Assembly (NCBI GenBank): GCA_026625185.1
Contig: CP113000.1
Coordinates: forward strand, 1,275,622 to 1,307,621
Source: Thermodesulfobacteriota bacterium
Lineage (GTDB): Bacteria > Desulfobacterota > WTBG01 > JAGOGO01
Direction of reading: 5' to 3'
Length of the DNA: 32,000 nt
The notes under the pieces were generated by a model. It had not been told where the DNA came from, made no database searches, and saw only the letters and a list, made by a program, of their open reading frames with translations. The translations under genes were made by a program, and so were the position numbers. Positions 1 to 32,000 of this stretch are shown piece after piece (position 1 is the stretch's first letter; the number at the start of each line of letters is the position of its first letter).

Positions 1-471
1 CTTGATTTCAATTGGTATCCCGTCGTTGACCAGAGACCAGATTTCTTCAATTTCCCGGTTGGTTACTGCGATACACCCCTGAGTCCAGTTCATCTTCCGA
101 TAAAAAAAACCGAGAAAGCCCAGCCCGTTTCTAATGCCGTGGAGCATGATGTCCCCGCCGGGGTTCACTCCCGCCTGGTTTGCCCGCTGAATATCTGCCT
201 GGGAGGGGTAGGAAATGTGAAGTGAGCGATGATAGCAACTTTGATAATTGCGCCCGTCGATAACGTAAAGACCTTCCGGTGTTTTCCCGTCGTCTTTCTG
301 TAACTTATGCCCCTCAGGGTATGGACCAAGCGCAACCTGATAGGTACGTATAATATTACCTTCTGAAAGCAGAAAAAGCTTCCGCTTGGCTTTTTCAACT
401 ACAACAAGGTCAATCTGCCTGGCGGGTGGTGATTGCTTCCTTGAATTTAAAACCCTTTTCTTAGCCAGCAT
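1..471 (-). CDS. L,D-transpeptidase (YkuD/ErfK-type catalytic domain); C-terminus runs off the window
   Basis: This gene is absent from the ORF track because no stop codon lies in the window. The minus-strand frame from ATG 471 is open to base 1 (157 codons): MLAKKRVLNSRKQSPPARQIDLVVVEKAKRKLFLLSEGNIIRTYQVALGPYPEGHKLQKDDGKTPEGLYVIDGRN...GDIMLHGIRNG...WTQGCIAVTNREIEEIW. The HG ... xGC(I)xxxN arrangement is the YkuD His/Cys catalytic signature. I see no clear signal peptide or SD. Confidence 0.75.
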   Translation of the reverse strand, partial: MLAKKRVLNSRKQSPPARQIDLVVVEKAKRKLFLLSEGNIIRTYQVALGPYPEGHKLQKDDGKTPEGLYVIDGRNYQSCYHRSLHISYPSQADIQRANQAGVNPGGDIMLHGIRNGLGFLGFFYRKMNWTQGCIAVTNREIEEIWSLVNDGIPIEIK

Positions 472-496
472 CACAAAACATCAGACCGTAAAATGA

Positions 497-1273
497 TTAA
501 TGAGCACCATTGTTTTTATAACCGCGCAGATAGGAAAGGACTCTTCTTACGTATTCCCGGGTCTCATCGTAAGGGGGAATGGCATAATTGCAGCCGATCA
601 CCGCATTTTCTCCGGCATTGTAAGCAGCCACGGTTAAGTGCAAATCATTGTTAAAGATATTCAAGAGCCGTCGCAGGTGTTTTACCCCGCCTTCAATGTT
701 ATCCCGGGGACTAAAAATATTTTTCACTGACATGTCCTCAGCAGTTCCCGGCATAAGCTGCATGATTCCTTTGGCGCCTTTTGGGGATACGACTGATGTA
801 TTAAAGTCAGATTCTGCTTTTATAACCGCCCGAACCAGGTCACAGTCAACTTCGTATTTAGCGGCTATTTCTCGGATCAACGGATCATATACCTTGCTGT
901 CATATTTAGGAGAGCGAGCATACCTCACGTAGCGGTACACATATACCTTATTGGGTTTATCGATTAGGTCGTTGTCGACATGGGTAGTGCCTTGGTTTTT
1001 CTTTTTGGACCTACCCTCATTCTCCGTTTTGTGATGGTATCTCCTCTTTTCTTCGTATTCACTTTTTTCTTCGCCATTGCCATCAGCTGCCTGGAATCGG
1101 TATTTTGGTTTTCGGTATTCGTTATAGTCTTCCGGTTTTTCAATGCTAATGGTGAGGTTCATATTATTATTTGCTGAATCTTCTTGTTTTTCGTAGCGAC
1201 TACGGTGATCAGCAAAGACCCCTTGGGGAATTGCAAAGGATAATATCAAAAGCAAATAAATATGGCGCTTCAT
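497..1273 (-). CDS. Secreted lytic murein transglycosylase (SLT/GH23 domain)
   Basis: The 258-aa ORF starts with a signal peptide (MKRHIYLLLILSFAIPQGVFA) and a charged low-complexity linker. SLT motifs follow: AESDFN (catalytic Glu), GAKGIMQLMPGTA and AAYNAGENAV. Confidence 0.85.
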   Translation of the reverse strand: MKRHIYLLLILSFAIPQGVFADHRSRYEKQEDSANNNMNLTISIEKPEDYNEYRKPKYRFQAADGNGEEKSEYEEKRRYHHKTENEGRSKKKNQGTTHVDNDLIDKPNKVYVYRYVRYARSPKYDSKVYDPLIREIAAKYEVDCDLVRAVIKAESDFNTSVVSPKGAKGIMQLMPGTAEDMSVKNIFSPRDNIEGGVKHLRRLLNIFNNDLHLTVAAYNAGENAVIGCNYAIPPYDETREYVRRVLSYLRGYKNNGAH

Positions 1274-1610
1274 TCTTCAGTACTGTCCTTAGGGTTCAAT
1301 TTTCTTGCGAGTGAAATACCAATGAGAAGCCCCGACTCCTGTAAAAAACAATATCGGTTCCGAACATTATGGCTCCTTTCCTGATTCCATCCTCTCCGGC
1401 TGCTTTTTGGGGCGCCAAATTATTACCCAATCATGACAATTACTAAGTCACATCGTTTCATTCTTTATAATTTCATAATCACAGCTACTAATTTCCCAAT
1501 GACCTTAAAGGCAACCTGACCTGACCCTGAAAGATGTATCATATTTAAAGTTAGAATTCAACCATTTTACCTTTTTCAATGAAGTTATGGGTTCCCCTAA
1601 AAATGTCATT

Positions 1611-1691
1611 TCTGCAAAAGCAGACTTGCCCCGTACCTGATACGGGGAATCCGGAACTAATCAAATTACCGGACTCCCGCCTTCGGGGGGG
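1611..1691. repeat. Cluster of four short stem-loops (REP/MITE-like extragenic palindromes or a small structured RNA)
   Basis: The four hairpins are TCTGC-AAAA-GCAGA (1611-1624), CCCCGTA-CCTGA-TACGGGG (1629-1647), TCCGG-N14-CCGGA (1650-1673) and CCCGCC-TTCG-GGGGGG (1676-1691, one G.G mismatch). The spurious track ORF 1579-1845 translates this region as ...MSFLQKQ...PDSRLRGGG... That resembles the SFPRKRES / DSRLRGND peptides I recall arising from translated extragenic palindromic repeats in many anaerobe genomes. Confidence 0.35.
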
Positions 1692-1741
1692 TGGCAACCT
1701 GGGATTATTAGAGATGCTCTTATATCTAACCTGTTATAAGT

Positions 1742-3331
1742 TTAATTACTTGGAAGTCTTACTTGCTGGACAGAAAGAAGGTCGGGATGGCTACGAAGGG
1801 TATCCAGAGCATCTGAGGGGGCTTCTTCGTCCAAACGAACCATAGCGATTGCGCGATCATTTTTTGCTGTTCGGCTTAGGTGCATATTGGCGATGTTAAC
1901 CTGATACTTTCCGAGTGTTGAACCGATAAACCCGATTACCCCTGGTTTGTCAAGGTTTTGTATTATCAGGTTAACACCTTCAAGTTCCGTTTCTAGTCCG
2001 TAATTATACAATCGAACCAGCCGAATTTCTTTCCCTGGTAAGACCGTACCCGCGGCAGAACATTTTGCTCCTTTTCCTTGGACAGTTAACTTTATAAGCC
2101 CCGAATAGCCTGTAGTTTCAGAAGTGGAGGAAGCTATGAGATCAATTTTACGCTCTTTGAGAAGAAAGGGTGCGTTTACAAAATTAACTTTTTCTGCAAG
2201 AATGGGATCAAGTAACCCTTTGGCGGCTGCTTGAGTTAATGCCTGTAAGGGCAATTGCAGGAGCTCCATTCCACTAAATTCGATTTCCACGCGTTCAATA
2301 AGCGCAACCAGTTGTGCCTGGAGGTTTCCCAAGCGTTCTGCCAGAGCGATATAAGGCTGTATCTTTTCAAAGTCTTTCGAGGATATGGCCGGAAAATTGA
2401 CCGCATTGTGAATAAGTCCGTTTTTAAGGAAATTAATTAATTGAGAAGCAATTGCAAGAGCTACGTTATTTTGCGCCTGAACACTTGATGCCCCTAAATG
2501 AGGGGTAAAGATCACATTTTCTAATTCAAGTAAGGGATTGTCTCCAGGTGGTTCTTGCGCAAAAACATCCAAAGCGGCTCCGGCAACCTGTTCTCCTACA
2601 ATCGCCTGGTAAAGAGCGTTTTCATCAATAAGTCCTCCTCTTGCACAGTTGATGATTTGAACACCTCTTTTCATCTTGGCGATTGTATCGGAGTTAATAA
2701 GATTTCTCGTTTCAGGATTAAGAGGAGTATGAAGGGTAATAAAATCAGAACGGTTAAGCAGGTCGGATAGAGAGACTAACTCGACGCCTAAGGCAATCGC
2801 CGCATCCCCGGTCACATGAGGATCGTAGGCAATCACGTGCATTTCCATGCTTAAAGCTCGTTTTGCTAAAATGGAACCGACTTTTCCAAGGCCGATAATT
2901 CCCAAGGTTTGTTGATAAAGCTCCATTCCCATAAACTGTTTCTTTTCCCAACGCCCTTCACGTAAAGATTGTGTTGCCTGGGGGATGTGACGAGCAAGAG
3001 CAAGCATTAGGGCTAAAGTATGTTCAGCAGCGGCCATCGCATTGGCGCCGGGAGTATTCATGACCAGGATTCCTCTGGCACTGGCTGCTTGAACGTCAAT
3101 GTTGTCTACTCCACTCCCCGCACGTCCGATGACCTTAAGTTTCGGCGCGTATTCAAGAAGGTCCTTGGTAACTTTTGTCCGGCTACGAACTACCATAGCG
3201 TCACACTCAGGCAGTATATTCTTAATTTCTTCGAGAGTTGGCTGTTCGGGAGCATCAACTTGAATGTTTTCTTCGGCACGCAAAAGCTGTAACCCGCTTT
3301 TTTCCATCCCATCACAAATAAGAATACGCAT
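1742..3331 (-). CDS. serA: D-3-phosphoglycerate dehydrogenase, long form with C-terminal ACT-type regulatory domain
   Basis: The 529-aa ORF has a D-2-hydroxyacid dehydrogenase core with the NAD loop GIIGLGKVGSILA and HTPLNPETRNLI. Its C-terminal part (NLIIQNLDKPGVIGFIGSTLGKYQVNIANMHL) looks like an ACT domain. The length is typical of long-form SerA. Confidence 0.9.
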   Translation of the reverse strand: MRILICDGMEKSGLQLLRAEENIQVDAPEQPTLEEIKNILPECDAMVVRSRTKVTKDLLEYAPKLKVIGRAGSGVDNIDVQAASARGILVMNTPGANAMAAAEHTLALMLALARHIPQATQSLREGRWEKKQFMGMELYQQTLGIIGLGKVGSILAKRALSMEMHVIAYDPHVTGDAAIALGVELVSLSDLLNRSDFITLHTPLNPETRNLINSDTIAKMKRGVQIINCARGGLIDENALYQAIVGEQVAGAALDVFAQEPPGDNPLLELENVIFTPHLGASSVQAQNNVALAIASQLINFLKNGLIHNAVNFPAISSKDFEKIQPYIALAERLGNLQAQLVALIERVEIEFSGMELLQLPLQALTQAAAKGLLDPILAEKVNFVNAPFLLKERKIDLIASSTSETTGYSGLIKLTVQGKGAKCSAAGTVLPGKEIRLVRLYNYGLETELEGVNLIIQNLDKPGVIGFIGSTLGKYQVNIANMHLSRTAKNDRAIAMVRLDEEAPSDALDTLRSHPDLLSVQQVRLPSN

Positions 3332-3440
3332 TTTATCTTCTCCGTTTATTTCATTTGGCTTTGAGTTTTTTCAAACCATCTAAAAACAAAAAAAGAATAT
3401 ATAGGAATACTACAACCTTTTTTGTAGAATCTCAACGATA

Positions 3441-3484
3441 AAACTCCGGAAAGGGAAACGAATGAAAAAAGCTCCCCTTCCCGG
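3441..3484 (-). terminator. Possible intrinsic terminator after the DUF1329 gene
   Basis: On the minus strand, CCGGGAAGGGG-(18-nt loop)-CCCTTTCCGG (9 bp plus one bulge) is followed by AGTTTTAT. The loop is large and the U-run short, so this call is weak. Confidence 0.3.
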
Positions 3485-3506
3485 GATATCTTCAGTTCTC
3501 TCGCCG

Positions 3507-4823
3507 TTAGCGTGCTTCTCTCAAAAGTCCCTGGATGGTGAGAGCCTTCCCCTCGTCTAAGGGAAGGTACTCATAGAACTCCTTTTTGCTATGAATGGAC
3601 GAATATCCGTCCATCAACGAATAATGACTCTTCAGAGCATCGGCAAAGAGGTACCCGAATAAATGATGGAAGCCCAGAGGATTGACCCCTAAAGCGAGGT
3701 AGCCATTAGATCTCCACAATCTACCTGCCTGGTCATAGTTTTCGCCCCAAAAGATCATGAAGGAGCCGGGAGTTTCTTCTAACGGTACGGCATTAGTATA
3801 AAGTACCCGCTTGCTGTAAACATAGTCGGGATTGTTCATGCTGACCTCCCAGATCCACACGGGACGGATTTCCAGCTTTTCCGGAAAACCCACGCCGGTT
3901 TTTTTCATGTCGTACTTTGGCCTCATGTCCGGGTTTTCTTCCATCCAGCCGGAAGTAAACTGGGGGTAGAACATTTCGCGCTGCGCTACCATCCTGCAAG
4001 TCTGCTCAGGGGTGATCTTCTGCTGCCAGACCTGGAAATCATCGGGAATAGCGTCGCTCCCAAGAAGAGGATCGGTCAAATCTCCACCGGTGAGGCGGCG
4101 TATTCTTTTCAAAGCCGGTATATAGGAGAAGACGTCATCGGGCTTAGTCATGCTCCAAAACTTGTGCCGCAAGAGAATGAAGCCCCGGACGTCCTGCGGC
4201 TCGGTAATCATAATGGTCCCTTTAAATACGATACCATCCTTTGTATAGGGCTCCAGGTTTCCAAAGGGCGGCATTTCTACTCTATTCAAGTACCTGCGCT
4301 CCTGATTGATCCAGGTAAACCGCTTCTGGTATCTGTTCTTATCAAACAAGTTGAACGCCGCATAAAACCTATGGTCATCATGGCCCCCAGCGGTCCGATT
4401 GTACAGGGTATAAGAATTCCACAGAAGCTCGGAAGCGTTTTTGGGATGGGGAAAGGGATTGCCGCCCTGCCAGTTCAAAAGCTCTTGCGTCTTAGGGTCT
4501 ATGCTCGCTGTTCCCTGGTGCTTGAGGCTGGCTTCTCTCCAAGCAGAAGAAACCCCCGGGTATTTTTTAGAATACTCCACGATGGGTATGGTTATCCCTC
4601 CTTCCTTCACTCCAAACTCATTATAAATGAGTTTGGAGGGGGGAAGCAACTTTTTAAGCTCCGGAAGGTATTGATCCCAGTTATCTTTGGTGATTACCAG
4701 TCCCGGTTTAATCGGCCCCTGGTATTTTTCCAGAGGGGGCATTTGAGCAAAAAGACCGGTCCCGCTGAAGCCGATCACCAGGAATACGGTGAAAATAAAT
4801 AGTATGACTTTTTTATTCCTCAT
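3507..4823 (-). CDS. DUF1329-family periplasmic/outer-membrane-associated protein (LolA-like 'lipoprotein-sorting' fold family)
   Basis: The 438-aa ORF has an SD (AAGGAG-N6-ATG) and a signal peptide (...FSGTGLFAQ). The soluble body is rich in aromatic residues. The N-terminal pattern KPGLVITKDNWDQYLPELKKLLPP and the adjacency to a DUF1302-type barrel match what I recall for DUF1329. Confidence 0.7.
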   Translation of the reverse strand: MRNKKVILFIFTVFLVIGFSGTGLFAQMPPLEKYQGPIKPGLVITKDNWDQYLPELKKLLPPSKLIYNEFGVKEGGITIPIVEYSKKYPGVSSAWREASLKHQGTASIDPKTQELLNWQGGNPFPHPKNASELLWNSYTLYNRTAGGHDDHRFYAAFNLFDKNRYQKRFTWINQERRYLNRVEMPPFGNLEPYTKDGIVFKGTIMITEPQDVRGFILLRHKFWSMTKPDDVFSYIPALKRIRRLTGGDLTDPLLGSDAIPDDFQVWQQKITPEQTCRMVAQREMFYPQFTSGWMEENPDMRPKYDMKKTGVGFPEKLEIRPVWIWEVSMNNPDYVYSKRVLYTNAVPLEETPGSFMIFWGENYDQAGRLWRSNGYLALGVNPLGFHHLFGYLFADALKSHYSLMDGYSSIHSKKEFYEYLPLDEGKALTIQGLLREAR

Positions 4824-4874
4824 TTAAATCTCCTTTCGCTTTTTGCATTCACTTCTTTTAGGAACCCTCTCTTT

Positions 4875-6362
4875 TTAAAAGAGATACTTTATCTGAAGGT
4901 AAAACTCATCCTTGTGATTCATGACATTAAAAGGAAGTCGGAGACTATGACCTTGAAATATCAGGGCCCCGATCTCCGGACGCCAATGATCGCCATATTT
5001 AAACGTCACCCTCGGTTTCATGTACCAACCACTATTAGTGATATCATATACCACTAAACAATCAGGACTAATCCGGGCGTTGCGGTAGTCAGTATTAACC
5101 TTTAAACTTACAAAGTTGGTACTTTGATTCAGCTTCTGGTTGTAAGGGCCTTCAACCAGACCCCATTCGTGGTCAAAGGTCCAGAAGTTAAAAAACTGCC
5201 CACTGAAGCTAATCATCTGCTCCGGATTGAGCCAACGCATCCACGCCTTGGCATCAAAACCCACCATGGAGTGGAGACGAGCTCTTCTGGTTACCATATC
5301 CGAATGCTTGGCTTGATTTAGGCTGCCTACCGGCTCATCAGGGTACATGGCAAACTCCCCCCGGAGAATAAAGAGGTTGCCCAAACTCTTATTGAAAGTG
5401 AAGCCGACGATGTTCATGGAATAATATCGCTGGATCAAGTTAAGCATTATCAAATCCGGGGGCCGCCCACCAGGATCGGGTATGGGAGTGGGACCGCCGG
5501 GCCCCATCCACAGCGCGGTATCCCCATGGAATTCGGTGGAAGGATTGTGGTTAAAGCCATGAAAGTAGTTGAGGGTCATAAACCATCCCCCGACTTCTAT
5601 TCCCATGCGCGCACCGTAACTGCTGCTATCGAAGCTGTAACGGGTTTTCTTGTGTTCTTGGATAACCGGGATCACGGGCGCTCCCCAGGGAGTAAAGGTA
5701 AGCGTAGGAAGGGGAATGGACCAGGGGCCATTAGAGTTAGGCGCCTTCACCGGATCTCCGAGATCAAGCAAGTCCTTCTTGAAATCCGGAGTCCACACCC
5801 ACTCTACAAACCAATTTCTTACTGGATCTATATCATAGATGGCCCTAACGGCAGTCAAAGGTCGACGGATCTCTGACCAATCCCGGGTATTAAACTGGCG
5901 GCGCATATCCAATGGATTGATGATGTCCATAAGCCTGACCCCATCGCTCTCGCCCCAGACAATCTGTTGCAGCCCCAGCTTAAGGGTCAGCTTATTCAAT
6001 ACTAACACCCCATACATTTCTCGCAACTTGTTTTCTTCATCTAAAGTATCCCCACTGCCTTCATATTGATCCCAGTAATTTCCACCATCCCGAATATCCC
6101 ACACATGATCGTAGAGAGATCTCCAAGACCCATAAAAACTCAGATTGGGAGAAAATTTATAATCCGCGTCGATTCGTAAAGTGTTTTCAAAAGATACCAG
6201 CCCCGCACCTCCAAGACGGAAGGAGGACTGGTTTTGGAGGTAGCCATCAACCCACAATTTATTGTCCAAAAAGGAAAACCGACCATAGGTGGGAGCGGCC
6301 TGGGAAAAAATGGCCACTCCACCTAAAAGAAAAATCAGGATAAGCTTTAACTTCTTTTTCAT
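4875..6362 (-). CDS. DUF1302-family outer-membrane beta-barrel protein
   Basis: The 495-aa ORF has a signal peptide (MKKKLKLILIFLLGGVAIFSQA) and an alternating amphipathic beta-strand pattern. The C-terminus ...FYLQIKYLF ends in Phe, an OMP sorting signature. It is paired with DUF1329. Confidence 0.7.
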   Translation of the reverse strand: MKKKLKLILIFLLGGVAIFSQAAPTYGRFSFLDNKLWVDGYLQNQSSFRLGGAGLVSFENTLRIDADYKFSPNLSFYGSWRSLYDHVWDIRDGGNYWDQYEGSGDTLDEENKLREMYGVLVLNKLTLKLGLQQIVWGESDGVRLMDIINPLDMRRQFNTRDWSEIRRPLTAVRAIYDIDPVRNWFVEWVWTPDFKKDLLDLGDPVKAPNSNGPWSIPLPTLTFTPWGAPVIPVIQEHKKTRYSFDSSSYGARMGIEVGGWFMTLNYFHGFNHNPSTEFHGDTALWMGPGGPTPIPDPGGRPPDLIMLNLIQRYYSMNIVGFTFNKSLGNLFILRGEFAMYPDEPVGSLNQAKHSDMVTRRARLHSMVGFDAKAWMRWLNPEQMISFSGQFFNFWTFDHEWGLVEGPYNQKLNQSTNFVSLKVNTDYRNARISPDCLVVYDITNSGWYMKPRVTFKYGDHWRPEIGALIFQGHSLRLPFNVMNHKDEFYLQIKYLF

Positions 6363-6389
6363 TTGTTTCTTCCTCTCTGCTCAAAAAAC

Positions 6390-6634
6390 TAATTAGTTCA
6401 TCCTGAACAATACGTTCTTTTGATGGAAATTGTTCTTTGAAAACCGAATAGAATTGTGAAATAGGGACCTCCTTGTCTGCCGACAGGCAGGCTATAGTGC
6501 TTTTCCAATGCCTCATGCAAACTGTCCCGGTCAATAAGATTGGCAGCACGCATGAGCTCGTGGTCAGAATCTAATTGATCCGAAAAGATTAACTCAAACA
6601 TCGGAAGTTGCCATTCCGCTATTTTGATTGACAT
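6390..6634 (-). pseudogene. Frameshifted, truncated N-terminal remnant of an IS5-like (DUF772-type) transposase
   Basis: The minus-strand frame gives MSIKIAEWQLPMFELIFSDQLDSDHELMRAANLIDRDSLHEALEKHYSLPVGRQ. This follows the DUF772 N-terminal pattern QLxlFE...L..DHxLr....lIDw..l.e.l...YS..GRp. Homology then appears to continue in another frame (..VPISQFYSVFKEQFPSKERIVQDEL..). No DDE catalytic domain follows. Confidence 0.4.
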
Positions 6635-6782
6635 TTCAATTTATTATATCATGAGATCATCAGAAAAACCGGAGGGTTTTTTGCAATTCTATTCAATTTT
6701 CAAAGAGCCGCTCAGTATTAATAAGGGTTTTAAAGCCTTTTTTCAGGGTGGACTAATTATTAAAAATTTTTTTCTATTTTTA

Positions 6783-9131
6783 CTAATTCTTATCACTTCC
6801 TTCCTCATCCCCTTTAACCTCTTTAAATAGTTTAGATCTAAAGCAATAGGTCAGTGTTGGTACCAGAAAGAGAGCTCCCACCACGTTTGCAGCAAGCAGA
6901 AAGGCAAGCAAAAACCCCATGTCCGCCTGAAACTTCACTTCACTGAAGTACCAAAAAACGATTCCCACTACCACTACAAGTCCGGTTACCACCACTGCCC
7001 GACCGGTGCTGGAAAAACTTCTGATGATGGATTGTTTGATGTCCCCTCCGGTCTCCTGCATTTCATTAATGATCCTGCTCAGCATGTAGATTCCATAGTC
7101 TATTCCTAATCCTGCTCCAATAGAAGCTACCGGTAAAATACTAATGGTCATTCCCATCCCGGCCAAAGCCATATAAGCTGAGGCGATCAGGTTGCCCGTA
7201 ATCAGGGAAATTATGAGGACAATCCCCCTTAGGAATGATCTATAGGGGATGACACAGCAAATGAAGATGATTAAAAGGGCCAGGACCAAGGTGAGCGTAC
7301 TATATTGCGCTACCGTCTCATCGATGCTCGCGGTCACTCCTATGATTCCTCCAGCCAACTTTAATTCCACATGTTCGCTGGGGATAGGGTATCGGGTCAG
7401 GAAATCTTTGCAGACCTGGATCGCATGTCTTATGGTCTCCCCCTGGTGATCCTTAAAATAACAAATGAGATTCCCATGTTGGAAAGGAATGTCGGCCCAA
7501 CGATCAAAGTCTCCCGGTTCACCTTTTACCTCATAGGCCCATAAATAAAAACCACACTCATCCGGAGTGGCGGGAATTTTACTCCATTTGGGATCACCCT
7601 CATGGTATTCCCGGTTAAGCTTTTTTACGATCCCCACCAATGTTTCCGTCCCCCCCACAGAAGGGCACTTACCCTGAAACTCCCGCTCCAGGGCTTCGAT
7701 TGCTCGAAGTACTTCAGGTTCCTTCAAAGCATTCCGGTGCTTGCCTTCAATAATTATGTAAAGGGGATTTGTTCCCGGGAAGTGACGGTTGAGAACGGCA
7801 TCCTGGGAGTTATAAGGAGAATCCGGCCACAAAAGGGGTGAGCCTGGATGAACATCTCCTACCTCAACCCGCATAGACAAGGTAGAGGATGCGACAAAAA
7901 CAACCAGCCAACCCCCCATAACCATCACCATGTTTCTCCTGCCCGCCATAAGCCATTCTCCCCACTTAGTAAGAGCGTTAGTCAGAAAATCTGTCTTTTC
8001 TATCTTTTTGAGGGGGGAGGGTAGATAACAAAAGAGAATGGGAAGCAGCAGACTTACACCAAGAACTGCACCCAAAAGCCAGGTGCCCGAGATCCAACCT
8101 AAAGTCCTCAGTAAAGGAATGGGAACAACGCAAAGGATATAAAGGCCGGCTGCGTCGGTAATGATAGATGCAGCCGAGGGAATGAACATGATATTTATGG
8201 TAGCTATCGAGGCCTCCTCTCTATCTTTAATTGTTTGGCAATATTCTCCGTATCTATCAAGTATCTGCACTCCGTGGCTGATGATCCTGGCCACGATCAC
8301 AAAGGGGATAACCAGTCCCAAGGGGTCGAGATTGAATCTGGCCAAACCCATTAACCCCAGACCCCAGATTGTGTTTATCAAAGCGAGTAATAGGGGCAGG
8401 CAAACAAAAATCCCCCGATATTGATTGAGAAATATGAAAAGGAGGGCAAGTTCGGCCAATACACTTGCCACGAAGATCAGCAGTGATTTTGGATTGTTAT
8501 GATATATCCACCCTATGAGCATGGGCTTTCCCGAGATATAAAACTCTAAATCTTTTCCTGCTACGTCAGTCTGTAATTTTTCAAAGAAATTGAACAATTT
8601 CCGGTAATTGATTTCATCCTTGAAGGTCGCAACAATGAAGGCCATTTTACCATCACCGGAAACCAAAGAACCCCTTATCAACTCATTACTGAAGACACTC
8701 TCCTTTAGTTGCTCTATTTCTTCAGGCCTCTTTGGAACCCCCATTTTATAAAACGGCCTTACATCTACCCCTGCCGGAGTCCCTTCGATATTTTTTACCT
8801 TCGCCCTGCTGAGGGAGATTACCTGGGAAGTTATGGCATCAGGATAAAACATAATCTTTTCCGTTAGCACCTTGAGCTTCTCTAAGAACTGAGGTTGGAA
8901 AATATCCCCTTCCCTTGGCTTAAGGCCAATAATAGTGGTATTAGCACCTCCAAAGAGCTGTTGAAACTTGAGGTGGATCTTTACGTAGGGGTGATTCTGA
9001 GGCAAGGTGCTTTCAAAGGAGGTTGAAAAACTTAAATATCTGATCTGGTAACCGAGGTAAAGGGTAATAAAGAAACTTATGGCCACAAAAAACAAACGGT
9101 GTTTTATAACCAACCTATAAAATTTCACCAT
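6783..9131 (-). CDS. RND-superfamily (MMPL/HpnN-like) inner-membrane exporter
   Basis: The ORF shows two blocks of about six TM helices separated by large periplasmic loops (for example LLIFVASVLAELALLFIFL..., LVLALLIIFICCVIPY...). I moved the start from the track's TTG at 9164 to ATG 9131, which has a perfect SD (TAAGGAGG-N6-ATG). This gives 782 aa. Confidence 0.85.
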   Translation of the reverse strand: MVKFYRLVIKHRLFFVAISFFITLYLGYQIRYLSFSTSFESTLPQNHPYVKIHLKFQQLFGGANTTIIGLKPREGDIFQPQFLEKLKVLTEKIMFYPDAITSQVISLSRAKVKNIEGTPAGVDVRPFYKMGVPKRPEEIEQLKESVFSNELIRGSLVSGDGKMAFIVATFKDEINYRKLFNFFEKLQTDVAGKDLEFYISGKPMLIGWIYHNNPKSLLIFVASVLAELALLFIFLNQYRGIFVCLPLLLALINTIWGLGLMGLARFNLDPLGLVIPFVIVARIISHGVQILDRYGEYCQTIKDREEASIATINIMFIPSAASIITDAAGLYILCVVPIPLLRTLGWISGTWLLGAVLGVSLLLPILFCYLPSPLKKIEKTDFLTNALTKWGEWLMAGRRNMVMVMGGWLVVFVASSTLSMRVEVGDVHPGSPLLWPDSPYNSQDAVLNRHFPGTNPLYIIIEGKHRNALKEPEVLRAIEALEREFQGKCPSVGGTETLVGIVKKLNREYHEGDPKWSKIPATPDECGFYLWAYEVKGEPGDFDRWADIPFQHGNLICYFKDHQGETIRHAIQVCKDFLTRYPIPSEHVELKLAGGIIGVTASIDETVAQYSTLTLVLALLIIFICCVIPYRSFLRGIVLIISLITGNLIASAYMALAGMGMTISILPVASIGAGLGIDYGIYMLSRIINEMQETGGDIKQSIIRSFSSTGRAVVVTGLVVVVGIVFWYFSEVKFQADMGFLLAFLLAANVVGALFLVPTLTYCFRSKLFKEVKGDEEGSDKN

Positions 9132-9219
9132 CTGTGTCCTCCTTAAAATAGCAGTAACGTGCAACCCAATTCAAAATTCCACCTCATTGTCTCACGAAAG
9201 AATAAAAGGCGCGTAACAT

Positions 9220-10248
9220 TTATCTGAAAATGCTACAGGTAAGAGTTTTTGGGTTTACCGTGAGAATTTTACCTGCTTCGCCCACGACAAAAATCTTTTC
9301 GCTGCCGGCTGATGCAATCCCTTCAAACCAATTGACCCCTATTGACTTCGGAAGACACACCTTCGACCAGTGGCCTCTATAATCAGTCATTGAAAGAACT
9401 GTTCCCTTTAACCCTACCACATAAGCACAGCCGTCAATGAACTTGACCTTAAGAAGGCTGGCGCCGGCTCCGCTACCGCTATCTATCTCTTCCCACGTTG
9501 TCCCGCCGTCGAAACTTCTCAACGAATATCCACTCATTCCCACAGCTATTCCCACTCTACCATCATCCGTAAAATCAATGCTGTTGAGGCTCGGGTGGGA
9601 AGCCTCAAGCTTCTCTACGTCTAAAGTCCTCTCTTCCCCCATAACCCTCTTAAAAGTTACCCCTCCATCCTCGGTCAAGATAATGGTGCCGAACTCTCCC
9701 ACAACAAAGCCCTTTTTAGAATCAAGGAATTTCACATCCTTCAGGACCAATTCCTCACCAGTAGACAGAACTTCCCAACTCTTACCACCATCGGCGGTAC
9801 GGAGGATGGTATGCGATTGCCCGACCGCCCATCCTTCCAAACGGTTGAGAAAACAGACCGCGCTGAGGTCATTTCCCGTGCCGCTTATTTGCTTTCTCCA
9901 GGTCTTGCCGCCATCTGAAGTTGAAAGAATTACTCCTTGAGTTCCCACGATCCACCCATAGTCTGCATCCCCAAAAGTAACTGCGGTTAAAAGTTCCTTG
10001 GTGCCGCTTTCTTGTAATTTCCAGGTTTCTCCTTCATCAGGGCTATAGAGAATAGTCCCGTAATATCCCACTGTATACCCGTGCCTCTCCACAAAACAGA
10101 CATCGTACAGGGAATCCCCGATTGAGCTTTGTCTTCCCCTCTCACCTACCTCCGTCTTTTTTGCATTAGGAAGCATTGAATGGCTGATGATTACGAGCCC
10201 CAACAAGAATCCTATGACCATTACCCATTTATGGATCACTCTTGTCAT
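9220..10248 (-). CDS. BNR/Asp-box beta-propeller protein (Ycf48/Hcf136-like), membrane-anchored or secreted
   Basis: The 342-aa ORF has an SD (AAAGGAGAG-N5-ATG) and an N-terminal hydrophobic anchor. It contains repeated SxDxGxTW Asp-box motifs: SPDEGETW, STSDGGKTW, RTADGGKSW, TEDGGVTF and SFDGGTTW. Confidence 0.8.
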   Translation of the reverse strand: MTRVIHKWVMVIGFLLGLVIISHSMLPNAKKTEVGERGRQSSIGDSLYDVCFVERHGYTVGYYGTILYSPDEGETWKLQESGTKELLTAVTFGDADYGWIVGTQGVILSTSDGGKTWRKQISGTGNDLSAVCFLNRLEGWAVGQSHTILRTADGGKSWEVLSTGEELVLKDVKFLDSKKGFVVGEFGTIILTEDGGVTFKRVMGEERTLDVEKLEASHPSLNSIDFTDDGRVGIAVGMSGYSLRSFDGGTTWEEIDSGSGAGASLLKVKFIDGCAYVVGLKGTVLSMTDYRGHWSKVCLPKSIGVNWFEGIASAGSEKIFVVGEAGKILTVNPKTLTCSIFR

Positions 10249-10405
10249 TTCTTCTCTCCTTTTCTTTTGGAATGAGGCAAAATAATACCCTGAAATTCAA
10301 GTCGATGCAGGTCCTTTTTCTTTACAACTAATTGATACTTTATTGTTTTTATCCTAATTTTAATAAAACGTTGGGACACTACTGGCTTACAATAAAAAAA
10401 AAAGC

Positions 10406-10434
10406 TTGACAATTAAAATTATGATAGCTATATT
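10406..10434 (+). promoter_or_regulatory. Sigma70-type promoter, repeat copy 1 (TTGACA-N17-TATATT)
   Basis: The -35 hexamer TTGACA is at 10406-10411 and the -10 hexamer TATATT at 10429-10434, separated by a 17-nt spacer. An A10 run lies immediately upstream in the UP-element position. Confidence 0.55.
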
Positions 10435-10532
10435 GTGATTAAATTGTGAATACGGCCTTTGACCAAAATAAAAGCAAAAGTTTAAAGTCAAAACCGATTT
10501 TCCTATAACAACGGTAAGCGAGAAAAAAAGGC

Positions 10533-10561
10533 TTGACAAGTAAAATTATGATAGCCATATT
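10533..10561 (+). promoter_or_regulatory. Sigma70-type promoter, repeat copy 2 (TTGACA-N17-CATATT)
   Basis: The -35 hexamer TTGACA is at 10533-10538 and the -10 hexamer CATATT at 10556-10561, separated by a 17-nt spacer. An A-run lies upstream. Confidence 0.5.
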
Positions 10562-10658
10562 GTGATTAAATTGTGAATACGGCCTTTGACCAAAATAAAA
10601 GCAAAAGTTTAAATTCAAAAAGGATTTTCATATAACAACGGCAAGGGCGAAAAAAAGC

Positions 10659-10687
10659 TTGACAAGTAAAATTATGATAGCTATATT
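10659..10687 (+). promoter_or_regulatory. Sigma70-type promoter, repeat copy 3, proximal promoter of the bam operon (TTGACA-N17-TATATT)
   Basis: The -35 hexamer TTGACA is at 10659-10664 and the -10 hexamer TATATT at 10682-10687. The predicted TSS is near 10694, which leaves a ~130-nt leader before the bamB ATG at 10825. Confidence 0.65.
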
Positions 10688-10723
10688 GTAATTAAATTGT
10701 GAGTACATTTTAAGCAATTTCAA

Positions 10724-10744
10724 CCTCTATCCGACGGGTGGAGG
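10724..10744 (+). promoter_or_regulatory. Leader stem-loop in the bamB 5' UTR
   Basis: CCTCTATCC-GAC-GGGTGGAGG forms a 9-bp stem (two G.U pairs) with a 3-nt loop. The 3' arm contains a GGAGG SD-like sequence. Confidence 0.3.
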
Positions 10745-10824
10745 AGTTATTGCGGTATGTGTGAGTAATTAATGTTTAGTCAAAAAGTATTTCGCGTGAT
10801 TCAGATAAGAAAGAAGGGAAAAAA

Positions 10825-12789
10825 ATGAGGTACTCAGAGACAGGGTTTAATTTAGAAATTGACCTATCCCGGGGAAACATTGAGAGGGTTGAAACCGACC
10901 CACGATTAACCGAGCTTTATCTGGGGGGTCTCGGTACTAACGCCAAGATATTATGGGATAGGGTTCCCCCAGAAACTGATCCCTTTTCGCCTGACGCTCC
11001 CCTGATTTTCAGTTCAGGCCTTTTAGGCGGCACAATTGCTCCCGGCGCTAATCGCACCATTATTACTGCTTACTCCCCTCAGACTCTTCTAATGGGATTT
11101 TCAATGATGGGGGGATTTTTTGCGCCGGAAATGAAGTATGCCGGATATGACAAAATCATTTTTCGCGGCAAGTCCCCCGATCTGGTCTATTTGTGGATAA
11201 ATAATGACAAAGTAGAAATACGTGATGCCGCTCATCTCCGTGGTAAAGGCGCTGTTGAAACTCAAGACATTATACGGAAGGAGTTGAATCAGCCGAGCGC
11301 CCATGTGGCTGCTATCGGTCTGGCCGGTGAAAACCGGGTCTATACGGCTTCCATCGAGCAGGGCAGGTCCAGCGCCAGCCGGCTCGGATTAGGAGCTGTG
11401 ATGGGAGACAAAGGGATAAAGGCGATAGCTGTTCGTGGGACAAATGACATCAATATTGCTCGGCCGGATGAATTTATAAAGCTTTGCAACGAAGTGCTGG
11501 AATATATAAAATTCCGAAACGCGAATCCGGTTCCGAACATAATGACCATTTTACAGGGGCTTGGTTCACCTCAAGAGATGGTGGAGACTGATGAGAAATG
11601 GCACACCGAGAATTTCAGTTGGGGAAATTCCCGCATTCGTAGAAAAGACTTCTGGACCAAGGAAATTGAAGAGAGATGGAAGAGTGTTCAATTAGATGTG
11701 CGGAAGCGGTTAATTAGCTGCTACAACTGTCCGATGAAATGCGGGGCAATAATTGCCGTCCCGGGACTTTCGATCTATATGATGAAATGCTTCACAAAAC
11801 TAACCTATACAATGGGAGCTTTAGTAGACGACCTGGATTTTGGTTTTAGAATCTCTCAACGCGCTGCGGAATATGGAGTGGACGGATTTTCAACCCCGCA
11901 AATTATGGCCTTCGGCTTCGAGCTTAAAGAAGCCGGCATTTTGACTGACGCGGATTTTGAAGGATGCCCTTCCGATAACGAGGGAAGATTTTACTGGCTC
12001 CTTGACAGAATTGTCCGGCGGGAAGGGATAGGAGATATCCTGGCTGATGGCACGCATTGGGCGGCCAAAAAGATCGGTAAGGGAGCAGAAGCGTACGTTC
12101 ACAACAATATCAAGAAGCATGAGCAGCTGCCTCTTAAGCTTGGAATGCTGAACCCCGTCTATTACCTGATGTATGCCACCGGCGAGAAAGCAAACATAAC
12201 GCAGATTGAAGGGCAGTTCCCCCAGGCGCCTTTCATGACCATGGAGGAAAGAGAAGCATTTGTAAAGGATTGGTTCCAGGTTCCTGATGAAAAGTTTAAA
12301 CAATATGTTCTGGACTGGGAACCGCGGGGAGAGCACTCAAATCCATTGTACCCGACTGTTGACATGTCCGTTGACATTGTTGACTGGCAAGAAAAAATGC
12401 ATTACATTGATGACGCCCTCGGGGTGTGCGCCGGTTTGTCATCATTTCCTCTGAAGCCTCCTTATCATATGCACAATTACCCCCATTTTATCTCATCAGC
12501 GAGCGGGATTGATATGGATGAAACCGGACTAACGGAAGTATATAATAGGAACCGCAATCTGGTTAGAGCCATTAATGTGAGAAGAGGCATGAGGAGAGCC
12601 GATGAGGATCCGCCCGAAGACCATTGGAAGAAAAGATTCCCAGAGCTTGAAAAAAAGCTCCTGGATGCTTATTACAAATTTAAGGGGTGGGATGATGATG
12701 GTATCCCTACGAAAGAGACATTACAGAAATTGGATCTGGGCTACGTTGCCGAAGACTTAGAACAGAGAGGTATTATAAAAAATGGCTAA
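10825..12789 (+). CDS. bamB: Class II benzoyl-CoA reductase active-site subunit BamB (tungsten bis-pyranopterin enzyme, aldehyde:ferredoxin oxidoreductase family)
   Basis: The 654-aa ORF has an AOR-family N-terminus (MRYSETGFNLEIDLSRGNIERVETDP..LYLGGLGTNAKILWD) and the [4Fe-4S] motif LISCYNCPMKCG. Long stretches such as NNIKKHEQLPLKLGMLNPVYYLMY and GLSSFPLKPPYHMHNYP match what I recall of Geobacter BamB. It is followed by the full bamC-I set. Confidence 0.88.
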   Translation: MRYSETGFNLEIDLSRGNIERVETDPRLTELYLGGLGTNAKILWDRVPPETDPFSPDAPLIFSSGLLGGTIAPGANRTIITAYSPQTLLMGFSMMGGFFAPEMKYAGYDKIIFRGKSPDLVYLWINNDKVEIRDAAHLRGKGAVETQDIIRKELNQPSAHVAAIGLAGENRVYTASIEQGRSSASRLGLGAVMGDKGIKAIAVRGTNDINIARPDEFIKLCNEVLEYIKFRNANPVPNIMTILQGLGSPQEMVETDEKWHTENFSWGNSRIRRKDFWTKEIEERWKSVQLDVRKRLISCYNCPMKCGAIIAVPGLSIYMMKCFTKLTYTMGALVDDLDFGFRISQRAAEYGVDGFSTPQIMAFGFELKEAGILTDADFEGCPSDNEGRFYWLLDRIVRREGIGDILADGTHWAAKKIGKGAEAYVHNNIKKHEQLPLKLGMLNPVYYLMYATGEKANITQIEGQFPQAPFMTMEEREAFVKDWFQVPDEKFKQYVLDWEPRGEHSNPLYPTVDMSVDIVDWQEKMHYIDDALGVCAGLSSFPLKPPYHMHNYPHFISSASGIDMDETGLTEVYNRNRNLVRAINVRRGMRRADEDPPEDHWKKRFPELEKKLLDAYYKFKGWDDDGIPTKETLQKLDLGYVAEDLEQRGIIKNG

Positions 12790-13327
12790 GGTTAAGAAGA
12801 AAATCAAGTCAATCAAGATCGATCTTGATAAATGCAATGGTTGCCGGGCATGTGAGGTGATTTGCTCAGCTTTTCATGCGAGCCCGAAATACAGCGGCGC
12901 CAATCCAGGGAGGGCCCGTATTCGGATGATTCGCGACCCGTTAAGAGACGTATATGTTCCTGTATATGCGGGTGAGTATACCCCTGCCGAATGCATGGGC
13001 AGAGACAAATATGTAATTGACGGAAAAGAATACGATGAGTGTGGCTTTTGCAGAGCTTCCTGCCCATCCAGAGACGCCTTCAAAGACCCCGATTCAGGTC
13101 TTCCTCTAAAATGCGATATGTGTGAAGATGATCCGCCGCAAGAAAAGCCCTTGTGTGTTCAGTGGTGTTTAAATGATGCCCTGATTTACGAAGAAAGGGA
13201 AGAGGAAGTAGAAGAAGAAGAAAGTCCTGAGGCCTTGGAGGTTGGGGTTAAAGCATTGACAGACAAATTTGGATTGGACCAGATAATGGATGCCGTTGCC
13301 CGAATGTCAATGTCAAAGAAAGGCTAA
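12782..13327 (+). CDS. bamC: BamC, poly-[4Fe-4S] ferredoxin-like electron-transfer subunit
   Basis: The 181-aa ORF overlaps the bamB stop by 8 nt (ATGGCTAA), implying translational coupling. Cys clusters include CNGCRACEVIC, CGFCRASCP and CDMCEDD..CVQWC, and the tail is acidic. Confidence 0.8.
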   Translation: MAKVKKKIKSIKIDLDKCNGCRACEVICSAFHASPKYSGANPGRARIRMIRDPLRDVYVPVYAGEYTPAECMGRDKYVIDGKEYDECGFCRASCPSRDAFKDPDSGLPLKCDMCEDDPPQEKPLCVQWCLNDALIYEEREEEVEEEESPEALEVGVKALTDKFGLDQIMDAVARMSMSKKG

Positions 13328-13339
13328 TAATCCGTAAGT

Positions 13340-13384
13340 CGTAAAAAGTGAAATGCTTCACCGTCTTACATTTTACGGTTTTTA
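13340..13384 (+). terminator. Terminator-like bulged hairpin + T-run between bamC and bamD (possible partial attenuator)
   Basis: The outer stem pairs CGTAAAA (13340-13346) with TTTTACG (13371-13377). The inner hairpin is GTGAA-ATGC-TTCAC (13348-13361), and GTTTTTA follows. The stem is AU-rich, so at best this is a leaky terminator. Confidence 0.3.
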
Positions 13385-13420
13385 CACCATTAAGGCGAAA
13401 TAAGAGGCTTAAGAAAAACA

Positions 13421-14572
13421 GTGGAGATGGTAGCACCCTTACAAGAAGTAATAGATCTAACAAAAAATGCCGGTGGGGAATCCTTCAAATTCTGCTATCA
13501 ATGCGGATTATGCGATGTTGTTTGTCCGTGGAATAGGGTTAGAACCTTTAGTATGCGCAAGTTAGTCCGGCAGGCTGCGTTTGGTTTGACCGAGATAGAA
13601 CATGAAGAGATATGGCGTTGTACCACTTGCGGAAGATGCCCTCAGCAATGCCCCCGTGGAGTAGAACAGATAAAACTTGGGGTATCCTCGCGCAGAATTG
13701 CCTCGGAATACGGAGTTTTTCCTGCTTCGGTCACTCCGGTGCGCGGGGTAAGCGCAAGTCTTGTTGCCGAAGGCAACCCCTTGGGTGAAGAGCGCCAAAA
13801 GCGGGCAAATTGGGCGGAAGGTCTGTCAGTAAAACCGTTTACCGCGGGGATGGAAATTTTGTATTTTCCCGGCTGCTACTTAAGCTATGACCCGAGATTA
13901 AAAAAGGTATCCCGAGCCACTGCCACCATCCTTAAAAAGGCAGGGGTAGATTTTGGGATATTGGGTGCCAAGGAGAACTGTTGTGGAGAAAGCATCCGCA
14001 AGACTGGCAATGAGGAAGTATTCAAACAATTAGCCAGGGAAAACATCAAAACTTTTATTGATAATGGGGTGAAGAAAATTTTGGTTTCTTCTCCTCATTG
14101 CTACCACACTTTCAAAAACGAGTACCCCGAATTCATGGTGAACTTCGAGGTGGTTCATATCGCCCAATACTTATTCGATCTTATTAACGAGGGAAGGCTT
14201 GCGATCACCAAGGAGTATGGGAAGAAAATTACCTATCATGATCCCTGTTACCTGGGCCGACATAACGGCATATTTGACCAACCCCGAGAGGTCTTAAAGA
14301 AGATACCCGGCATAGAACTGAATGAGATGCCGGATTCGCGAAAAAATAGTCTCTGTTGCGGCGGCGGCGGAGGCCGGATTTGGATGGAAACTCCAAAGGG
14401 TGAGCGATTCTCCGACCTCAGAGTAGTGCAAGCTGTTGGCGTCGGAGCTGACGTTTTGGTTACTTCCTGCCCTTACTGCATTTCAATGTTTGAAGACAGC
14501 AAGTTAACTCTGAAGGATAGTGATGCCTTAGAGATTAATGACATCACGGAAATTATCCAGGAAGTGATTTAG
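13421..14572 (+). CDS. bamD: BamD, HdrD-like subunit (2x[4Fe-4S] ferredoxin domain + two CCG domains)
   Basis: The 383-aa ORF contains CYQCGLCDVVCP and CTTCGRCPQQCP motifs. Two CCG-domain motifs follow (GAKENCCGES...SSPHCYH and SLCCGGGGGRIW...TSCPYCISM). The start could be GTG 13421 or ATG 13427. Confidence 0.85.
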   Translation: MEMVAPLQEVIDLTKNAGGESFKFCYQCGLCDVVCPWNRVRTFSMRKLVRQAAFGLTEIEHEEIWRCTTCGRCPQQCPRGVEQIKLGVSSRRIASEYGVFPASVTPVRGVSASLVAEGNPLGEERQKRANWAEGLSVKPFTAGMEILYFPGCYLSYDPRLKKVSRATATILKKAGVDFGILGAKENCCGESIRKTGNEEVFKQLARENIKTFIDNGVKKILVSSPHCYHTFKNEYPEFMVNFEVVHIAQYLFDLINEGRLAITKEYGKKITYHDPCYLGRHNGIFDQPREVLKKIPGIELNEMPDSRKNSLCCGGGGGRIWMETPKGERFSDLRVVQAVGVGADVLVTSCPYCISMFEDSKLTLKDSDALEINDITEIIQEVI

Positions 14573-14590
14573 AGGACAAAGAAGTTAAAC

Positions 14591-15388
14591 ATGCAAGAAG
14601 CGATTGACGTATCAGCCCTGAAAGGTGTAGTAGCGGGCATGACCTGTGATCGGTTTTCAGACGAGGGATGGGTGAGGACCTCAGTTTACGCGCCTAGTGA
14701 GATGCAACTGAAAATTTATATAAATCAGCAGGAACTGGTCTCCATCCTGTGCACTCCAACCAAGCTGAATTGCCTTGCCTTCGGGTTCCTGTACACCGAG
14801 GGAATCATCTCCGGCATCGGCGACGTGGCGGGCATGCGGGTGTGTGAGGATGACTCGCTGGTCGATGTGAGGCTGAGCAAAACCGAGTTTAAATTGCCGA
14901 CCCTGCGGACACTTACCTCTGGGTGCGGTGGCGGTGCAATTTTCAAAACTGAGGGACAAAGGGTTGATTCTGGTCTTACTGTTACACCAACGGAAGTGCT
15001 GGCGCTGATGAAAAAGCTTCAAGGGCAGATGCAACTCTTTCGGCTTAGCGGCGGCGTGCACACTTCAGCTCTGTCCGATACCAGGAACCTGTTGGTGGTG
15101 GCTGAGGATATCGGACGGCATAACACCTTTGACAAGATTCAGGGCGAATGTCTATTGAGGAAACTATCAACCAAAGATCGACTGGTACTAACCACCGGTC
15201 GCGTTTCGTCCGAGATGTTGCTCAAGGCGGCAAAGATGAAGGTACCGGTTGTTGCAACCCGGCACTCGCCGACGGAGCGAGCTATTTCGCTTGCTCTTGA
15301 TCTGGGTATTGCTTTGGTTGGCTATGCCCATGGAAACAGTCTGTCGGTCTATTCCCACCCGGAACGACTTGGGTGGTCGACAAATTAG
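14591..15388 (+). CDS. fdhD: FdhD-family sulfurtransferase/cofactor-insertion protein, embedded in the bam operon
   Basis: The 265-aa ORF carries the FdhD hallmarks GGVHTSAL, EDIGRHNTFDKIQG and VVATRHSPTERAI. Its Cys loop reads LTSGCGGGAIF, with a single Cys where E. coli-type FdhD has SSCGVCG. Confidence 0.8.
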   Translation: MQEAIDVSALKGVVAGMTCDRFSDEGWVRTSVYAPSEMQLKIYINQQELVSILCTPTKLNCLAFGFLYTEGIISGIGDVAGMRVCEDDSLVDVRLSKTEFKLPTLRTLTSGCGGGAIFKTEGQRVDSGLTVTPTEVLALMKKLQGQMQLFRLSGGVHTSALSDTRNLLVVAEDIGRHNTFDKIQGECLLRKLSTKDRLVLTTGRVSSEMLLKAAKMKVPVVATRHSPTERAISLALDLGIALVGYAHGNSLSVYSHPERLGWSTN

Positions 15389-15454
15389 GTGTATGGCTAA
15401 CCCGACGGACGGCGGATATCACAGAAACAAAAAAACCGGATAAGGTGATAGAAA

Positions 15455-18400
15455 GTGGAAAATGTAATAATGCTCAAAGAAAATATTCAAGAACTTGGTA
15501 AAACTCTTGGAGCCAATAGTGTTGGCGATGTCATGATTATAGGTGGAGGGATCAGCGGTATTCAAGCGTCTCTTGATCTTGCCAATGCGGGTTTTAAGGT
15601 TTACCTGGTTGAGAAAGCGCCGTCCATTGGGGGCCATATGGCCCAGCTTGACAAGACCTTTCCAACCAATGACTGCTCAATGTGAATACTTGCACCCAAA
15701 CTGGTCGAGGTCGGCCGGCATCCCAATGTAGAAGTCCTCACCTATACTGAAGTTGAGAGTGTAGCAGGGGAAGTAGGAAACTTTAAGGTAACCCTGGTTA
15801 AAAAGCCCAGGTATATTCTAGAGGACAAATGCACGGGCTGTACTACCTGTGTAGAGTACTGCCCGGTCAAATACCCTGATCAATATAATCAGGAAATATC
15901 GAAGAATAAGGCAGTCCATGTATATTTCGCTCAGGCGATTCCACTTATCACTTATATAGATGAAAGCTGTCTTTATCTTAAAGAGGGCAAATGTCGTATT
16001 TGCGAAGCAGTATGTAAGAATAAGGCGATAGATTTCAATCAAACGCCGGAAAAGGAAGAAGTAAGTGTAGGGGCGATCATTCTGGCTCCCGGCCTTGAGC
16101 CGTTTGATCCTAAGGTAAGGGAGGAATATCGGTACGGAGAGTTTCAGAACGTGGTAACCAGTATGGACTATGAGCGACTGTTATGCTCCACCGGACCATA
16201 CCAAGGTGAGATACTCCGTGCTTCCGACCTGAAGCATCCCCATAAAATAGCTTGGATTCAATGCGTCGGTTCCAGACAGGTTATCGAGGGCGGTAACAGC
16301 TATTGTTCAGCCGTATGCTGCACGTATACCCAGAAACAGGCGATTTTGACAAAGGATCATGATGCCGGGGCAGAGTGTGTAATATTTCATAATGATATTC
16401 GTTCCTATGGGAAGGATTTTGAGCGATTCTACGAAAGGACCGAGAAACTTCCCGGGGTTCGATTTATCAGGAGCTACACATCAATTGTTAAGGAGAACCC
16501 GGAAACCAAGAATGTCACCATACGGTATTCTACACCCGATGATGGAGTAAAAGAGGAAGAATTCGATATGGTGGTACTGTCCGTCGGATTGAATCCTCCT
16601 GCGGATGTATTGGACCTGGCAAAAAAATTCGGCATTAAACTAAATCCTCACGATTTTTGCAACCTCAATCCTGTCAATCCTATGGAGACCAACAGGCCTG
16701 GGATCTTTGTAAGCGGAGGTTTCCAGGGACCTATAGATATTCCCGAGTCGGTTTTCAGCGCCAGCGGGGCCAGCTCCCAAATTGGTGAGCTTCTTGACTA
16801 CCGGCGAGGAATTCTTTCCAAAGAAAGGATCTATCCGCCGGAAAGGGATGTCTCCAAAGAGGATCCAAGGATAGGGGTCTTTGTGTGTCATTGTGGGGCT
16901 AATATCGGAAGGATAGTCAATGTTCCTGAAACAGTTGAATATTGCAAATCCTTACCCAATGTTGTCTACGCCCAGGAGCAGCTGTTTTCCTGCGCTACTA
17001 ATTCCGCCAAAGAAATAACGGACATGATCAAAGAAAAAGGGCTCAATCGAGTGATTGTCGCCGCCTGCTCGCCCAGGACCCTTGAGCCGCTATTCCGGGA
17101 TACTGTTCGGGAGGCAGGAATCAATCAATACTACTTTGAAATGGCAAACATTAGGGAGCATAACTCCTGGGTCCACTCGAAAGAAAAGGAAGAAGCCTCC
17201 GAAAAGGCACATGATATAATCCGGATGTCGGTAGCGCGAGCCTGCCATTTGGAGCCATTACAGGAATTTGATCTACCGGTCAACAAGGCGGCGTTAGTGG
17301 TTGGAGGAGGGATAGCCGGCATGACTAGTGCTCTCTCCATAGCCAACCAGGGGCATGAGGTTCACCTGCTGGAAAAGGATACAGAGCTTGGGGGAATAGC
17401 ACGGAGAATTCATGATACGCTGGAAGGACTGGATGTTCAGGCGTATTTGCGCGATCTGATAAGAAAGGTATATCAACACCCTTTAATACATGTATATCAT
17501 GATACCACCATCACCGGGGCGACAGGTTATGTGGGAAATTTCGTAACCAAGGTGAAGTCTGACAGAGGAGTCACAGAGATAAAACATGGCGCATCCGTCA
17601 TCGCAATAGGGGTTGATGTATATAAACCTGCCGAATACCTTTATGGAGAAGACGACCGGGTCTTGACCCATCTCGAGTTGGAGGAACAGATCACCAAAGG
17701 AAACGAAAAGGTGATTAACGCAGAAAGTCTCGTGATGATACAATGCGTGGGCTGCAGAAATGAGGAGAGAAATTATTGCAGCAGGCTGTGCTGCAGCGAG
17801 TCGGTCAAAAACGCTTTGAAACTGAAAAAAATAAACCCCAAAATGAATATTTACATCCTCTTTCGGGATATAAGAACATATGGATTCAAAGAGGATTATT
17901 ACCGGGAAGCTGCGGATAAAGATGTAAAGTTCATTCGCTATGAACCGGAAGATCCACCGGAGGTGAAAGCTGTTAAAGATGGCGGTAAGAGCATTCTAAA
18001 GGTTTCCTTGCCGGATTATATTTTAGGGCAGAAGCTTGAAATAGATGCGGATATCATTTCCCTGGCCGCCGCTGTTGTTCCTTCTTCAGCCACCAAGGAG
18101 GTCGCCGGATTATTCAAGGTGACTTTGAGCCCGGATGGCTTCTTCAAAGAAGCCCATGTTAAATTAAGACCGGTTGAGTTTGCTACCGACGGCGTTTACC
18201 TTTGTGGATTGGCCCACTATCCTAAGTTTATGCAGGAAACGATTAACCAGGCTTATGGAGCTGCTGGCCGGGCCTTAACGCTTTTGTCACACGATATCGT
18301 CATCGCCTCCGGCTCGGTTTGCGGGGTGGATGAGAATAGGTGTGTTTCATGCGGGGCATGTATCACCGTTTGCACCTATGGCGCCATAGAGTTTTATGAT

Positions 18401-18583
18401 ACCCCCCAGGGCAGAAAGGCCAGGGTTAACCCGGTTCTCTGCAAAGGAGATGGTCTTTGTAACACGGTGTGTCCGACAGCGGCTATTTCACTAAAGCACT
18501 TTACCGATGAAGAGATCTTGAGCCAAATTGATGCGGCGGTTCCGGAGGAAGAGATCATACAAAAAATTGAGGCTGCCGCCTGA
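15455..18583 (+). CDS. bamE: BamE, HdrA-like flavo-iron-sulfur selenoprotein; in-frame TGA 15683-15685 read as selenocysteine
   Basis: The start GTG 15455 is preceded by AAGGTGA-N6. The frame is open from 15455 to 18583 apart from one TGA. I translated 15686-16150 by hand and found no stop ([23 protein letters not shown]...[12 protein letters not shown]...[15 protein letters not shown]...[12 protein letters not shown]). The track ORFs 15455-15685 and 16151-18583 are in the same frame. The TGA lies in [14 protein letters not shown], a position I recall as Cys or Sec in HdrA. There are two FAD GxGxxG modules ([17 protein letters not shown] and [17 protein letters not shown]). The product is 1042 aa. 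Confidence 0.85.
15701..15718 (+). other. Candidate bacterial SECIS hairpin for the bamE UGA
   Basis: The hairpin begins 15 nt after the UGA. It reads CUGGUC-GAGGUC-GGCCGG, a 6-bp stem with two G.U pairs. The apical loop contains GGUC, the loop sequence I recall from the E. coli fdhF SECIS. Confidence 0.45.
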
Positions 18584-18653
18584 TGCCGATGGTGAAGGAT
18601 GTATAGAATTTTATGAATAAAGCCGGGATTACTAACTAAGGAGGTAAGAAAGA

Positions 18654-19421
18654 ATGATTTCAGGACTCAAATTTAAGCCAAGATTAATAGGTTTCGTATG
18701 CCACTGGTGAGCATACGGGGCTGCTGACCTGGCTGGAGTTTCCAGACTGCAATATACCACTGAAATGAGGCTTATTCGCGTCATGTGCACCGGCAGAGTC
18801 GACTTGGAACATGTACTCCGGGCTTTCTCGAAGGGAGTGGATGGGGTATTTATTGGCGCCTGCCATCTAAATGAATGTAACTATATTACTCATGGCAACT
18901 ACCATGCATTAACCATGGTGAATATATGTAAAAAAATAATGGAAAACATTGGCCTGAATCCTGAAAGATTAAGGATCCGATTCATGTCCGGCGCTGAAGC
19001 AAGCCTTTTTGTAGAATCTGTTAATGAGTTTGTCAAGACGGTGAAGGAAATAGGCCCCCTTGGCAAAGTCGAAGGAATAAACAAGAATGCATTAAAGGCC
19101 AAGCTTGAGGCCGTGACACAGCTAGTCCCCTACATCAGGTTGGTGGAAAGGGAGAGGCTGCGATTACCTTTTAAATCGGAAGAAGAATATAATAATTTTT
19201 TCACCAGTGACGAATTCAACAAGTTATTTAATGAGTTAATTGTAGAAAAATTGGCAATAAGCCAAATAACCTCACTCTTGCGGGAAAGACCCCTTTCGGC
19301 TGGTAAAATCTCTGAATATTTAGGCCTAGCCCCGTCTGAGGTTTCAAGATACATGAATACTTCATCAAGGCAGGGATTAGTCAGGTATGATGAAGGCCGC
19401 AATTGCTTCGCTCTTGCCTAA
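18654..19421 (+). CDS. bamF: BamF, MvhD-like [2Fe-2S] selenoprotein with C-terminal winged-helix-like extension; TGA 18708-18710 read as selenocysteine
   Basis: The start ATG 18654 has a strong SD (AAGGAGG at 18638-18644). It is in frame with the track ORF that starts at 18765. The N-terminus reads MISGLKFKPRLIGFVCHW-U-AYGAADLAGVSRLQYTTEMRLIRVMCTGRVD. This aligns with the MvhD motif FCCNWCSYAGADLAG, with Sec at the last Cys. The product is 255 aa. Confidence 0.82.
18728..18745 (+). other. Candidate bacterial SECIS hairpin for the bamF UGA
   Basis: The hairpin lies 18-35 nt after the UGA. One fold is CUGGA-GUU-UCCAG (18733-18745). An alternative fold pairs CUGG (18729-18732) with CCAG (18742-18745) and leaves a 9-nt loop containing GG and GU. 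Confidence 0.4.
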
Positions 19422-19451
19422 CCCCGATACACGGGATAAATACGTTAACGA

Positions 19452-19486
19452 AATTATTTTCTGCCGGAAAAACGCAGAAAATAATT
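19452..19486 (+). other. Perfect 13-bp inverted repeat between bamF and bamG (RNA hairpin or palindromic protein-binding site)
   Basis: AATTATTTTCTGC (19452-19464), loop CGGAAAAAC, then GCAGAAAATAATT (19474-19486). No T-run follows, so it is not a classic terminator. Confidence 0.6.
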
Positions 19487-19528
19487 CCTGACATACTAAG
19501 GTGAAAGAGGCAGATTAGGAAAGCGACT

Positions 19529-19981
19529 ATGAATAAAGGTAGAGTCGATCAAATTATAGAAAAGCATCATGGCGAAGCCAGTTCGCTCATTCAAGTACTA
19601 CTGGAGATTCAGAGTGAGCATCATTGGCTTCCCAAGGAAGCATTAGATAGGATCAGCGAAAAATTACAAGTTCCTTTAACCAGGATACTTTATATAGCCA
19701 CCTTCTATAAAGCCTTTAGTTTAGTTCCTAAAGGACGTCATGAAGTTCACGTTTGTGTTGGTACTGCCTGTCATGTTCGCGGCGCGCCGCGTATCCTTGA
19801 CACGGTGCAAGACCTGACTGGAATTAAACCCGGCGAAACGGACGCAGATTTGAAGTTTAGCCTGGAGACTGTTAATTGCCTCGGCTGCTGTGCTTTAGGA
19901 CCGGTGTTGGAAGTCAATGGAAAGACTTACGGTAACATGGGGCCATCCAAGACCGCAGAGGTGTTAAAAAACTACGAATAA
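19529..19981 (+). CDS. bamG: BamG, NuoE/HoxE-like [2Fe-2S] subunit
   Basis: The 150-aa ORF has thioredoxin-like [2Fe-2S] motifs CVGTACHVRG and CLGCCALGP. Confidence 0.85.
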   Translation: MNKGRVDQIIEKHHGEASSLIQVLLEIQSEHHWLPKEALDRISEKLQVPLTRILYIATFYKAFSLVPKGRHEVHVCVGTACHVRGAPRILDTVQDLTGIKPGETDADLKFSLETVNCLGCCALGPVLEVNGKTYGNMGPSKTAEVLKNYE

Positions 19982-19990
19982 GGAAAAATT

Positions 19991-21919
19991 ATGTTAAGGA
20001 TAAACTCCCCTGAGGAGTTAGAAAAACTCAGACAAGAAATTTTATCCCGGAGTGACCCAAGCAAACCTTGCATTTCAATATGCGCTGGCGCCGGTTGTCT
20101 TGCTTCCGGTGCAGGTGAAGTTATAGCCGCCTTTAAAGCAGAGATTGAAAAGCAAGGCTTAACGACGGATGTGAATACCAAAGGAACCGGGTGCCCTGGA
20201 TTTTGTGAAAGAGGACCCGTTGTGATTATTTATCCTGAGGAGATATGTTATCTCCGGGTAAAGCCTGATGACGTTCCCGAGATTATCTCACAGACTATAA
20301 GGGAAAAAAGGGTTGTCGACCGTCTATTATATGTTGACCCAACCACCGGCGAAAAAGCAATTCATGAATCCGACATCCCCTTTTATAAGAATCAAAAACG
20401 AAATCTTATCAGCTATAATAGTAAGATTGATTCCAAGAGCATTGATGACTATTTGGCGATCGGTGGTTATTCCGCATTAGCTAAAGTCCTTTTCAAGATG
20501 ACCGCCGAGCAAGTATTGGAAGAAGTCAAAAAATCCAACCTGAGAGGAAGGGGGGGTGGCGGCTTTCCCGCAGGGAATAAGTGGGAGGGATCCCGCAATG
20601 CTCCTGAACCAATCAAATATGTGCTCGTCAATGCCGATGAGGGTGACCCTGGGGCATTTATGGATAGAGCTCTCCTTGAAGGAAACCCTCATTCAATCCT
20701 TGAGGGATTGACTATTGGAGCTTACGCTATCGGCTCCCACGAGGGTTATATTTACGTGAGGCAGGAATATCCCTTAGCGGTAGTAAATGTGAACATCGCC
20801 ATCAGGCAGGCCGAGGAATATGGTTTGCTTGGGAAGAACATACTCGGGTCTGGTTTTGATTTCACTGTTAAAGTTCACCAGGGAGCCGGCGCTTTTGTCT
20901 GTGGTGAATCAACGGCTTTGATGACGGCATTGGAAGGCAGGGCAGGAGAGCCCAGACCGAAGTATATCCGCTCCAACATCGTGGGCCTTTGGGGTCGGCC
21001 CACCGTTTTGAATAATGTTGAGACCTGGGCAAATGTGCCGCTTATCATCAATAAGGGCGCAGATTGGTTTACTCAATTTGGAACTGAAAAGAGCAAGGGC
21101 ACGAAGATCTTTTCCCTGGTTGGGAAGATAACCAATACCGGGCTTGTGGAAGTGCCCATGGGCATCACCCTGAGAGATATTATTTACAAGATAGGCGGTG
21201 GAATCCCAGGAGGCAAGAAGTTCAAAGCCGTGCAGACCGGGGGACCGTCCGGAGGATGTATCCCTGAGAAACTGTTAGATTTGGAAGTTGGTTTTGATGA
21301 ACTCACCAAGGCCGGTTCAATGATGGGTTCAGGTGGGATGATCGTAATGGATGAAGATACCTGTATGGTTGACGTCGCCAGGTACTTTCTTAACTTCCTC
21401 ATCGATGAATCGTGCGGCAAATGCACCCCATGCCGTGAAGGCATCAGGCAGATGCTTAAGATTCTCACTAATATCACTAAAGGAAAGGGAAAAGAGGGCG
21501 ACATCGAGCTTTTGGAGGAATTAGCCGAAGTAGCCATCGATGCCTCACTATGTGCTTTAGGGAAGAGTGCCCCTAACCCGCTTCTCAGCACGGTGCGATA
21601 CTTCAGAGATGAGTATGAGGCACACGTCAAGGAGAAAAGGTGCCCGGCTTTATCCTGCAAGGAGCTGATCGCGTACCATATTGACCCGAGTAAGTGCCAG
21701 GCATGTATGATTTGCCTTAAGAAGTGCCCTGCCGACGCTATTGAAGGCGGCAAGAACCGGATCCATGTAATTGACCAGGGAAAATGCACAAAGTGCGGAA
21801 CTTGCATTGAAGTTTGCCCCGCTCGCTTTGGTGCTGTAAATAAGATTTCAGGCCAGCCTGTTCCGGCTCCTATCCCTGAAGATGCAAGAACTTTAGTCAG
21901 AAAGAGTAAAGAACAATGA
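19991..21919 (+). CDS. bamH: BamH, NuoF/HoxF-like FMN- and NAD(P)H-binding iron-sulfur subunit
   Basis: The 642-aa ORF has an N-terminal thioredoxin-like [2Fe-2S] domain (CAGAGCLASG...CPGFCERGP). It also carries the FMN/NADH motifs GRGGGGFPAGNKW and ADEGDPGAF, the [4Fe-4S] motif ESCGKCTPCREG, and a C-terminal 2x[4Fe-4S] ferredoxin (CQACMICLKKCP and CTKCGTCIEVCP). Confidence 0.88.
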   Translation: MLRINSPEELEKLRQEILSRSDPSKPCISICAGAGCLASGAGEVIAAFKAEIEKQGLTTDVNTKGTGCPGFCERGPVVIIYPEEICYLRVKPDDVPEIISQTIREKRVVDRLLYVDPTTGEKAIHESDIPFYKNQKRNLISYNSKIDSKSIDDYLAIGGYSALAKVLFKMTAEQVLEEVKKSNLRGRGGGGFPAGNKWEGSRNAPEPIKYVLVNADEGDPGAFMDRALLEGNPHSILEGLTIGAYAIGSHEGYIYVRQEYPLAVVNVNIAIRQAEEYGLLGKNILGSGFDFTVKVHQGAGAFVCGESTALMTALEGRAGEPRPKYIRSNIVGLWGRPTVLNNVETWANVPLIINKGADWFTQFGTEKSKGTKIFSLVGKITNTGLVEVPMGITLRDIIYKIGGGIPGGKKFKAVQTGGPSGGCIPEKLLDLEVGFDELTKAGSMMGSGGMIVMDEDTCMVDVARYFLNFLIDESCGKCTPCREGIRQMLKILTNITKGKGKEGDIELLEELAEVAIDASLCALGKSAPNPLLSTVRYFRDEYEAHVKEKRCPALSCKELIAYHIDPSKCQACMICLKKCPADAIEGGKNRIHVIDQGKCTKCGTCIEVCPARFGAVNKISGQPVPAPIPEDARTLVRKSKEQ

Positions 21920-22542
21920 GTGAAATCATTTTACAGATAGATGGAAAAGAAGTCAAAGCAAAGGAAGGGATGACCGTTTTGGAGGCAGCCCAAAGCGCGG
22001 GGATATCCATACCCACACTCTGTCACCATGAAAAATTGGAACCCTATGGGGGTTGCCGACTTTGTATCGTAGAAGTAGAAGTTCGCGGCTGGACACAGCT
22101 CGTTGTTTCCTGTGTTTACCTGGCGGCAAAAAATTTGATTGTAAGAACTAGATCTGAGAAGGTAGATAGAATTCGCAAAATGATCTTAGAACTATTGCTG
22201 GCTCATGCCCCGGATGCTTTCGAATTGCAGGATTTGGCTAAAGAGTATGGAGCAGACAAAGACCGTTTTGAAAAAGAGTCCTCATTTTGCATTCATTGTG
22301 GTCTATGTGTAAGATATTGTGCTGAGGTCAAGAAGAAGAATGCGGTTGGATTTGTTGACAGAGGAACAAGGAAAGAGATCAGTTTCATTCCAGGGATAGC
22401 ATCTAAGGAATGCTGGAACTGCAAGGAATGTTTTCCGCTTTGCCCTACAGAGGCCTTACAAGCAGCTTTCGTTTTAACCAAAGCGCTCATTTCCTCCCCA
22501 CCCTCCTCCGAACTTGTGTCAGTGGGAATAGGCAAAGATTAA
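21916..22542 (+). CDS. bamI: BamI, NuoG N-terminal-like [2Fe-2S]/[4Fe-4S] subunit
   Basis: The 208-aa ORF has a start that overlaps the bamH stop (ATGA). It begins with a plant-type [2Fe-2S] region (IPTLCHHEKLEPYGGCRLCIVEV), followed by CIHCGLCVRYC and CWNCKECFPLCP. Confidence 0.8.
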   Translation: MSEIILQIDGKEVKAKEGMTVLEAAQSAGISIPTLCHHEKLEPYGGCRLCIVEVEVRGWTQLVVSCVYLAAKNLIVRTRSEKVDRIRKMILELLLAHAPDAFELQDLAKEYGADKDRFEKESSFCIHCGLCVRYCAEVKKKNAVGFVDRGTRKEISFIPGIASKECWNCKECFPLCPTEALQAAFVLTKALISSPPSSELVSVGIGKD

Positions 22543-22733
22543 TATACTTTTTCATGGGTGGGAACAATGCTTATTGCAGTAATCGGTCATTCCAGTGAAA
22601 ATGAAACTTCATACTATCGCTGCGAAATTTTCAATACAAAGTGATCATTTTATGGTGATCAAGGATTAGTACTGGATTCCTGGTCCCTAATGGAATGATC
22701 CCAAAAGCTTTTTTTTAGATAGGAGGGAAAGTC

Positions 22734-23507
22734 ATGCAGAAGGTAACGTGTGAAAAAATGTTTGATAATCAGGTATGGAAGATTATTCTTAATGATCCCA
22801 AGGGGAATGTGGTTGATTCCATTATGTTAAAGGGATTTCAGGAGGTGCTTGATGAGGTTTCAAAAGAAAAGCATTGCAAATTAATTATTTTTCAGGGCGC
22901 CGGAAGTCATTTTTCCTTTGGAGTGAGTGTGGAGGAACATACCGAAAAACTGGCCGCAGGAATGCTGGCAAGCTTTCACGACTTATTTATTAGGTTAACT
23001 GATTTAGGGATACCGGTTTGCTCTCTGATCTCCGGACAGTGTCTTGGTGGGGGAGTAGAGATCGCCACTTTCGCTCATTTTGTTTTCGCTGATGAGACTG
23101 CCCGGATTGGTCAGTCAGAAGTCGCTCTTGCAGTTTTTGCTCCCCCGGCATCAGTGATATTGCCCCTTAAAGTCGGCCATATGCATGCAGAAGATATTCT
23201 CCTTACCGGTAGAAGCCTTACTGCACAGGAAGCCAAGCAAATGGGACTTTTAAACGAGGTTTATCCTGATAAGAGTACGATGGAACAAAAGGTGAACGAA
23301 TGGATTCAGCAGCAGATTCTTCCTAAGAGTGCTTTCGCCTTAAAGGTGGCCACAAAACAAGTCCGCAAACGCTTCAATGAACGATTAAAGGAAGATTTAC
23401 GGTTTTACGAATCAGTTTATATGAATGAGCTCATGAAGTCTCATGATGGTAAGGAAGGTTTGAACGCGTTTTTAGAGAAAAGGAAACCGGTTTGGACCGA
23501 TGATTAA
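22734..23507 (+). CDS. Crotonase-family enzyme, most likely cyclohexa-1,5-diene-1-carbonyl-CoA hydratase (Dch/BamR-like)
   Basis: The 257-aa ORF has a strong SD (AGGAGGG-N6-ATG). Its motifs GAGSHFSFGVSVEEH, GQCLGGGVEIA, LAVFAPPAS and MNELMKSHDGKEGLNAFLEKRKPVW match my recollection of Thauera Dch (GPHFSFGASVDEH, GQCLGGGLE, LGVFAPAAS, ...EGLKAFLEKR). It lies directly downstream of the bam genes. Confidence 0.65.
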   Translation: MQKVTCEKMFDNQVWKIILNDPKGNVVDSIMLKGFQEVLDEVSKEKHCKLIIFQGAGSHFSFGVSVEEHTEKLAAGMLASFHDLFIRLTDLGIPVCSLISGQCLGGGVEIATFAHFVFADETARIGQSEVALAVFAPPASVILPLKVGHMHAEDILLTGRSLTAQEAKQMGLLNEVYPDKSTMEQKVNEWIQQQILPKSAFALKVATKQVRKRFNERLKEDLRFYESVYMNELMKSHDGKEGLNAFLEKRKPVWTDD

Positions 23508-23540
23508 TTTTTTAAAACAACAGGCGCTGAAGTAATATGA

Positions 23541-23569
23541 GAAAGCCCATCCGGGCTTTCTTTTTATTT
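23541..23569 (+). terminator. Rho-independent terminator of the bam-dch transcription unit
   Basis: GAAAGCCC-ATCC-GGGCTTTC forms a perfect 8-bp stem with a 4-nt loop. TTTTTATTT follows immediately. Confidence 0.85.
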
Positions 23570-23906
23570 ATAATTTATTGGCTCACATAACTCCATATCT
23601 TCCCAGACAAAAATACCGATGCCAACCACCGGCGGTTTGTCTCCTGCAGGAGTCGGCATGCCTTTAGCATAATAGGTAGCAACGATTCCCGACAGCGTTT
23701 TCTTAGCCAAAGGCACAAGTTTTGTTACATAATATTCCTTATCAAATCTCTCTCCCGCCGGTGGTTGGTAGTAAATTGCCTTAGTTTAATCATTGATTGC
23801 TCCTTTACCAAAATTAGATGATTTCCTCTGTCAGCCAGATTTTGCCAGCAATCATCCTCCACCGATCTACCCAAATGAGATTGCCAATAACTACATCCAA
23901 TTGAAA

Positions 23907-25058
23907 TTATTTTAGGTTTCCCAGAATTTCTCGGCCAATAATGATTTTCTCTACCTCCTTTGTCCCTTCATAAATTTCCAAGACTTTGGCAGCCCGGTAA
24001 AATCGTTCAATGTCCTGATCATTGAAATACCCATAACCCCCATGGAGCTGCAGCGACTCATCCACCATTTCTACCGCAACATGACAGGCATAAAGTTTGG
24101 CCATCGCGGTCAGTTTCGTGTCGGGCCGGCCCTGGTCAAGTAACCACGCTGCCTTGTAAACCATGTTGCGGGCAGTCTCAACCTTGGTTGCCATCTCAGC
24201 TATTTTAAACTGAGTAACCTGAAAGGCTCCCAGGGGCTGGCCAAACTGTTTCCGCTCTTTGACGTGTTTGATTGCCATGTCCAGCGCCCCTTGAGCAAGT
24301 CCCACGGCATGTCCAGCCACATAGGCCCGGGATCGGTCAAAAAAATTCATCAGTTGAATAAATCCGTTTCCTTCCTTACCAATGAGATTTTCTTGGGGAA
24401 CCCGGACATCGGTGAAATAGATGCTGGCGGTGTCCGAACACCTTATCCCCATTTTCCCTTCCATCCGGTCGGCTTCGTAGCCTTTGCGATTAGTTTCCAG
24501 CAGAATAATGCTGTGGCGGCCGGTCTTGGATTTCTCTTCCGGATTGGTAAGGCAATAGACGAGCATATGGGTTCCTTTGGTGCCATTGCTGATCATGACT
24601 TTGCTGCCGTTAATAACATAGTCATTGCCGTCTTTTACCGCCGTGGTTGAAGCAGCAGCGGTGTCACTTCCGGCATCGGGTTCGGTGATGGCAAAACCAA
24701 AGATCGTGTTACCCTCAAAAATGGGGGGCAAAAATTTCTTTTTCTGTTCCTCGGTTCCGTAAAGAAGCAGCTCTTCGACGCCAAAACTAATGGTGCAAAG
24801 CTGCTGGCCAATGCCGGGGTCTACCCTCCAAAACTCCTCTAAAACCATCGCCTGTTCCAGATACCCGAACCCAGGCCCGCCGTATTCTTCAGGAATAAAA
24901 AGACCGACCAGACCGAGTTCCTTTGCTTTCTTGATTATCTCTTCGGGAAAGGTCTCGTTTAAATCATACTCACGGGCAACATCGGTAAACTCCCCAACCG
25001 CAAAATCCCGTGCTGCTTTTTTGATGTCTCTTTGTTCATTAGTTAAATCAAAATTCAT
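23907..25058 (-). CDS. Acyl-CoA dehydrogenase (short/medium-chain ACAD type; substrate not assignable)
   Basis: The 383-aa ORF has an SD (AAGGAGG-N7-ATG). ACAD motifs include FAITEPDAGSD, GSKVMISNG and QLHGGYGY, with the catalytic Glu in EIYEGTKEV. Confidence 0.88.
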   Translation of the reverse strand: MNFDLTNEQRDIKKAARDFAVGEFTDVAREYDLNETFPEEIIKKAKELGLVGLFIPEEYGGPGFGYLEQAMVLEEFWRVDPGIGQQLCTISFGVEELLLYGTEEQKKKFLPPIFEGNTIFGFAITEPDAGSDTAAASTTAVKDGNDYVINGSKVMISNGTKGTHMLVYCLTNPEEKSKTGRHSIILLETNRKGYEADRMEGKMGIRCSDTASIYFTDVRVPQENLIGKEGNGFIQLMNFFDRSRAYVAGHAVGLAQGALDMAIKHVKERKQFGQPLGAFQVTQFKIAEMATKVETARNMVYKAAWLLDQGRPDTKLTAMAKLYACHVAVEMVDESLQLHGGYGYFNDQDIERFYRAAKVLEIYEGTKEVEKIIIGREILGNLK

Positions 25059-25200
25059 CTCAATGCCTCCTTTGTTAGTACGCCAATAACAATCGCATAT
25101 AGATTATGGAGTTACGCCACTATTTTTTAATAAAATTGCCACCAGCTTCAATACTAACCATCTTTTACTTGCACCACGGAACGCAACTCACCCGGGGGTG

Positions 25201-27183
25201 CTAAAGCAAATCCACCAGTACTTCCGCCAGATCCTTCACTTCGATCTTATTTTCATATCCGGCGGTCTTGACTGCGTCCTCCAGCATGCTCAGGCAGAAA
25301 GGACAAGCCGTTATAAGGAGCTCGGCCCCGACTTCAGCCGCATCCCGAGCACGAAGCTCGGATATTTTTTCCCTGGCTTCGAATTCTTCCATCCAGACCC
25401 GGCCACCGCCTCCACCGCAGCAAAAGCTGTTGCGCCGGTTTCTTTTCATCTCCACAAATGTAACTCCCGGGATCGCCCGGATAACCATCCGCGGTGCATC
25501 ATAAATCCCACAGTGCCTTCCCAGGTAGCAGGGATCGTGATAGGTCACCCGCTTTTCTAACTTTTTGGAAATTGTCAGCTTCTTTTCCTGGATCAGCCTT
25601 GCTAGGAGTTCAGTATAGTGTTGAACTTTTATTTCCGACTCAGTTTGAATCTCAAGTTTTTTGCGATAAAGCGGGTATTCATCCCGCAACATCTTTAACC
25701 CATGGGGACAGGTGGTCACGATCTCTTTAACGCCGCACTCTTCGAGTGTTTCGTAATTTTTCATGATCAACTCTTCTAAAAGCCCTTCCTCGCCGATCCT
25801 TTTTGGCATATCTCCACAGCAGGATTCTTTGTTTCCGAGAATGCCAAAGTCCAATCCTGCCTTACTAAATACTCCTGCTGCGCATCTGGCAATCTCCTGC
25901 AAACGATTATCGTATGCAGACGCGCAGCCTACGAAGTAAAGGAGCGCTGCTTTTGCTCCTTTGGAAAGGTCTTTTATCCCCAGGTCTTTTGCCCACTCCG
26001 TTCGTTTGTTCTTGGGTCCCTGATAAGGATTTCCGTACTTAAATATCGCCTCTAACATGGTCCCTACCATCGAGGGAACCTGGGTGCCTTCTTCTACCTT
26101 TGACCTCCGGATCTCGCGAATGATATCCAGACTGTTGATAGTTATTGGGCATTCTTCCACACACGCCCGACAGGTAGTACACATCCAGGCTTCTTCTCCC
26201 TGAAGGACTACGGTTTTTGAAACCTCAGTTACTGGTTTTTTTAACCATACGTTTACTAATCGGGAAACACGGTACTTCGTCTTTGCATAAACTTTCATCT
26301 TTTGATTTATTGCCCGAGGTGAGAGCGTCTCTCCGCTGACATTTGAAGGACATTTCGTCTCGCACCGATTACAACGGGTACAGGCATCAAAGGCAACAAG
26401 GCGGCGACGGCTAAATTCCTGGGTCAGTTTTTCTCTTTCTTCCAGAGTCATCACTTCTGAAGGAAGCGTTTCGAGAATTACATTAAGAGGGCTAGTGATT
26501 ACGTGAAATAATTTGGAAAAAGGCAGGTAGCCGAAAAGGAAGAAACTCAAAACCGAATGGATCCACCAGATGGTAACATGGCATTGGAGCGCATCTCCCC
26601 GGAGGAACCCGGCAAGGTATGCACCCACCGGCTCCCAGGATAACCATGGTTCTGGTTTGGCTTTCAGACGATATCCTTCGATAAGAAAGCCCGTGATACC
26701 AATTGTGAGAAGTAAAAACAGCACCAGGGGATCTTCAAGAAGATTATTCATTTTCCCGGCCTTGAGGAGATACCGCCGGATCAGGGCCATTATCAAACCA
26801 ACAATAAACAACAGCCCAACGATATCGAGGGTCAAAGAATAATACAAATAAATTGGCCCGCTTAGAAAATTAAAAATATAATCATTAAAGGCTGATAATA
26901 CCGTCCCCAGGAATAAAATAAAAAAACCCCACATGATGAACATGTGCATGAGCCCTCCAAAGAGGTCTCGGGAAAAGATCTTGGCGTTTCCCAGAATTTG
27001 TTTTAGGGTTGCTGAAAAAACCCGCGAAAGATCTAACGTGTTTTTGCCGGGCCAGCCTTGCAACCAAACCCAGATATTCCGGTAACAACCACCAAGAAAA
27101 ATCACGACCGAAAAAGCAGCCAGAAGATAAAAAATCACGTGGTAGCTAATATTCCAAAATATCTCTCGCTCAGCCATGATCAT
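25201..27183 (-). CDS. Membrane-anchored HdrD/BamD-like Fe-S oxidoreductase (N-terminal ~5-TM His-containing domain + 2x[4Fe-4S] + two CCG domains; architecture of ETF:menaquinone oxidoreductase-type enzymes)
   Basis: The 660-aa ORF has about 5 predicted TM helices in the first 230 aa, with conserved-looking His residues (MHMFIMW, WWIHSV, LFHVI). Ferredoxin motifs [12 protein letters not shown] and [12 protein letters not shown] follow, then CCG motifs (NKESCCGD...TTCPHG and [12 protein letters not shown]...TACPFCLSM). The soluble part is visibly paralogous to bamD in this window. The start is ATG 27183 or ATG 27177. Confidence 0.75.
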   Translation of the reverse strand: [660 protein letters not shown]

Positions 27184-27520
27184 CGCCTTCCTTATTTTGA
27201 CATTCTTACGCTGGCTTAAAAATATTAACGTAAGGTTTCGTTTACCTCCCCTTAAGTTGAACGTGTATCAACCGTTAAACACTATGCCTTCGAATAATGA
27301 CTCGTTGCTTGTTTCGATGGCTTTTCCCATTGCCAGAACATAGTCAACCATTAAAAGGCACCGTGTCAAGAGAAAAAATATCCACTCCTAAAAAAGAAAG
27401 TTACCACCAGCTGGCTCATAACTAATGGTTACCGAACATCTATTTAGGAGGAGACGATCCCTTTTATTCACCTCCTTTGACAACATTTAATTTGAGGCAA
27501 TTCGTACTGTAAATGCATTC

Positions 27521-27549
27521 TTGACAGAGGTTATTTTTTCTTTTATCAT
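27521..27549 (+). promoter_or_regulatory. Sigma70-type promoter for the DUF4416-yicC-remA-gmk unit (TTGACA-N17-TATCAT)
   Basis: The -35 hexamer TTGACA is at 27521-27526 and the -10 hexamer TATCAT at 27544-27549, with a 17-nt spacer. An unusually U-rich ~70-nt leader follows. Confidence 0.55.
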
Positions 27550-27626
27550 CTAAAAAACCTGCTGGGGCCGCCTGCGGGACGATTTTTAAAAGAAAATTTT
27601 TTATTTTTTATTTTTTTTGTTTTTCT

Positions 27627-28169
27627 GTGGGAATTCCAGCTTTTCCTGTTCATGTTAAGCTTATTGCCAGCATAATCTGCCAGAAAGAAGGCACTTTTTC
27701 GAGTGTCATCAAGGAAATGGTTAGCCATTTTGGTTCTCTTGATTTTGTCAGCGCAACCATGCCCTTTGATTTTACTGATTATTATATTGAGGAGATGGGA
27801 AAAAACCTTTGGCGGAGGATCGTGGGGTTTGAAACCTTAATACATCCGGAAACGCTTTCCTCAATCAAGCTGTTGACCAATACTCTGGAAAAATCGTTTT
27901 CCCCTGATCCCCAAAAACGGACGGTGAATATTGACCCTGGGTATATGAACCGGTATCACTTAATTTTAGCCACAACCAAACCAGCGCCTCACCGCCCTTA
28001 TCTCAAGGATGGCATTTATGCGGATTTGACGTTAATCTACCAGGAAAAAGATTTTAAAAACCTCCCCTGGACCTATCCTGATTATGGGTCAGCGGGTATA
28101 AAGGCGATTCTGAAGGAACTTCGTCAAAAATACCTTTTTCAATTAAAAAGCTTTAGGAAAGGCTCTTGA
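27627..28169 (+). CDS. DUF4416-family protein (function unknown)
   Basis: The 180-aa ORF starts at GTG. The motif pattern NIDPGYMNRYHLILATTKPAPHRPYL.DGIYADLTLIY....F..LPWTYPDY matches my recollection of DUF4416. Its stop overlaps the yicC start (TGATG). Confidence 0.6.
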   Translation: MGIPAFPVHVKLIASIICQKEGTFSSVIKEMVSHFGSLDFVSATMPFDFTDYYIEEMGKNLWRRIVGFETLIHPETLSSIKLLTNTLEKSFSPDPQKRTVNIDPGYMNRYHLILATTKPAPHRPYLKDGIYADLTLIYQEKDFKNLPWTYPDYGSAGIKAILKELRQKYLFQLKSFRKGS

Positions 28170-29041
28170 TGAAAAGCATGACCGGATATGCCCGGGAAGC
28201 AGGGCGCATTGGCGACCGGCTTTGGGTCGTAGAGATTAAAACAGTTAACCACCGGTTTTTAGATATTTTTCTCAAAACCCCCAAGTCATTAGCACCCCTG
28301 GAATTATCTCTAAAAAAATATCTGGGAACCAAAATTGCCCGGGGAAGGGTTGATGCAACCATTCAAATGGAAAACGGGGCGGGGAATAATTTTCGGGTAA
28401 GCTTAAATCTCCCCCTGGCAAAAGAATACTATAAGCTCATTAATAAATTAAAAGAAGACCTTGCCCTGCAGGAAAACATTTCCTTGCAGCACATCATATC
28501 ATTCCAGGATGTCCTGATCGTGGAAAAAAATGAGGACCACGTTATTCAGGAGGAAGAAATTAAGATTATTGTAGAGCAAGCCCTTGATTCTCTTAACACC
28601 ATGAGAGAAGTAGAAGGGGAGGCTTTAAAACAAGACCTTCAACAACGGATCACTAACATTGGCCGACTCGTTTCCGACATTGAAGCTTCCTCCTCGCGGC
28701 TGACCAGTGCTTATCGAGAAAAAATACTGAAACGTTTTCAGGACCTCAACCTCCCTTTTACCCTTGACGAACCACGCTTTCTGACTGAGGTCTTCCTTTT
28801 GGCGGAAAGAGCGGACATCACCGAGGAGATTGTGCGGGCGAAAAGCCATCTTAAGCAGTGCCAGGAGTTGCTTGGTCTTTCGGACGCCATCGGCCGCAAG
28901 CTCGATTTTACTCTCCAGGAAATAAACCGGGAAGTAAACACCATGAGCGCTAAGGCAAGTGACGCGAAAGTCTCTCAAGCCGTCATAGAGATAAAAAGCG
29001 ATCTGGAAAAAATGCGCGAGCAAGTACAAAATGTGGAATAA
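28169..29041 (+). CDS. yicC: YicC-family protein (stress-induced; YicC N-terminal + DUF1732 C-terminal domains)
   Basis: From ATG 28169 the product begins MKSMTGYAREAG, the typical YicC start (the track begins one codon earlier at TTG). The C-terminus reads LQEINREVNTMSAKASD...EIKSDLEKMREQVQNVE. Confidence 0.88.
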   Translation: MKSMTGYAREAGRIGDRLWVVEIKTVNHRFLDIFLKTPKSLAPLELSLKKYLGTKIARGRVDATIQMENGAGNNFRVSLNLPLAKEYYKLINKLKEDLALQENISLQHIISFQDVLIVEKNEDHVIQEEEIKIIVEQALDSLNTMREVEGEALKQDLQQRITNIGRLVSDIEASSSRLTSAYREKILKRFQDLNLPFTLDEPRFLTEVFLLAERADITEEIVRAKSHLKQCQELLGLSDAIGRKLDFTLQEINREVNTMSAKASDAKVSQAVIEIKSDLEKMREQVQNVE

Positions 29042-29056
29042 ACAAGGGAGGGCGAT

Positions 29057-29329
29057 ATGGATAGAAGATTGTTAAACGTTGGGTTTGGAAATGTGGTGAT
29101 GGCATCCCGGGTGGTGGCGATCATCAATCCGGGTTCATCTCCTACCAAACGCCTCAAGGAAGAAGCGAGGGAAGCAAGAAAACTCGTTGATGTCACCCAG
29201 GGAAGAAAGACCCGCTCGATTATTATCACGGATAGTGATCACGTGGTGCTTTCCGCGATAGAGGCGGGAACAGTGGCGAACCGTCTGTTGTCGGATTCTC
29301 AAAAGAGTGGAGAAGGGAAAGAGCAATAA
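29057..29329 (+). CDS. remA: DUF370/RemA-family small protein
   Basis: The 90-aa ORF reads LLNVGFGNVVMASRVVAIINPGSSPTKRL...VDVTQGRKTRSIIITDSDHVVLSAI. It sits in the conserved yicC-remA-gmk position. Confidence 0.85.
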   Translation: MDRRLLNVGFGNVVMASRVVAIINPGSSPTKRLKEEAREARKLVDVTQGRKTRSIIITDSDHVVLSAIEAGTVANRLLSDSQKSGEGKEQ

Positions 29330-29937
29330 TGGAAACCGGCCTTTTATTCATCGTTTCCGGCCCTTCGGGGACCGGAAAAAGCACGCTCTGCAAAGATTTA
29401 ATGAAACTTATACCCGACATACACTTTTCCGTATCATACACAACGCGCTTGCCCCGCAAGGACGAACGACCTGGAGAAGCCTATCACTTTGTTTCGCGGG
29501 AAACCTTTACCGCGATGATTGATAAAGGAGAATTTGCTGAGTGGGCGGAAATTTATGGCCACCTCTACGGTACTCCCCGGCCGGTTATTGAGCAGACCCT
29601 TCGTAAGGGAAAGGATCTTCTTTTTGATATTGACGGTCAGGGCTCGCGACAACTTAAAAAAAATTATCCCCGCGCGATAACTATTTTTCTCATCCCTCCC
29701 TCACTTGAAGAACTTGCAAAAAGACTCCAAAAAAGAGAAACCGACTCTTCGGCAGTCATCAGGGAGCGGGTTACCAAAGCCTGCGCGGAGATCGCTCAAG
29801 CACCAGACTATGCTTATATTATTATCAATGACATCTACGCTCAAGCTCTTCAGGCGCTTCATTCCATTGTCTTGGCGGAGAAACACCGTGGAGAGCGCAT
29901 GAAAAAATATCTAACCATTTTTGGCAAACCCCGTTAA
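29329..29937 (+). CDS. gmk: Guanylate kinase
   Basis: The 202-aa ORF has a start that overlaps the remA stop (TAATG). It has the P-loop SGPSGTGKSTL, the YTTR motif (SVSYTTRLPRKDE) and GEFAEWAEIYGHLYGT. Confidence 0.92.
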   Translation: METGLLFIVSGPSGTGKSTLCKDLMKLIPDIHFSVSYTTRLPRKDERPGEAYHFVSRETFTAMIDKGEFAEWAEIYGHLYGTPRPVIEQTLRKGKDLLFDIDGQGSRQLKKNYPRAITIFLIPPSLEELAKRLQKRETDSSAVIRERVTKACAEIAQAPDYAYIIINDIYAQALQALHSIVLAEKHRGERMKKYLTIFGKPR

Positions 29938-29991
29938 AAGGACTTGCCACGAGGGATTTACTCCTTGTGAAAAAGTGTAAAAAACTTTTAA

Positions 29992-30219
29992 GGTTACGCC
30001 GTGCTTTTTCACCCCGTTAGCATTTCTCTTATTAGAAAGATTTGCCCGGCGGAATTTCTCATGGTTACTCCGGGAGTACGAGCGAGGGACGCCAAGGAAG
30101 ATGATCAGAAGCGGGTCCTTACTCCCCGCGAAGCAATACACGCAGGCGCGGATTATTTAGTGATTGGCCGCCCCATCCTTCGTGCTTCTGGTCAGAAAAT
30201 CGCGGCCAAAAGATTGTAG
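29992..30219 (+). pseudogene. pyrF: 5'-truncated fragment of orotidine-5'-phosphate decarboxylase (only the C-terminal ~70 codons)
   Basis: The open frame from 29992 reads ...SLIRKICPAEFLMVTPGVRARDAKEDDQKRVLTPREAIHAGADYLVIGRPILRAS... This matches the PyrF C-terminal signature FLLVTPGIR...DQKRV.TP..AI..G.DY.VVGRPI. A TAA stop lies immediately upstream at 29989-29991. Only ~55 bp separate it from the gmk stop, so about 160 N-terminal codons are missing. Confidence 0.6.
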
Positions 30220-30262
30220 ACGATAGGGCTGGCGCGCTCATATAACGATCCTTTTTTTGCGC

Positions 30263-31003
30263 ATGGAAGAAAAAATCTTTGGCATAAATCCTATCCTGGA
30301 AATCCTTAAATCCACCCCCGAACGGATCCAGCAGGTTTATCTACCCGCGGGAGATCTTAAAGATAAAAAGTCTCTGATTTATTCTCTTGCCCGGCACCAT
30401 AATATCAAGGTGCATCGTATCTCCCAATCCAGGTTTTCTTTTCTCGTGGGGGATGTGTCTCATCAGGGTGTCGTTGGAATAGTCTCTCCGTATACCTACC
30501 AATCCTTAGAGTCACTTCTGGAAAACCGGCACAGGACAAAGGGAAAAGCGCTTTTTTTGATTTTAGACGGAGTCGAAGATCCCCGGAACTTTGGGGCGAT
30601 AGTGCGAAGCGCCCATGCCGCAGGTGTCCACGGTGTCATCGTCGCCAAGCACCGGTCAGCTCCGATCAATGAAGCGGCGTTTAAAGCGTCAGCCGGCGCC
30701 TTTGCTCACACCCCGGTCTGCCGGGTGACCAATATTGCCTCGACCTTAGAAACCTTAAAAAAGGAAGGCATCTGGATTGTCGGGACGGATGCGAGCGCTG
30801 AGCAATCTCTTTATTCAATTGATTTAACGATGGATGTGGCGGTGGTCATTGGCGGTGAGGGAAAAGGCATGCACCAGCTGGTTAAAAAACACTGTGACTT
30901 TCTGCTCTCTATCCCCACGCGCGGGAAAATCAACTCCTTAAACGCTTCAATTGCTGCTGCCGTTGTGCTCTATGAAATTATCCGCCAACGGCATTTCGGT
31001 TAA
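30263..31003 (+). CDS. rlmB: SpoU/TrmH-family 23S rRNA (guanosine-2'-O)-methyltransferase, RlmB-like
   Basis: The N-terminal region reads EEKIFGINPILEILKS. SPOUT motifs include LDGVEDPRNFGAIVRSA, VVIGGEGKGM and IPTRGKINSLNASIAAAVVLYE. I use ATG 30263, while the track uses TTG 30257. Confidence 0.82.
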   Translation: MEEKIFGINPILEILKSTPERIQQVYLPAGDLKDKKSLIYSLARHHNIKVHRISQSRFSFLVGDVSHQGVVGIVSPYTYQSLESLLENRHRTKGKALFLILDGVEDPRNFGAIVRSAHAAGVHGVIVAKHRSAPINEAAFKASAGAFAHTPVCRVTNIASTLETLKKEGIWIVGTDASAEQSLYSIDLTMDVAVVIGGEGKGMHQLVKKHCDFLLSIPTRGKINSLNASIAAAVVLYEIIRQRHFG

Positions 31004-31016
31004 ATGCAATTGTTTT

Positions 31017-31568
31017 TCAGTCGCTGTCCAAACGTATTAGCCGCTGGCTTTTGCCAGCGCTAACAAGATTTAACTTCTCAATTATTTTTTCAGCAACGTC
31101 TTGGGGGGAGAGGTTATCCGTGTCGATAGCCACATGAGCAGCGGCCTGATACTTGGGGGTTCTTTCGGCGAGGACTTCCTGTACTTCTTCTAAAAAAGAT
31201 TTCCTCCGGGTAAGCGAGGGCCGATTGGTGTCTTCTTTGATCCGGCTGATGATAGTTTCCGGTTTGGCTTTAAGCCAGATAATAACCCCGTTCTGGCGAA
31301 GGCGTTCAATATTTTTAGGTCGCACCACGACTCCACCTCCGGCATCAATGATTGTTTGGTCCATATTGCCGGCTTTTTCAACTATCATCGCTTCCAGGCT
31401 CCGAAAAAATTCCCAGCCGTGTTTTTCTACAATCTGAGTAATACTCATTCCCCTGTCTTTCACGATCCCTTCGTCGAGATTGAATCGGGGCCATTTCAGA
31501 CGGGCTGATAATATGTTAGCGATGGTTGATTTTCCGGTTCCCCGGTATCCGATCAGAACAATGTTCAT
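31017..31568 (-). CDS. aroK: Shikimate kinase
   Basis: The 183-aa ORF begins MNIVLIGYRGTGKSTIANILSARL (P-loop) and contains IIDAGGGVV. It lies immediately downstream of the aroE-like gene, with a 5-bp gap. Confidence 0.88.
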   Translation of the reverse strand: MNIVLIGYRGTGKSTIANILSARLKWPRFNLDEGIVKDRGMSITQIVEKHGWEFFRSLEAMIVEKAGNMDQTIIDAGGGVVVRPKNIERLRQNGVIIWLKAKPETIISRIKEDTNRPSLTRRKSFLEEVQEVLAERTPKYQAAAHVAIDTDNLSPQDVAEKIIEKLNLVSAGKSQRLIRLDSD

Positions 31569-31573
31569 GTCTC

Positions 31574-32000
31574 TTATCCCTCAATGAACTGTTCCAAAAG
31601 AACTTTTTTCATGGCATCTACTGGAGCTTTCTCTCCGGTCCAAAGTTCAAACTGAACGATCGCCTGATTAATAAACATATCGAGGCCGGAAACAGTCATG
31701 CAGCCGGCTTTTTGAGCCTCTTTGAGGAGGGTGGTTTGGGGAGGGTTATAGACCACGTCAAAAACCAGAAGCCCTGAACGGAGAAAACTGCTCGGCAACG
31801 GACTTTCCTTTGTTTTGGGATACATTCCTATTGGGGTACAGTTAATTAGTATATCCGATGCACTAAGAGTCTTTTGGAGAATATCTTCCTGTAACCGTGT
31901 CCCCTGAATATCAATCCTTCCGGTTTTTCTGAGGTCCTCAATCAAAATGTTCATCTCTTCCTCGATAATTCCCAGAATATGCAGTCTTTTTACCTCACCC
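31574..32000 (-). CDS. aroE: Shikimate dehydrogenase-like protein, N-terminus outside the window; atypical dinucleotide-binding region
   Basis: The frame stays open upstream of the track's Met (31954) to the window edge (...GEVKRLHILGIIEEEMNILIEDL...). C-terminal AroE motifs are present (DILINCTPIGMYP, VFDVVYNPPQTTLL, GLDMFINQAIVQFELWTG). The expected GAGGA and NRT motifs are not. Confidence 0.7.
   Translation of the reverse strand, partial: GEVKRLHILGIIEEEMNILIEDLRKTGRIDIQGTRLQEDILQKTLSASDILINCTPIGMYPKTKESPLPSSFLRSGLLVFDVVYNPPQTTLLKEAQKAGCMTVSGLDMFINQAIVQFELWTGEKAPVDAMKKVLLEQFIEG

Follow-up and report, generated by a model that had tools for sequence, protein, structure and literature searches.

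The four genes that diverge from the benzoyl-CoA reductase (bam) genes in the closed genome of ORM2a, the methanogenic benzene degrader "Ca. Anaerobenzenivorax" (PMC13101534), encode a known kind of four-part envelope transporter for hydrophobic molecules, the AmeABCD or "Nanopod" type. The bam-adjacent cassette is a second Ame-type copy in ORM2a and a paralogue of the Nanopod cluster; it is not discussed in the ORM2a paper (PMC13101534). Its components are intact, and their order is kept in other anaerobic aromatic degraders. Within the window, the 32,000-nucleotide stretch of DNA analysed here, all four ORFs are co-directional on the minus strand between 3507 and 10248, as the initial annotation had placed them, and are full length when compared with homologues:

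9220..10248, minus strand: Ycf48-like BNR/Asp-box beta-propeller (342 aa; WAC08760.1; AmeC-equivalent)
6783..9131, minus strand: HAE3-type RND/MMPL inner-membrane transporter (782 aa; WAC08759.1; AmeD-equivalent)
6388..6759, no strand: MITE-like IS5-family remnant with 8-bp duplications, in the RND-DUF1302 spacer
4875..6362, minus strand: DUF1302 outer-membrane beta-barrel (495 aa; WAC08757.1, annotated 'hypothetical'; AmeA-equivalent)
3507..4823, minus strand: DUF1329 LolA-fold periplasmic protein (438 aa; WAC08756.1; AmeB-equivalent)
10249..10824, no strand: divergent control region common to the cassette and bamB (576 bp)

Component proteins

The families named in the initial annotation (BNR/Ycf48, RND/MMPL, DUF1302, and DUF1329) are all recovered with Pfam scores far above the gathering cut-offs, and the placement of the 438-aa and 495-aa proteins in DUF1329 and DUF1302, on which that annotation had staked its reading, is confirmed. 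Its structural descriptions also hold for each protein: an N-terminal anchor on the propeller, a 12-TM exporter, a barrel ending in Phe, and a secreted LolA-like protein.

The propeller protein matches PSII_BNR/Ycf48 (115.9 bits against a cut-off of 27, E 2.9e-33), with BNR as a second Pfam match (E 3.3e-11), and HCF136/Ycf48 is matched among PDB sequences (1e-20 to 1e-18). Its single N-terminal hydrophobic segment (residues 8-26), which lacks a lipobox Cys, may anchor the protein in the membrane or be a signal that is not cleaved. The RND protein (793/782 aa) matches MMPL (90.4 bits against 20.5, E 1.4e-25), and its top NCBIfam model is TIGR00921 HAE3 (3.2e-41), with a score of 141 bits that lies below the 352-bit trusted cut-off. 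The protein contains 12 hydrophobic segments, its two periplasmic loops (26-216 and 420-609) span about 190 aa each, and its conserved residues are intact in TM4 (S285/H286/Q289/R293) and TM10 (G674/D678/Y679/Y682). Among PDB entries, MmpL3/4/5 are matched over the C-terminal TM bundle only (1e-11 or weaker). The reading frame stays open up to a TTG at 9164; the start is most likely the ATG at 9131 (782 aa), since gene calls and homologues begin there.

The DUF1302 protein (PF06980, 70.2 bits against 23.2, E 2.4e-19) begins with a signal peptide, and its C-terminus reads ...KYLF. AF2 models it with confidence as a beta-barrel of about 20 strands (pLDDT 90.5, pTM 0.84), for which Foldseek returned generic porins only (OmpF and OccAB1, TM 0.4-0.58); no sequence relative was found in the PDB. 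The DUF1329 protein matches PF07044 (116.5 bits against 23.1, E 2.2e-33) as well as LolA_like (44.6 bits against 30, E 1.6e-11) and bears a signal peptide that lacks a lipobox. Its AF2 model (pLDDT 92.1) is matched by the LolA-superfamily structures LolA3 9tp6 (TMt 0.80), the DUF1329 structure 4z48 (0.74), 3bk5, and 3buu.

A classical tripartite HAE1 pump of the AcrAB-TolC type was considered and rejected: the cassette has neither a membrane-fusion adaptor nor a TolC-like factor, its partners being a propeller, a LolA-like protein, and a DUF1302 protein. Pfam searches of the four proteins and their neighbours returned no match to HlyD or OEP families.

A transposon-derived insertion in the cassette

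The 420-bp spacer between the RND and DUF1302 genes holds a transposon-derived insertion that the initial annotation had overlooked. A 356-bp element with inverted repeats (6396-6751) is bracketed by the 8-bp direct duplication TAATTAGT at 6388-6395 and 6752-6759, and a small ORF within it (6398-6634, minus strand) aligns with residues 3-49 of NF033578, the IS5 transposase model (E 1.3e-6). These features mark it as a MITE-like remnant of an IS5-family element. It is absent from both relatives compared, in one of which (L005) the spacer is about 95 bp long, while in the other (L172) it measures 56 bp and carries a single TAATTAGT; among these genomes, the split of the cassette is specific to ORM2a. 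Transcribed with the cassette strand, the element is predicted to fold strongly (-110 kcal/mol, z -5.4).

Control region and adjacency to the bam genes

The cassette diverges from bamB across a gap (10249-10824) of exactly 576 bp, the size given earlier for the intergenic region that its start shares with the bam promoters. This region contains three tandem units of about 127 bp each (10396-10706), and every unit is predicted to hold a near-consensus sigma70 promoter facing bamB (TTGACA-17-TATATT at 10406, 10533, and 10659, plus strand) and a weaker site on the opposite strand facing the cassette (TTCACA-18-TATCAT at 10450, 10577, and 10703, minus strand). A strong Shine-Dalgarno sequence, AAGGAGAG, precedes the ATG of the BNR gene.

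The adjacency itself is neither conserved nor recurrent. None of 80 bamB loci (BamB 76-85% identical), about 37 of which include at least 3 kb of upstream sequence, bears any of the four cassette genes, and BamB adjoins DUF1329 in none of 79 DUF1329 loci. The aromatic role that had been deduced from the back-to-back placement thus loses this argument. Of the expected neighbourhood recurrence, the part concerning bam falls away, and the broader association with aromatic and hydrocarbon catabolism stands, as seen in the genomes described below.

Cassettes and DUF1329 genes in other genomes

That the four families recur together, as had been stated, is supported by the literature (bioRxiv 072470, PMC6394551, PMC6449761) and by individual loci. 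The order BNR-RND-DUF1302-(Usp)-DUF1329 is also found in TRIP AH-1, a genome from a phenanthrene culture (scaffold LT984855, L084), in loci L168/L169, in the Desulfatiglandales loci L062-L064, and in Aromatoleum aromaticum EbN1. In TRIP AH-1, L168/L169, and EbN1, the gene order is identical to that of the bam-adjacent copy, and in L084 and L168 the RND proteins are 57-59% and the DUF1329 proteins about 45% identical to it. Genes of aromatic or acyl-CoA catabolism flank the cassettes of L084, L168/L169, and EbN1, none of which adjoins bamB. In TRIP AH-1, the neighbours are UbiD carboxylases, a CoA ligase, a sigma54 activator, and AFOR, whereas on plasmid 2 of EbN1 (L174) the cassette lies between beta-oxidation-like genes. 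The sister cassettes are preceded by an AMP-dependent ligase, and in L084 the sigma54 activator comes after the cassette. Except in EbN1, a Usp gene, absent from the bam-adjacent copy, separates their barrel gene from the DUF1329 gene.

The DUF1329 clade of the bam-adjacent copy is expanded, with 31 genes in 17 loci of one tar-biofilm MAG, 16 genes in CSMAG_3040, and 10 in co172_233, and in anaerobic hydrocarbon degraders its members are found among genes for UbiD-type carboxylases. UbiD-type carboxylase or CrtI-like FAD genes occur at 20 of 47 loci with near-clade DUF1329 genes versus one of 32 distant loci, counts that are not independent because many loci come from one MAG. RND cores beside near-clade genes are rare (1/47 loci).

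Expression and selection

In published proteomes of the benzene culture (OR), no spectra were recorded for the RND protein WAC08759.1 or for the serA-like WAC08755.1 encoded downstream of the cassette, versus 80 for the adjoining BamB and 60 for the paralogous Nanopod RND. The bam-adjacent copy therefore appears to be poorly expressed on benzene, and because of this and of its split by the MITE, the main job in ORM2a is probably done by the Nanopod cassette. Compared with a relative whose RND and DUF1329 proteins are 89% and 93% identical, dN/dS is below 1 for the RND (0.39), the barrel (0.50), and DUF1329 (0.17), although the first two values are rather high.

These data could be taken further, to a silent or decaying paralogue that has little present function, leaves the work to the Nanopod cassette, and owes its position beside bamB to an accident of rearrangement. 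The missing spectra, the insertion specific to ORM2a, the absent Usp gene, the raised dN/dS of RND and barrel, and a bam adjacency unique to the ORM2a lineage, with a downstream context that differs even in the relative with the 89% identical RND, are consistent with such a state. However, all four ORFs are intact with their conserved residues kept, dN/dS stays below 1 (lowest for DUF1329), a strong ribosome-binding site and promoter-like sites are present, and the proteome data cover the RND only and growth on benzene only. A silent or decaying copy is considered somewhat unlikely.

The undetected RND, the structured MITE, the missing Usp, and the raised dN/dS speak against this particular copy as a working conduit.

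Published work on the four families

The cassette had been described as uncharacterised, with genetic hints only, which overlooks several studies (PMC6394551, PMC6449761, PMC10866462, PMC13499233, PMC13101534). The accompanying statement that no mechanism is known holds, as the searchable literature contains no published account of a biochemical mechanism for the tetrapartite kind. When ameABCD was deleted, Castellaniella defragrans tolerated monoterpene hydrocarbons less well, grew less on them, and accumulated more Nile Red; on limonene plus acetate, the mutant grew like the wild type up to 5 mM and failed above (PMC6394551). The four genes are cofit (RB-TnSeq) in Shewanella, Kangiella, and Pseudomonas with pleiotropic phenotypes, from which Price et al. 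proposed the export of a cell-wall component (bioRxiv 072470). In AlphaFold-Multimer predictions, DUF1302 pairs with DUF1329, and DUF1329, BNR, and RND form a trimer; a system for substrate transport was proposed by the Foldy authors (PMC10866462); for the DUF1302-DUF1329 pair, an ipTM of 0.84 has been reported (PMC13499233). Suvorova & Gelfand predicted the genes to belong to phenol/toluene regulons (PMC6449761). DUF1302 and DUF1329 proteins are present in outer-membrane vesicles/nanopods of Delftia (bioRxiv 072470, PMC13101534). The "Nanopod" cluster was named in the 2026 paper on ORM2a, in which it is highly expressed on benzene, with its DUF1329 protein ranking 4th, and a role in moving benzene through the envelope has been proposed for it (PMC13101534). 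Neither Tween 20 nor butyl stearate is used by mutants of P. putida.

Proposed function

The earlier proposal that the four proteins form a trans-envelope system which handles hydrophobic molecules is supported, as are the family assignments. A more specific reading, to which about an even chance is given, is an Ame-type tetrapartite HAE3-RND conduit with DUF1329 as a shuttle, serving the control of solvent or substrate load. We infer a hand-over chain in which the proton-motive force would drive the inner-membrane RND pump, which would pass hydrophobic molecules to the soluble LolA-fold DUF1329 protein, whose hydrophobic groove would ferry them to the outer-membrane DUF1302 barrel. The most likely cargo in hydrocarbon degraders would be the hydrocarbon or aromatic substrate itself, which partitions into membranes; the system would then act as a solvent 'bilge pump' or as a substrate-load controller, in line with the AmeABCD phenotypes.

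The direction of transport could also be the reverse. The barrel would then admit poorly soluble hydrocarbons or aromatics, DUF1329 proteins would be substrate-specific periplasmic carriers to the inner membrane, and RND and BNR would energise or gate this route or recycle the carrier. Stand-alone DUF1329 genes beside single catabolic modules resemble binding proteins of an uptake type more closely than components of an efflux pump, and the clade expansion with hardly any RND cores, the frequent UbiD-type and CrtI-like neighbours, and the Foldy proposal agree with this; the ORM2a paper commits to neither direction (PMC13101534). The P. putida phenotype, which is in keeping with such a route, fits uptake or processing equally with efflux, and the neighbour counts come largely from one MAG. 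The concentration-dependent failure of the ameABCD mutant and its build-up of Nile Red point to tolerance or efflux instead. Uptake is regarded as unlikely. To our knowledge, every characterised RND transporter moves substrates outward, from the membrane or the periplasm, which also argues against it.

An improbable alternative to the efflux conduit is envelope homeostasis, with an endogenous lipid or an outer-membrane or cell-wall component exported in the manner of HpnN, MmpL, or Lol and the hydrocarbon link being indirect, via membrane repair under solvent stress. The pleiotropic cofitness and the cell-wall proposal of Price et al., the Delftia vesicles/nanopods, the lipid-moving HpnN and MmpLs as nearest characterised RND relatives, the acyl chains carried by the LolA fold, and the universal stress protein of the sister cassettes would suit it, but cassette and carriers lie repeatedly within catabolic clusters or regulons for specific hydrophobic substrates, where a housekeeping lipid exporter is unexpected, and a single endogenous cargo would hardly account for the many paralogous carriers in each genome.

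Comparison with known systems

The Lol pathway likewise uses a soluble LolA-fold carrier between an inner-membrane machine and an outer-membrane acceptor, a likeness that comes from the fold match and lies in how the cassette may work, not in family membership. The pathway consists of the ABC transporter LolCDE, a LolA of about 200 aa, and the acceptor LolB, whereas the cassette has a large barrel and an RND proposed to be driven by the proton-motive force, and its DUF1329 protein is roughly twice as large as LolA. Membership in the Lol pathway was rejected, as the two share only the LolA fold and the cassette has neither an ABC transporter nor LolB.

HpnN and MmpL3/4/5 share with the bam-adjacent RND the branch (HAE3/HAE2), the 12-TM architecture, and the TM10 Asp-Tyr motif. 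Assignment to the hopanoid transporter HpnN (TIGR03480; 50.4 bits against a cut-off of 751.85) or to the mycobacterial-type MmpL (HAE2, TIGR00833; 112 bits against 874.7) was rejected, and HpnN functions without periplasmic or outer-membrane partners (PMC6394551).

The Nanopod cluster (WAC07726-WAC07731) of the same organism comprises the same families, namely a porin-like hypothetical, DUF1329, YCF48-related, and MMPL proteins. Its order is barrel-DUF1329-Usp-hyp-YCF48-MMPL, and the bam-adjacent copy has the opposite module order. The Nanopod cluster lies on a predicted genomic island and has a Usp, which the bam-adjacent copy, with its MITE, lacks. The two copies are too divergent for Nanopod proteins to be retrieved in homologue searches with the bam-adjacent proteins. 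Identity of the two was rejected, as proteins WAC08756-08760 are encoded at a different locus and their RND is undetected in the benzene proteomes; in the available part of the supplementary table text, including the genomic-island table S8, the bam-adjacent locus tags do not occur (PMC13101534).

AmeABCD of C. defragrans 65Phen (PMC6394551) differs from the bam-adjacent copy in phylum (Betaproteobacteria versus Thermodesulfobacteriota), in gene order (DUF1302-DUF1329-BNR-RND versus BNR-RND-DUF1302-DUF1329), and in barrel length (605 versus 495 aa), and the likeness between them is one of families and architecture. In both, a DUF1302 outer-membrane protein and a LolA-like DUF1329 protein are joined by a propeller of the COG4447/Ycf48-like kind and by an HAE3-branch RND (COG1033) that has 12 TMS and two large periplasmic loops, the features by which the Ame type is recognised, and both occur as a single cassette inside or beside genes for the anaerobic catabolism of a hydrophobic substrate.

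Composition of the cassette

The four co-directional ORFs described in the initial annotation were recovered with identical boundaries on the minus strand, and all of them are full length in comparison with their homologues.

9220-10248, minus strand: propeller gene (PSII_BNR/Ycf48), 342 aa, Pfam 115.9 bits, WAC08760.1
6783-9164 (from TTG) or from the ATG at 9131, minus strand: RND gene (MMPL), 793 or 782 aa, Pfam 90.4 bits, WAC08759.1 (OS130_06095)
4875-6362, minus strand: barrel gene (DUF1302), 495 aa, Pfam 70.2 bits, WAC08757.1 (OS130_06085), annotated "hypothetical"
3507-4823, minus strand: DUF1329 gene, 438 aa, Pfam DUF1329 116.5 and LolA_like 44.6 bits, WAC08756.1
Plus side, divergent from the cassette: BamB, WAC08761.1 (OS130_06105)

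By exact sequence identity, these five proteins all map to a single record of 3,300,546 bp. All four cassette proteins score far above the Pfam gathering thresholds, which bears out the proposed families, including DUF1302 for the 495-aa and DUF1329 for the 438-aa protein. For the RND protein, the ATG at 9131 is chosen by gene callers and homologues rather than the TTG. In hydropathy scans, the propeller has a single N-terminal hydrophobic segment, the N-termini of the barrel and the DUF1329 protein resemble signal peptides, and the RND protein shows 12 hydrophobic segments in the order one, loop (26-216), six, loop (420-609), and five. The barrel ends in ...IKYLF, and the spacer to bamB (10249-10824) has the reported 576 bp. 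Coordinates, Pfam placements, topology, barrel C-terminus, and spacer thus confirm the observation itself.

The cassette is followed on its 3' side by a serA-like dehydrogenase gene and an SLT transglycosylase gene. On its 5' side, the divergent genes are bamB, bamC, bamD, fdhD, bamE-I-like genes, and a dienoyl-CoA hydratase-like gene. The serA-like gene (1742-3331, minus strand; WAC08755.1) encodes a second copy of D-3-phosphoglycerate dehydrogenase. The FdhD/NarQ-family sulfurtransferase encoded between bamD and bamE (14591-15388, plus strand) presumably serves maturation of the tungsten/molybdopterin cofactor; a gene at this position occurs in only 3 of 80 related bam loci, and two more have distant FdhD-like matches outside the operon.

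Predicted folds and conserved residues

The AlphaFold2 model of the DUF1329 protein (pLDDT 92.1, pTM 0.89) matches LolA3 of P. gingivalis (9tp6) with a TM-score of 0.80 on the target. Further matches are 4z48, a crystal structure of a DUF1329 protein (0.74), and 3bk5 and 3buu from the LolA superfamily. The barrel model, based on a 67-sequence alignment, is all-beta with about 20 long strands (pLDDT 90.5, pTM 0.84). Because a PDB sequence search with the barrel gave no match and Foldseek found only the generic porins OmpF and OccAB1 (TM 0.4-0.58, 8-12% identity), no specific channel family can be assigned to it; this is consistent with the published remark that DUF1302 lacks a solved structure (PMC13499233). 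The propeller matches Ycf48/HCF136 chains in the PDB sequence search (1e-20 to 1e-18).

The top NCBIfam model for the RND protein is TIGR00921 (HAE3; 3.2e-41), and its scores against the HpnN and MMPL-subfamily models are far under the cut-offs. Its PDB matches cover only the C-terminal TM bundle of MmpL3/4/5. Across 48 aligned homologues with identities down to 18%, D678 is invariant and Y679 and Y682 (TM10) as well as S285, H286, Q289, and R293 (TM4) are nearly invariant; the protein studied here carries all seven residues. Asp-Tyr pairs in MmpL3 are a precedent for a proton relay, and by this comparison the residue set would fit a working relay.

Relation to the bam genes

The initial annotation had tied the cassette to aromatic degradation by its placement beside the bam genes, an inference that the genomic and proteomic data do not uphold. 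A metagenome scan with BamB yielded 80 loci with 76-85% identical BamB, in most of which bamC, bamD, and bamE follow. Not one of the four cassette genes has a homologue in these 80 loci, about 37 of which include 3 kb or more of upstream sequence, and BamB does not adjoin DUF1329 in any of 79 DUF1329 loci from species-representative genomes; a more distant AFOR is present in two of the 79 (L012, L084). The closest relative of the cassette, locus L172 (RND 89%, DUF1329 93% identical), has an IS1595 transposase and an OYE-type reductase as 3' genes, and this difference in downstream genes indicates that the cassette recently shifted its genomic context. The two L172 genes (5528-8407) stand where the window has serA, and the reductase, a 652-aa protein of the old-yellow-enzyme type, resembles aryl-CoA/dienoyl-CoA reductases.

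Published proteomics of benzene-grown cultures (Table S6, PMC13101534) argues against co-expression of cassette and bam genes. The columns for the RND protein WAC08759.1, the one of the four cassette proteins covered by this check, are empty; BamB was found in two proteomes with 80 spectra, and the RND protein WAC07731.1 of the paralogous Nanopod cassette of the same genome in two proteomes with 60 spectra. WAC08755.1 is likewise blank for spectra in the published tables and the other serA copy, WAC08685.1, was detected, so the block left of bamB may be poorly expressed as a whole.

Insertion of the cassette between an ancestral SLT/serA and bamB was also considered, as SLT- or serA-like matches lie upstream of bamB in three loci (L126, L129, L159). 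This idea was rejected since orientation and spacing differ.

The shared control region

The spacer upstream of bamB contains a repeat structure.

10396-10706, in the 576-bp spacer: three consecutive repeat units of about 127 bp each, with 92-95% identity between them

Each unit has a near-consensus sigma70 site, TTGACA-17-TATATT, directed at bamB (11/12, 10/12, and 11/12 matches), and each of these promoters is followed by ATTGTGATTAAATTGTGA, a direct TGTGA repeat that looks like a putative operator. On the cassette strand, the same units contain weaker TTCACA-18-TATCAT sites, the nearest of which has its predicted transcription start about 165 nt upstream of the propeller gene; this gene has a strong ribosome-binding site, AAGGAGAG. 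All promoter sites are consensus matches only, and their total in the region does not exceed the shuffled expectation, but the triple occurrence of a 33-nt promoter core does. A triplicated strong promoter before class II benzoyl-CoA reductase genes is unusual.

As sister cassettes in other genomes have a sigma54 activator, a sigma54 promoter was sought for the cassette. A GG/GC motif scan of the cassette strand gave nothing convincing. The only -24/-12 match of 9/11 with GG/GC, TGGGAC-N5-TGGCT (10372-10387, plus strand), is directed at bamB and lies upstream of the three sigma70-like promoters. In another assembly (L003) the bam control region apparently differs in length by 100 bp; this is a run of 100 N and was ruled out as a true variant. 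The scaffold gap lies exactly within the tandem repeat, so the copy number of the units may vary or resist assembly.

State of the cassette in ORM2a

Compared with L172, dN/dS is 0.17 for DUF1329, 0.39 for RND, and 0.50 for the barrel (dS 0.13-0.35), so that selection is purifying, though not tight on RND and barrel. The 420-bp spacer between these two genes contains a mobile element.

6396-6751 (356 bp; 6388-6759 with duplications): MITE-like IS5-family derivative with imperfect terminal inverted repeats

The element is flanked by an 8-bp target duplication, TAATTAGT, and its site is empty in the relatives L005 (spacer about 95 bp) and L172 (56 bp); no second copy of its terminal repeat is present elsewhere in the 32-kb window. 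A small ORF in the gap, considered as a fifth component or a remnant of the universal stress protein (Usp) gene, was ruled out, because it lies inside the MITE and encodes an N-terminal fragment of an IS5-family transposase (match to residues 3-49). With just 51 bp between the barrel and DUF1329 genes, there is no counterpart of the Usp gene found in sister cassettes. On the cassette strand, the MITE RNA is predicted to form an extended hairpin (-110 kcal/mol, z -5.4), which could cause termination, processing, or destabilisation of the polycistronic transcript. Independently of transport direction and cargo, the bam-adjacent copy may be largely silent in ORM2a.

Recurrence and expansion of DUF1329

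The linkage of the four components is conserved, and the order propeller-RND-barrel-(Usp)-DUF1329 recurs in several genomes. In L084, from the phenanthrene-culture genome TRIP AH-1, the cassette is flanked by an AMP-dependent ligase, UbiD-family carboxylases, flavoproteins, a sigma54 activator, and AFOR; in L168/L169 an AMP-ligase lies in front; L062-L064 from Desulfatiglandales genomes have the same order; and L174, on plasmid 2 of Aromatoleum aromaticum EbN1, lies amid beta-oxidation-type genes. The latter is the informative one of just four distant matches in a tblastn search of a plasmid collection. An association with aromatic and hydrocarbon catabolism in general is thus recurrent. Outside the genus, the closest DUF1329 relatives (42-48% identity) are encoded in Syntrophales MAGs, Desulfobacterium N47, and TRIP AH-1.

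The DUF1329 clade nearest to the protein studied here is strongly paralogous: one tar-biofilm Thermodesulfobacteriota MAG has 31 genes distributed over 17 loci, CSMAG_3040 has 16, co172_233 has 10, and a Syntrophales MAG has 6, often in tandem arrays. These genes mostly stand alone, an RND gene being alongside in 1 of 47 near-clade loci. UbiD-like carboxylase or CrtI-like FAD genes accompany 20 of the 47, for example L085, compared with 1 of 32 distant-clade loci (Fisher p ~6e-5, a value inflated by the many near-clade loci that share one MAG). In L007, L008/L085, L024-L046, and L014-L045 the expanded genes are interleaved with genes for UbiD-family carboxylases, CrtI-like flavoproteins, and hydantoinase/acetone-carboxylase-like proteins. 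The excess of carriers over cores suggests that DUF1329 is a specificity module, and since the expansion in other degraders adjoins hydrocarbon-activation genes, substrate specificity is best sought in the LolA-like protein.

Proposed function and alternatives

The RND protein and the propeller would sit at the inner membrane, the LolA-fold DUF1329 protein would be a mobile carrier of hydrophobic cargo, and the DUF1302 barrel would form a port in the outer membrane. Powered by the proton gradient, such a shuttle would most likely act outward on membrane-partitioned hydrocarbons. For cargo and direction, we rely on the phenotypes of the mutant lacking AmeABCD, the counterpart in Castellaniella defragrans, and on the outward polarity which, to our knowledge, all characterised RND pumps share.

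That the cassette imports its substrate is unlikely in view of this polarity; the main argument for uptake, and also for the modular system outlined below, is the many DUF1329 carriers facing few RND cores. Export of endogenous lipids for envelope homeostasis is likewise unlikely. More speculative, and rather doubtful, is the idea that DUF1329 proteins of anaerobic hydrocarbon-degrading Desulfobacterota and Syntrophales diversified into dozens of periplasmic carriers, each with a substrate of its own, encoded next to the respective activation modules (UbiD-type carboxylase, CrtI-like flavoprotein) and docking on a few shared RND/propeller/barrel cores, one of them the bam-adjacent cassette. 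If true, it would mean modular RND-coupled trafficking of water-insoluble aromatic substrates, possibly inward, for which we know of no precedent in RND machinery. The carrier expansion is the lead most worth following. The outward shuttle is the preferred reading. The cassette bears on the question of how strict anaerobes cope, at their envelope, with benzene and other hydrocarbons that are poorly soluble and toxic to membranes.

Comparison with known cassettes

The literature goes beyond the fitness effects in Pseudomonas to which the initial annotation had limited it, and comprises a deletion mutant, cofitness data, complex predictions, and a named gene cluster. AmeABCD of C. defragrans consists of DUF1302, DUF1329, COG4447, and HAE3 RND proteins, is co-induced on alpha-phellandrene, and is regarded by its authors as a tetrapartite RND exporter of a new HAE3 subfamily (Puentes-Cala & Harder 2018, PMC6394551). 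When ameABCD is deleted, the mutant shows poor growth on non-functionalised monoterpenes and stronger Nile Red accumulation, and acetate restores its growth only at limonene concentrations of up to 5 mM (PMC6394551). Price et al. (bioRxiv 072470) observed cofitness of the four genes in Shewanella, Kangiella, and Pseudomonas; they suggested that a cell-wall component is exported and noted DUF1329 genes in phenanthrene, p-cresol, and steroid clusters. Thompson et al. tied PP_0765/0766 and PP_2018/2019 to growth on Tween 20 and butyl stearate. Complexes between the components are published predictions and not from the present analysis: a barrel-DUF1329 complex and a DUF1329-propeller-RND trimer were predicted in the Foldy paper (PMC10866462), and ECLIPSE gave barrel-DUF1329 an ipTM of 0.84 (PMC13499233). 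A biochemical or structural determination of the mechanism was not found in the searchable literature.

ORM2a, the benzene-degrading Desulfobacterota member of the methanogenic OR consortium ("Ca. Anaerobenzenivorax"), to which BamB WAC08761.1 belongs, also has the Nanopod cluster (WAC07726-07731: porin-like, DUF1329, Usp, hypothetical, YCF48, MMPL; 2026 ORM2a paper, PMC13101534). Located on a genomic island, this cluster shows high expression, with its DUF1329 component ranking fourth among all proteins by abundance, and the authors propose benzene movement across the envelope with the direction left unspecified (PMC13101534). The bam-adjacent cassette is unmentioned in that paper, and the word "paralog" is absent from its text (PMC13101534). 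The searches with DUF1329 and with the RND protein retrieved no further ORM2a protein, so the Nanopod copy is not among their matches. So far, the Nanopod cassette has been the sole ORM2a candidate for envelope handling of benzene; with a second intact, apparently unexpressed cassette beside bam, the two form a natural control pair of one expressed and one silent copy. Systems of this kind have been described before, and only a measurement of transport would make the advance more than incremental. The bam-adjacent cassette is a new, previously undiscussed member of a described but mechanistically unsolved kind.

Follow-up and report, generated by a model that had tools for sequence, protein, structure and literature searches.

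The gene encoding the tungsten-containing active-site subunit of class II benzoyl-CoA reductase (bamB) of strain ORM2a is preceded by a genuine tandem array of three sigma70-type promoters. Judged from sequence divergence, this array is old, and it probably constitutes, at a moderate level of confidence, a 5' control module that gives additive and poorly repressible transcription of bamB. It was found in a 32-kb stretch of DNA (further referred to as the window) from the closed genome of ORM2a (CP113000.1; 3,300,546 bp), a member of the Desulfobacterota proposed as 'Ca. Anaerobenzenivorax', which is responsible for benzene fermentation in the methanogenic consortium OR/DGG-B and has been described as a strict benzene specialist. 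The following features were distinguished, with positions counted from the start of the window:

9220-10248, minus strand: divergent YCF48-related gene (WAC08760.1), first of a YCF48-MMPL-DUF1302-DUF1329 cluster
10305-10393, plus strand: possible relic ('copy 0') with a T-run, TTTACA (10311-10316), a decayed operator and a tail ending in TGGCTTACAAT
10394-10523, plus strand: copy 1, delimited by repeat finding, alignment and promoter scan
10394-10434, plus strand: promoter elements of copy 1, namely A-run (10394-10403), -35 TTGACA (10406-10411), 17-bp spacer and -10 TATATT (10429-10434)
10419-10449: degenerate operator of copy 1, namely TTATGAT (10419-10425), AGCT (10426-10429), ATTGTGA (10432-10438) and a second ATTGTGA (10443-10449)
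~10441, plus strand: predicted transcription start of copy 1
10453-10523, plus strand: tail X1, including a weak TTGACC-18-TAAAGT
10524-10650, plus strand: copy 2, with -35 TTGACA (10533-10538) and -10 CATATT (10556-10561; first base T>C)
~10568, plus strand: predicted transcription start of copy 2
10580-10650, plus strand: tail X2, with AAGGGCG at its 3' end, then an A-run
10651-10706, plus strand: copy 3, the proximal promoter, with -35 TTGACA (10659-10664) and -10 TATATT (10682-10687)
~10694, plus strand: predicted transcription start of copy 3
10694-10824, plus strand: bamB leader, ~131 nt from promoter 3
10724-10744, plus strand: leader hairpin CCTCTATCC-GAC-GGGTGGAGG
10813-10818, plus strand: Shine-Dalgarno sequence GAAGGG of the leader, followed by an A-run and ATG
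10825-12789, plus strand: bamB

The open reading frame at 10825-12789 was assigned to BamB on the basis of a full-length match with PDB 4Z3W (1120 bits) and the presence of the AFOR_N and AFOR_C domains. Its product was exactly WAC08761.1, encoded on the same contig as WAC08760.1 and WAC08756.1 (DUF1329). The gene heads the operon bamBCD-fdhD-bamE..., in which bamB is followed by bamC-like, bamD-like, fdhD, HdrA-like bamE, and NuoE/F-like genes. Two cluster members, P0124 and P0125, considered as BamB N-termini, were ruled out as unrelated 40-aa fragments. In a published proteome, BamB accounted for 80 spectra, placing it equal 26th, and BamD, BamE, and BamH were abundant too (PMC13101534).

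Tandem Repeats Finder reported the region 10397-10706 as a repeat with a period of 127, 2.5 copies, 92% matches, and a score of 534, being the sole long-period repeat of the window. This confirms the tandem triplication of a promoter upstream of bamB that the first-pass annotation had described. The three copies aligned cleanly until ...GAGTAC (10706). Their qualification as nearly identical was too strong, as they shared 89-95% identity (5-11% differences). The promoter cores matched at 54 of 57 positions between copies 1 and 2 as well as between copies 1 and 3, and at 53 of 57 between copies 2 and 3; the X tails of copies 1 and 2 matched at 62 of 70. A sigma70 consensus scan retrieved TTGACA-17-TATATT at 10406-10434 and 10659-10687 (11/12 each) and TTGACA-17-CATATT at 10533-10561 (10/12). 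Hence, the hexamers already proposed, including CATATT in copy 2, were recovered at 10406, 10533, and 10659, all with a 17-bp spacer. The same scan found the weaker sites claimed for copies 1 and 2, TTGACC-18-TAAAGT at 10459 and TTGACC-18-TAAATT at 10586. Overall, the array region contained 10 promoter-like sites, compared with 2.7 +/- 1.6 in shuffled sequences. Additional to the first reading were minus-strand sites and a degenerate palindromic operator in each unit. The former consisted of TTCACA-18-TATCAT in copies 1 and 2 (10/12) and CTCACA-18-TATCAT in copy 3 (9/12), the minus-strand -10 abutting the sense -10 in each copy. Further, A-runs were present at -47 to -38 of every promoter copy. 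The proposed UP-element position of these A-runs thus stood, as they occupy the site of the proximal subsite (~-46 to -38), at which UP elements contact the alpha C-terminal domain of RNA polymerase and where relatives have a T-run. Both strands of the 32 kb contained three 11/12 sigma70 matches, two of them inside the array. The third one (TTGACA-17-TATCAT at 27521) had a T-rich low-complexity stretch (27596-27628) 3' of it, directly upstream of a DUF4416 gene (27627-28169) and a YicC-like gene.

The array is genuine and not an assembly artefact. Indeed, the intergenic region of L001, a contig from the hybrid assembly of DGG0 paired-end and PacBio reads, was identical to that of the window. 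Similarly, two short-read contigs of the 2016 DGG-1A sample, L172 ending at 10611 and L002 starting at 10557, matched at 100% and overlapped by 55 nt in copy 2, thereby jointly rebuilding an identical array. Copies 1 and 2 have an exact repeat of 57 nt in common (10430-10486 = 10557-10613), which encloses the 55-nt overlap, so that a de Bruijn graph is expected to break at that point. In addition, ten positions distinguished copy 1 from copy 2, which argues against an artefactual duplication, and these copy-specific variants were reproduced in L001, L172, and L002. This agreement of three assemblies from two DNA samples establishes the three copies and excludes the artefact that had initially been considered as an alternative.

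Each unit consisted of a 57-bp promoter core and a 70-nt tail X. Alignment of X2 with the 3' end of the bamB leader gave a score of 35, against a null of 19.1 +/- 3.6 that reached this score in 1 of 1000 shuffles. In particular, ...TTCATATAACAACGGCAAGGGCG-A7 of X2 matched ...TTCAGATAAGAAAGAAGGG-A7-ATG of the leader, through the Shine-Dalgarno sequence and the A-run. This indicates that the duplicated segment began with the promoter and stopped directly ahead of the start codon. Judged by this alignment, X is decayed leader, a 70-nt relic, and the A-run is the former spacer between Shine-Dalgarno sequence and ATG. The A-run would hence owe its UP-element position to an origin in the duplicated leader. 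Likewise, the bamB leader had been called unique, which holds insofar as only copy 3 retains a working leader; the X tails of copies 1 and 2 represent its decayed 3' end. The array thus probably arose by head-to-tail duplication of this segment, Shine-Dalgarno sequence and A-run before ATG included, upon which the leader of the two upstream units shrank to the 70-nt X and a working leader persisted in the third unit alone. The leader had a fold energy of -35 kcal/mol (z = -2.5) and was 85% identical between ORM2a and ORM2b, with a U-G pair of the hairpin replaced by C-G in ORM2b.

A fourth, decayed copy is possible at 10305-10393. The end of its tail, TGGCTTACAAT, resembles the end of the unit tail X, and in ORM2b the end of the upstream region plus A-run aligned with the X end plus A-run. 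Local alignment of this 'copy 0' with the ORM2b proximal promoter scored 39 (null 29.6 +/- 4.8); as 48 of 1000 shuffles reached this score, the relic is only suggestive. A DNA search of 82 related loci for the unit, the leader, and the upstream region retrieved none outside ORM2, except for a 23-nt core in L026 and weak leader matches. Similarly, no further unit copies, as expected for a MITE-like dispersal, were found elsewhere in the 32-kb window or in 170 loci outside ORM2.

The closest BamB relatives (96% identity), found by protein search and exact look-ups, were located on ORM2 and BDMC contigs of the same culture lineage. BamB scans of genomes and metagenomes returned, among the matches listed, relatives of at most 86% identity. 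As ORM2a and ORM2b have an ANI of about 90% (PMC13101534), the contigs with a 96%-identity BamB fit ORM2b. Comparison of the bamB upstream region across relatives, as had been recommended, showed that ORM2b contains copy 1 and the decayed start of copy 2. The order in ORM2b was upstream region, distal promoter P1, X, an insert Y of ~175 bp, proximal promoter P', leader, and bamB. P1-X was orthologous to copy 1 of ORM2a (core 53/57, X 62/70). The 37 nt 3' of X corresponded to a decayed X end, an A-run, and a promoter start, with a period of 126 and 73% identity (E = 0.001); this middle copy had decayed to TTTAAC, without a -10 element. This decayed second unit at a period of 126 indicates that at least two tandem units existed before ORM2a and ORM2b split. 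Moreover, the ORM2a copies are as diverged mutually as from their ORM2b ortholog, by which measure the array is old; the recent unstable duplication that had been entertained does not agree with this divergence nor with the decayed second copy of ORM2b at the same period. Y gave no significant alignment with the unit or the leader. ORM2a would have lost both Y and P', with the join at a common ...TAC/AT... microhomology where the repeat similarity stops. A 45-aa open reading frame was called across X and Y of ORM2b (L164:2138-2275), which is probably not a gene, as both ORM2a units have ACG in place of its ATG and it has no convincing ribosome-binding site.

To assess how common such arrangements are, the 600 nt upstream of bamB were subjected to gapped self-comparison in 154 loci. 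Direct repeats occurred in nine of these, eight of which involved the promoter or the 5' end of bamB, namely those of ORM2a, ORM2b, L027, L045, L074, L088, L168, and L169. Three of the latter were as follows:

L027: three promoter copies at -428, -300, and -120 relative to bamB, carrying the palindrome GTGAATATATTCAC
L168:1820-2000: 88%-identity outgroup, two promoter-plus-Shine-Dalgarno units 93 bp apart
L169:1790-2030: duplicated Shine-Dalgarno sequence and first 31 nt of bamB

A strict ungapped scan for duplicated promoters returned L027 and ORM2a alone. Hence, few bamB loci (~5%) have a duplicated 5' region, but such duplications recur, ORM2a being the clearest case, and the duplications in other lineages appear to be independent of that of ORM2a.

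A conserved bamB promoter module, TTTTTTCTTGACAYRTAG-TTACRATRTAG/CTATATTGTAA, was found upstream of bamB in 14 of 153 other loci and in none of the shuffled controls. It was single-copy in many Desulfobacterota and Syntrophia MAGs. Its carriers included:

L076:2707-2781 and L151:1718-1792: module with a perfect palindrome
L113, L114, L130, L134, L143, L146, L159, L021, L026, and L046: module
L164:2324-2398: module in ORM2b, at the proximal promoter

In an alignment of 21 modules from many lineages, the -35 columns were at least 90% conserved, the -10 region was conserved, and the spacer was fixed at 17 bp, which provides comparative evidence for a real promoter. A 22-bp AGCT-centred palindrome (TTACAATATAG/CTATATTGTAA) spanned the spacer and the -10 element, a layout that looks like that of a putative repressor operator, and an extra ATTGTRA half-site ~11 bp downstream of the palindrome recurred in many lineages. 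Symmetry of the palindrome amounted to 6-11 of 11 positions in 17 canonical promoters (8/11 in the ORM2b proximal promoter), compared with 4-5 of 11 in all three ORM2a copies and the distal one of ORM2b, in which the left arm is displaced by 2 bp towards the centre. The ORM2a copies share TTGACA, the 17-bp spacer, TATATT, the AGCT centre, and the ATTGTRA right arm with the canonical single-copy module. They differ from it in being triplicated, in having an A-run upstream where the canonical module has a T-run, and in their left palindrome arm (TTATGAT), which is degenerate and lies 2 bp nearer to the centre in all copies. Consequently, an inverted TTACRAT and ATTGTAA in canonical register was absent from ORM2a copies 1-3. 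No other palindrome module was present in the 32-kb window. No DNA-binding regulator was recognised beside the operator-bearing loci, whose neighbours vary; the sole recurrent neighbour was a GNAT acetyltransferase gene with a small DUF2080-like open reading frame. A description of the palindrome was not found in the literature searched, which named only BamVW and BgeR, both from Geobacter, as bam regulators. Apart from this module, many bamB leaders elsewhere shared a ACATGAACAAC motif (L005, L010, L013, L014, L016, L017, L024, L027, L029, and L033), whose ATG was fixed 32 nt before the bamB start codon in some leaders. Many such leaders had a GCAGC-N-GCTGC hairpin directly upstream of the Shine-Dalgarno sequence. 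Both motif and hairpin, absent from ORM2a, may represent a conserved leader element.

With respect to function, the array seems best read as promoter amplification for an enzyme needed in bulk. All three sigma70 promoters have remained near consensus, with an optimal spacer of 17 bp and with an A-tract where a proximal UP element would lie; the copies are spaced by 127 and 126 bp. Such distances leave room for three polymerases simultaneously and correspond to about 12 helical turns. A terminator scan found no intrinsic terminator on either strand of the array region, so that all three promoters should fire into bamBCD-fdhD-bamE...; the predicted mRNA leaders would measure ~131, 257, and 384 nt and the transcripts would sum. 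Less firmly, the degenerate operator in each ORM2a copy, which appears crippled judging by its geometry, and the lost canonical proximal promoter may result in weak repression. This obligate benzene specialist may hence express bamB in a largely constitutive manner. Promoter amplification would fit the high abundance of the Bam proteins as well as the gains obtained with engineered tandem promoters. Against it, the -10 of copy 2 (CATATT) lacks the T conserved at the first position, a promoter can be occluded by its upstream neighbour, stability may decrease with leader length, and the minus-strand sites (10/12 or 9/12) could cause competition or antisense transcription. A more far-reaching scenario, which is unlikely, is that ORM2a escaped bam repression by deletion of the canonical proximal promoter still present in ORM2b, leaving three operator-crippled copies. 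Constitutive high expression would then help ORM2a to outgrow ORM2b in the consortium fed with benzene, and the palindrome would mark a bam master repressor in obligate anaerobes.

Alternatively, the array may be real but a neutral relic, in which the upstream units add little, being weak, occluded, or burdened with unproductive long leaders, and which recombination has not yet removed. The identity between ORM2a and ORM2b across this region (89-93%) is near the ANI of ~90%, so that purifying selection on the extra copies leaves no clear signal, and the divergence between the copies equals this background, with no extra constraint visible. Also in line with idle units are the weakening of the copy 2 -10 element to CATATT, the nature of X as a decaying leader without a consistent fold, and the situation in ORM2b, of which the middle copy decayed to TTTAAC without a -10 element and BamB was still detected (PMC13101534). 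The latter strain thus manages with one decayed middle copy, indicating that three copies are not essential. However, the -35 hexamer is intact in all three copies, and copies 1 and 3 also retain the -10 element and the 17-bp spacing in the face of ~10% background divergence. Furthermore, the 57-nt perfect repeat should permit deletion, yet the 2016 and 2017 samples are identical, and comparable duplications recur in other lineages. Neutral persistence is an unlikely option.

It is rather improbable that the array serves to sharpen the switching of bamB instead of maximising its output, through cooperative binding or looping between three sets of regulator sites on one helical face, each made up of a half palindrome and two ATTGTGA direct repeats 11 bp apart. 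The conservation in relatives of operator-like elements over the -10, the ATTGTRA half-site ~11 bp downstream in many lineages, and the spacing of 127 and 126 bp (~12 helical turns) would suit such a role. In contrast, the palindrome is degenerate in every ORM2a copy (4-5 of 11), no regulator gene is conserved beside operator-bearing loci, and a strict benzene specialist has little reason for a sharper switch.

Similarly, there is but a slim chance that the units are bidirectional, with the minus-strand TTCACA-18-TATCAT firing too and copy 1 mainly serving the divergent YCF48-MMPL-DUF1302-DUF1329 cluster, which would be compatible with promoter amplification. The minus-strand sites score 10/12 (copies 1 and 2) and 9/12 (copy 3), the consensus scan returned no other promoter-like sites in 10249-10396, the ATTGTGA repeat supplying the minus-strand -35 is specific to this promoter type, and the YCF48 gene of contig L173 adjoins the same distal promoter. 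Hence, TTCACA-18-TATCAT of copy 1 (10450 to 10421) may be a promoter of the divergent YCF48-related gene. Nevertheless, the distal promoter and X are kept in two ORM2b-like contexts with transposases in place of the divergent genes, the minus-strand sites, whose spacer is 18 bp and which lack an UP-like tract, are weaker, and the neighbouring MMPL protein (WAC08759.1) had no spectral count in the one supplementary table found.

Finally, the suggestion that promoters 1 and 2 each launch a discrete functional RNA of ~100-127 nt (X), which draws on the position of X 3' of a strong promoter and its conservation between ORM2a and ORM2b (86-89%), can practically be dismissed: apart from the promoter, no attribute of a small-RNA gene was found, as terminators are absent on both strands, an Rfam scan of 9800-11200 gave no match at E <= 1, the fold of X2 (z = -2.46) differs from those of X1 (0.06) and the ORM2b X (0.13), X is recognisable as decayed leader, and it was not found outside ORM2 in the 82 related loci searched. 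The lack of a terminator, an Rfam family, and a consistent fold leads to the expectation of read-through into bamB instead of the short ~127-nt transcripts initially envisaged.

The ORM2a array is a natural example of a known strategy of tandem or duplicated promoters and represents no new mechanism or principle. In Escherichia coli, the very highly expressed rRNA operons are preceded by the co-directional sigma70 promoters P1 and P2, ~120 bp apart and with A/T-rich upstream tracts. The array resembles this arrangement in having at least two co-directional sigma70 promoters with A/T-rich tracts in front of one operon. Yet, rrn P1 and P2 are not sequence duplicates and are regulated differently, whereas the ORM2a promoters are 93-95% identical paralogues in a true tandem repeat. 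Engineered clusters of core-tac promoters, which are head-to-tail copies of one sigma70 promoter like the ORM2a array, raise transcription in steps as copies are added, up to five (Li et al. 2012, PMC3293061). They are synthetic and made of short identical units, whereas the array is natural, with diverged copies of 127 bp that carry a leader relic. In Bacteroides fragilis, a naturally duplicated promoter region has been proposed to enhance cfiA expression (PMC13509656). This concerns a recent clinical variant, with two copies in one isolate and a proposed effect without functional validation (PMC13509656), whereas the ORM2a array, with its three copies, is old and partly common to the sister strain. 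In eukaryotic rDNA intergenic spacers, too, duplicated core promoters form arrays ahead of a highly transcribed unit (PMC1215480). These differ from the ORM2a array in using RNA polymerase I, in their many copies, and in their enhancer-like role.

The array thus offers a rare natural counterpart to engineered tandem promoters, in the key organism of the best-studied methanogenic benzene-degrading culture. As ORM2a is not genetically manipulable, sequence clues to the driving of its central dearomatising enzyme are useful. The array yields three predicted transcription starts that can be checked in metatranscriptomes, and the contrast with ORM2b, which has two intact promoters, one of them canonical, provides a ready-made reporter comparison. 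The conserved operator-like palindrome of bamB is a more useful by-product than the array itself, since its AGCT-centred sequence gives a handle on the regulator of class II benzoyl-CoA reductase in strict anaerobes.

The gene neighbourhood displayed some further particularities. The divergent YCF48-MMPL-DUF1302-DUF1329 cluster (3507-10248, minus strand) is a second one, paralogous to the highly expressed 'Nanopod' cluster. On ORM2b-like contigs (L163:1-1887 and L164:1-1598), IS21-type or DDE transposases replace the YCF48 side. L173 encodes a 100% identical YCF48 protein beside a regulatory region of the ORM2b type, suggestive of a third strain or of inter-strain recombination. Within the bam operon, HdrA-like BamE (15470-18583, plus strand) contains an in-frame TGA (15683-15685) that is read through (...TNDCSM*ILAPK...). 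The protein probably contains selenocysteine, and automatic gene calling divides it into a fragment of 71 aa and an open reading frame further on. Further downstream, a 218-aa protein (18765-19421, plus strand) carries an MvhD/FlpD domain (E = 6e-32) and, at its C-terminus, an ArsR/IclR-type helix-turn-helix (E about 1e-5 to 1e-6). As a possible redox-linked DNA-binding protein, it is a candidate binder of the bamB operator.

Follow-up and report, generated by a model that had tools for sequence, protein, structure and literature searches.

Class II benzoyl-CoA reductase has been described in Geobacter metallireducens, where it is encoded as BamBCDEFGHI (Gmet_2087-2080) and structures of BamBC are available (PDB 4Z3W-4Z40). 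BamDEF of this complex resemble HdrABC and MvhD of the MvhAGD-HdrABC complex. BamGHI are similar to NuoEFG and to WorABC of the class IV WorABCSL complex, in which WorL and WorS are the counterparts of BamB and BamC. Unlike either complex, Bam acts on an aromatic ring rather than a heterodisulfide or an aldehyde, and its BamB has a protein cysteine ligand to tungsten. The electron-bifurcation route is a proposal for the Geobacter enzyme as well (PMC12096430).

A second described arrangement, bamB-bamC-bamD-fdhD-bamE-bamF, is found in Desulfoscipio (Desulfotomaculum) gibsoniae DSM 7213 (CP003273, our locus L084), and is shared by clusters of related Peptococcaceae and deltaproteobacterial MAGs. 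The locus reported here has the same order, and the D. gibsoniae proteins are 75% (FdhD), 75% (BamB), 73% (BamD) and 80% (BamE) identical to those studied here. D. gibsoniae differs in having oah, dch and had 5' of bamB and no bamGHI after bamF, which is instead followed by a second bamBCD-E copy without fdhD. A full BamBCD-FdhD-EFGHI set with 73-87% identity is present in another relative (L086).

The window, a stretch of 32,000 nucleotides, belongs to the genome of ORM2a ("Candidatus Anaerobenzenivorax"), as judged from exact protein matches (WAC08761, WAC08763, WAC08766, WAC08768). ORM2a is a methanogenic benzene degrader with a closed genome (PMC13101534). The same report (Appl Environ Microbiol 2026) describes OS130_06105-06150 as one cluster for BamBCD, an FdhD chaperone, BamEFGHI and BamR. 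Proteomes of a culture degrading benzene contained all ten products, with 6-91 spectra each; BamQ (OS130_04055) and BamA (OS130_14410), encoded outside the cluster, were abundant, with 103 and 143 spectra (PMC13101534). The locus is therefore real but ordinary, since the exact cluster is already in the literature with protein-level evidence, and the original prediction was right not to claim novelty for the system as such. It had also described the host as an anaerobic degrader of aromatic compounds, and had named bamA and bamQ as genes to look for in the rest of the genome. The description of the host holds, because the window is from ORM2a and BamQ and BamA are expressed in the benzene-degrading culture. 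In a text search, PMC13101534 was found to make no mention of selenocysteine, SECIS elements or promoters, and it does not discuss how widespread fdhD is in bam clusters.

Gene content and order

Ten co-directional genes occupy positions 10,825 to 23,507 of the + strand, in the order bamB, bamC, bamD, fdhD, bamE, bamF, bamG, bamH, bamI and a crotonase gene, with intergenic distances of -8, 93, 18, 81, 70, 107, 9, -4 and 191 nt. Products were assigned to domain families with Pfam and NCBIfam models, and BamD to BamI have the domains expected of these subunits. Gene positions, order and direction, together with the strong terminator, were all recovered where they had originally been placed. The eight subunit types of G. 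metallireducens are all shared and in the same order, and BamC to BamI are collinear with and 56-74% identical to the proteins of Geobacter-type loci, which supports the assignment as BamBCDEFGHI. The identical bam gene order was found again in dozens of species-level genomes, so the arrangement is not due to chance. We are highly confident that the region is a single bam operon of ORM2a, encoding the class II complex BamBCDEFGHI, a dienoyl-CoA hydratase of the Dch/BamR type and an FdhD-like accessory protein. Compared with G. metallireducens, only the ORM2a locus has an fdhD-like gene separating bamD from bamE, a dch/bamR gene joined to the operon end and a triplicated putative promoter.

Catalytic subunits

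The bamB gene (10825..12789, + strand) encodes a 654-residue protein (exact match to WAC08761.1), the predicted tungsten-pterin catalytic subunit of class II benzoyl-CoA reductase. As Pfam finds only AFOR_N and AFOR_C in this protein, and NCBIfam has no BamB-specific model, its best match there being a generic AOR model far under its cut-off, we considered whether the enzyme is no ring reductase but an electron-bifurcating aldehyde oxidoreductase of generic type, namely a class IV WOR whose partners are Hdr/Nuo-like. The comparison with proteins of known structure speaks strongly against it. Residues 1-653 match G. metallireducens BamB (PDB 4z3w_A) with 1119.8 bits, whereas the top-scoring generic aldehyde oxidoreductase (1aor_A) reaches 207 bits, and identity to the crystallised BamB is 71.9% over 651 residues. 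The protein thus falls in the BamB clade, as originally predicted, and not among generic AORs. Pathway context and expression data also disfavour an aldehyde oxidoreductase, as does Cys322, a ligand to tungsten that is confined to the clades of BamB and YdhV. We give this alternative hardly any credence, and consider it effectively refuted by the scores.

Cys322 is the protein ligand to tungsten and has a defining role (PMC12096430). Alignment to homologues showed that it is kept in the ORM2a protein together with Glu251, Glu257 and His260, as in G. metallireducens, and that cysteine is present at the aligned position in 84/86 BamB-like sequences. The Zn site and proton conduit comprise Glu251, His255, Glu257 and His260, of which a 2025 review describes His255 as invariant in the Zn site. 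ORM2a BamB has Thr at position 255, where G. metallireducens has His, and Glu at 254. Of the 86 homologues, 45 have His at 254, 14 have it at 255 and 27 have it at neither position, which means that His255 is not strictly invariant. Since the position varies across BamB homologues, Thr255 is a weak objection to the benzoyl-CoA reductase reading.

The substrate could also be another aryl-CoA, for example a substituted benzoyl-CoA from benzene activation, if the protein were a BamB-type paralogue. Many genomes do contain several BamB paralogues (49-59% identical in L038, L046 and L045; a second copy with 68.6% identity in L034). We nevertheless regard this as very unlikely, given the high identity to a characterised BamB with key active-site residues kept. 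Furthermore, bamB (OS130_06105) is the only gene of ORM2a to which KEGG K19515 (bamB) maps, and its product is expressed together with the enzymes that act on the product of benzoyl-CoA reduction, BamR, BamQ and BamA.

The bamC gene (12782..13327, +) overlaps bamB by 8 nt and encodes a poly-ferredoxin subunit of 181 residues with 12 cysteines, predicted to hold three [4Fe-4S] clusters. It is 62.4% identical to Geobacter BamC (PDB 4z3w_E, 257.9 bits).

Electron-transfer subunits and proposed mechanism

BamD (13421..14572, +; 383 aa, GTG start) is an HdrD-like Fe-S protein with two CCG domains and a Fer4_8 4Fe-4S dicluster domain in Pfam. It matches WAC08763.1 exactly and is 63-80% identical to BamD of related bam loci. 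BamE (15470..18583, +; 1037 aa) is a double HdrA-like FAD/Fe-S protein, which the HdrA2 model matches in 3 stretches with 940 bits. BamF (18654..19421, +; 255 aa) is FlpD/MvhD-like (PF02662, 157 bits), with an HTH-like region at the C-terminus (HTH_5, residues 204-244), and is collinear with Geobacter-type BamF over residues 1-255. BamG (19529..19981, +; 150 aa) is a NuoE-like [2Fe-2S] subunit (PF01257, 169.8 bits). BamH (19991..21919, +; 642 aa; exact match to WAC08766.1) is a NuoF-like FMN/NAD-binding subunit (Complex1_51K, NADH_4Fe-4S and Fer4; nuoF_fam, 479.9 bits), with an additional N-terminal 2Fe-2S domain and C-terminal 2x[4Fe-4S] domain. BamI (21916..22542, +; 208 aa), encoded with a 4-nt overlap with bamH, is a truncated NuoG-like Fe-S subunit (Fer2_4, Fer4_7 and Fer4_Nqo3). 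BamGHI are collinear with their counterparts in Geobacter-type loci at 68-71% identity.

Catalytic activity, metal content and bifurcation route of the ORM2a complex are inferred by analogy with the Geobacter enzyme. Reduction would be ATP-independent and carried out by a complex containing W, Se, Fe-S clusters and flavin. BamDEF (HdrABC/MvhD-like, with FAD and with Sec in BamE and BamF) and BamGHI (NuoEFG-like, with FMN) would bifurcate electrons from reduced ferredoxin, sending one energetically uphill to BamB while its partner drops to NAD+ and/or a different acceptor of high potential. BamC, with its chain of [4Fe-4S] clusters, would relay electrons to BamB. At a W-bis-pyranopterin site with Cys322 as ligand, BamB is predicted to reduce benzoyl-CoA, yielding cyclohexa-1,5-diene-1-carbonyl-CoA. 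The dienoyl-CoA would next be hydrated by BamR, and the ring would be opened by BamQ and BamA.

Selenocysteine codons

Both bamE and bamF contain an in-frame TGA. In bamE it is codon 72 (15683-15685). At this codon, 45 homologues have TGA and 10 have TGC or TGT, Geobacter-type loci having cysteine (TGC) where ORM2a has selenocysteine. In bamF it is codon 19 (18708-18710), which is TGA in 46/46 homologues, and Geobacter has selenocysteine at the same position.

A SECIS-like hairpin (15701..15718, +; CUGGUCG-AGGU-CGGCCGG) begins 18 nt past the first UGA base of bamE. Over its 6 codons, third-codon-position entropy in 40 distinct sequences is close to 0, compared with 0.8-1.8 for the codons on either side, and the motif is absent from Cys-type bamE genes. 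One sequence has a compensatory change from G-C to C-G, and two have a change from G-U to A-U. The candidate hairpin of bamF (18733..18745, +; CUGGA-GUU-UCCAG) begins 25 nt past the first UGA base and appears in the minimum-energy fold; third-position entropy in 44 sequences is 0-0.5 in codons +24 to +36, and about 1-1.6 in the flanks. Single-sequence folding gave no significance on its own (z = 0.02 and 0.51), and an Rfam search found no family at threshold. Because homologues have TGA or a cysteine codon at these positions, and because the synonymous sites of the hairpins are frozen in some 40 species, the UGAs are, as judged by comparative analysis, genuine selenocysteine codons. The predicted in-frame UGAs of the HdrA-like and MvhD-like genes are thus borne out.

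fdhD within the bam operon

The gene at 14591..15388 (+; 265 aa) encodes a homologue of Mo/W-cofactor sulfurtransferases/chaperones (PF02634, 224.9 bits) that matches PDB 2pw9 and 4pde. Its single cysteine lies in an SGCGG loop, whose counterparts in the alignment are the Cys loop of 2pw9 and, in E. coli FdhD, the CXXC loop. The presence of fdhD in bam clusters is the remaining under-explored point of this locus.

The same bamD-bamE slot is occupied by fdhD in 9/53 species-level loci, and in 3/3 sampled database relatives (L084-L086), which include Bacillota. Across phyla, the protein is 73-75% identical, on a par with BamB, BamD and BamE. In L026, L029, L045 and L060, FdhD-like genes also neighbour genes of the BamB type, with other arrangements. 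The placement between bamD and bamE is probably no accident, and because the slot recurs and conservation matches that of the Bam subunits, these comparisons suggest a Bam-specific role in cofactor maturation.

Alternatively, the gene may be unrelated to Bam and incidentally located, its product maturing the formate dehydrogenases of ORM2a for syntrophic formate transfer. The FdhD equivalog model recognises the protein above its cut-off (TIGR00129, 167.2 bits, cut-off 140.9), several FDH-like genes are present elsewhere in ORM2a (including OS130_09745 and OS130_12470), and bis-MGD, which every FdhD/FdsC protein characterised so far binds, is not the cofactor form used by BamB. Against this, no FDH gene was found in the 32,000-nt window, and the recurrent placement, neighbourhoods and conservation described above, in which the conserved partner is the Bam cluster, also count against an incidental location. 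We take the formate dehydrogenase explanation seriously, but lean somewhat towards a role in Bam maturation.

The Dch-like hydratase

The crotonase gene (22734..23507, +) adjoins bamI on the 3' side. Its product (exact match to WAC08768.1) is assigned to K07537 and was detected with 49 spectra in ORM2a. The best NCBIfam match is TIGR03189 with 214.1 bits, about 80 above the runner-up family (135 bits). This score is under the curated Dch equivalog cut-off of 292.5, and five relatives likewise score 220-235 bits. A 54%-identical relative (P0090) is preceded by a Zn-ADH (349 aa) and a long crotonase (362 aa), corresponding to a had-oah-dch arrangement, and its locus also adjoins BcrAD/HGD-D genes. 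Best match and context of relatives agree with the hydratase that had been predicted; since the equivalog cut-off is missed, the protein stays "Dch-like".

Putative transcription signals

Upstream of bamB lies a 127-bp tandem repeat (10397..10706, +) of 2.5 copies with 92% identity, which probably acts as the promoter region. It contains three sites that resemble sigma-70 promoters and come close to the consensus: TTGACA-17-TATATT occurs twice (10406 and 10659) and TTGACA-17-CATATT once (10533). Related species have one CTTGACA promoter-like site about 100-130 nt 5' of bamB, in contrast to the three found here.

At the other end of the operon, an intrinsic terminator-like hairpin (23539..23572, +) starts 32 nt past the crotonase stop codon. 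It consists of a 10-bp stem, in which 5 of the pairs are G-C, and a T-run after it (TTTATTTATA); with stem and T-run at 23539-23562, it was the top-ranked such site in 10200-24000. The hairpin also reads as a terminator for a convergent gene on the - strand.

Identity of the reductase and its operon

Class II benzoyl-CoA reductases carry out, free of ATP, reductions that are among the lowest-potential ones in biology, and they are central to how benzene and other aromatic pollutants are broken down without oxygen. Ten co-directional genes on the plus strand at 10825-23507 had been assigned to such a system by eye. The layout was fully confirmed, and Pfam and NCBIfam returned exactly the same families. 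In order, the genes are bamB (10825-12789, 654 aa, AFOR_N and AFOR_C domains), bamC (12782-13327, 181 aa, poly-ferredoxin), bamD (13421-14572, 383 aa, GTG start, HdrD-like with two CCG domains and a 4Fe-4S dicluster), an fdhD-like gene (14591-15388, 265 aa, FdhD-NarQ), bamE (15470-18583, 1037 aa, double HdrA-like flavoprotein, in-frame TGA at 15683), bamF (18654-19421, 255 aa, FlpD/MvhD, in-frame TGA at 18708), bamG (19529-19981, 150 aa, NuoE-like), bamH (19991-21919, 642 aa, NuoF-like with extra Fe-S domains), bamI (21916-22542, 208 aa, short NuoG-like) and a BamR/Dch-like crotonase gene (22734-23507, 257 aa). Successive genes are separated by -8, 93, 18, 81, 70, 107, 9, -4 and 191 nt. The strong terminator predicted after the crotonase gene was also recovered, as the top terminator-like site of the region (10-bp stem and T-run, 23539-23562), directly 3' of that gene.

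Since NCBIfam has no BamB-specific model, and the sole match was to a generic AOR model far under its cut-off, we turned to PDB comparison for BamB. The 654-aa protein aligned end to end with the crystallised BamB of Geobacter metallireducens (4Z3W chain A, 1119.8 bits, 71.9% identity), but reached only 207 bits with the best genuine aldehyde oxidoreductase, and BamC matched 4z3w_E with 257.9 bits and 62.4% identity. Cys322, Glu251, Glu257 and His260 are all retained. Cys322 is the protein W ligand that sets BamB (and YdhV) apart from other AOR/WOR enzymes (PMC12096430). The class II reading of the original prediction is thus supported against that of a generic AOR.

Position 255 is a threonine, next to Glu254 (residues 250-260, window 11573-11604). 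A 2025 review terms His255 of the BamB Zn site invariant (PMC12096430). Of 86 BamB-like sequences, 45 have the histidine at 254, 14 have it at 255 and 27 have it at neither, and Thr255 therefore looks like ordinary variation. It had been considered as a sign of a non-BamB paralog, an idea rejected because the position is widely variable among clear BamB orthologs.

A scan with one genome per species found at least 591 BamB relatives, and among the 80 best loci, which we compared, the subunits recur in the same order. In Geobacter-type loci, BamB to BamI are 56-79% identical to those of the window and collinear. The collinearity includes the C-terminal HTH-like part of BamF, which was for this reason dismissed as a novelty.

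Exact sequence matches identify BamB as WAC08761.1, BamD as WAC08763.1, BamH as WAC08766.1 and the crotonase as WAC08768.1, all from a 3,300,546-bp Thermodesulfobacteriota MAG. The same accessions appear in Table 2 of a 2026 report in Appl Environ Microbiol on strain ORM2a ("Candidatus Anaerobenzenivorax"), which comes from a methanogenic consortium that degrades benzene (PMC13101534). There, the ten products are assigned to one cluster, annotated as a Bam-type reductase with BamR and an FdhD chaperone; proteomics detected every one of them (6-91 spectra each), and the KEGG table assigns K19515 (bamB) to OS130_06105 only (PMC13101534). Genes for the later pathway enzymes, for which the original prediction looked to the rest of the genome, are present, so the objection that they might be missing falls away: BamQ (OS130_04055) and BamA (OS130_14410) are encoded elsewhere in ORM2a and are abundant (PMC13101534). 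The finding stands, as does its interpretation, and both are in the literature already. This locus is the one that a key methanogenic degrader of benzene uses; with its sequence, annotation and expression on record, finding it again adds little.

From the homologous Geobacter enzyme (PMC12096430), we infer that benzoyl-CoA would be reduced at the W-bis-MPT site of BamB, with BamC as the wiring to the remaining complex. BamDEF (Hdr/MvhD-like, with FAD and Sec) and BamGHI (NuoEFG-like, with FMN) would bifurcate electrons from ferredoxin, to the W center at very low potential on one side and to NAD+ and/or a further high-potential acceptor on the other, and the product would be hydrated by BamR. 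The whole complex would measure roughly 1 MDa.

Selenocysteine codons in bamE and bamF

Selenocysteine and promoters are not mentioned in the ORM2a report (PMC13101534). The present analysis adds comparative proof of two Sec codons and their SECIS hairpins, the recurrence of an fdhD-like gene in bam clusters and a triplicated predicted promoter. At the position of the bamE TGA, 45 homologs also have TGA, and 10, mostly Geobacter-type, have TGC or TGT; at that of the bamF TGA, all 46 homologs compared have TGA. The Sec-bearing peptides read ...DCSMU(72)ILAPK... in BamE and ...GFVCHWU(19)AYGAADLAGVSR... in BamF.

With Rfam at gathering thresholds, no riboswitch or SECIS family was detected anywhere in the window, and the 60 nt that follow each UGA, folded as single sequences, scored no better than shuffled sequences (z = 0.02 and 0.51). 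Because the folding was not significant, we adopted a comparative analysis of synonymous sites. The bamE hairpin (CUGGUCG-AGGU-CGGCCGG, window 15701-15718) spans six codons, in which third-position entropy is near zero, compared with 0.8-1.8 bits in flanking codons (40 distinct sequences). Its stem shows a compensatory G-C to C-G exchange in one sequence and a G-U to A-U exchange in two, and Cys-type bamE genes have a different peptide at the site and no hairpin. The bamF hairpin (CUGGA-GUU-UCCAG, window 18733-18745) is frozen in much the same way. Together, the aligned TGA/Cys codons and the frozen hairpins mark both UGAs as real Sec codons with predicted SECIS-like elements, the comparative analysis being decisive.

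An FdhD-like gene between bamD and bamE

The fdhD insertion is the only feature of the locus with residual novelty, and the one lead worth an experiment. An FdhD gene lies in the bamD-bamE slot in 9 of the 53 loci that have both genes. The gap between bamD and bamE measures 876-954 nt in these 9 loci and -9 to 455 nt in the other 44. Loci with this arrangement (L004, L005, L012, L014, L016, L017, L018, L020, L025 and L084-L086) are spread over Thermodesulfobacteriota, Bacillota (D. gibsoniae DSM 7213) and a Chloroflexota-assigned MAG, which shows that one widespread kind of bam cluster has the FdhD-like gene as a conserved part across phyla.

Each of the 120 best database matches to the window FdhD shares at least 71% identity with it, and together they form a tightly conserved subfamily. 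Three contexts of such relatives were sampled (Desulfoscipio gibsoniae DSM 7213, a Peptococcaceae contig and a 1-Mb ENA contig), and all three have the order bamB-bamC-bamD-fdhD-bamE-bamF. FdhD is 73-75% identical to its relatives there, in the same range as BamB, BamD and BamE.

FdhD-like genes were also found elsewhere, within 10 kb of bamB, in four further loci. The cultured Syntrophorhabdus aromaticivorans UI (L029) has two tandem copies after bamF (18153-19724), the first devoid of Cys over its entire sequence, and another locus (L045, 18076-21036) has a copy beside a 59%-identical BamB paralog. The FdhD-like genes of these two loci are more distant (27-31% identity).

The fixed slot across phyla and the subunit-like conservation suggest a Bam-linked role, most simply in maturation of the W cofactor. 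Against a Bam-specific FdhD, bis-MGD is the cofactor handled by characterised FdhD proteins, the BamB cofactor is W-bis-MPT with water as the sixth ligand (PMC12096430), and FDH genes exist elsewhere in ORM2a. On balance, we regard it as possible, if rather doubtful, that the FdhD-like protein is dedicated to maturing the W cofactor of BamB, as its chaperone and/or as sulfur donor. If it were, the FdhD family would serve not only bis-MGD formate dehydrogenases but also an AOR-family enzyme with W-bis-MPT, and assembly of the BamB active site, possibly including the nature of the sixth W ligand, would not be fully understood. As a concrete candidate for BamB cofactor maturation, FdhD could aid heterologous production of the enzyme.

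The GenBank version of this FdhD (WAC09094.1, 228 aa) starts at Met38 and leaves out window 14591-14701. Alignments with homologs from at least five other species begin at residue 1 of the 265-aa form, so the longer reading frame from 14591 is probably correct. In L014 (13698-14496), the bam-linked fdhD is divided between two frames (tblastn segments for residues 1-74 and 75-265), reflecting either a frameshift or a sequencing error.

Crotonase, upstream repeats and flanking genes

The best NCBIfam family for the crotonase is the Dch equivalog TIGR03189 (214 bits, runner-up family 135 bits). The curated cut-off is 292.5, so the protein stays outside formal Dch membership, as do five of its relatives, which likewise score under the cut-off. 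PDB yielded only generic crotonases and no Dch structure for this protein. GGGVE and GQSE, which we take to be the two catalytic Glu motifs, are kept in the translation. The context of a 67%-identical relative (P0079) was uninformative. In a 54%-identical one (P0090), the crotonase gene follows those for a Zn-dependent alcohol dehydrogenase (349 aa, Had-like) and a long crotonase (362 aa, Oah-like), and the set adjoins BcrAD/HGD-D benzoyl-CoA-reductase-like genes and a CoA ligase. This gene context supports a predicted Dch function.

The stretch just upstream of bamB (10397-10706) consists of 2.5 tandem copies of a 127-bp unit, at 92% identity. Each repeat carries a predicted near-consensus sigma-70 promoter (TTGACA-17-TATATT/CATATT at 10406, 10533 and 10659), and each unit also has a direct repeat, TGTGA-N6-TGTGA, and an inverted motif, TTTGAC...GTCAAA. 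Related species have a single CTTGACA promoter-like site upstream of bamB. A blastn search of 80 related loci with the 576-bp upstream region did not find the repeat and gave one weak match, to the last 115 nt only. The repeat may have tripled the promoter and so raised bam expression, or it may be a problem of assembly; a triplicated predicted promoter may account for the high expression of the operon.

Immediately upstream and divergent, four minus-strand genes (3507-10248) encode Ycf48/BNR-like, RND/MMPL transporter, DUF1302 and DUF1329 proteins. This set resembles the highly expressed 'Nanopod' cluster proposed for benzene transport, with differing accessions (PMC13101534), and has no counterpart near bamB in 86 other loci. 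Downstream, convergent with the bam operon, an acyl-CoA dehydrogenase gene (23907-25058, minus strand) adjoins one for a NarI-like membrane domain fused to an HdrD-like Fe-S/CCG protein (25201-27183, minus strand). Full-length relatives of this fusion (30-37% identity) lie directly after bamF in seven loci without bamGHI (L001, L003, L011, L037, L047, L054 and L063), a placement that hints at a different output module for class II reductases, one linked to quinones.

What the first reader, a model, noticed from the sequence alone, without database searches (positions are those of the whole stretch)
14591..15388. FdhD-like sulfurtransferase inserted between bamD and bamE, with a single-Cys active loop
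Seen in the sequence: a 265-aa FdhD-family ORF (GGVHTSAL, EDIGRHNTFDKIQG, VVATRHSPTERAI) starts 18 bp after bamD and ends 66 bp before bamE on the same strand. Its Cys loop is LTSGCGGGAIF, with one Cys. Established knowledge: FdhD sulfurates and inserts bis-MGD for formate dehydrogenases using a CxxC loop (SSCGVCG in E. coli) and binds the GDP moieties of the cofactor. AOR-family enzymes, including BamB, carry a nucleotide-free W-bis-pyranopterin. As I recall, the BamB crystal structure left the sixth W ligand unassigned. I do not recall fdhD in the Geobacter bam operon. Inference: this may be a dedicated maturation factor (sulfido-ligand donor or chaperone) for the BamB tungsten cofactor. That role has not been described for FdhD.
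Basis: partly seen in the sequence, partly recalled or inferred. Interest (0 to 1): 0.6.

Follow-up and report, generated by a model that had tools for sequence, protein, structure and literature searches.

The report
FdhD chaperone gene inside benzoyl-CoA reductase operon
A gene for an FdhD-type cofactor chaperone really does sit between bamD and bamE of the tungsten benzoyl-CoA reductase operon; the arrangement is already published for this organism, but its relatives form a distinct clade found at this spot in every case where the neighbouring genes could be read, which suggests, without proving, that it helps mature the tungsten enzyme rather than formate dehydrogenase.

Summary
ORF 14591-15388 (+, 265 aa) is a full FdhD-family protein (Pfam E=1.6e-66, above the NCBIfam TIGR00129 cut-off, AlphaFold model TM 0.85-0.89 to the FdhD crystal structures). 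It lies 18 nt after bamD and 66 nt before bamE.

The window is the ORM2a benzene-degrader genome or a near-identical strain. Its bamBCD-fdhD-bamEFGHI-bamR cluster was published in 2026, and the FdhD was detected by proteomics. So the arrangement is not new.

The single-Cys loop is ordinary: 103 of the 133 nearest family representatives and PDB 2PW9 have it.

What goes beyond the literature I could search:
- Every close relative whose neighbouring genes could be read (down to about 42% identity, several phyla) sits next to bamD and/or bamE.
- The clade co-varies with BamD and is under purifying selection.
- Four of seven sampled sister-group members sit in YdhV/YdhW-type AOR operons.

- BamB's sixth tungsten ligand is now taken to be water.
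- Some bam-linked FdhDs have no loop Cys.
- All family-conserved residues are retained.
- Only 9 of 52 bam loci carry the gene.
- The genome has formate dehydrogenases, and I could not test for a second fdhD.

Best reading: an optional BamB cofactor chaperone (about 0.5).

The parts
14591..15388 (+). fdhD-family gene (265 aa), bam-linked clade; flexible loop LTSGCGGGAIF at residues 108-118
   Evidence: family membership. (AlphaFold pLDDT 89.4; TM 0.85-0.89 normalised to the target, 2PW9/4PDE). (100% identical over 228 aa to ORM2a WAC09094.1). N-terminal residues 1-37 are conserved in homologues and fold confidently, so the 265-aa start is preferred over the PGAP Met38 start.
10825..12789 (+). 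bamB, tungsten-bis-pyranopterin catalytic subunit (AOR family); the proposed client
   Evidence: AFOR_N/AFOR_C. (E=0 to G. metallireducens BamB, PDB 4Z3W; Cys322 conserved in YMMKCFTK).
12782..13327 (+). bamC, FeS subunit
13421..14572 (+). bamD, HdrD-like subunit (CCG domains), immediately upstream of fdhD
   Evidence: Its pairwise identity across loci correlates with that of FdhD (r=0.71).
15455..18583 (+). bamE, HdrA-like subunit with an in-frame TGA (selenocysteine) at 15683-15685, immediately downstream of fdhD
18654..19421 (+). bamF, MvhD-like subunit with an in-frame TGA at 18708-18710
19529..22542 (+). bamG, bamH, bamI (NuoE/NuoF/NuoG-N-terminal-like module); none has a molybdopterin domain
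22734..23507 (+). enoyl-CoA hydratase (BamR/dienoyl-CoA hydratase-like), last gene before the terminator-like hairpin at 23539-23562
   Evidence: PMC13101534.

Best explanation
The gene encodes an accessory, non-structural FdhD-family chaperone that has become part of one lineage of class II benzoyl-CoA reductase (bam) operons. It is co-transcribed with bamBCD and bamEFGHI.

Inferred mechanism: like FdhD with formate dehydrogenases, the dimer takes up the finished metal-pterin cofactor from the biosynthetic machinery, shields it, and hands it to apo-BamB before BamB joins the 1-MDa complex. Here the cofactor is tungsten-bis-pyranopterin or a late precursor. Sulfur transfer through the loop cysteine may be an optional extra in Cys-bearing members. 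It is not the conserved core of the function.

The factor improves or secures maturation rather than being indispensable. Most bam operons, including the biochemically characterised Geobacter one, lack it.

Shown: family membership, fold, operon position, clade-specific synteny, co-inheritance with BamD, purifying selection, and expression (from the literature). Inferred: the client (BamB), cofactor binding, and the hand-over step.
For: 1. Synteny. All 19 FdhD relatives (45-98% identity) retrieved from metagenome contigs are flanked by bamD and/or bamE. Three deep-branching members (P0127, P0276, P0279) follow AOR-bamC-bamD; bamE is seen downstream for P0279, and an uncalled gap lies there for the other two. 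D. gibsoniae has bamBCD-fdhD-bamEF. 9 of 52 genome loci have it at the same junction.
2. These sequences form one clade in a neighbour-joining tree of 165 family members.
3. Identity between Desulfobacterota, Bacillota and Chloroflexota members is 70-78%, as for the Bam subunits. FdhD and BamD pairwise identities correlate (r=0.71; 0 of 2000 Mantel permutations reach this).
4. dN/dS is 0.19-0.34.
5. No strong terminator-like hairpin (none with more than 3 G-C pairs) and no promoter-like site better than 9 of 12 on the coding strand flanks the gene.
6. In ORM2a the protein was detected at 6 spectra, against 61-91 for BamB, BamD, BamE and BamH, as expected for an accessory factor (PMC13101534). 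It is transcribed in a Peptococcaceae benzene culture (PMC5852087).
7. No Bam subunit here carries a molybdopterin domain, so BamB is the only pterin enzyme in the operon.
8. Other FdhD lineages lie next to bam clusters. Four of seven sampled sister-group members sit in YdhV/YdhW-type AOR operons.
9. A degraded fdhD remnant lies between bamD2 and bamE2 of D. gibsoniae, which has an intact copy in the neighbouring cluster. This shows loss of a redundant copy.
Against: 1. Every family-conserved residue (H157, EDxGRHN 172-178, DK 181-182, GRxSSE 203-208, K212, SPT 226-228) is retained. These include the conserved residues said to hold the GDP moieties of bis-MGD (PMC10609526), which BamB's cofactor lacks (PMC12096430). 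So nothing in the sequence shows adaptation to a new client.
2. 43 of 52 bam loci lack the gene, including all Geobacter-type loci. Active enzyme has been purified from Geobacter metallireducens (literature).
3. No BamB or BamD residue separates loci with fdhD from loci without it.
4. ORM2a has expressed formate dehydrogenases, and the FDH operon I read in the paper's Table S7 has no fdhD. This FdhD may therefore serve them as well or instead.
5. In L097/L088 an intact bam-type fdhD survives beside mere remnants of bamB and bamD.
6. There is no biochemical evidence for any FdhD acting on an AOR-family enzyme.
Confidence: 0.5

Rival explanations
1. It is an ordinary FdhD that sulfurates and delivers bis-MGD to the organism's formate dehydrogenases. 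It merely resides in, and travels with, the bam operon. In syntrophic or sulfate-reducing aromatic degraders, formate dehydrogenase activity is needed whenever benzoyl-CoA is being reduced, so co-regulation is convenient.
For: - It passes the NCBIfam FdhD equivalog cut-off and has the canonical fold.
- All family-conserved residues are intact.
- ORM2a encodes and expresses FDH alpha subunits, and the FDH operon I read in Table S7 carries no fdhD.
- An intact bam-type fdhD persists where the local bamB and bamD are degraded (L097), so it can work in trans.
- Most bam operons do without it.
Against: - A housekeeping FDH factor would be expected to track FDH genes or the species tree. Instead the whole clade, down to about 42% identity to the window protein, keeps one position between two bam structural genes in several phyla and co-varies with BamD.
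- D. gibsoniae has two FDH clusters elsewhere in its genome (PMC4148979).
- The sister clade is often in YdhV/YdhW-type AOR operons rather than FDH operons.
Confidence: 0.25
2. One reading: it donates a terminal sulfido ligand to the BamB tungsten centre through a persulfide on the single loop cysteine.
For: - The main clade keeps TSGCGGG with the Cys in 88% of the bam-linked members aligned, in a low-confidence, flexible loop like that of E. coli FdhD.
- FdhD is an established sulfurtransferase for FDH (PMC6239281, PMC10609526).
- From memory, unverified here: some archaeal AOR-family enzymes are activated by sulfide.
Against: - BamB's sixth ligand is now described as water/aqua.
- Bam-linked members with Phe or Leu in place of the Cys keep the same operon position.
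- The loop cysteines are dispensable even for FDH maturation in some systems (PMC6239281).
- The Geobacter bam locus in the survey lacks the gene, and the enzyme characterised from Geobacter metallireducens is active.
Confidence: 0.08
3. It serves another part of the complex, for example assembly of the unusual non-cubane Fe-S clusters of BamD, one of which carries a terminal sulfur ligand in the Geobacter cryo-EM structure. Alternatively it is a decaying passenger with no role.
For: - The gene sits directly after bamD.
Against: - No FdhD-family member is known to act on Fe-S clusters.
- No BamD residue, cysteines included, separates loci with fdhD from loci without it.
- A passenger role is contradicted by dN/dS of 0.19-0.34 and by conservation across phyla.
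Confidence: 0.07

Closest known systems
FdhD / FdsC (formate dehydrogenase accessory sulfurtransferase and bis-MGD chaperone; PDB 4PDE from E. coli, 2PW9 from Desulfotalea psychrophila)
   Same: Same Pfam and NCBIfam family and same two-domain fold (TM 0.85-0.89). It has a flexible Gly-rich loop carrying a Cys. All family-conserved residues are present. It is encoded beside the pterin enzyme it presumably serves.
   Different: It lies inside a tungsten benzoyl-CoA reductase operon with no formate dehydrogenase gene in the 32-kb window. The only pterin enzyme nearby (BamB) carries nucleotide-free W-bis-pyranopterin with an aqua ligand. The clade is specific to the bamD-bamE junction, and some of its members lack the loop Cys.
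The ORM2a bam cluster as published (PMC13101534), and the D. gibsoniae and Peptococcaceae bam clusters
   Same: Identical gene order. The window's FdhD is 100% identical over 228 aa to WAC09094.1.
   Different: Those papers list the gene ('an FdhD chaperone', or mislabel it as bamI) without asking what it does or how widespread the arrangement is.
FdhD next to the class V (YdhV-type) tungsten oxidoreductase WOR41 of Cetobacterium somerae (PMC13328260)
   Same: [quoted passage not shown] I found the same pairing (AOR-YdhW-FdhD) in the sister group of the bam-linked clade.
   Different: A different AOR clade (periplasmic, Tat-dependent, YdhW-associated). The gene lies downstream of the operon rather than between structural genes. 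It is likewise untested.
System-specific molybdoenzyme chaperones (NarJ, TorD, DmsD, XdhC)
   Same: Accessory proteins encoded inside the structural operon. They are not part of the final complex, and they bind the cofactor and/or the apo-enzyme.
   Different: Unrelated folds, and none is known for AOR-family enzymes. The accessory genes usually seen with AOR-family enzymes are MoaD/ThiF-like (worX, thiF). From memory, unverified here: aorD/aorE of Aromatoleum are of this kind too.

Membership tests
FdhD/NarQ family (PF02634; TIGR00129) | Full-length match to the family profile above the curated cut-off | tested here: met
   Pfam E=1.6e-66, 224.9 bits (cut-off 27.2), profile positions 2-236 of 237. 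TIGR00129 scores 167.2 bits against a cut-off of 140.9. NF001943, the enterobacterial-type model, is not reached (168.6 against 269).
FdhD/NarQ family (PF02634; TIGR00129) | Two-domain FdhD fold (N-terminal beta-rich domain plus C-terminal cytidine-deaminase-like/Rossmann-like domain) | tested here: met
   AlphaFold2 model with pLDDT 89.4 and pTM 0.88. Foldseek E=2e-21, TM (normalised to the target) 0.85-0.89 to 2PW9 and 4PDE.
FdhD/NarQ family (PF02634; TIGR00129) | Conserved pocket residues (His of GGxH, EDxGRHN, DK, GRxS(S/Y)E, K, S-P-T) that include the nucleotide-binding set | tested here: met
   All columns at least 80% conserved in 133 representatives are kept in the bam clade (the only change is T to A at position 241). 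The actual GDP contacts of 4PDE could not be listed, because the structure paper is not held. This is therefore a proxy test.
FdhD/NarQ family (PF02634; TIGR00129) | Flexible loop with CxxC (E. coli type) used for persulfide relay | tested here: not met
   The loop is TSGCGGG with one Cys. This is not family-defining: CxxC is absent from most of this part of the family and from group III FdhDs (PMC6239281).
Functional FdhD (FDH maturation factor) | Encoded with, or required for, a Mo/W-bis-MGD formate dehydrogenase | tested here: inconclusive
   There is no FDH gene in the 32-kb window. The genome does encode FDHs elsewhere. Requirement cannot be tested with these tools.
Functional FdhD (FDH maturation factor) | Binds bis-MGD and receives sulfur from a cysteine desulfurase | not testable with these tools
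   This needs biochemistry.
Class II benzoyl-CoA reductase (Bam) operon component | Recurrent, position-conserved presence within bamBCDEF(GHI) clusters | tested here: met
   It is always found between bamD and bamE, but only in a minority of bam loci (9 of 52).
Class II benzoyl-CoA reductase (Bam) operon component | Structural subunit of the purified Bam[(BC)2DEFGHI]2 complex | tested here: not met
   The characterised complexes have eight subunits, BamB to BamI, with no FdhD. The Geobacter loci surveyed lack the gene. Its spectral count in ORM2a is low.

The most novel reading that the evidence does not exclude
One wing of the FdhD family is not a formate dehydrogenase factor at all. It would be the missing dedicated chaperone for AOR-family enzymes that carry nucleotide-free bis-pyranopterin cofactors, specifically the BamB and YdhV-type clades. 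According to a review, these are the only AOR clades with a cysteine ligand to the metal. If so, FdhD-type proteins recognise the metal-bis-pterin core rather than its GDP handles. BamB and YdhV maturation, possibly including a sulfur ligand not yet seen in structures, would then depend on them in the organisms that carry them.
Probability: 0.3. Interest if true: 0.7.

Novelty: new variant of a known kind. Interest (0 to 1): 0.45.

Why it matters
Class II benzoyl-CoA reductase is a 1-MDa tungsten/selenium machine that has so far been obtained only from native hosts. Nothing is known about how its tungsten cofactor is inserted.

If the bam-linked FdhD clade is the insertion chaperone, three things follow. 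It would be the first maturation factor assigned to BamB. It would be an obvious gene to co-express when attempting heterologous production of BamB or YdhV-type enzymes. It would also show that FdhD proteins can handle nucleotide-free bis-pterin cofactors, changing the current view that they hold the cofactor by its GDP groups.

If it simply serves formate dehydrogenases, the finding is an annotation curiosity. Even then, fdhD placement would be a useful marker for one lineage of horizontally spreading bam operons.

Tried and rejected
1. A second fdhD in the same genome. The ORM2a supplement held as text has no 'FdhD' entry, and its FDH operon list shows no adjacent fdhD. The result is inconclusive.
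2. GDP-contact residues of 4PDE. The structure paper is not held, and other papers give no residue list. I used family-wide conservation as a proxy.
3. Co-adaptation signatures. I looked for BamB or BamD residues that separate loci with fdhD from loci without it. The best frequency differences were 0.47 and 0.60, with no clean discriminator.
4. A link between the BamD non-cubane cluster and FdhD. It is not supported by any discriminating cysteine, so I kept it only as a low-probability rival.
5. The idea that the single Cys marks a special variant. Rejected: it is the majority state.
6. The idea that the Cys ligand of BamB is visibly shared by the YdhV-like AOR next to a sister-clade FdhD. The alignment at 32% identity does not place a Cys in the Cys322 column. 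I therefore rely only on the review's statement and mark it unverified.
7. Literature searches combining FdhD with bam or benzoyl-CoA reductase terms returned only incidental mentions. Subscription papers, such as Loeffler et al. 2011 on bam clusters, could not be checked.

Full report
**1. What is there**

The ORF at 14591-15388 on the + strand is 265 aa and starts with ATG. It matches Pfam FdhD-NarQ end to end (E=1.6e-66). It passes NCBI's curated cut-off for TIGR00129 (167 against 140.9 bits).

An AlphaFold2 model built on an 88-sequence alignment is confident (pLDDT 89.4, pTM 0.88). It superposes on the two FdhD crystal structures, 2PW9 and 4PDE, with TM-scores (normalised to the target) of 0.85-0.89. 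The only poorly predicted internal stretch is residues about 101-120, the Cys loop. This matches the disordered loop described for E. coli FdhD (PMC10609526).

The N-terminal 37 residues are conserved in homologues (MQEA...CDRFSDEGW) and fold as confident strands. The 265-aa reading is therefore better than the 228-aa PGAP call that starts at Met38.

**2. Surroundings**

The gene lies 18 nt after bamD and 66 nt before bamE. The same-strand run is as follows:
- bamB, an AOR-family gene. It has E=0 to G. metallireducens BamB (PDB 4Z3W), and Cys322 is conserved.
- bamC, then bamD, then fdhD.
- bamE, with an in-frame TGA at 15683.
- bamF, with an in-frame TGA at 18708.
- bamG, bamH and bamI.
- A dienoyl-CoA hydratase-like gene.

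No strong terminator-like hairpin (none with more than 3 G-C pairs) occurs before 23539-23562. No promoter-like site better than 9 of 12 on the coding strand flanks fdhD. None of the Bam subunits here has a molybdopterin domain, so BamB is the only pterin enzyme in the operon. No other cofactor-biosynthesis gene is in the window.

**3. Provenance and prior knowledge**

The protein is 100% identical over 228 residues to WAC09094.1 of the ORM2a complete MAG. ORM2a is a benzene-degrading Desulfobacterota from a methanogenic consortium.

The 2026 paper on that organism lists exactly this cluster: 'BamBCDEF[G]HI, an FdhD chaperone, and BamR'. It detected the FdhD in the proteome at 6 spectra, against 61-91 for BamB, BamD, BamE and BamH (PMC13101534).

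A 2018 metatranscriptome of a Peptococcaceae benzene degrader shows the order bamB, bamC, bamD, 'Sulfur carrier protein FdhD' (mislabelled bamI), bamE on one contig (PMC5852087). The complete genome of Desulfoscipio gibsoniae has bamBCD-fdhD-bamEF.

The arrangement is therefore already on record. What I did not find in the searchable literature is any analysis of it.

**4. Recurrence**

I surveyed the 80 best BamB loci from one genome per species. Fifty-two resolve the bamD-bamE junction. Nine of those carry fdhD there, and the other 43 go straight from bamD to bamE, usually within 10-60 nt.

I then searched in the other direction, starting from FdhD:
- All 19 relatives in metagenome contigs (45-98% identity) are flanked by bamD and/or bamE.
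- The three deepest members I could look up (P0127, P0276, P0279) all follow AOR-bamC-bamD. For P0279, bamE is seen downstream. For the other two, an uncalled gap lies there.

In a neighbour-joining tree of 165 family members, these sequences form one clade with short internal branches.

Members from Desulfobacterota, Bacillota and Chloroflexota are 70-78% identical, like the Bam subunits themselves. FdhD and BamD pairwise identities correlate (r=0.71; 0 of 2000 Mantel permutations reach this). dN/dS against six homologues is 0.19-0.34.

In D. gibsoniae, a second, adjacent bam cluster carries only degraded fdhD fragments between bamD2 and bamE2. This is direct evidence that redundant copies are lost.

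**5. The loop and the pocket**

The single-Cys loop is not special. Of the 133 nearest 50%-identity representatives, 103 have one loop Cys, 24 have none and 6 have two. Desulfotalea FdhD (2PW9) reads TSGCGGTG. Published work already notes that CxxC is confined to part of the family, and that the cysteines are dispensable in some systems (PMC6239281, PMC10609526).

More telling, some bam-linked members have no loop Cys and still keep the operon position:
- TSGFGKG in L099-L101 and P0125.
- PVGLGGG in P0127.

A persulfide relay through this Cys therefore cannot be the conserved function of the clade.

Every column conserved in at least 80% of the representatives is retained in the bam clade: H157, E172-D173-x-G-R-H-N178, D181-K182, G185, G203-R204-x-S-S-E208, K212 and S226-P227-T228. 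Only two positions are clade-specific and rare elsewhere, G122 and Q184.

The 4PDE paper is not held, so I could not list the true GDP contacts. This is a proxy, but it gives no sign that the nucleotide-binding face has been remodelled.

**6.

BamB carries W-bis-metallopterin without nucleotides. Its ligands are four dithiolene sulfurs, Cys322 and a sixth ligand that current literature describes as water (PMC12096430; bioRxiv 10.64898/2026.04.10.717634, 'W-MPT-OH2'). The premise of an unassigned ligand waiting for a sulfido donor is therefore outdated. Together with the Cys-less members, this makes the sulfido-donor version unlikely (I give it about 0.08).

The broader idea, a Bam-dedicated maturation factor, fits the comparative data well. 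The most economical mechanism is the chaperone half of FdhD's known activity: binding the finished cofactor and handing it to the apo-enzyme. Because the Geobacter loci surveyed lack the gene, and the enzyme characterised from Geobacter metallireducens is active, the factor must be facultative.

**7. A wider pattern**

The sister group of the bam-linked clade is mostly from Chloroflexota. I sampled seven members:
- Four lie in operons of the YdhV/YdhW type. L109 reads ferredoxin, AOR (768 bits to the YdhV model NF007354), YdhW, FdhD. L108, L110 and L111 are similar.
- Three do not. L107 and L112 have no AOR nearby, and L113 sits with TatA/TatC and SelA.

Other FdhD lineages also lie beside bam clusters:
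- A tandem pair after bamF in Syntrophorhabdus aromaticivorans (L032).
- Single genes in L029, L048 and L063.

A 2026 classification of tungsten oxidoreductases notes an FdhD beside a class V (YdhV-type) enzyme and suggests it 'might be required' (PMC13328260). A review states that BamB and YdhV are the only AOR clades with a Cys ligand to the metal. I could not confirm that Cys in the L109 enzyme from a 32%-identity alignment.

Together this hints that part of the FdhD family serves AOR-family enzymes. That is the most novel reading the evidence allows.

**8. What weakens the case**

- ORM2a encodes several formate dehydrogenase catalytic subunits and expresses at least one. The FDH operon I read in the paper's Table S7 has no fdhD. 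If this is the only fdhD in the genome, it very likely serves those enzymes too. I could not test this.
- No BamB or BamD residue separates loci with fdhD from loci without it.
- In L097/L088, an intact bam-type fdhD sits beside mere remnants of bamB and bamD. The protein is therefore kept without local bam partners, acting in trans on something.

**9. Verdict**

The arrangement is already published. The 'single-Cys' angle is ordinary, and the sulfido-ligand mechanism is unlikely.

The underlying idea of a Bam-linked role is supported by strong comparative evidence that has not been assembled before. I rate it as a new variant of a known kind, an FdhD-family chaperone with a probable non-FDH client. 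Interest is moderate. The genome census in the next steps is cheap and would move the estimate substantially either way.

Noticed in passing
window 10397-10706: A 127-bp tandem repeat (2.5 copies, 92% matches) lies in the intergenic region upstream of bamB. Each unit carries a near-consensus TTGACA-17-TATATT promoter-like site (at 10406, 10533 and 10659). This could be a duplicated promoter or operator region for the bam operon.
   Followed up: partly
window 15683-15685 and 18708-18710: In-frame TGA codons lie in bamE ([13 protein letters not shown]) and bamF (FVCHW*AYGAAD), consistent with the selenocysteines known for BamE and BamF. ORF finders and the public gene calls split bamE into 71-aa and 810-aa pieces and truncate bamF. 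bamF probably starts at 18654.
   Followed up: partly
window 14591-14701: The public (PGAP) annotation of this FdhD starts at Met38 (228 aa). Residues 1-37 are conserved across the clade (CDRFSDEGW; F22 and W27 nearly invariant) and are predicted as confident beta-strands. The annotated start is probably too far downstream.
   Followed up: yes
window 14591-15388: fdhD has 52.6% G+C, against 46.8% for bamB-bamI and 45.7% for the whole window.
   Followed up: no
L103 19371-19700 (Desulfoscipio gibsoniae CP003273): The second of two adjacent bam clusters has degraded, frameshifted fdhD fragments (44-46% identity to residues 133-255) in the roughly 400-nt gap between bamD2 and bamE2. This is a pseudogene remnant of the same arrangement.
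   Followed up: partly
L032 18153-19724 (Syntrophorhabdus aromaticivorans UI): Two tandem FdhD-family genes lie directly after a bamF-ferredoxin fusion. The first lacks the Cys loop altogether. The second has SGGGCSA. They belong to a different FdhD lineage (29-31% identity to the window protein). L063 has a related loop-less copy upstream of bamB.
   Followed up: partly
L097 5460-6780 and L088 2714-4034: An intact bam-type fdhD (78% identity) is preceded only by short remnants of bamB and bamD and has no bamE after it. It lies among carboxyltransferase, acyl-CoA dehydrogenase and thiolase genes.
   Followed up: partly
L109 4100-8819; L108 661-2257; L110 6129-8822; L111 8001-13344: Sister-clade FdhD genes (Chloroflexota) sit in ferredoxin-AOR-YdhW-type operons. 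The L109 AOR scores 768 bits against the E. coli YdhV model, and a TatA gene is present in L111.
   Followed up: partly
window 3507-10248 (- strand): A divergently oriented cluster lies upstream of bamB. It encodes DUF1329, DUF1302, an MMPL/RND-type transporter (793 aa) and a BNR/Ycf48-like repeat protein. Its function and any link to aromatic metabolism are unknown.
   Followed up: no
window 23907-27183 (- strand): An acyl-CoA dehydrogenase lies next to a 660-aa membrane protein with a nitrate-reductase-gamma-like domain, 4Fe-4S sites and two CCG domains (HdrD/DsrK-like). This may be a membrane electron outlet. [quoted passage not shown]
   Followed up: no
loci L004-L083: Many bam loci are of a short type: bamBCDE, then bamF fused to a BamH-C-terminal-like ferredoxin, with no bamGHI, and often a second HdrD-like gene 1-2 kb downstream. 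fdhD occurs with both the long and the short type (for example L023).
   Followed up: no

Follow-up and report, generated by a model that had tools for sequence, protein, structure and literature searches.

The locus examined here raises the question of whether an HdrA-like gene interrupted by an in-frame TGA is broken, or whether the codon is decoded as selenocysteine (Sec) and the gene is whole. It lies in a stretch of 32,000 nucleotides, hereafter the window, to which all coordinates refer, from a Thermodesulfobacteriota bacterium (assembly GCA_026625185.1, contig CP113000.1, positions 1,275,622 to 1,307,621). The UGA at 15683-15685 is almost certainly read as Sec, and the gene, bamE (15455..18583, forward strand), is one intact bifurcating subunit of a class II benzoyl-CoA reductase (BCRII).

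Translation of 15455-18583 on the forward strand gives 1043 codons including the terminal TGA, with a sole internal stop at codon 77, the TGA at 15683-15685, in the context NDCSM-UGA-ILAPK and with Pfam domains on either side. A previous reading of the letters alone (the sequence-only reading) had placed the open reading frames 15455-15685 and 16151-18583 in one frame, described the 465 nt between them (15686-16150) as stop-free and coding for HdrA-like sequence with ferredoxin motifs, and named the TGA as the only interruption; the mechanical ORF list agrees with the first of these statements and the translation with the other two. It had also expected gene callers to split the gene, and the public calls (JGI, NCBI) do divide it, into pieces of 71 aa and 810 aa. 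The length of 1042 aa holds if the start is GTG 15455, which is backed by the Shine-Dalgarno-like AAGGTGAT (15442..15449, forward strand), read from the sequence 5 nt upstream, and by homologues whose N-termini read, for example, MENVIELK or VDNVIELK; the polypeptide would then have a mass of about 115 kDa. Together with the homology of the UGA column and the hairpin constraint described below, this evidence supports the proposal of one 1042-aa selenoprotein.

The gene belongs to a cluster with the order bamBCD-fdhD-bamEFGHI, all on the forward strand, which corresponds to a class II benzoyl-CoA reductase. The genes bamB-C-D-E-F-G-H-I are co-linear, with HdrD-, HdrA-, MvhD- and NuoEFG-like products, and the one extra gene is the fdhD-like insertion between bamD and bamE (14591-15388), identified by Pfam and reaching the NCBIfam TIGR00129 cut-off. 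Both bamB (10825-12789) and bamC (12782-13327) were assigned with Pfam; the former matches 4Z3W_A over its full length at 1120 bits, the next AOR match being at 207 bits, the latter matches 4Z3W_E at 258 bits, and the pair is orthologous to the solved BamBC of Geobacter metallireducens. Pfam likewise identified bamD (13421-14572), while the NuoE-like bamG (19529-19981), the NuoF-like bamH (19991-21919) and bamI, similar to the N-terminal part of NuoG (21916-22542), were recognised by both Pfam and NCBIfam. A neighbouring hydratase is nearest to cyclohexa-1,5-dienecarbonyl-CoA hydratase, with a score of 214 bits, below the curated cut-off of 292, and lends indirect support to a putative benzoyl-CoA dearomatising activity.

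Within BamE, a first TrxR-like domain with the bifurcating-FAD site is followed by an inserted ferredoxin, an HdrA N-terminal-like domain, the second TrxR-like half and a C-terminal 2x[4Fe-4S] ferredoxin domain, and the domain set of an HdrA-type flavoprotein (FAD domain with GxGxxG, ferredoxin, N-terminal-type domain, C-terminal ferredoxin) is present. Solved HdrA chains are matched by phmmer at E = 1e-166, in permuted order, the TrxR part falling on residues 21-437 and the N-terminal-like part on 458-598, in agreement with Pfam. Lys294 (289 if counted from ATG 15470) aligns with position 409 of the 5ODC chain, HdrA Lys409, which we take to be the lysine at flavin N5. To judge from its sequence, the bamE product is the HdrA-like electron-bifurcating subunit of a tungsten-dependent, ATP-independent enzyme of class II. 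In tblastn, relatives of bamE are matched through the UGA, over residues 1-447, at 80-89% amino-acid identity, and the conservation on both sides of the UGA is also seen codon by codon in the alignment of bamE loci.

The residue expected at codon 77 can be read from its homologues. The codon TGC at 15674..15676 (forward strand) encodes Cys74, the first residue of a C-x-x-U redox motif and invariant in 81 loci, and the UGA read as Sec77 completes the motif; the two residues align with HdrA positions 194 (Cys194) and 197, and correspond to Cys59 and Cys62 of Geobacter BamE. At the UGA column, the 5ODC structure has Cys197 and the HdrA of Methanococcus maripaludis (9SFI) has residue X197, that is, Sec197. 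TGA occupies the column in 83 of 83 loci and, more broadly, in 130 of 160 related loci. It is found in all 80 best-matching species genomes, and when 80 loci were fetched with a Cys-type query, TGA was recovered in 50 and TGC or TGT in the remaining 30. These 30 Cys-type BamE loci (30/160) form a clade (the IESPKF clade) separate from the UGA-type, whose members include the cultured Desulfocucumis palustris NAW-5. The statement that HdrA homologues carry Cys or Sec at this position therefore proved correct, resting on 5ODC Cys197, 9SFI Sec197, the 30 Cys-type loci and the 130 TGA loci. Two independent metagenome assemblies (L001, L002), both of the same organism, carry this TGA.

A hairpin had been proposed at 15701-15718, beginning 15 nt past the UGA, and structure prediction recovers it on the forward strand as a 7-bp stem (CUGGUCG/CGGCCGG) with the apical loop AGGU, containing a GGUC motif and spanning codons +6 to +11 (L-V-E-V-G-R); the 6-bp stem with loop GAGGUC originally drawn is equivalent. 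In the bSECIS model the apical loop contains G/U and lies about 16-37 nt past the UGA; the AGGU loop, which has both bases, begins 22 nt after the UGA. A local fold of 26 nt has an energy of -10.2 kcal/mol, equalled by 3 of 200 shuffles (z = -2.6), while the 63-nt fold after the bamE UGA is no better than shuffled sequence (z = 0.05), as are folds of 40-63 nt after the UGA of both bamE and bamF. Single-sequence folding is thus weak evidence, and the comparison of homologous loci was relied on instead; it is this comparison, and not folding energy, that excludes chance.

Across the 81 UGA-type loci, codons +6 to +10 each appear as a single codon, with zero synonymous variation, and all other degenerate codons from -20 to +30 vary (0.17-1.93 bits of codon entropy). 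In the 30 Cys-type loci the hairpin is absent, the same positions encode FVECNR and their codons vary normally. Among 96 distinct sequences, pairing in the stem is preserved in 95-96 and the AGGU loop in 95; the stem substitutions comprise a double compensatory change from C-G to A-U and a change from U-G to U-A, classical covariation being confined to two pairs because the stem is almost invariant. A constraint on the hairpin codons in UGA-type genes that is missing from Cys-type genes is, as a pattern in aligned genes, the signature of a bacterial SECIS element. Four things are seen directly: the single open frame, column homology, UGA conservation and constraint at the RNA level. Rfam returned no match at the gathering score in the whole window, nor at 15600-15800 even at E <= 10, which bears on the coverage of bacterial SECIS elements by Rfam and does not argue against SECIS function.

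When the window was scanned with TGA treated as a sense codon, the only gene besides bamE to emerge was bamF (18654..19421, forward strand), the other candidates being upstream leaders or overlapping stops. It encodes a 255-residue MvhD/FlpD-like [2Fe-2S] subunit with a C-terminal HTH domain and is the second selenoprotein gene of the operon. The Pfam FlpD match of the mechanical bamF ORF begins only at profile position 28, and upstream extension past one TGA restores the motif CxWU-AYGAADLAG. This UGA (18708..18710, forward strand), at a Cys/Sec column, is codon 19 and is read as Sec19, the number that the Sec of G. metallireducens BamF also has. TGA occupies the column 68 times and Cys zero times among genome loci, and 61 of 63 informative metagenome loci carry TGA. 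The predicted SECIS core folds at 18733..18745 (forward strand) as CUGGA-GUU-UCCAG, a 5-bp stem with the loop GUU. Almost no synonymous variation is found at codons +8 to +12 in 123 loci; the Rfam search of the whole window at gathering thresholds gave nothing for this hairpin.

Could bamE nevertheless be a pseudogene, its TGA due to a true nonsense mutation or to an error in sequencing or assembly? The split into pieces of 71 aa and 810 aa reported by gene callers speaks for it. Against it, the same TGA is shared by the two independent assemblies and by the 130 related loci from many species, the frame in those loci is intact with the 80-89% identity on both sides of the TGA, and a pseudogene would not hold a hairpin invariant at synonymous sites. 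The recurrence of the TGA and the synonymous-site constraint effectively refute this explanation, which has a vanishingly small probability. It is scarcely more probable that the UGA terminates translation and a second polypeptide is made from the downstream part, the two forming a split BamE; this explanation was rejected. Split and tandem HdrA genes do occur in other organisms (PMC9012536; PMC1794560), but in the window the 465 nt of 15686-16150 offer no in-frame start codon and yet code for conserved HdrA sequence, part of which is the inserted ferredoxin domain. Moreover, the break would part the GxGxxG Rossmann strand from the remaining FAD domain, inside the CxxC/U motif, and what is conserved after the UGA is a hairpin and not a ribosome-binding site.

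A reassigned genetic code was also considered and rejected, as TGA is the ordinary stop of 4 of the 24 genes in the window and the code is therefore not reassigned. A last alternative, very improbable although less so than the two preceding ones, is read-through of the UGA without selenium, by near-cognate Cys or Trp insertion or by SelB-independent recoding, with the hairpin acting as a generic stimulator. In its favour, no Sec machinery was found in about 42 kb of the source genome: the window plus about 10 kb past its left end contains no tRNA and no sel genes. In the fetched loci, ARAGORN detected no tRNA-Sec gene. On the other side, every homologue has Cys or Sec at this column, and in the HdrA of M. 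maripaludis Sec has been observed experimentally; both the spacing of the hairpin and its G/U-containing apical loop are those expected of a SelB-binding bacterial SECIS; the UGA and hairpin of bamF match the experimentally modelled Sec19 of Geobacter BamF; and elsewhere in the window UGA serves as a normal stop. These observations favour decoding as Sec.

Selenocysteine at this site has several precedents. The established selenoprotein families of bacteria include HdrA and FrhD/MvhD (PMC1794560), and bamE of Desulfococcus multivorans (dmul_C24500/10), whose genome has selA, selB and selD, is listed as a selenoprotein gene with UGA and SECIS (PMC5109826). The listed gene encodes this very subunit in the same class of enzyme and is described as split by an in-frame UGA with a SECIS after it; the window comes from a different organism, an uncultured bacterium from JGI metagenomes. 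The sequence-only reading had cited Geobacter BamE as a selenoprotein. This stands as far as the enzyme is concerned, in which Sec does occur, but not for the subunit: in G. metallireducens Sec19 is in BamF, and BamE has Cys59/Cys62 (bioRxiv 10.64898/2026.04.10.717634). The published Geobacter selenoproteome includes FrhD and not HdrA (PMC1794560), and the description of Geobacter BamE as Cys-type is based on the 2026 preprint and Zhang et al. 2006.

Geobacter and window BamE share the double-HdrA architecture with a bifurcating FAD, a conserved Lys at the FAD (Lys280 and Lys294, respectively) and a CxxC-type pair beside it. In the 1-MDa G. metallireducens BCRII, studied by cryo-EM, the proposed role of this pair is to pass the low-potential electron on to cluster E3 (10.64898/2026.04.10.717634). 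Sec19 of BamF is likewise common to both. They differ in that the Cys59-Cys62 disulfide of Geobacter has its counterpart in Cys74-x-x-Sec77, presumably a selenenylsulfide, and in the fdhD-like gene between bamD and bamE, which is a feature of the window.

Among archaeal relatives, the HdrA of M. maripaludis (PDB 9SFI/9T1S) has Sec197, written X, as an exact column match within DC(A/S)M-U-ILAPK. That protein has about 658 aa and a single HdrA unit with the N-terminal domain first, unlike window BamE. Archaeal SECIS elements are located in untranslated regions; the element in the window lies within the coding sequence directly after the UGA, as in bacteria. In the map of the M. maripaludis enzyme, a Cys-Sec selenenylsulfide was seen between the FAD and an FeS cluster (PMC13518236). 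The HdrA of Methanothermococcus thermolithotrophicus / Methanothermobacter wolfeii (5ODC; E = 3e-166) shares DCSIC-ILAPK and has Cys at 197 where the window has Sec77; in that structure Cys197 is reported to coordinate the N-terminal [4Fe-4S] cluster in the partner HdrA (PMC9012536). At the RNA level, the hairpin resembles the SECIS of E. coli fdhF, lying just downstream of the UGA inside the ORF and presenting GGUC in the apical loop. Counted from the U of the UGA, GGU is at +27 to +29 in the window and at +22 to +24 in fdhF, whose loop bases are numbered G23/U24, and the stem sequences differ.

The complete reading, a single bamE whose UGA at codon 77 is decoded as Sec via the hairpin at 15701-15718 to give a CxxU relay at the FAD, is very likely correct. 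Binding by SelB, incorporation of selenium and the relay chemistry are the steps that we infer. SelB, the elongation factor specific for Sec, would bind the mRNA hairpin while carrying Sec-tRNA(Sec); the loop would present GGU, and SelB would deliver Sec to the UGA in the A-site in competition with release factor 2. The resulting BamE would bear Cys74-x-x-Sec77 beside the bifurcating FAD. The motif most likely cycles between the selenol/thiol and selenenylsulfide states, serving as a redox relay between the flavin and a neighbouring [4Fe-4S] cluster, in the low-potential branch feeding BamC and BamB.

Both HdrA and MvhD have already been described as selenoproteins, as has a bamE that contains a UGA, and current understanding is not overturned. 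What the locus adds is Sec at a residue pair which two 2026 structural studies flagged as a redox-relay question beside the bifurcating flavin, namely Cys59-Cys62 of Geobacter BamE and Cys-Sec197 of M. maripaludis HdrA, and the clean Sec-type and Cys-type BamE clades offer a natural comparison for it. A wider proposal can be put forward tentatively, at somewhat less than an even chance: in this clade the bifurcation core of class II benzoyl-CoA reductase would contain two Sec (BamE Sec77 and BamF Sec19) and use a Cys-Sec selenenylsulfide relay for the lowest-potential electron instead of the Cys59-Cys62 disulfide, and Sec-type BamE would be the form that prevails in nature (130 of the 160 sampled loci), monophyletic, distributed among MAGs labelled as several phyla, and marked by an almost invariant 18-nt SECIS freezing six codons. 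If this is true, the natural Sec and Cys clades would allow a direct test of the contribution of selenium to flavin-based electron bifurcation. The mis-calling also extends beyond the window, as most of the closest database relatives of BamE are likewise shortened, to 931-964 aa. As BamE and BamF are mis-called, surveys of anaerobic aromatic degradation which use called proteins under-count or mis-size both.

All genes from bamB to bamI around the interrupted HdrA-like gene are co-directional on the forward strand: bamB (AOR family, 10825-12789), bamC (poly-ferredoxin, 12782-13327), bamD (HdrD-like CCG protein, 13421-14572), bamE (the HdrA-like gene, 15455-18583), bamF (MvhD/FlpD-like with an HTH tail, 18654-19421), bamG (NuoE-like, 19529-19981), bamH (NuoF-like, 19991-21919) and bamI (NuoG-N-terminal-like, 21916-22542). 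Over its full length the AOR-like protein aligns with BamB of G. metallireducens (PDB 4Z3W chain A) at 1120 bits, the next AOR reaching 207 bits, and the ferredoxin at 12782-13327 matches BamC (4Z3W chain E) with 258 bits. By sequence similarity, the cluster is assigned to a class II tungsten-dependent benzoyl-CoA reductase, and the HdrA-like gene is identified as bamE. Compared with solved structures (E about 1e-166), BamE residues 21-437 match the portion of HdrA made up of the thioredoxin-reductase-like domain and the inserted ferredoxin, and residues 458-598 match its N-terminal domain; BamE then continues with another TrxR-like half and, at the C-terminus, a 2x[4Fe-4S] domain, an architecture identical to that of Geobacter BamE in a 2026 cryo-EM preprint (10.64898/2026.04.10.717634). 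A sulfurtransferase gene for an FdhD-like protein, reaching the NCBIfam TIGR00129 cut-off, lies between bamD and bamE (14591-15388, forward strand). It is placed likewise in 28 of 112 related loci of the UGA-containing (Sec) type and 3 of 25 of the Cys type, and its product may have a role in maturing the BamB tungsten cofactor.

Translation of 15455-18583 gave 1043 codons with a single internal stop, the TGA at 15683-15685 (codon 77), confirming the sequence-only reading of this codon as the sole interruption. In the ORF track the frame appears as two pieces, 15455-15685 and 16151-18583, only because no start-type codon follows the TGA before 16151; as had been stated, the 465 nt separating the two ORFs are free of stops and encode two ferredoxin-type Cys motifs. 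The proposed length of 1042 residues is also right, since a Shine-Dalgarno-like AAGGTGAT (15442-15449, forward strand) precedes the GTG at 15455 and the N-terminus VENVIMLK aligns with homologue N-termini such as MENVIELK and VDNVIELK. The JGI gene call starts at ATG 15470, not at GTG 15455.

Homologues had been expected to carry Cys or Sec at the UGA column, and they do. The column corresponds to Cys197 of M. thermolithotrophicus HdrA (5ODC, motif DCSIC-ILAPK, ungapped alignment) and aligns with residue 197, a non-standard X, in chain 9sfi_A of M. maripaludis HdrA, which the depositing paper describes as Sec197, bonded to a cysteine between FAD and cluster A3 (PMC13518236; 9SFI/9T1S). Full-length database relatives (1012-1053 aa, 75-80% identical) have Cys in NDCSM-C-IESPKF, and the closest ones (82-87% identical) are shortened to 931-964 aa, as expected if gene callers stop at a UGA. 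In Geobacter BamE, Cys59-Cys62 stand at the place of Cys74/Sec77 of the window, an equivalence drawn from motif and numbering offsets; Lys280 of Geobacter BamE versus Lys294 here, which aligns with chain position 409 of 5ODC, is consistent with that offset.

The predicted hairpin at 15701-15718 (forward strand), 15 nt past the UGA, was recovered as the minimum-energy fold, with a 7-bp stem CUGGUCG/CGGCCGG and the loop AGGU. Folding energy by itself is weak evidence: the 63-nt fold after the UGA has z = 0.05, the 26-nt core reaches -10.2 kcal/mol with 3 of 200 shuffles equally good, and Rfam holds no matching model. Comparison of related loci argues strongly for the hairpin. Across 81 loci, codons +6 to +10 (CTG GTC GAG GTC GGC, L-V-E-V-G) use one codon each and codon +11 is CGG in 76 and CGT in 5, while all other degenerate codons from -20 to +30 vary synonymously (0.17-1.93 bits). 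Stem pairs were analysed in 131 UGA-type loci, comprising 96 distinct sequences: CGU is paired with AUG at codon +6 in three, a compensatory change from C19-G36 to A19-U36; this pair is a C-U mismatch in one, U23-G32 becomes U-A in four, the remaining pairs are invariant, and the loop AGGU is kept in 95. At the same positions 30 Cys-type loci encode F-V-E-C-N-R, which makes the hairpin impossible, and show normal synonymous variation. Since the codons are frozen in the UGA type and vary freely in the Cys type, the hairpin is constrained as RNA only after a UGA, as would be expected of a bacterial SECIS. Its loop presents GGU(C) 22 nt past the UGA, a distance that bacterial SECIS models allow, and is similar to the GGUC loop in E. 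coli fdhF.

A sequencing error or a pseudogene is ruled out by the identical TGA in two independent JGI assemblies of the source organism (samples 3300028923 and 3300019861), together with its recurrence in related loci. In a collection of one genome per species, TGA occupied the column in all 80 best-matching loci, yet the query carried Cys there; when metagenomes were scanned with a Cys-type protein as seed, 50 of the loci obtained had TGA and 30 had Cys (21 TGC, 9 TGT). UGA has not been reassigned either, since TGA ends 4 of the 24 window genes. The Sec type makes up 130 of the 160 sampled loci, in similarity-ranked samples biased towards relatives of the window. In a quick midpoint-rooted neighbour-joining distance tree on 395 BamE residues, motif left out, the UGA-type (130) and Cys-type (30) sequences form reciprocally monophyletic groups.

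In the Cys-type clade (a subset of related loci L083-L162 and database proteins P0015-P0120), C-IESPKFVECNR replaces the Sec-type segment, and an extra invariant Cys is gained nine residues past CxxC; none of the 160 loci had an intermediate form. One Cys-type relative, P0017 (NCBI, 1291 aa), has an FlpD (MvhD) Pfam domain besides the BamE domains, which points to fused BamE and BamF or to an annotation that reads through both genes. Sec-type bamE with the same SECIS core occurs in MAGs labelled Spirochaetes, Leptospirales, Bathyarchaeota, Chloroflexi, Bacillota and Desulfobacterota (loci L041, L062, L072 and others), a spread that may stem from horizontal transfer of the cluster or from errors in binning.

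A second in-frame UGA was found in bamF. The Pfam match of the MvhD-like ORF begins only at profile position 28; extended upstream to ATG 18654, preceded by GGAGG, the ORF crosses one TGA at 18708-18710 (codon 19, FVCHW-UGA-AYGAADLAG), the same residue number as the Sec19 modelled in Geobacter BamF. All 68 occurrences of the motif in genome loci reaching bamF have TGA, as do 61 of 63 informative metagenome loci. A hairpin CUGGA-GUU-UCCAG (18733-18745, forward strand) falls in codons +8 to +12 (GCU GGA GUU UCC AGA), which show almost no synonymous change in 123 loci. Gene callers start bamF downstream, giving 212-218 aa versus 255. Since one operon holds two independent sites of UGA plus hairpin, Sec decoding in the source organism is very likely. 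The related locus L032 (DYEO01000048.1) has two BamF-like motifs with TGA (FVCQW-UGA-GYGAADLAG, positions 3627 and 7545), and therefore two MvhD-like selenoprotein gene copies.

Recognition of HdrA and FrhD/MvhD as selenoprotein families in bacteria dates from about 2005-2006 (PMC1794560), and bamE is among five UGA+SECIS genes in the D. multivorans genome paper (PMC5109826); Sec-type bamE is a kind of selenoprotein already known. The sequence-only reading was very probably correct in taking the UGA as selenocysteine. Its precedent, Geobacter BamE as a reported selenoprotein, did not hold: in the Geobacter selenoproteome FrhD is listed and HdrA is not, and in the structure BamE carries Cys59/Cys62, with Sec19 in BamF. 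The analysis adds the extent of the Sec type in this biased sample, its monophyly, a SECIS that is nearly invariant among MAGs with labels of different phyla, and the exact mapping of Sec to a residue pair now drawing mechanistic interest.

bamE is a single ORF with a Cys/Sec-homologous UGA and a SECIS under RNA-level selection. Following established bacterial Sec decoding, SelB with GTP and Sec-tRNA(Sec) would bind the apical part of the 15701-15718 hairpin with the UGA in the A site, and the bound complex would insert Sec77. By analogy with the two 2026 structures, Cys74 and Sec77 would sit next to the bifurcating FAD, joined in a reversible selenenylsulfide. For the Geobacter Cys59-Cys62 disulfide, a role has been proposed in handing the low-potential electron of the flavin semiquinone on to cluster E3, towards BamC/BamB (2026 cryo-EM preprint), and for Cys-Sec197 of M. 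maripaludis one as a thiol-selenol shuttle between FAD and A3 (PMC13518236); both papers leave the exact role undecided.

Upstream of the bam cluster, the opposite strand (3507-10248) encodes DUF1329 (LolA-like), DUF1302, MMPL/RND-type transporter and BNR/YCF48-like proteins, which may form an envelope or transport module and have no relation to the bamE selenocysteine. At 25201-27183 (reverse strand), a protein of 660 aa has a nitrate-reductase-gamma-like membrane domain together with 4Fe-4S motifs and two CCG domains (DsrMK/HdrED-like). Its neighbours at 23907-25058 (reverse strand) and 22734-23507 (forward strand) are an acyl-CoA dehydrogenase and a hydratase, the latter closest to cyclohexa-1,5-dienecarbonyl-CoA hydratase with a score under the cut-off. 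The 660-aa protein could be a membrane outlet for high-potential electrons.

Follow-up and report, generated by a model that had tools for sequence, protein, structure and literature searches.

A conserved in-frame UGA, very probably read as selenocysteine, places the start of bamF upstream of its listed start

Introduction

Does bamF, the gene for an MvhD-like subunit in a predicted benzoyl-CoA reductase cluster, begin where a mechanical ORF list begins it, or does it begin further upstream, on the far side of an in-frame UGA codon? The only bamF entry in that list is an ORF at 18765..19421 encoding 218 aa (all positions are those of the window, the whole 32,000-nt stretch of DNA analysed here). 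An earlier note on this DNA, made from its letters, held that the list had missed the true start at ATG 18654 and that the intervening TGA at 18708-18710 is a second selenocysteine (Sec) codon, after the one in bamE.

The question can be set against a known enzyme. A 2026 cryo-EM preprint describes the structure of BamBCDEFGHI, the class II benzoyl-CoA reductase of Geobacter metallireducens, in which BamF is an adaptor of the MvhD type that exceeds MvhD itself by more than 100 residues; its winged helix (wHTH) contacts BamI, and its [2Fe-2S] cluster (F1) passes single electrons toward the bifurcating FAD of BamE. Sec19 of this BamF was modelled as Sec in the cryo-EM map and is a non-ligand residue beside [2Fe-2S], which bears out the earlier note's statement that BamF has been reported as a selenoprotein. 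The BamE of the same complex has a Cys59-Cys62 disulfide, and the study left a gap of ~28 Å unexplained. Among the CxxU selenoprotein families tabulated in a 2026 review are MvhD/VhuD (PF02662) and HdrA.

Here, we find that bamF very probably runs from ATG 18654 to the stop codon at 19419-19421 and encodes a 255-residue selenoprotein in which UGA 18708-18710 would specify Sec (U19).

Results

The bamF reading frame begins upstream of the listed start

ATG 18654 lies in the same frame as 18765, 37 codons upstream of it, and is preceded by a Shine-Dalgarno sequence, AAGGAGG (18638..18644, + strand), with a 9-nt spacer, as read directly from the sequence; the in-frame ATG and the ribosome-binding site that the earlier note had described are thus both in place. 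Translation from this ATG gives MISGLKFKPRLIGFVCHW, then the TGA at 18708-18710, then AYGAADLAGVSRLQY... / AYGAADLAGVSRLQYTTEM..., and ends at the stop codon 19419-19421. By translation, homologues and Pfam, the full coding sequence spans 18654..19421 on the + strand, stop codon included, and its 255 residues have Sec at position 19. Homologues start with M-S-x-x-x-K-F-K-P at the same point, while the residue preceding the Met is variable, and one homologue (L164) has GGAAGGAGG at an equal distance from the start.

The listed start at 18765..18767 (+ strand) is an ATG and yields the 218-aa product; a second mis-called start, 18783, gives the 212-aa database protein P0001. The same kind of truncation is widespread, as about 100 of the 120 nearest database proteins (P0001-P0120) are 194-236 aa long (194, 209, 212, 218, 230 or 236 aa). 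Gene callers restart downstream of the UGA, in some records at the Leu codon of D-L-A-G.

These records lend themselves to a different account, in which translation does begin downstream (at 18765 or 18783), the preceding 111 nt represent either a leader that is not translated or a degenerate remnant, and the UGA merely ends a short upstream ORF. Most public records do use downstream starts, and an ATG is present at 18765; however, across ~160 loci the 37 upstream codons are kept as in-frame protein, and residues 1-37 hold two of the five invariant Cys/Sec positions. In a structural model of a homologue (described below), these residues form strand β1 and helix α1, and strand β2 begins with residue 38, so that a start at 18765 drops both elements along with the CxxU motif. 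Against the NCBIfam profile VhuD, the read-through product scores 140 bits over profile positions 2-127 of 132 and the 18765 product 93 bits over positions 31-127, a loss of 30 profile positions and 47 bits. Finally, direct reading revealed no evident SD-like sequence ahead of 18765, whereas 18654 has AAGGAGG. We regard a genuine downstream start as extremely unlikely.

The preferred reading is that the gene starts at 18654, not at 18765, because UGA 18708-18710 is a Sec codon; the starts at 18765 and 18783 are gene-caller artefacts caused by the UGA. The claim of the earlier note about the true start therefore holds: coverage of the whole domain needs the TGA to be read through, the TGA is conserved, homologues have Cys in its place, and synonymous sites downstream of it are frozen.

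The UGA is conserved and alternates with cysteine codons

A genome scan with one genome per species returned 80 related loci at 57-80% identity. In-frame TGA stands at the corresponding column in 79/79 genome loci with a readable N-terminus, and the flanking peptide, FVCHW-U-AYGAADLAGVSRLQY, is strongly conserved on both sides of it. The TGA-bearing metagenome-assembled genomes (MAGs) are labelled Syntrophorhabdales, Syntrophales, Desulfomonilaceae, Desulfotomaculum/Firmicutes and Deferrisomatales, among others. When genome and metagenome loci are taken together, the column reads TGA in 152 of the 162, TGT in 7 and TGC in 3; Cys is invariant there in 18 full-length Cys-type proteins, and the PDB MvhD chains also have Cys. 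An alignment at this column, which the earlier note had named as a check on its proposal, thus yields 152 TGA and 10 TGT/TGC, with the conserved Cys present in Cys-type homologues. On this comparative evidence, and on that of Sec19 in Geobacter BamF, the codon at 18708..18710 (+ strand) would be read as U19 of the motif C16-H-W-U19 (CxxU).

Exchange between the two residues may be seen at close range. Locus L164 has TGT at its positions 1055-1057, while the near-identical loci L084 (1555-1557) and L085 (1341-1343) have TGA, with downstream sequence otherwise the same; the SECIS hairpin of L164 is still intact despite the TGT. This TGT either arose very recently from a Sec codon or is a sequence variant, and the comparison indicates that Cys and Sec are interchangeable at the bamF site. 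The database protein P0011, at first sight an ordinary Cys-type homologue, is not taken as one, since its DNA has TGT within a Sec-type context and thus points to a very recent change or a sequence variant.

That near-identical contigs can differ by a single base at this site (L164) would also be compatible with the TGA of the present contig being a sequencing or assembly error, or the lesion of a pseudogene. Three independent assemblies (L001-L003) nevertheless carry an identical TGA and locus, 152 loci have TGA overall, and apart from it the reading frame is unbroken and evolves under purifying selection; we consider an error or lesion next to impossible.

Elsewhere in the window TGA serves as a normal stop codon, terminating 4/24 long ORFs, including bamE 70 nt upstream of bamF, and the genetic code is standard. 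An in-frame TGA read-through scan of the window for other recoded UGAs yielded only bamE and bamF; a TGA upstream of a 660-aa ORF (25201-27183) was rejected, since it sits in non-coding-looking sequence. Within the 32-kb window, ARAGORN found no tRNA, and Pfam scans of the large ORFs together with ARAGORN found no selA, selB, selD or tRNA-Sec gene.

A small hairpin downstream of the UGA is frozen at the nucleotide level

Downstream of the UGA lies a candidate SECIS core, GCUGGAGUUUCCAGA (18732..18746, + strand), delimited by conservation, codon entropy and RNAalifold. It comprises CUGGA (18733-18737), the loop GUU (18738-18740) and UCCAG (18741-18745), has a core free energy of -5.3 kcal/mol, and falls 23-35 nt past the last base of the UGA, within codons for the conserved peptide L-A-G-V-S-R. 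Bacterial SECIS elements are said to carry a G-U in the apical loop at 16-37 nt after the UGA.

In a single sequence the hairpin is no more than chance, and it becomes significant only via related loci. A fold of the 63 nt after the UGA is no better than that of shuffles (z=+1.0); on the window's + strand, perfect hairpins with a 5-bp stem and a 3-nt loop number 36 against an expected ~31, and 16 of the 607 TGA triplets of that strand have such a hairpin within +9..+45. Some GG/CC complementarity is also inherent in the Gly-Val-Ser codons themselves, and a fold at this place is likewise seen in one Cys-type sequence.

Among relatives, 70 of the 71 distinct sequences taken from genomes share the 15-nt block unaltered. 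The hairpin codons (+8..+12) have a codon entropy of 0-0.34 bit across 134 distinct Sec-type sequences, compared with 1.1-2.1 bit for other 4/6-fold degenerate codons within 25 codons either side; the fixed choices are GCT for Ala (131/131 Sec-type sequences), GGA for Gly (129/134), GTT for Val (127/134), TCC for Ser (134/134) and AGA for Arg (132/134). Ten Cys-type sequences encode the same A-G-V-S-R via GCC, GGG, GTC, TCT, CGT and CGG. The rare Sec-type variants (GGC+GTG, GTC, AGG, and TCT at the Ala/Ser position) all retain the CUGG/CCAG stem and the loop GU. The hairpin that the earlier note had pointed out is therefore present, with a synonymous freeze that is specific to Sec-type genes. 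Such a freeze is the pattern expected of a SelB-binding element inside a coding sequence, which this hairpin may be.

RNAalifold on 62 sequences returned the bamF hairpin as the only well-supported helix and showed no compensatory changes in it, because the hairpin hardly varies; its support is conservation, not covariation. Two further candidates were dropped: long-range pairs predicted by RNAalifold (columns 2-4/66-68 and 12-14/56-58), which were unsupported, and a lower SECIS helix suggested by correlated CTG/TTA (+21..23) and CTG/AGT (+39..41) variants, which show no antiparallel pairing and are probably lineage-linked amino-acid and codon changes. Searched against Rfam at E<=10, the stretch 15000-20000 gave no match to SECIS or to any other family of relevance.

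The hairpin also bears on whether selenium is involved at all, for the UGA might be read through by near-cognate insertion of Trp or Cys, or be reassigned, and Cys is indeed functionally acceptable at residue 19. Reassignment is ruled out by the use of TGA as a normal terminator (4/24 long ORFs, bamE among them). As for leaky read-through, the nucleotide constraint sits exactly on the GU-loop hairpin, 23-35 nt past the UGA, and is absent in Cys-type genes; a constraint specific to the hairpin is predicted by SECIS/SelB recoding and not by leaky read-through, and thus argues against a selenium-free reading. Moreover, the orthologous Geobacter residue was modelled as Sec. Decoding without selenium is, in our judgement, very unlikely. 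The earlier note's proposal of a second Sec codon at TGA 18708-18710 is upheld by the conserved in-frame TGA, the TGT/TGC alternatives, the full domain and the frozen hairpin codons.

Domains and fold of the BamF product

In a Pfam search with the TGA read as Cys, residues 12-134 (18687..19055, + strand) matched the MvhD/FlpD [2Fe-2S] domain over nearly the whole profile (PF02662, E=2.5e-46, profile 2-123/123). The 140 bits of the read-through product lie below the 215-bit equivalog cut-off of the VhuD model, and the product ranks by this score as a family member, not as a VhuD equivalog. PDB MvhD chains (5ODC_D, 7BKB_F, 8RVU_F and others) align from residue 6-10 with E=1e-30 to 1e-39.

The structural model is an AlphaFold (AF2) model of the homologue P0011, which is 75% identical and Cys-type (pLDDT 81.6). 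In it, strand β1 takes up residues 11-16 and helix α1 residues 17-26, with strand β2 following at 38-43; its top structural hit is MvhD 5odc_D (TM 0.88), and it also matches 8rvu_F (0.93). The BamF-specific extension ends in a C-terminal winged-helix (ArsR/IclR-like) module at residues ~204-244 (19263..19385, + strand; PF01022, PF09339), where the HTH_5/HTH_IclR matches cover residues 204-247 and the P0011 model has helices followed by a β-hairpin.

Five positions of the domain are invariant, namely C16, U19 (Cys in the 18 full-length Cys-type proteins), C45, C70 and C75. Judged by this invariance, the [2Fe-2S] ligands are presumably C16, C45, C70 and C75. The earlier note had taken it as established that cysteines of the N-terminal motif help to bind the cluster, and had proposed that Sec replaces a cluster-proximal Cys. 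The first statement is only partly borne out: every BamF-type protein has V/I/L in place of the first cysteine of the 'CC' pair known from methanogens, and residue 19 is, in the Geobacter description, a neighbour of the cluster and not one of its ligands. The second agrees with that position beside the cluster and with the Cys of homologues.

Cys-type homologues nearly always have a second, vicinal Cys (W-C-C), and Sec-type proteins have W-U-A or W-U-G; in our alignment (A2), W-C-C with Cys at residue 20 occurs in L111, L114, L119, L122, L126, L127, L141 and L150-L152. The vicinal Cys20 of Cys-type BamF may compensate for the lost selenol.

The operon and its other selenocysteine codon

From its gene content, the set to which bamF belongs is a predicted class II, tungsten-dependent, ATP-independent benzoyl-CoA reductase. 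The cluster bamB-bamC-bamD-fdhD-like-bamE-bamF-bamG-bamH-bamI (10825..22542, + strand) was assigned by Pfam architectures, and its gene order is also found in L001-L003. All on the + strand, the products are BamB, of the aldehyde:ferredoxin-oxidoreductase type (10825-12789); BamC, a small 4Fe-4S protein (12782-13327); BamD, an HdrD-like CCG protein (13421-14572); an extra, FdhD-like protein of the FdhD/NarQ family (14591-15388; PF02634, E=1.6e-66); BamE, HdrA-like and of ~1040 residues (15470-18583); the MvhD-like BamF (18654-19421); BamG, NuoE-like (19529-19981); BamH, NuoF-like (19991-21919); and BamI, a 2Fe-2S/4Fe-4S protein (21916-22542). The FdhD-like gene sits between bamD and bamE, an arrangement shared by L001-L002, and its product may act in sulfur transfer or maturation for the tungsten cofactor of BamB.

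The bamE gene has its own Sec codon, TGA 15683-15685 in the motif C69-S-M-U72, with a hairpin, CUGGUCG-AGGU-CGGCCGG, at 15701-15718. Every locus that extends far enough upstream has this TGA (71/71), the bamE synonymous sites are frozen at codons +6..+11 in the same pattern as in bamF, and the two UGAs co-occur in 71/71 loci. Two loci (L037 and L041), both on the chromosome OY762209.1 (Syntrophorhabdaceae), show that two bamE-bamF pairs, each with both TGA codons, can reside in one genome.

Downstream of the cluster, the window contains an enoyl-CoA hydratase (22734-23507), an acyl-CoA dehydrogenase (23907-25058, - strand) and, adjoining the latter, a 660-aa protein that combines a NarI-like transmembrane domain with 4Fe-4S and CCG domains (25201-27183, - strand). 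This last, a membrane Fe-S oxidoreductase, could carry electrons of ETF-type output into the quinone pool.

Discussion

The mechanism that we propose for this locus follows the bacterial SelB/tRNA-Sec pathway, by which UGA 18708-18710 would be decoded as Sec (U19), with SelB presumably recruited by the small SECIS hairpin CUGGA-GUU-UCCAG. In the protein, the N-terminal α/β domain would hold the [2Fe-2S] cluster, and U19, by analogy with the Geobacter structure, would adjoin it as a redox-active selenol with no ligand role. The C-terminal extension, ending in the winged helix, may dock on BamI as in the Geobacter complex. By homology to the Geobacter enzyme, BamF would relay single electrons from the confurcating module BamGHI to the bifurcating FAD of BamE. 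The BamF selenol may also join a selenenylsulfide-type switch from one-electron to two-electron chemistry. In this clade, the two thiol sites between the BamF cluster and the bifurcating FAD would both be selenols, U19 of BamF and U72 of BamE. Since both UGAs occur in 71/71 loci, these might go so far as to form a dedicated two-selenium relay, with selenenylsulfide or even Se-Se exchange during a conformational swing of BamF, and such a relay would close the ~28 Å gap; we think this improbable and put it forward as speculation.

The main value of the result is a correct annotation, as about 100 of the 120 nearest proteins are on record without strand β1, helix α1 and the CxxU motif, and the 255-residue form is needed for modelling, expression or metagenome surveys of class II benzoyl-CoA reductases. 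The sequences further indicate a need for selenium in BamE as well as BamF across many anaerobic degraders of aromatics, and this need bears on trace-element limitation of aromatic degradation in anoxic sediments. Growth of Desulfococcus multivorans on benzoate is reportedly selenium-dependent. The earlier note went further and called the operon strictly dependent on selenium, which is a reasonable inference, though a Cys-type isoenzyme elsewhere in the genome is conceivable.

The gene described here is the orthologue of a known selenoprotein, with a known Sec at a known position in a known operon. As Sec19 of BamF and the MvhD selenoprotein family have already been described, what we offer is an annotation fix and no new principle. 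Like Geobacter metallireducens BamF, the product has an MvhD-like [2Fe-2S] domain and an extension of more than 100 aa that ends in a winged helix, its gene lies between bamE and bamG, and its Sec is residue 19 (by codon count and the numbering of the preprint). Unlike the Geobacter complex, the present BamE would also have Sec in a CxxU motif, where Geobacter BamE has Cys59-Cys62 (if, as appears, the two sites are equivalent), and an fdhD-like gene stands between bamD and bamE, which sets the cluster apart from the Geobacter description. The host here is a bacterium not in culture, and the genomes nearest to it, at 79-80% identity, are Syntrophobacterales/Syntrophorhabdales MAGs.

With methanogen MvhD/VhuD (5ODC chain D, 7BKB chain F, 8RVU chain F), the bamF product shares its fold, its conserved Cys pattern and, by its predicted role, an adaptor function that feeds electrons to an HdrA-type bifurcating flavin. 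Methanogen MvhD is ~130-140 aa long and has no C-terminal wHTH extension, whereas the bamF product has 255 aa; the methanogen motif is C-C-N-W-C and the BamF-type motif V/I/L-C-H/N-W-U/C; and MvhD partners with a hydrogenase or formate dehydrogenase, BamF with BamGHI. Archaeal Sec forms rely on a 3'-UTR SECIS, in contrast to the in-frame, bacterial-type hairpin of bamF. With bacterial SECIS elements (E. coli fdhF type; bSECISearch consensus) this hairpin shares its form as a stem-loop within the coding sequence, 3' of the UGA, and the G-U of its apical loop, a few tens of nt past the UGA. It differs from them in being very small (5 bp, or 4 bp with a 5-nt loop), in having no evident lower helix or bulged U, and in placing its loop GU ~8 nt further from the UGA than that of fdhF.

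Follow-up and report, generated by a model that had tools for sequence, protein, structure and literature searches.

Gene organization and protein architecture

The DNA analyzed here (the "window", 32,000 nucleotides) carries a class II benzoyl-CoA reductase (bam) cluster, whose gene order is repeated in the ORM2a proteome table, and a convergent unit of two genes, coding for a membrane protein and an acyl-CoA dehydrogenase (ACAD) (Table 1). The sequence AAGGAAGG precedes the ATG of the first gene, and no sigma70-like promoter was detected upstream of it on its strand. ACAD follows 142 bp downstream, with AGGAGG 6-7 nt ahead of its ATG. The observations of a preliminary description of this DNA are thereby confirmed: an ACAD gene with its own Shine-Dalgarno sequence at that distance, a 660-residue protein with ~5 His-bearing transmembrane (TM) helices followed by a soluble module (seen in the ORF, hydropathy scan and AlphaFold2 model), and no etfAB in the window (no tblastn match with EtfA or EtfB).

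Table 1. Features at the locus, with positions in the window
Feature	Position	Strand	Remarks
bamB-bamC-bamD-fdhD-bamE(Sec)-bamF(Sec)-bamG-bamH-bamI and cyclohexa-1,5-dienoyl-CoA hydratase	10825..23507	+	
BamD, soluble HdrD-like subunit of class II benzoyl-CoA reductase	13421..14572	+	383 aa
Cyclohexa-1,5-dienoyl-CoA hydratase (dch)	22734-23507	+	End of bam cluster
GC-rich hairpin between convergent dch and ACAD	23539..23562	.	Bidirectional terminator candidate
Acyl-CoA dehydrogenase (ACAD)	23907..25058	-	383 aa; short/medium-chain (butyryl-CoA-DH-like) type
EMO-ACAD spacer	25059..25200	-	142 bp; AGGAGG Shine-Dalgarno; weak sigma70-like match (25130-25103)
EMO/EtfD-family gene, ETF:(methyl)menaquinone oxidoreductase candidate	25201..27183	-	660 aa; ORF, Pfam, AF2, Foldseek
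EMO HdrB-like non-cubane-cluster (2x CCG) domain	25204..25956	-	CCG Pfam match 3.5e-33
EMO region with cysteines invariant in alignment A1	25984..26418	-	Fer4_8/Fer4_9 matches
EMO NarI-like five-helix heme-b membrane domain	26464..27183	-	~residues 1-240; helices, His conservation
x195 remnant	27268..27345	-	25 codons and stop, of the 195-aa gene preceding EMO in the ancestral-type operon

The membrane protein is a single chain made of a NarI-like five-helix domain, an HdrC-like domain with two [4Fe-4S] clusters and an HdrB-like domain with two CCG motifs, matched in Pfam by Nitrate_red_gam (NarI-like), a Fer4 dicluster and two CCG domains. Hydropathy scan and AlphaFold2 agree on the helices (~15-41, 74-102, 109-140, 150-175 and 198-222), and His15, 80, 202, 209 and 227 lie within the TM domain. 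The helices and positive-inside loops predict a cytoplasmic C-terminus. The AlphaFold2 model (pLDDT 91.7) finds as its best Foldseek match the EtfD structure 9OJN (E=9e-35, TMq 0.84, 734 columns). This is the sole full-length structural match, HdrB, LutA and NarI matching only parts of the model; 9ojn_A is also the best PDB match by sequence (E=1e-68). Taken together, sequence and model place the protein (EMO hereafter) in the known EMO/EtfD family, and by homology it would transfer electrons from ETF to menaquinone. A neighbor-joining (NJ) tree separates it, at the level of the major branches, from the two characterized EMOs, to which it is ~36% identical.

The predicted cofactor ligands are strongly conserved. 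H80 and H227 (proximal heme) and H209 (distal heme) are invariant in 115/115 homologues, in which T94 reaches 100%, E169 99%, and R6 at least 97%; T94, E169 and E7 also belong to the membrane domain. The 18 residues between H209 and H227 equal the H233-H251 spacing of SaEMO, the ETF:methylmenaquinone oxidoreductase of Syntrophus aciditrophicus (SYN_02638; mBio 2022 PMC8805022; for the cryo-EM structure, 10.64898/2026.08.18.745454). No cysteine is missing from the cubane set (8/8), and those of the CCG motifs are present as well. The non-cubane ligands form two sets, C420, C455-C456 and C492-P-H494-G495 for the first, and C552, C588-C589 and C627-x-x-C630 for the second. His494 is invariant in alignment A1, and a histidine at this position blocks the heterodisulfide site in SaEMO, in MsEMO of Mycobacterium smegmatis, and in BamD (10.64898/2026.08.18.745454; 10.64898/2026.04.10.717634). 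Gly495 stands where a ligand cysteine is expected, one distal-cluster cysteine being missing; this C-P-H-G corresponds to H534/G535 of SaEMO (preprint 10.64898/2026.08.18.745454). Among homologues, the SaEMO-type CPHG with CCG is found in 121, the BamD-type SPHC in 72, and the MsEMO-type CPHC with CTG in 17. The preliminary description had named the absence of heme residues and a kinship with GlpC as points against its reading; conservation extends to all three heme histidines, and the match is to EtfD, not to GlpC or lactate-utilization proteins.

SaEMO shares with EMO the single chain and the order of its five-helix NarI-like, HdrC-like and HdrB-like non-cubane-cluster domains, the C-P-H-G signature that is the basis of its [4Fe:5S] cluster, and, in close relatives of EMO, the linkage to etfBA. 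As mapped via Smithellaceae/Syntrophales proxies, not the SaEMO sequence itself, its heme histidines H87/H233/H251 correspond to H80/H209/H227 and its glutamates E187 and E22 to E169 and E7, whereas Thr94 stands at the Ala101/Ser position and Tyr102 replaces the proposed proton-path His109. In the twin-heme SaEMO subtype, which is coupled to the proton-motive force, E187 belongs to a Ca site and E22, like His109, to the proton path. EMO has a shorter periplasmic TM2-TM3 loop over this distal-heme region, and its soluble module is ~36% identical to those of the SaEMO-clade proxies. SaEMO is also longer (706 vs. 660 residues) and lies in the other major NJ branch, while the window genome has no etfBA adjacent to EMO. 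In MsEMO/EtfD (PDB 9OJN, orthologue of Rv0338c), the three domains follow one another as in EMO, and a histidine likewise caps the proximal non-cubane cluster. MsEMO differs by its 1042 residues, its single heme, and its C-T-G (linear [3Fe:4S] cluster) with C-P-H-C; in EMO, C-C-G is combined with C-P-H-G, and all the features predicted for a distal heme are retained.

Origin of the EMO-ACAD pair and selection on EMO

Orthologues 88% identical to EMO sit in thiolase-etfB-etfA-fadB-x195-EMO-ACAD operons, of which EMO-ACAD is the end. More distant relatives (73% and 54% identity) abut etfBA, and etfAB lies within 10 kb at 28 of the 80 sampled family loci. Over these relatives and sampled loci, the neighboring genes are those of ETF and beta-oxidation, and no dsr, hme or tmc gene is among them. 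In the window, tblastn with the 195-residue protein of locus L093 detects the x195 remnant with 100% identity over residues 171-195; an ORM2 contig (L091) keeps 127 residues of x195 at 88%. DNA homology to loci L093 and L004 is confined to window positions 27345-23905. These alignments show the pair to be the 3' stump of such an ancestral thiolase-etfB-etfA-fadB-x195-EMO-ACAD operon, now beside bam/dch. The EMO-like architecture previously recognized in the protein thus holds at the level of Pfam domains, cofactor ligands, 9OJN fold, and the etfBA operons of its closest relatives.

ACAD is covered over its full length by the N-terminal, middle and C-terminal domains PF02771, PF02770 and PF00441. 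Its best PDB matches are the MCAD 1ukw (322 bits) and the Bcd structures 4l1f/5ol2_C (312 bits), above the glutaryl-CoA dehydrogenase (GDH) of D. multivorans (3mpi, 241 bits). Every specific NCBIfam model stays below its cut-off, including those for a non-decarboxylating GDH of the Desulfococcus type (NF045552, 300 bits vs. 470) and for cyclohexanecarbonyl-CoA/cyclohex-1-ene-1-carbonyl-CoA dehydrogenases (NF043006, 274/650; TIGR03207, 229/575). The glutaryl-CoA or cyclohexene-type dehydrogenases proposed earlier are thus not supported; ACAD looks like a butyryl/medium-chain enzyme. The GDH of ORM2a is a different gene, adjoining etfBA.

The window DNA is ~96% identical to an ORM2 contig ("Ca. 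Anaerobenzenivorax", a methanogenic benzene degrader) with the same synteny, and its source is, by this comparison, a close relative of ORM2. The ORM2 lineage carries etfBA at another locus: the 3,300,546-bp ORM2a chromosome has an EtfA with 91% identity to the operon-linked EtfA, and this EtfA also occurs in the metagenome sample carrying the window's exact EMO. Furthermore, ORM2a expresses the Bam proteins, GDH and EtfAB (PMC13101534).

Selection on EMO looks relaxed in the window lineage. Its dN/dS is 0.30 relative to ORM2, with 24 non-synonymous to 18 synonymous changes on the window branch, vs. 0.11 over longer divergence and 0.05-0.07 for ACAD (Fisher p=0.0014); across the lineage it is 0.3-0.43, where ACAD has 0.03-0.08. 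EMO and its ORM2 counterpart differ at 30 residues; 21 of these changes arose in the window lineage, and non-conservative ones include E312V, E325V, E410A and G72R. EMO might then be a decaying relic, drifting and unneeded since the beta-oxidation operon was lost in a benzene specialist that uses only ACAD. The loss of the upstream operon genes down to a 25-codon stump, the sparse lipid metabolism of the ORM2a genome, and the lack of a clear EMO promoter go in the same direction as these substitutions. However, the reading frame is uninterrupted in the window, in ORM2 and in each further cluster member seen, no heme or Fe-S ligand has been lost, and dN/dS remains well under 1. In addition, since ORM2a expresses ETF and an ETF-dependent GDH, a route re-oxidizing ETF is needed. 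A relic is improbable.

Relation to BamD

BamD and the soluble module of EMO align in BLASTP with 36% identity over 400 residues (E=9e-89), and their likeness is on this ground true homology, not chance. Three near-identical motif pairs, starting at EMO 443/546/586 and BamD 175/270/310 (12/16, 16/20 and 12/14 identities), had been reported in the preliminary description. They are real, but not specific to BamD: [TV][YF]HD[PS]C[YF]LGR is present in 291/383 membrane-bound homologues, CCG[GA]GGG in 295/383 and E.CCG[DE] in 297/383, and they characterize the family at large. The term "BamD paralogue" was an overstatement, BamD (NJ distance 0.607) being as distant from EMO as the SaEMO-clade proxies (0.61) and MsEMO (0.606). 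Moreover, BamD displays an SSPHC motif at 223-227, in agreement with the Cys-to-Ser [3Fe-4S] D4 cluster of G. metallireducens BamD (10.64898/2026.04.10.717634), instead of the C-P-H-G of EMO. EMO itself was rejected as a BamD: it has 660 residues, five TM helices, and CPHG rather than SPHC, and its gene belongs to a unit of its own on the other strand.

The BamD of the window, although only distantly homologous to the soluble module of EMO, is the likely ETF-reducing partner. Both comprise homologous HdrC-like and HdrB-like modules with the family motifs and a histidine blocking the thiol site, and for both the non-cubane clusters are the presumed docking site of ETF. BamD, in contrast, is soluble, lacks a TM domain, is encoded inside the bam operon, and would donate electrons to ETF, whereas EMO would accept them.

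The class II benzoyl-CoA reductase (BCRII) of G. metallireducens is cytoplasmic and delivers its high-potential electrons to ETF; according to cryo-ET and enzyme assays, ETF binds to BamD and is reduced through it (bioRxiv 10.64898/2026.04.10.717634). The authors of that work propose that ETF is re-oxidized by a benzoate-induced EMO (10.64898/2026.04.10.717634). The chain from BamD to ETF, EMO and menaquinone is proposed in two 2026 preprints, and for this reason the position of EMO beside bam fits an ETF-mediated link, not a direct one. The listed G. metallireducens EMO, Gmet_2070, lies within the benzoate-induced set Gmet_2057-2075 adjoining bam. The likeness to this system is one of gene location, both EMO genes being co-localized with a bamB-I cluster. 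In contrast, Geobacter respires external acceptors while the ORM2 lineage lives by syntrophy or sulfate reduction, and the window EMO has ACAD as its sole partner gene in what is left of an operon.

A direct connection, with EMO, anchored in the membrane, replacing BamD or acting as its partner, docking on BamE and passing high-potential electrons straight to quinone without ETF, could be imagined from the homology spanning the whole soluble module and from the adjacency to bam; preprint 10.64898/2026.04.10.717634 records that earlier literature assumed a membrane-associated BCRII with menaquinone as acceptor. This arrangement is nevertheless very unlikely. Distant EMO clades are as near to EMO as BamD is, the ligand motif is CPHG, the cluster already holds a complete bamD, the EMO unit is separate, convergent and derived from an etfBA-containing beta-oxidation operon, and cryo-ET places BCRII in the cytoplasm with ETF at BamD. 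The membrane entry point to the Bam complex once suggested for this protein is thus unlikely as a direct contact and gains a basis as an indirect one, through BamD, ETF and EMO; overall, the earlier interpretation is partly supported.

The NarI-type di-heme membrane module coupled to an HdrD-like Fe-S module recalls HdrDE of Methanosarcina, DsrMK and NarI, but a quinol-linked thiol/disulfide (or sulfite-pathway) reductase of HdrDE/DsrMK/HmeCD type for sulfate reduction in this Desulfobacterota organism, suggested by this domain set of a fused HdrE and HdrD or DsrM and DsrK and by weak NCBIfam matches, is hardly credible: scores fall far under the cut-offs (DsrK 89/400, TmcB 102/735, HmcF 86/750, QmoC 59/300), these systems have separate subunits and an open thiol/disulfide site where EMO is fused, His494-blocked and short of one cysteine ligand, and its relatives neighbor etfBA and beta-oxidation genes.

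Proposed role in ETF re-oxidation

The account we consider probable is that EMO and ACAD, the stump of a beta-oxidation operon, form with ETF a route in which EMO, an EMO/EtfD enzyme, re-oxidizes the ETF reduced by BamD (the high-potential branch of class II benzoyl-CoA reductase), GDH and ACAD. By homology with the solved enzymes of S. aciditrophicus and M. smegmatis, EtfAB in its reduced form would dock on the cytoplasmic non-cubane-cluster domain, in which the proximal cluster would be capped by His494 and the distal one, short of a Cys ligand, would resemble the [4Fe:5S] site of SaEMO. Electrons would pass through the two non-cubane and two cubane [4Fe-4S] clusters to the proximal heme b (H80/H227), continue to the distal site, where T94 and E169 lie close to the heme ligand H209, and end on menaquinone at the periplasmic side of the membrane. 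Electron flow would be reversible, with a possible coupling to the proton-motive force, and ACAD may feed ETF or be fed by it. Ring reduction and beta-oxidation would thereby be linked to the quinone pool.

The main text of the ORM2a proteogenomic paper names no route for ETF re-oxidation and never mentions menaquinone, and EMO is not in its main proteome table (PMC13101534). KEGG mapping of ORM2a retrieves only MenA and UbiE/MenG from the menaquinone pathway.

A more elaborate scheme, which we hold as rather doubtful, is that, in this syntrophic or sulfate-reducing benzene specialist, EMO beside bam closes the bifurcation circuit of class II benzoyl-CoA reductase (from BamD through ETF and EMO to menaquinone), possibly as a reverse loop driven by the proton-motive force, with the strongly conserved, butyryl-CoA-DH-type ACAD as a second, soluble outlet for ETF, just these two genes of the lost beta-oxidation operon being retained for that purpose. 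ACAD would then reduce crotonyl-CoA to butyryl-CoA ("enoyl-CoA respiration"), and, if this scheme is true, ring reduction could run without a respiratory acceptor.

The known picture of the EMO family is unchanged by these results. EMO is, however, the obvious candidate for the ETF re-oxidation route left unnamed in the description of ORM2a, and its location next to bam provides independent comparative support, outside Geobacter, for the BamD-ETF-EMO proposal of 2026. The stump and the weakened constraint on EMO hint at the way in which a specialist genome may pare a beta-oxidation operon down to its electron-transfer end.

Domain architecture and cofactor ligands of the EMO protein

The 660-aa protein of the EMO/EtfD family (hereafter EMO) and the 383-aa acyl-CoA dehydrogenase (ACAD) are encoded by two consecutive genes separated by a 142-bp spacer, each preceded by a good Shine-Dalgarno sequence. 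Five hydrophobic helices lie within the first ~230 residues of EMO, with histidines at positions 15, 80, 202, 209, and 227, and Pfam assigns a NarI-type domain (PF02665), 4Fe-4S dicluster domains, and two CCG domains. The two frames, their spacing, the ribosome-binding site of ACAD, and the five His-bearing helices are as recorded in the preliminary description. No sigma70-like promoter is seen 5' of EMO on its own strand. A 50-aa ORF located 3' of ACAD, ahead of a hairpin, is predicted on the ORM2 contig as well, and may not be a gene.

Positions of the features discussed (window coordinates unless a locus is named)
Feature	Position	Strand	Remarks
EMO ORF	25201-27183	-	660 aa
ACAD ORF	23907-25058	-	383 aa
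x195 remnant	27268-27345	-	last 25 codons, 100% identity, 5' of EMO
x195 remnant, ORM2 contig locus L091	7582-7965		127 codons, 88% identity
Intact x195, relatives' locus L093	9326-9913		195-aa protein
Expected ORM2a orthologues of EMO and ACAD			locus tags OS130_06155, OS130_06160, following BamR (OS130_06150)
50-aa ORF	23564-23716	-	
Hairpin	23539-23562		
Nanopod-type cluster	3507-10248	-	directly 5' of bamB
bamD	13421-14572		
fdhD/narQ-family gene	14591-15388	+	between bamD and bamE
bamE	15470-18583	+	in-frame TGA 15683-15685
bamF	~18651-19421	+	in-frame TGA ~18708
etfB-etfA, locus L095	7482-11258		
HemN-like gene, locus L001	1856-3166	-	~2-3 kb past window 3' end

The family has been defined by a cryo-EM preprint on the Syntrophus aciditrophicus EMO (SaEMO, SYN_02638), which comprises five-helix NarI-like, HdrC-like, and HdrB-like domains (10.64898/2026.08.18.745454). 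In SaEMO, H87/H251 hold heme bP and H233 is assigned to the distal heme; the HdrC-like domain carries two cubanes and the HdrB-like domain two non-cubane clusters. In the latter domain, the former CoM site is blocked by H534, and a cysteine is replaced by G535, yielding a [4Fe:5S] cluster (same preprint). By sequence, the best match of the window's EMO to a solved structure is Mycobacterium smegmatis EtfD (MsEMO; 9ojn_A, E=1e-68), followed only by HdrB/HdrC fragments. The AlphaFold2 model, built from an input alignment of 30 sequences, has a pLDDT of 91.7 and a pTM of 0.87, and Foldseek retrieves 9OJN from the PDB as its sole whole-chain match (E=9e-35, TMq 0.84, 734 columns). LutA, HdrB, and NarI each cover a single EMO domain. 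A soluble subunit of the GlpC/LutA/GlcF type is thereby rejected, as such fold matches are partial and these subunits lack a transmembrane domain.

In the transmembrane domain, H80, H209, and H227 are invariant in 115/115 homologues, and T94, E169, and R6 nearly so. The 18-residue spacing between H209 and H227 equals that of H233 and H251 in SaEMO. Residues were mapped onto SaEMO via Smithellaceae/Syntrophales proxies, drawn from a further search for homologues that started from a Syntrophaceae locus; these proxies show the published SaEMO spacing E22/H87/F94/A101/H109, and no protein among the homologue-search results matched the SaEMO fingerprint at its published numbering. Through the proxies, the aligned EMO residues are E7, H80, F87, T94 (A101 in SaEMO), E169 (E187), H209, and H227, whereas Y102 occupies the position of SaEMO H109.

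The cysteine set for two cubanes is complete in EMO. Its CCG-domain ligands are C420, C455-C456, and C492-P-H494-G495 on the one hand, and C552, C588-C589, and C627-x-x-C630 on the other. In a census of ~400 family proteins, this SaEMO-type combination (C-P-H-G with C-C-G) is the commonest, with 121 members, ahead of S-P-H-C (BamD type, 72), C-P-H-C (54), and C-P-H-C with C-T-G (MsEMO type, 17). The ligand set of the distal non-cubane cluster thus falls into discrete types among the membrane-bound homologues, a few of which display DPH[SAT].

By fold, heme histidines, and cysteine pattern, EMO agrees with the EMO/EtfD family in all the sequence- and structure-based respects examined, although it belongs to a different major branch of the neighbor-joining (NJ) tree from both characterized EMOs and lacks the SaEMO H109, so that it may differ from SaEMO in twin-heme content and pmf coupling. 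Sequence and model together indicate that it is most likely an ETF:menaquinone oxidoreductase of this family. The ETF:(methyl)menaquinone oxidoreductase architecture initially proposed is upheld by its Pfam domains, the 9OJN match, the heme histidines, and the ligand pattern.

Relationship to BamD

The protein had also been described as a membrane-anchored BamD paralogue, on the basis of three pairs of motifs that are indeed present in the window exactly as quoted. Homology extends across the soluble module: residues 264-660 of EMO align with the window's BamD across 400 positions, 36% of them identical (E=9e-89). The same motifs, however, are shared by roughly three quarters of the 383 membrane-bound homologues, and are the patterns by which family loci (>600) were collected from genomes. 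The soluble module is as close to SaEMO-clade proteins (36-38% identity) as to BamD (36%), and its distances to BamD, a SaEMO proxy, and MsEMO are alike (0.607, 0.61, and 0.606, respectively). BamD stands on a long branch close to the midpoint root of the soluble-part tree, an NJ tree without bootstrap or HdrD/DsrK/GlpC sequences, which conveys relative distances only. Family-wide motifs and equal distances make EMO a family relative of BamD, neither a recent nor a specific paralogue. A recent duplication of bamD is rejected by the equal identity to the SaEMO clade and by the different ligand pattern (CPHG versus SPHC). The homology therefore stands, and the specific paralogy does not.

The window's BamD displays S-S-P-H-C, the Cys-to-Ser change seen in Geobacter metallireducens BamD, where it leads to a modified [3Fe-4S] D4 cluster (10.64898/2026.04.10.717634). 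As S-P-H-C is found in 72 homologues, this BamD-type pattern is common in membrane-anchored proteins too.

A truncated operon and its acyl-CoA dehydrogenase

The exact EMO protein is present on a 236-kb JGI contig and a 1.6-Mb NCBI contig. Contig ORM2_100512, from the ORM2 culture that degrades benzene, matches the window region at 96% DNA identity and has the same gene order. Both ORM2a and ORM2b belong to "Ca. Anaerobenzenivorax" (Toth et al. 2026, PMC13101534). In two other organisms, EMO (88% aa identity) and ACAD (95%) terminate a thiolase-etfB-etfA-fadB-like-x195-EMO-ACAD operon followed by rho, in which x195, encoding a 195-aa protein with no Pfam or NCBIfam match, lies intact between the fadB-like gene and EMO. 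DNA homology of the window to these loci is limited to 27345-23905. In both the window and ORM2, only remnants of x195 persist; the other small ORFs flanking EMO-ACAD (including 27184-27626) yield nothing interpretable. These remnants and homology limits mark EMO-ACAD as the 3' stump of an etf-containing β-oxidation operon, now adjoining the bam genes in a benzene degrader that, judged from sequence, resembles ORM2.

The reported absence of etfAB is upheld, as tblastn with EtfA and EtfB finds no match anywhere in the window, and the pair is encoded elsewhere in the lineage. ORM2a possesses a GDH-EtfB-EtfA subcluster away from bam, all three proteins of which were detected, EtfAB with 39-63 spectra (Toth et al. 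2026, PMC13101534). The 3,300,546-bp contig taken as the ORM2a chromosome encodes an EtfA with 91% identity to that of the operon. The same EtfA is encoded, within a plsX-etfB-etfA-carboxyltransferase arrangement, by a 44-kb contig from JGI sample 3300040744, a sample that also contains the window's exact EMO. At locus L095, the etfB-etfA pair of this lineage, an orthologue of the pair in the operon, is flanked by plsX on one side and a carboxyltransferase/OadA-like pair on the other. The latter is of the glutaconyl- or methylmalonyl-CoA decarboxylase type, with sat and aprB nearby. More distant EMO relatives (73% and 54% identity) adjoin etfBA, and one further relative does not. Among 80 sampled family loci of named genomes (from the matches listed, at <=41% identity, and from genomes other than the source, S. 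aciditrophicus, and G. metallireducens), etfA or etfB lies within 10 kb in 28 and an ACAD gene in 17; a lone EMO gene is thus common.

ACAD carries all three ACAD domains (Pfam). Among PDB entries, its highest scores (312-322 bits) are to Thermus thermophilus MCAD and to butyryl-CoA dehydrogenases from Bcd-Etf complexes, with Desulfococcus multivorans glutaryl-CoA dehydrogenase lower (241 bits). Its scores do not reach any of the specific NCBIfam cut-offs, among them those for AcrC (406/640), glutaryl-CoA dehydrogenase (GDH, 300/470), and cyclohexanecarbonyl-CoA dehydrogenase (274/650). By sequence, ACAD is of the generic short/medium-chain type, butyryl/medium-chain-like. The glutaryl-CoA or cyclohexenoyl-CoA dehydrogenase suggested earlier is rejected on these scores, as is a cyclohexane carboxyl-CoA enzyme.

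ACAD is strongly constrained (dN/dS about 0.05-0.07), and the dN/dS of EMO is 0.30 between the window and ORM2 and 0.11 over the longer divergence. On the outgroup-polarized window branch, non-synonymous changes number 24 in EMO and 1 in ACAD, and synonymous changes 18 and 13, respectively (Fisher p=0.0014). Of 30 amino-acid differences from ORM2, 21 are derived on the window lineage, and every cofactor ligand is kept. This points to a constraint on EMO relaxed or altered once the operon was truncated. EMO also changes faster than its neighbors in the ORM2 lineage (dN/dS of 0.09 for BamH and 0.16 for the dienoyl-CoA hydratase Dch). EMO does not appear in the main proteome table of ORM2a, and the KEGG mapping in the same source places only MenA and UbiE/MenG in the menaquinone pathway (Toth et al. 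2026, PMC13101534).

Genomic surroundings and proposed role beside the bam cluster

In both bamE and bamF, an in-frame TGA (CSM-U-ILAPK and CHW-U-AYG, respectively) is consistent with selenocysteine, so that an automatic ORF list breaks up or shortens the two genes. The FdhD/NarQ-family sulfurtransferase gene also belongs to the ORM2a Bam cluster, where its product was detected (Toth et al. 2026, PMC13101534). On the other side of bamB lie genes for DUF1329/LolA-like, DUF1302, MMPL/RND transporter, and Ycf48-like BNR proteins. The same protein types form the highly expressed ORM2a "Nanopod" cluster, proposed for benzene transport (Toth et al. 2026). Accession numbers place the ORM2a cluster far from bam, so that the window's cluster may be a duplicate or reflect another gene arrangement. 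About 7 kb from EMO lies a gene for a class-C radical-SAM protein of HemN-like type (NCBIfam PRK08629, 488 bits). The MenK/MqnK menaquinone C-methyltransferases are HemN-like, and this protein could, from its sequence, be relevant to methylmenaquinone synthesis.

By homology, reduced ETF would dock at the non-cubane-cluster domain of EMO. Its four Fe-S clusters would then relay the electrons to heme bP (H80/H227), and from there they would reach the distal heme site (H209) and reduce menaquinone or methylmenaquinone at that site in a reversible reaction. EMO would thereby re-oxidize ETF reduced by BamD, GDH, and the adjacent ACAD. Class II benzoyl-CoA reductase is cytoplasmic, and ETF, bound beside the BamD non-cubane clusters, is its high-potential acceptor; a benzoate-induced EMO has been proposed to regenerate it (10.64898/2026.04.10.717634). 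The speculated entry point to the Bam complex gains from this April 2026 preprint an indirect basis, via ETF; direct entry is unsupported. Gmet_2070, listed as the Geobacter EMO (10.64898/2026.08.18.745454), belongs to the benzoate-induced Gmet_2057-2075 set adjoining bam, a co-localization repeated in the window. Overall, the feature is real and was correctly seen, and its reading as an ETF-linked quinone oxidoreductase was largely correct. By analogy, the position of EMO beside bam fits a role in ETF re-oxidation, in line with the Bam-ETF-EMO connection already proposed in the literature.
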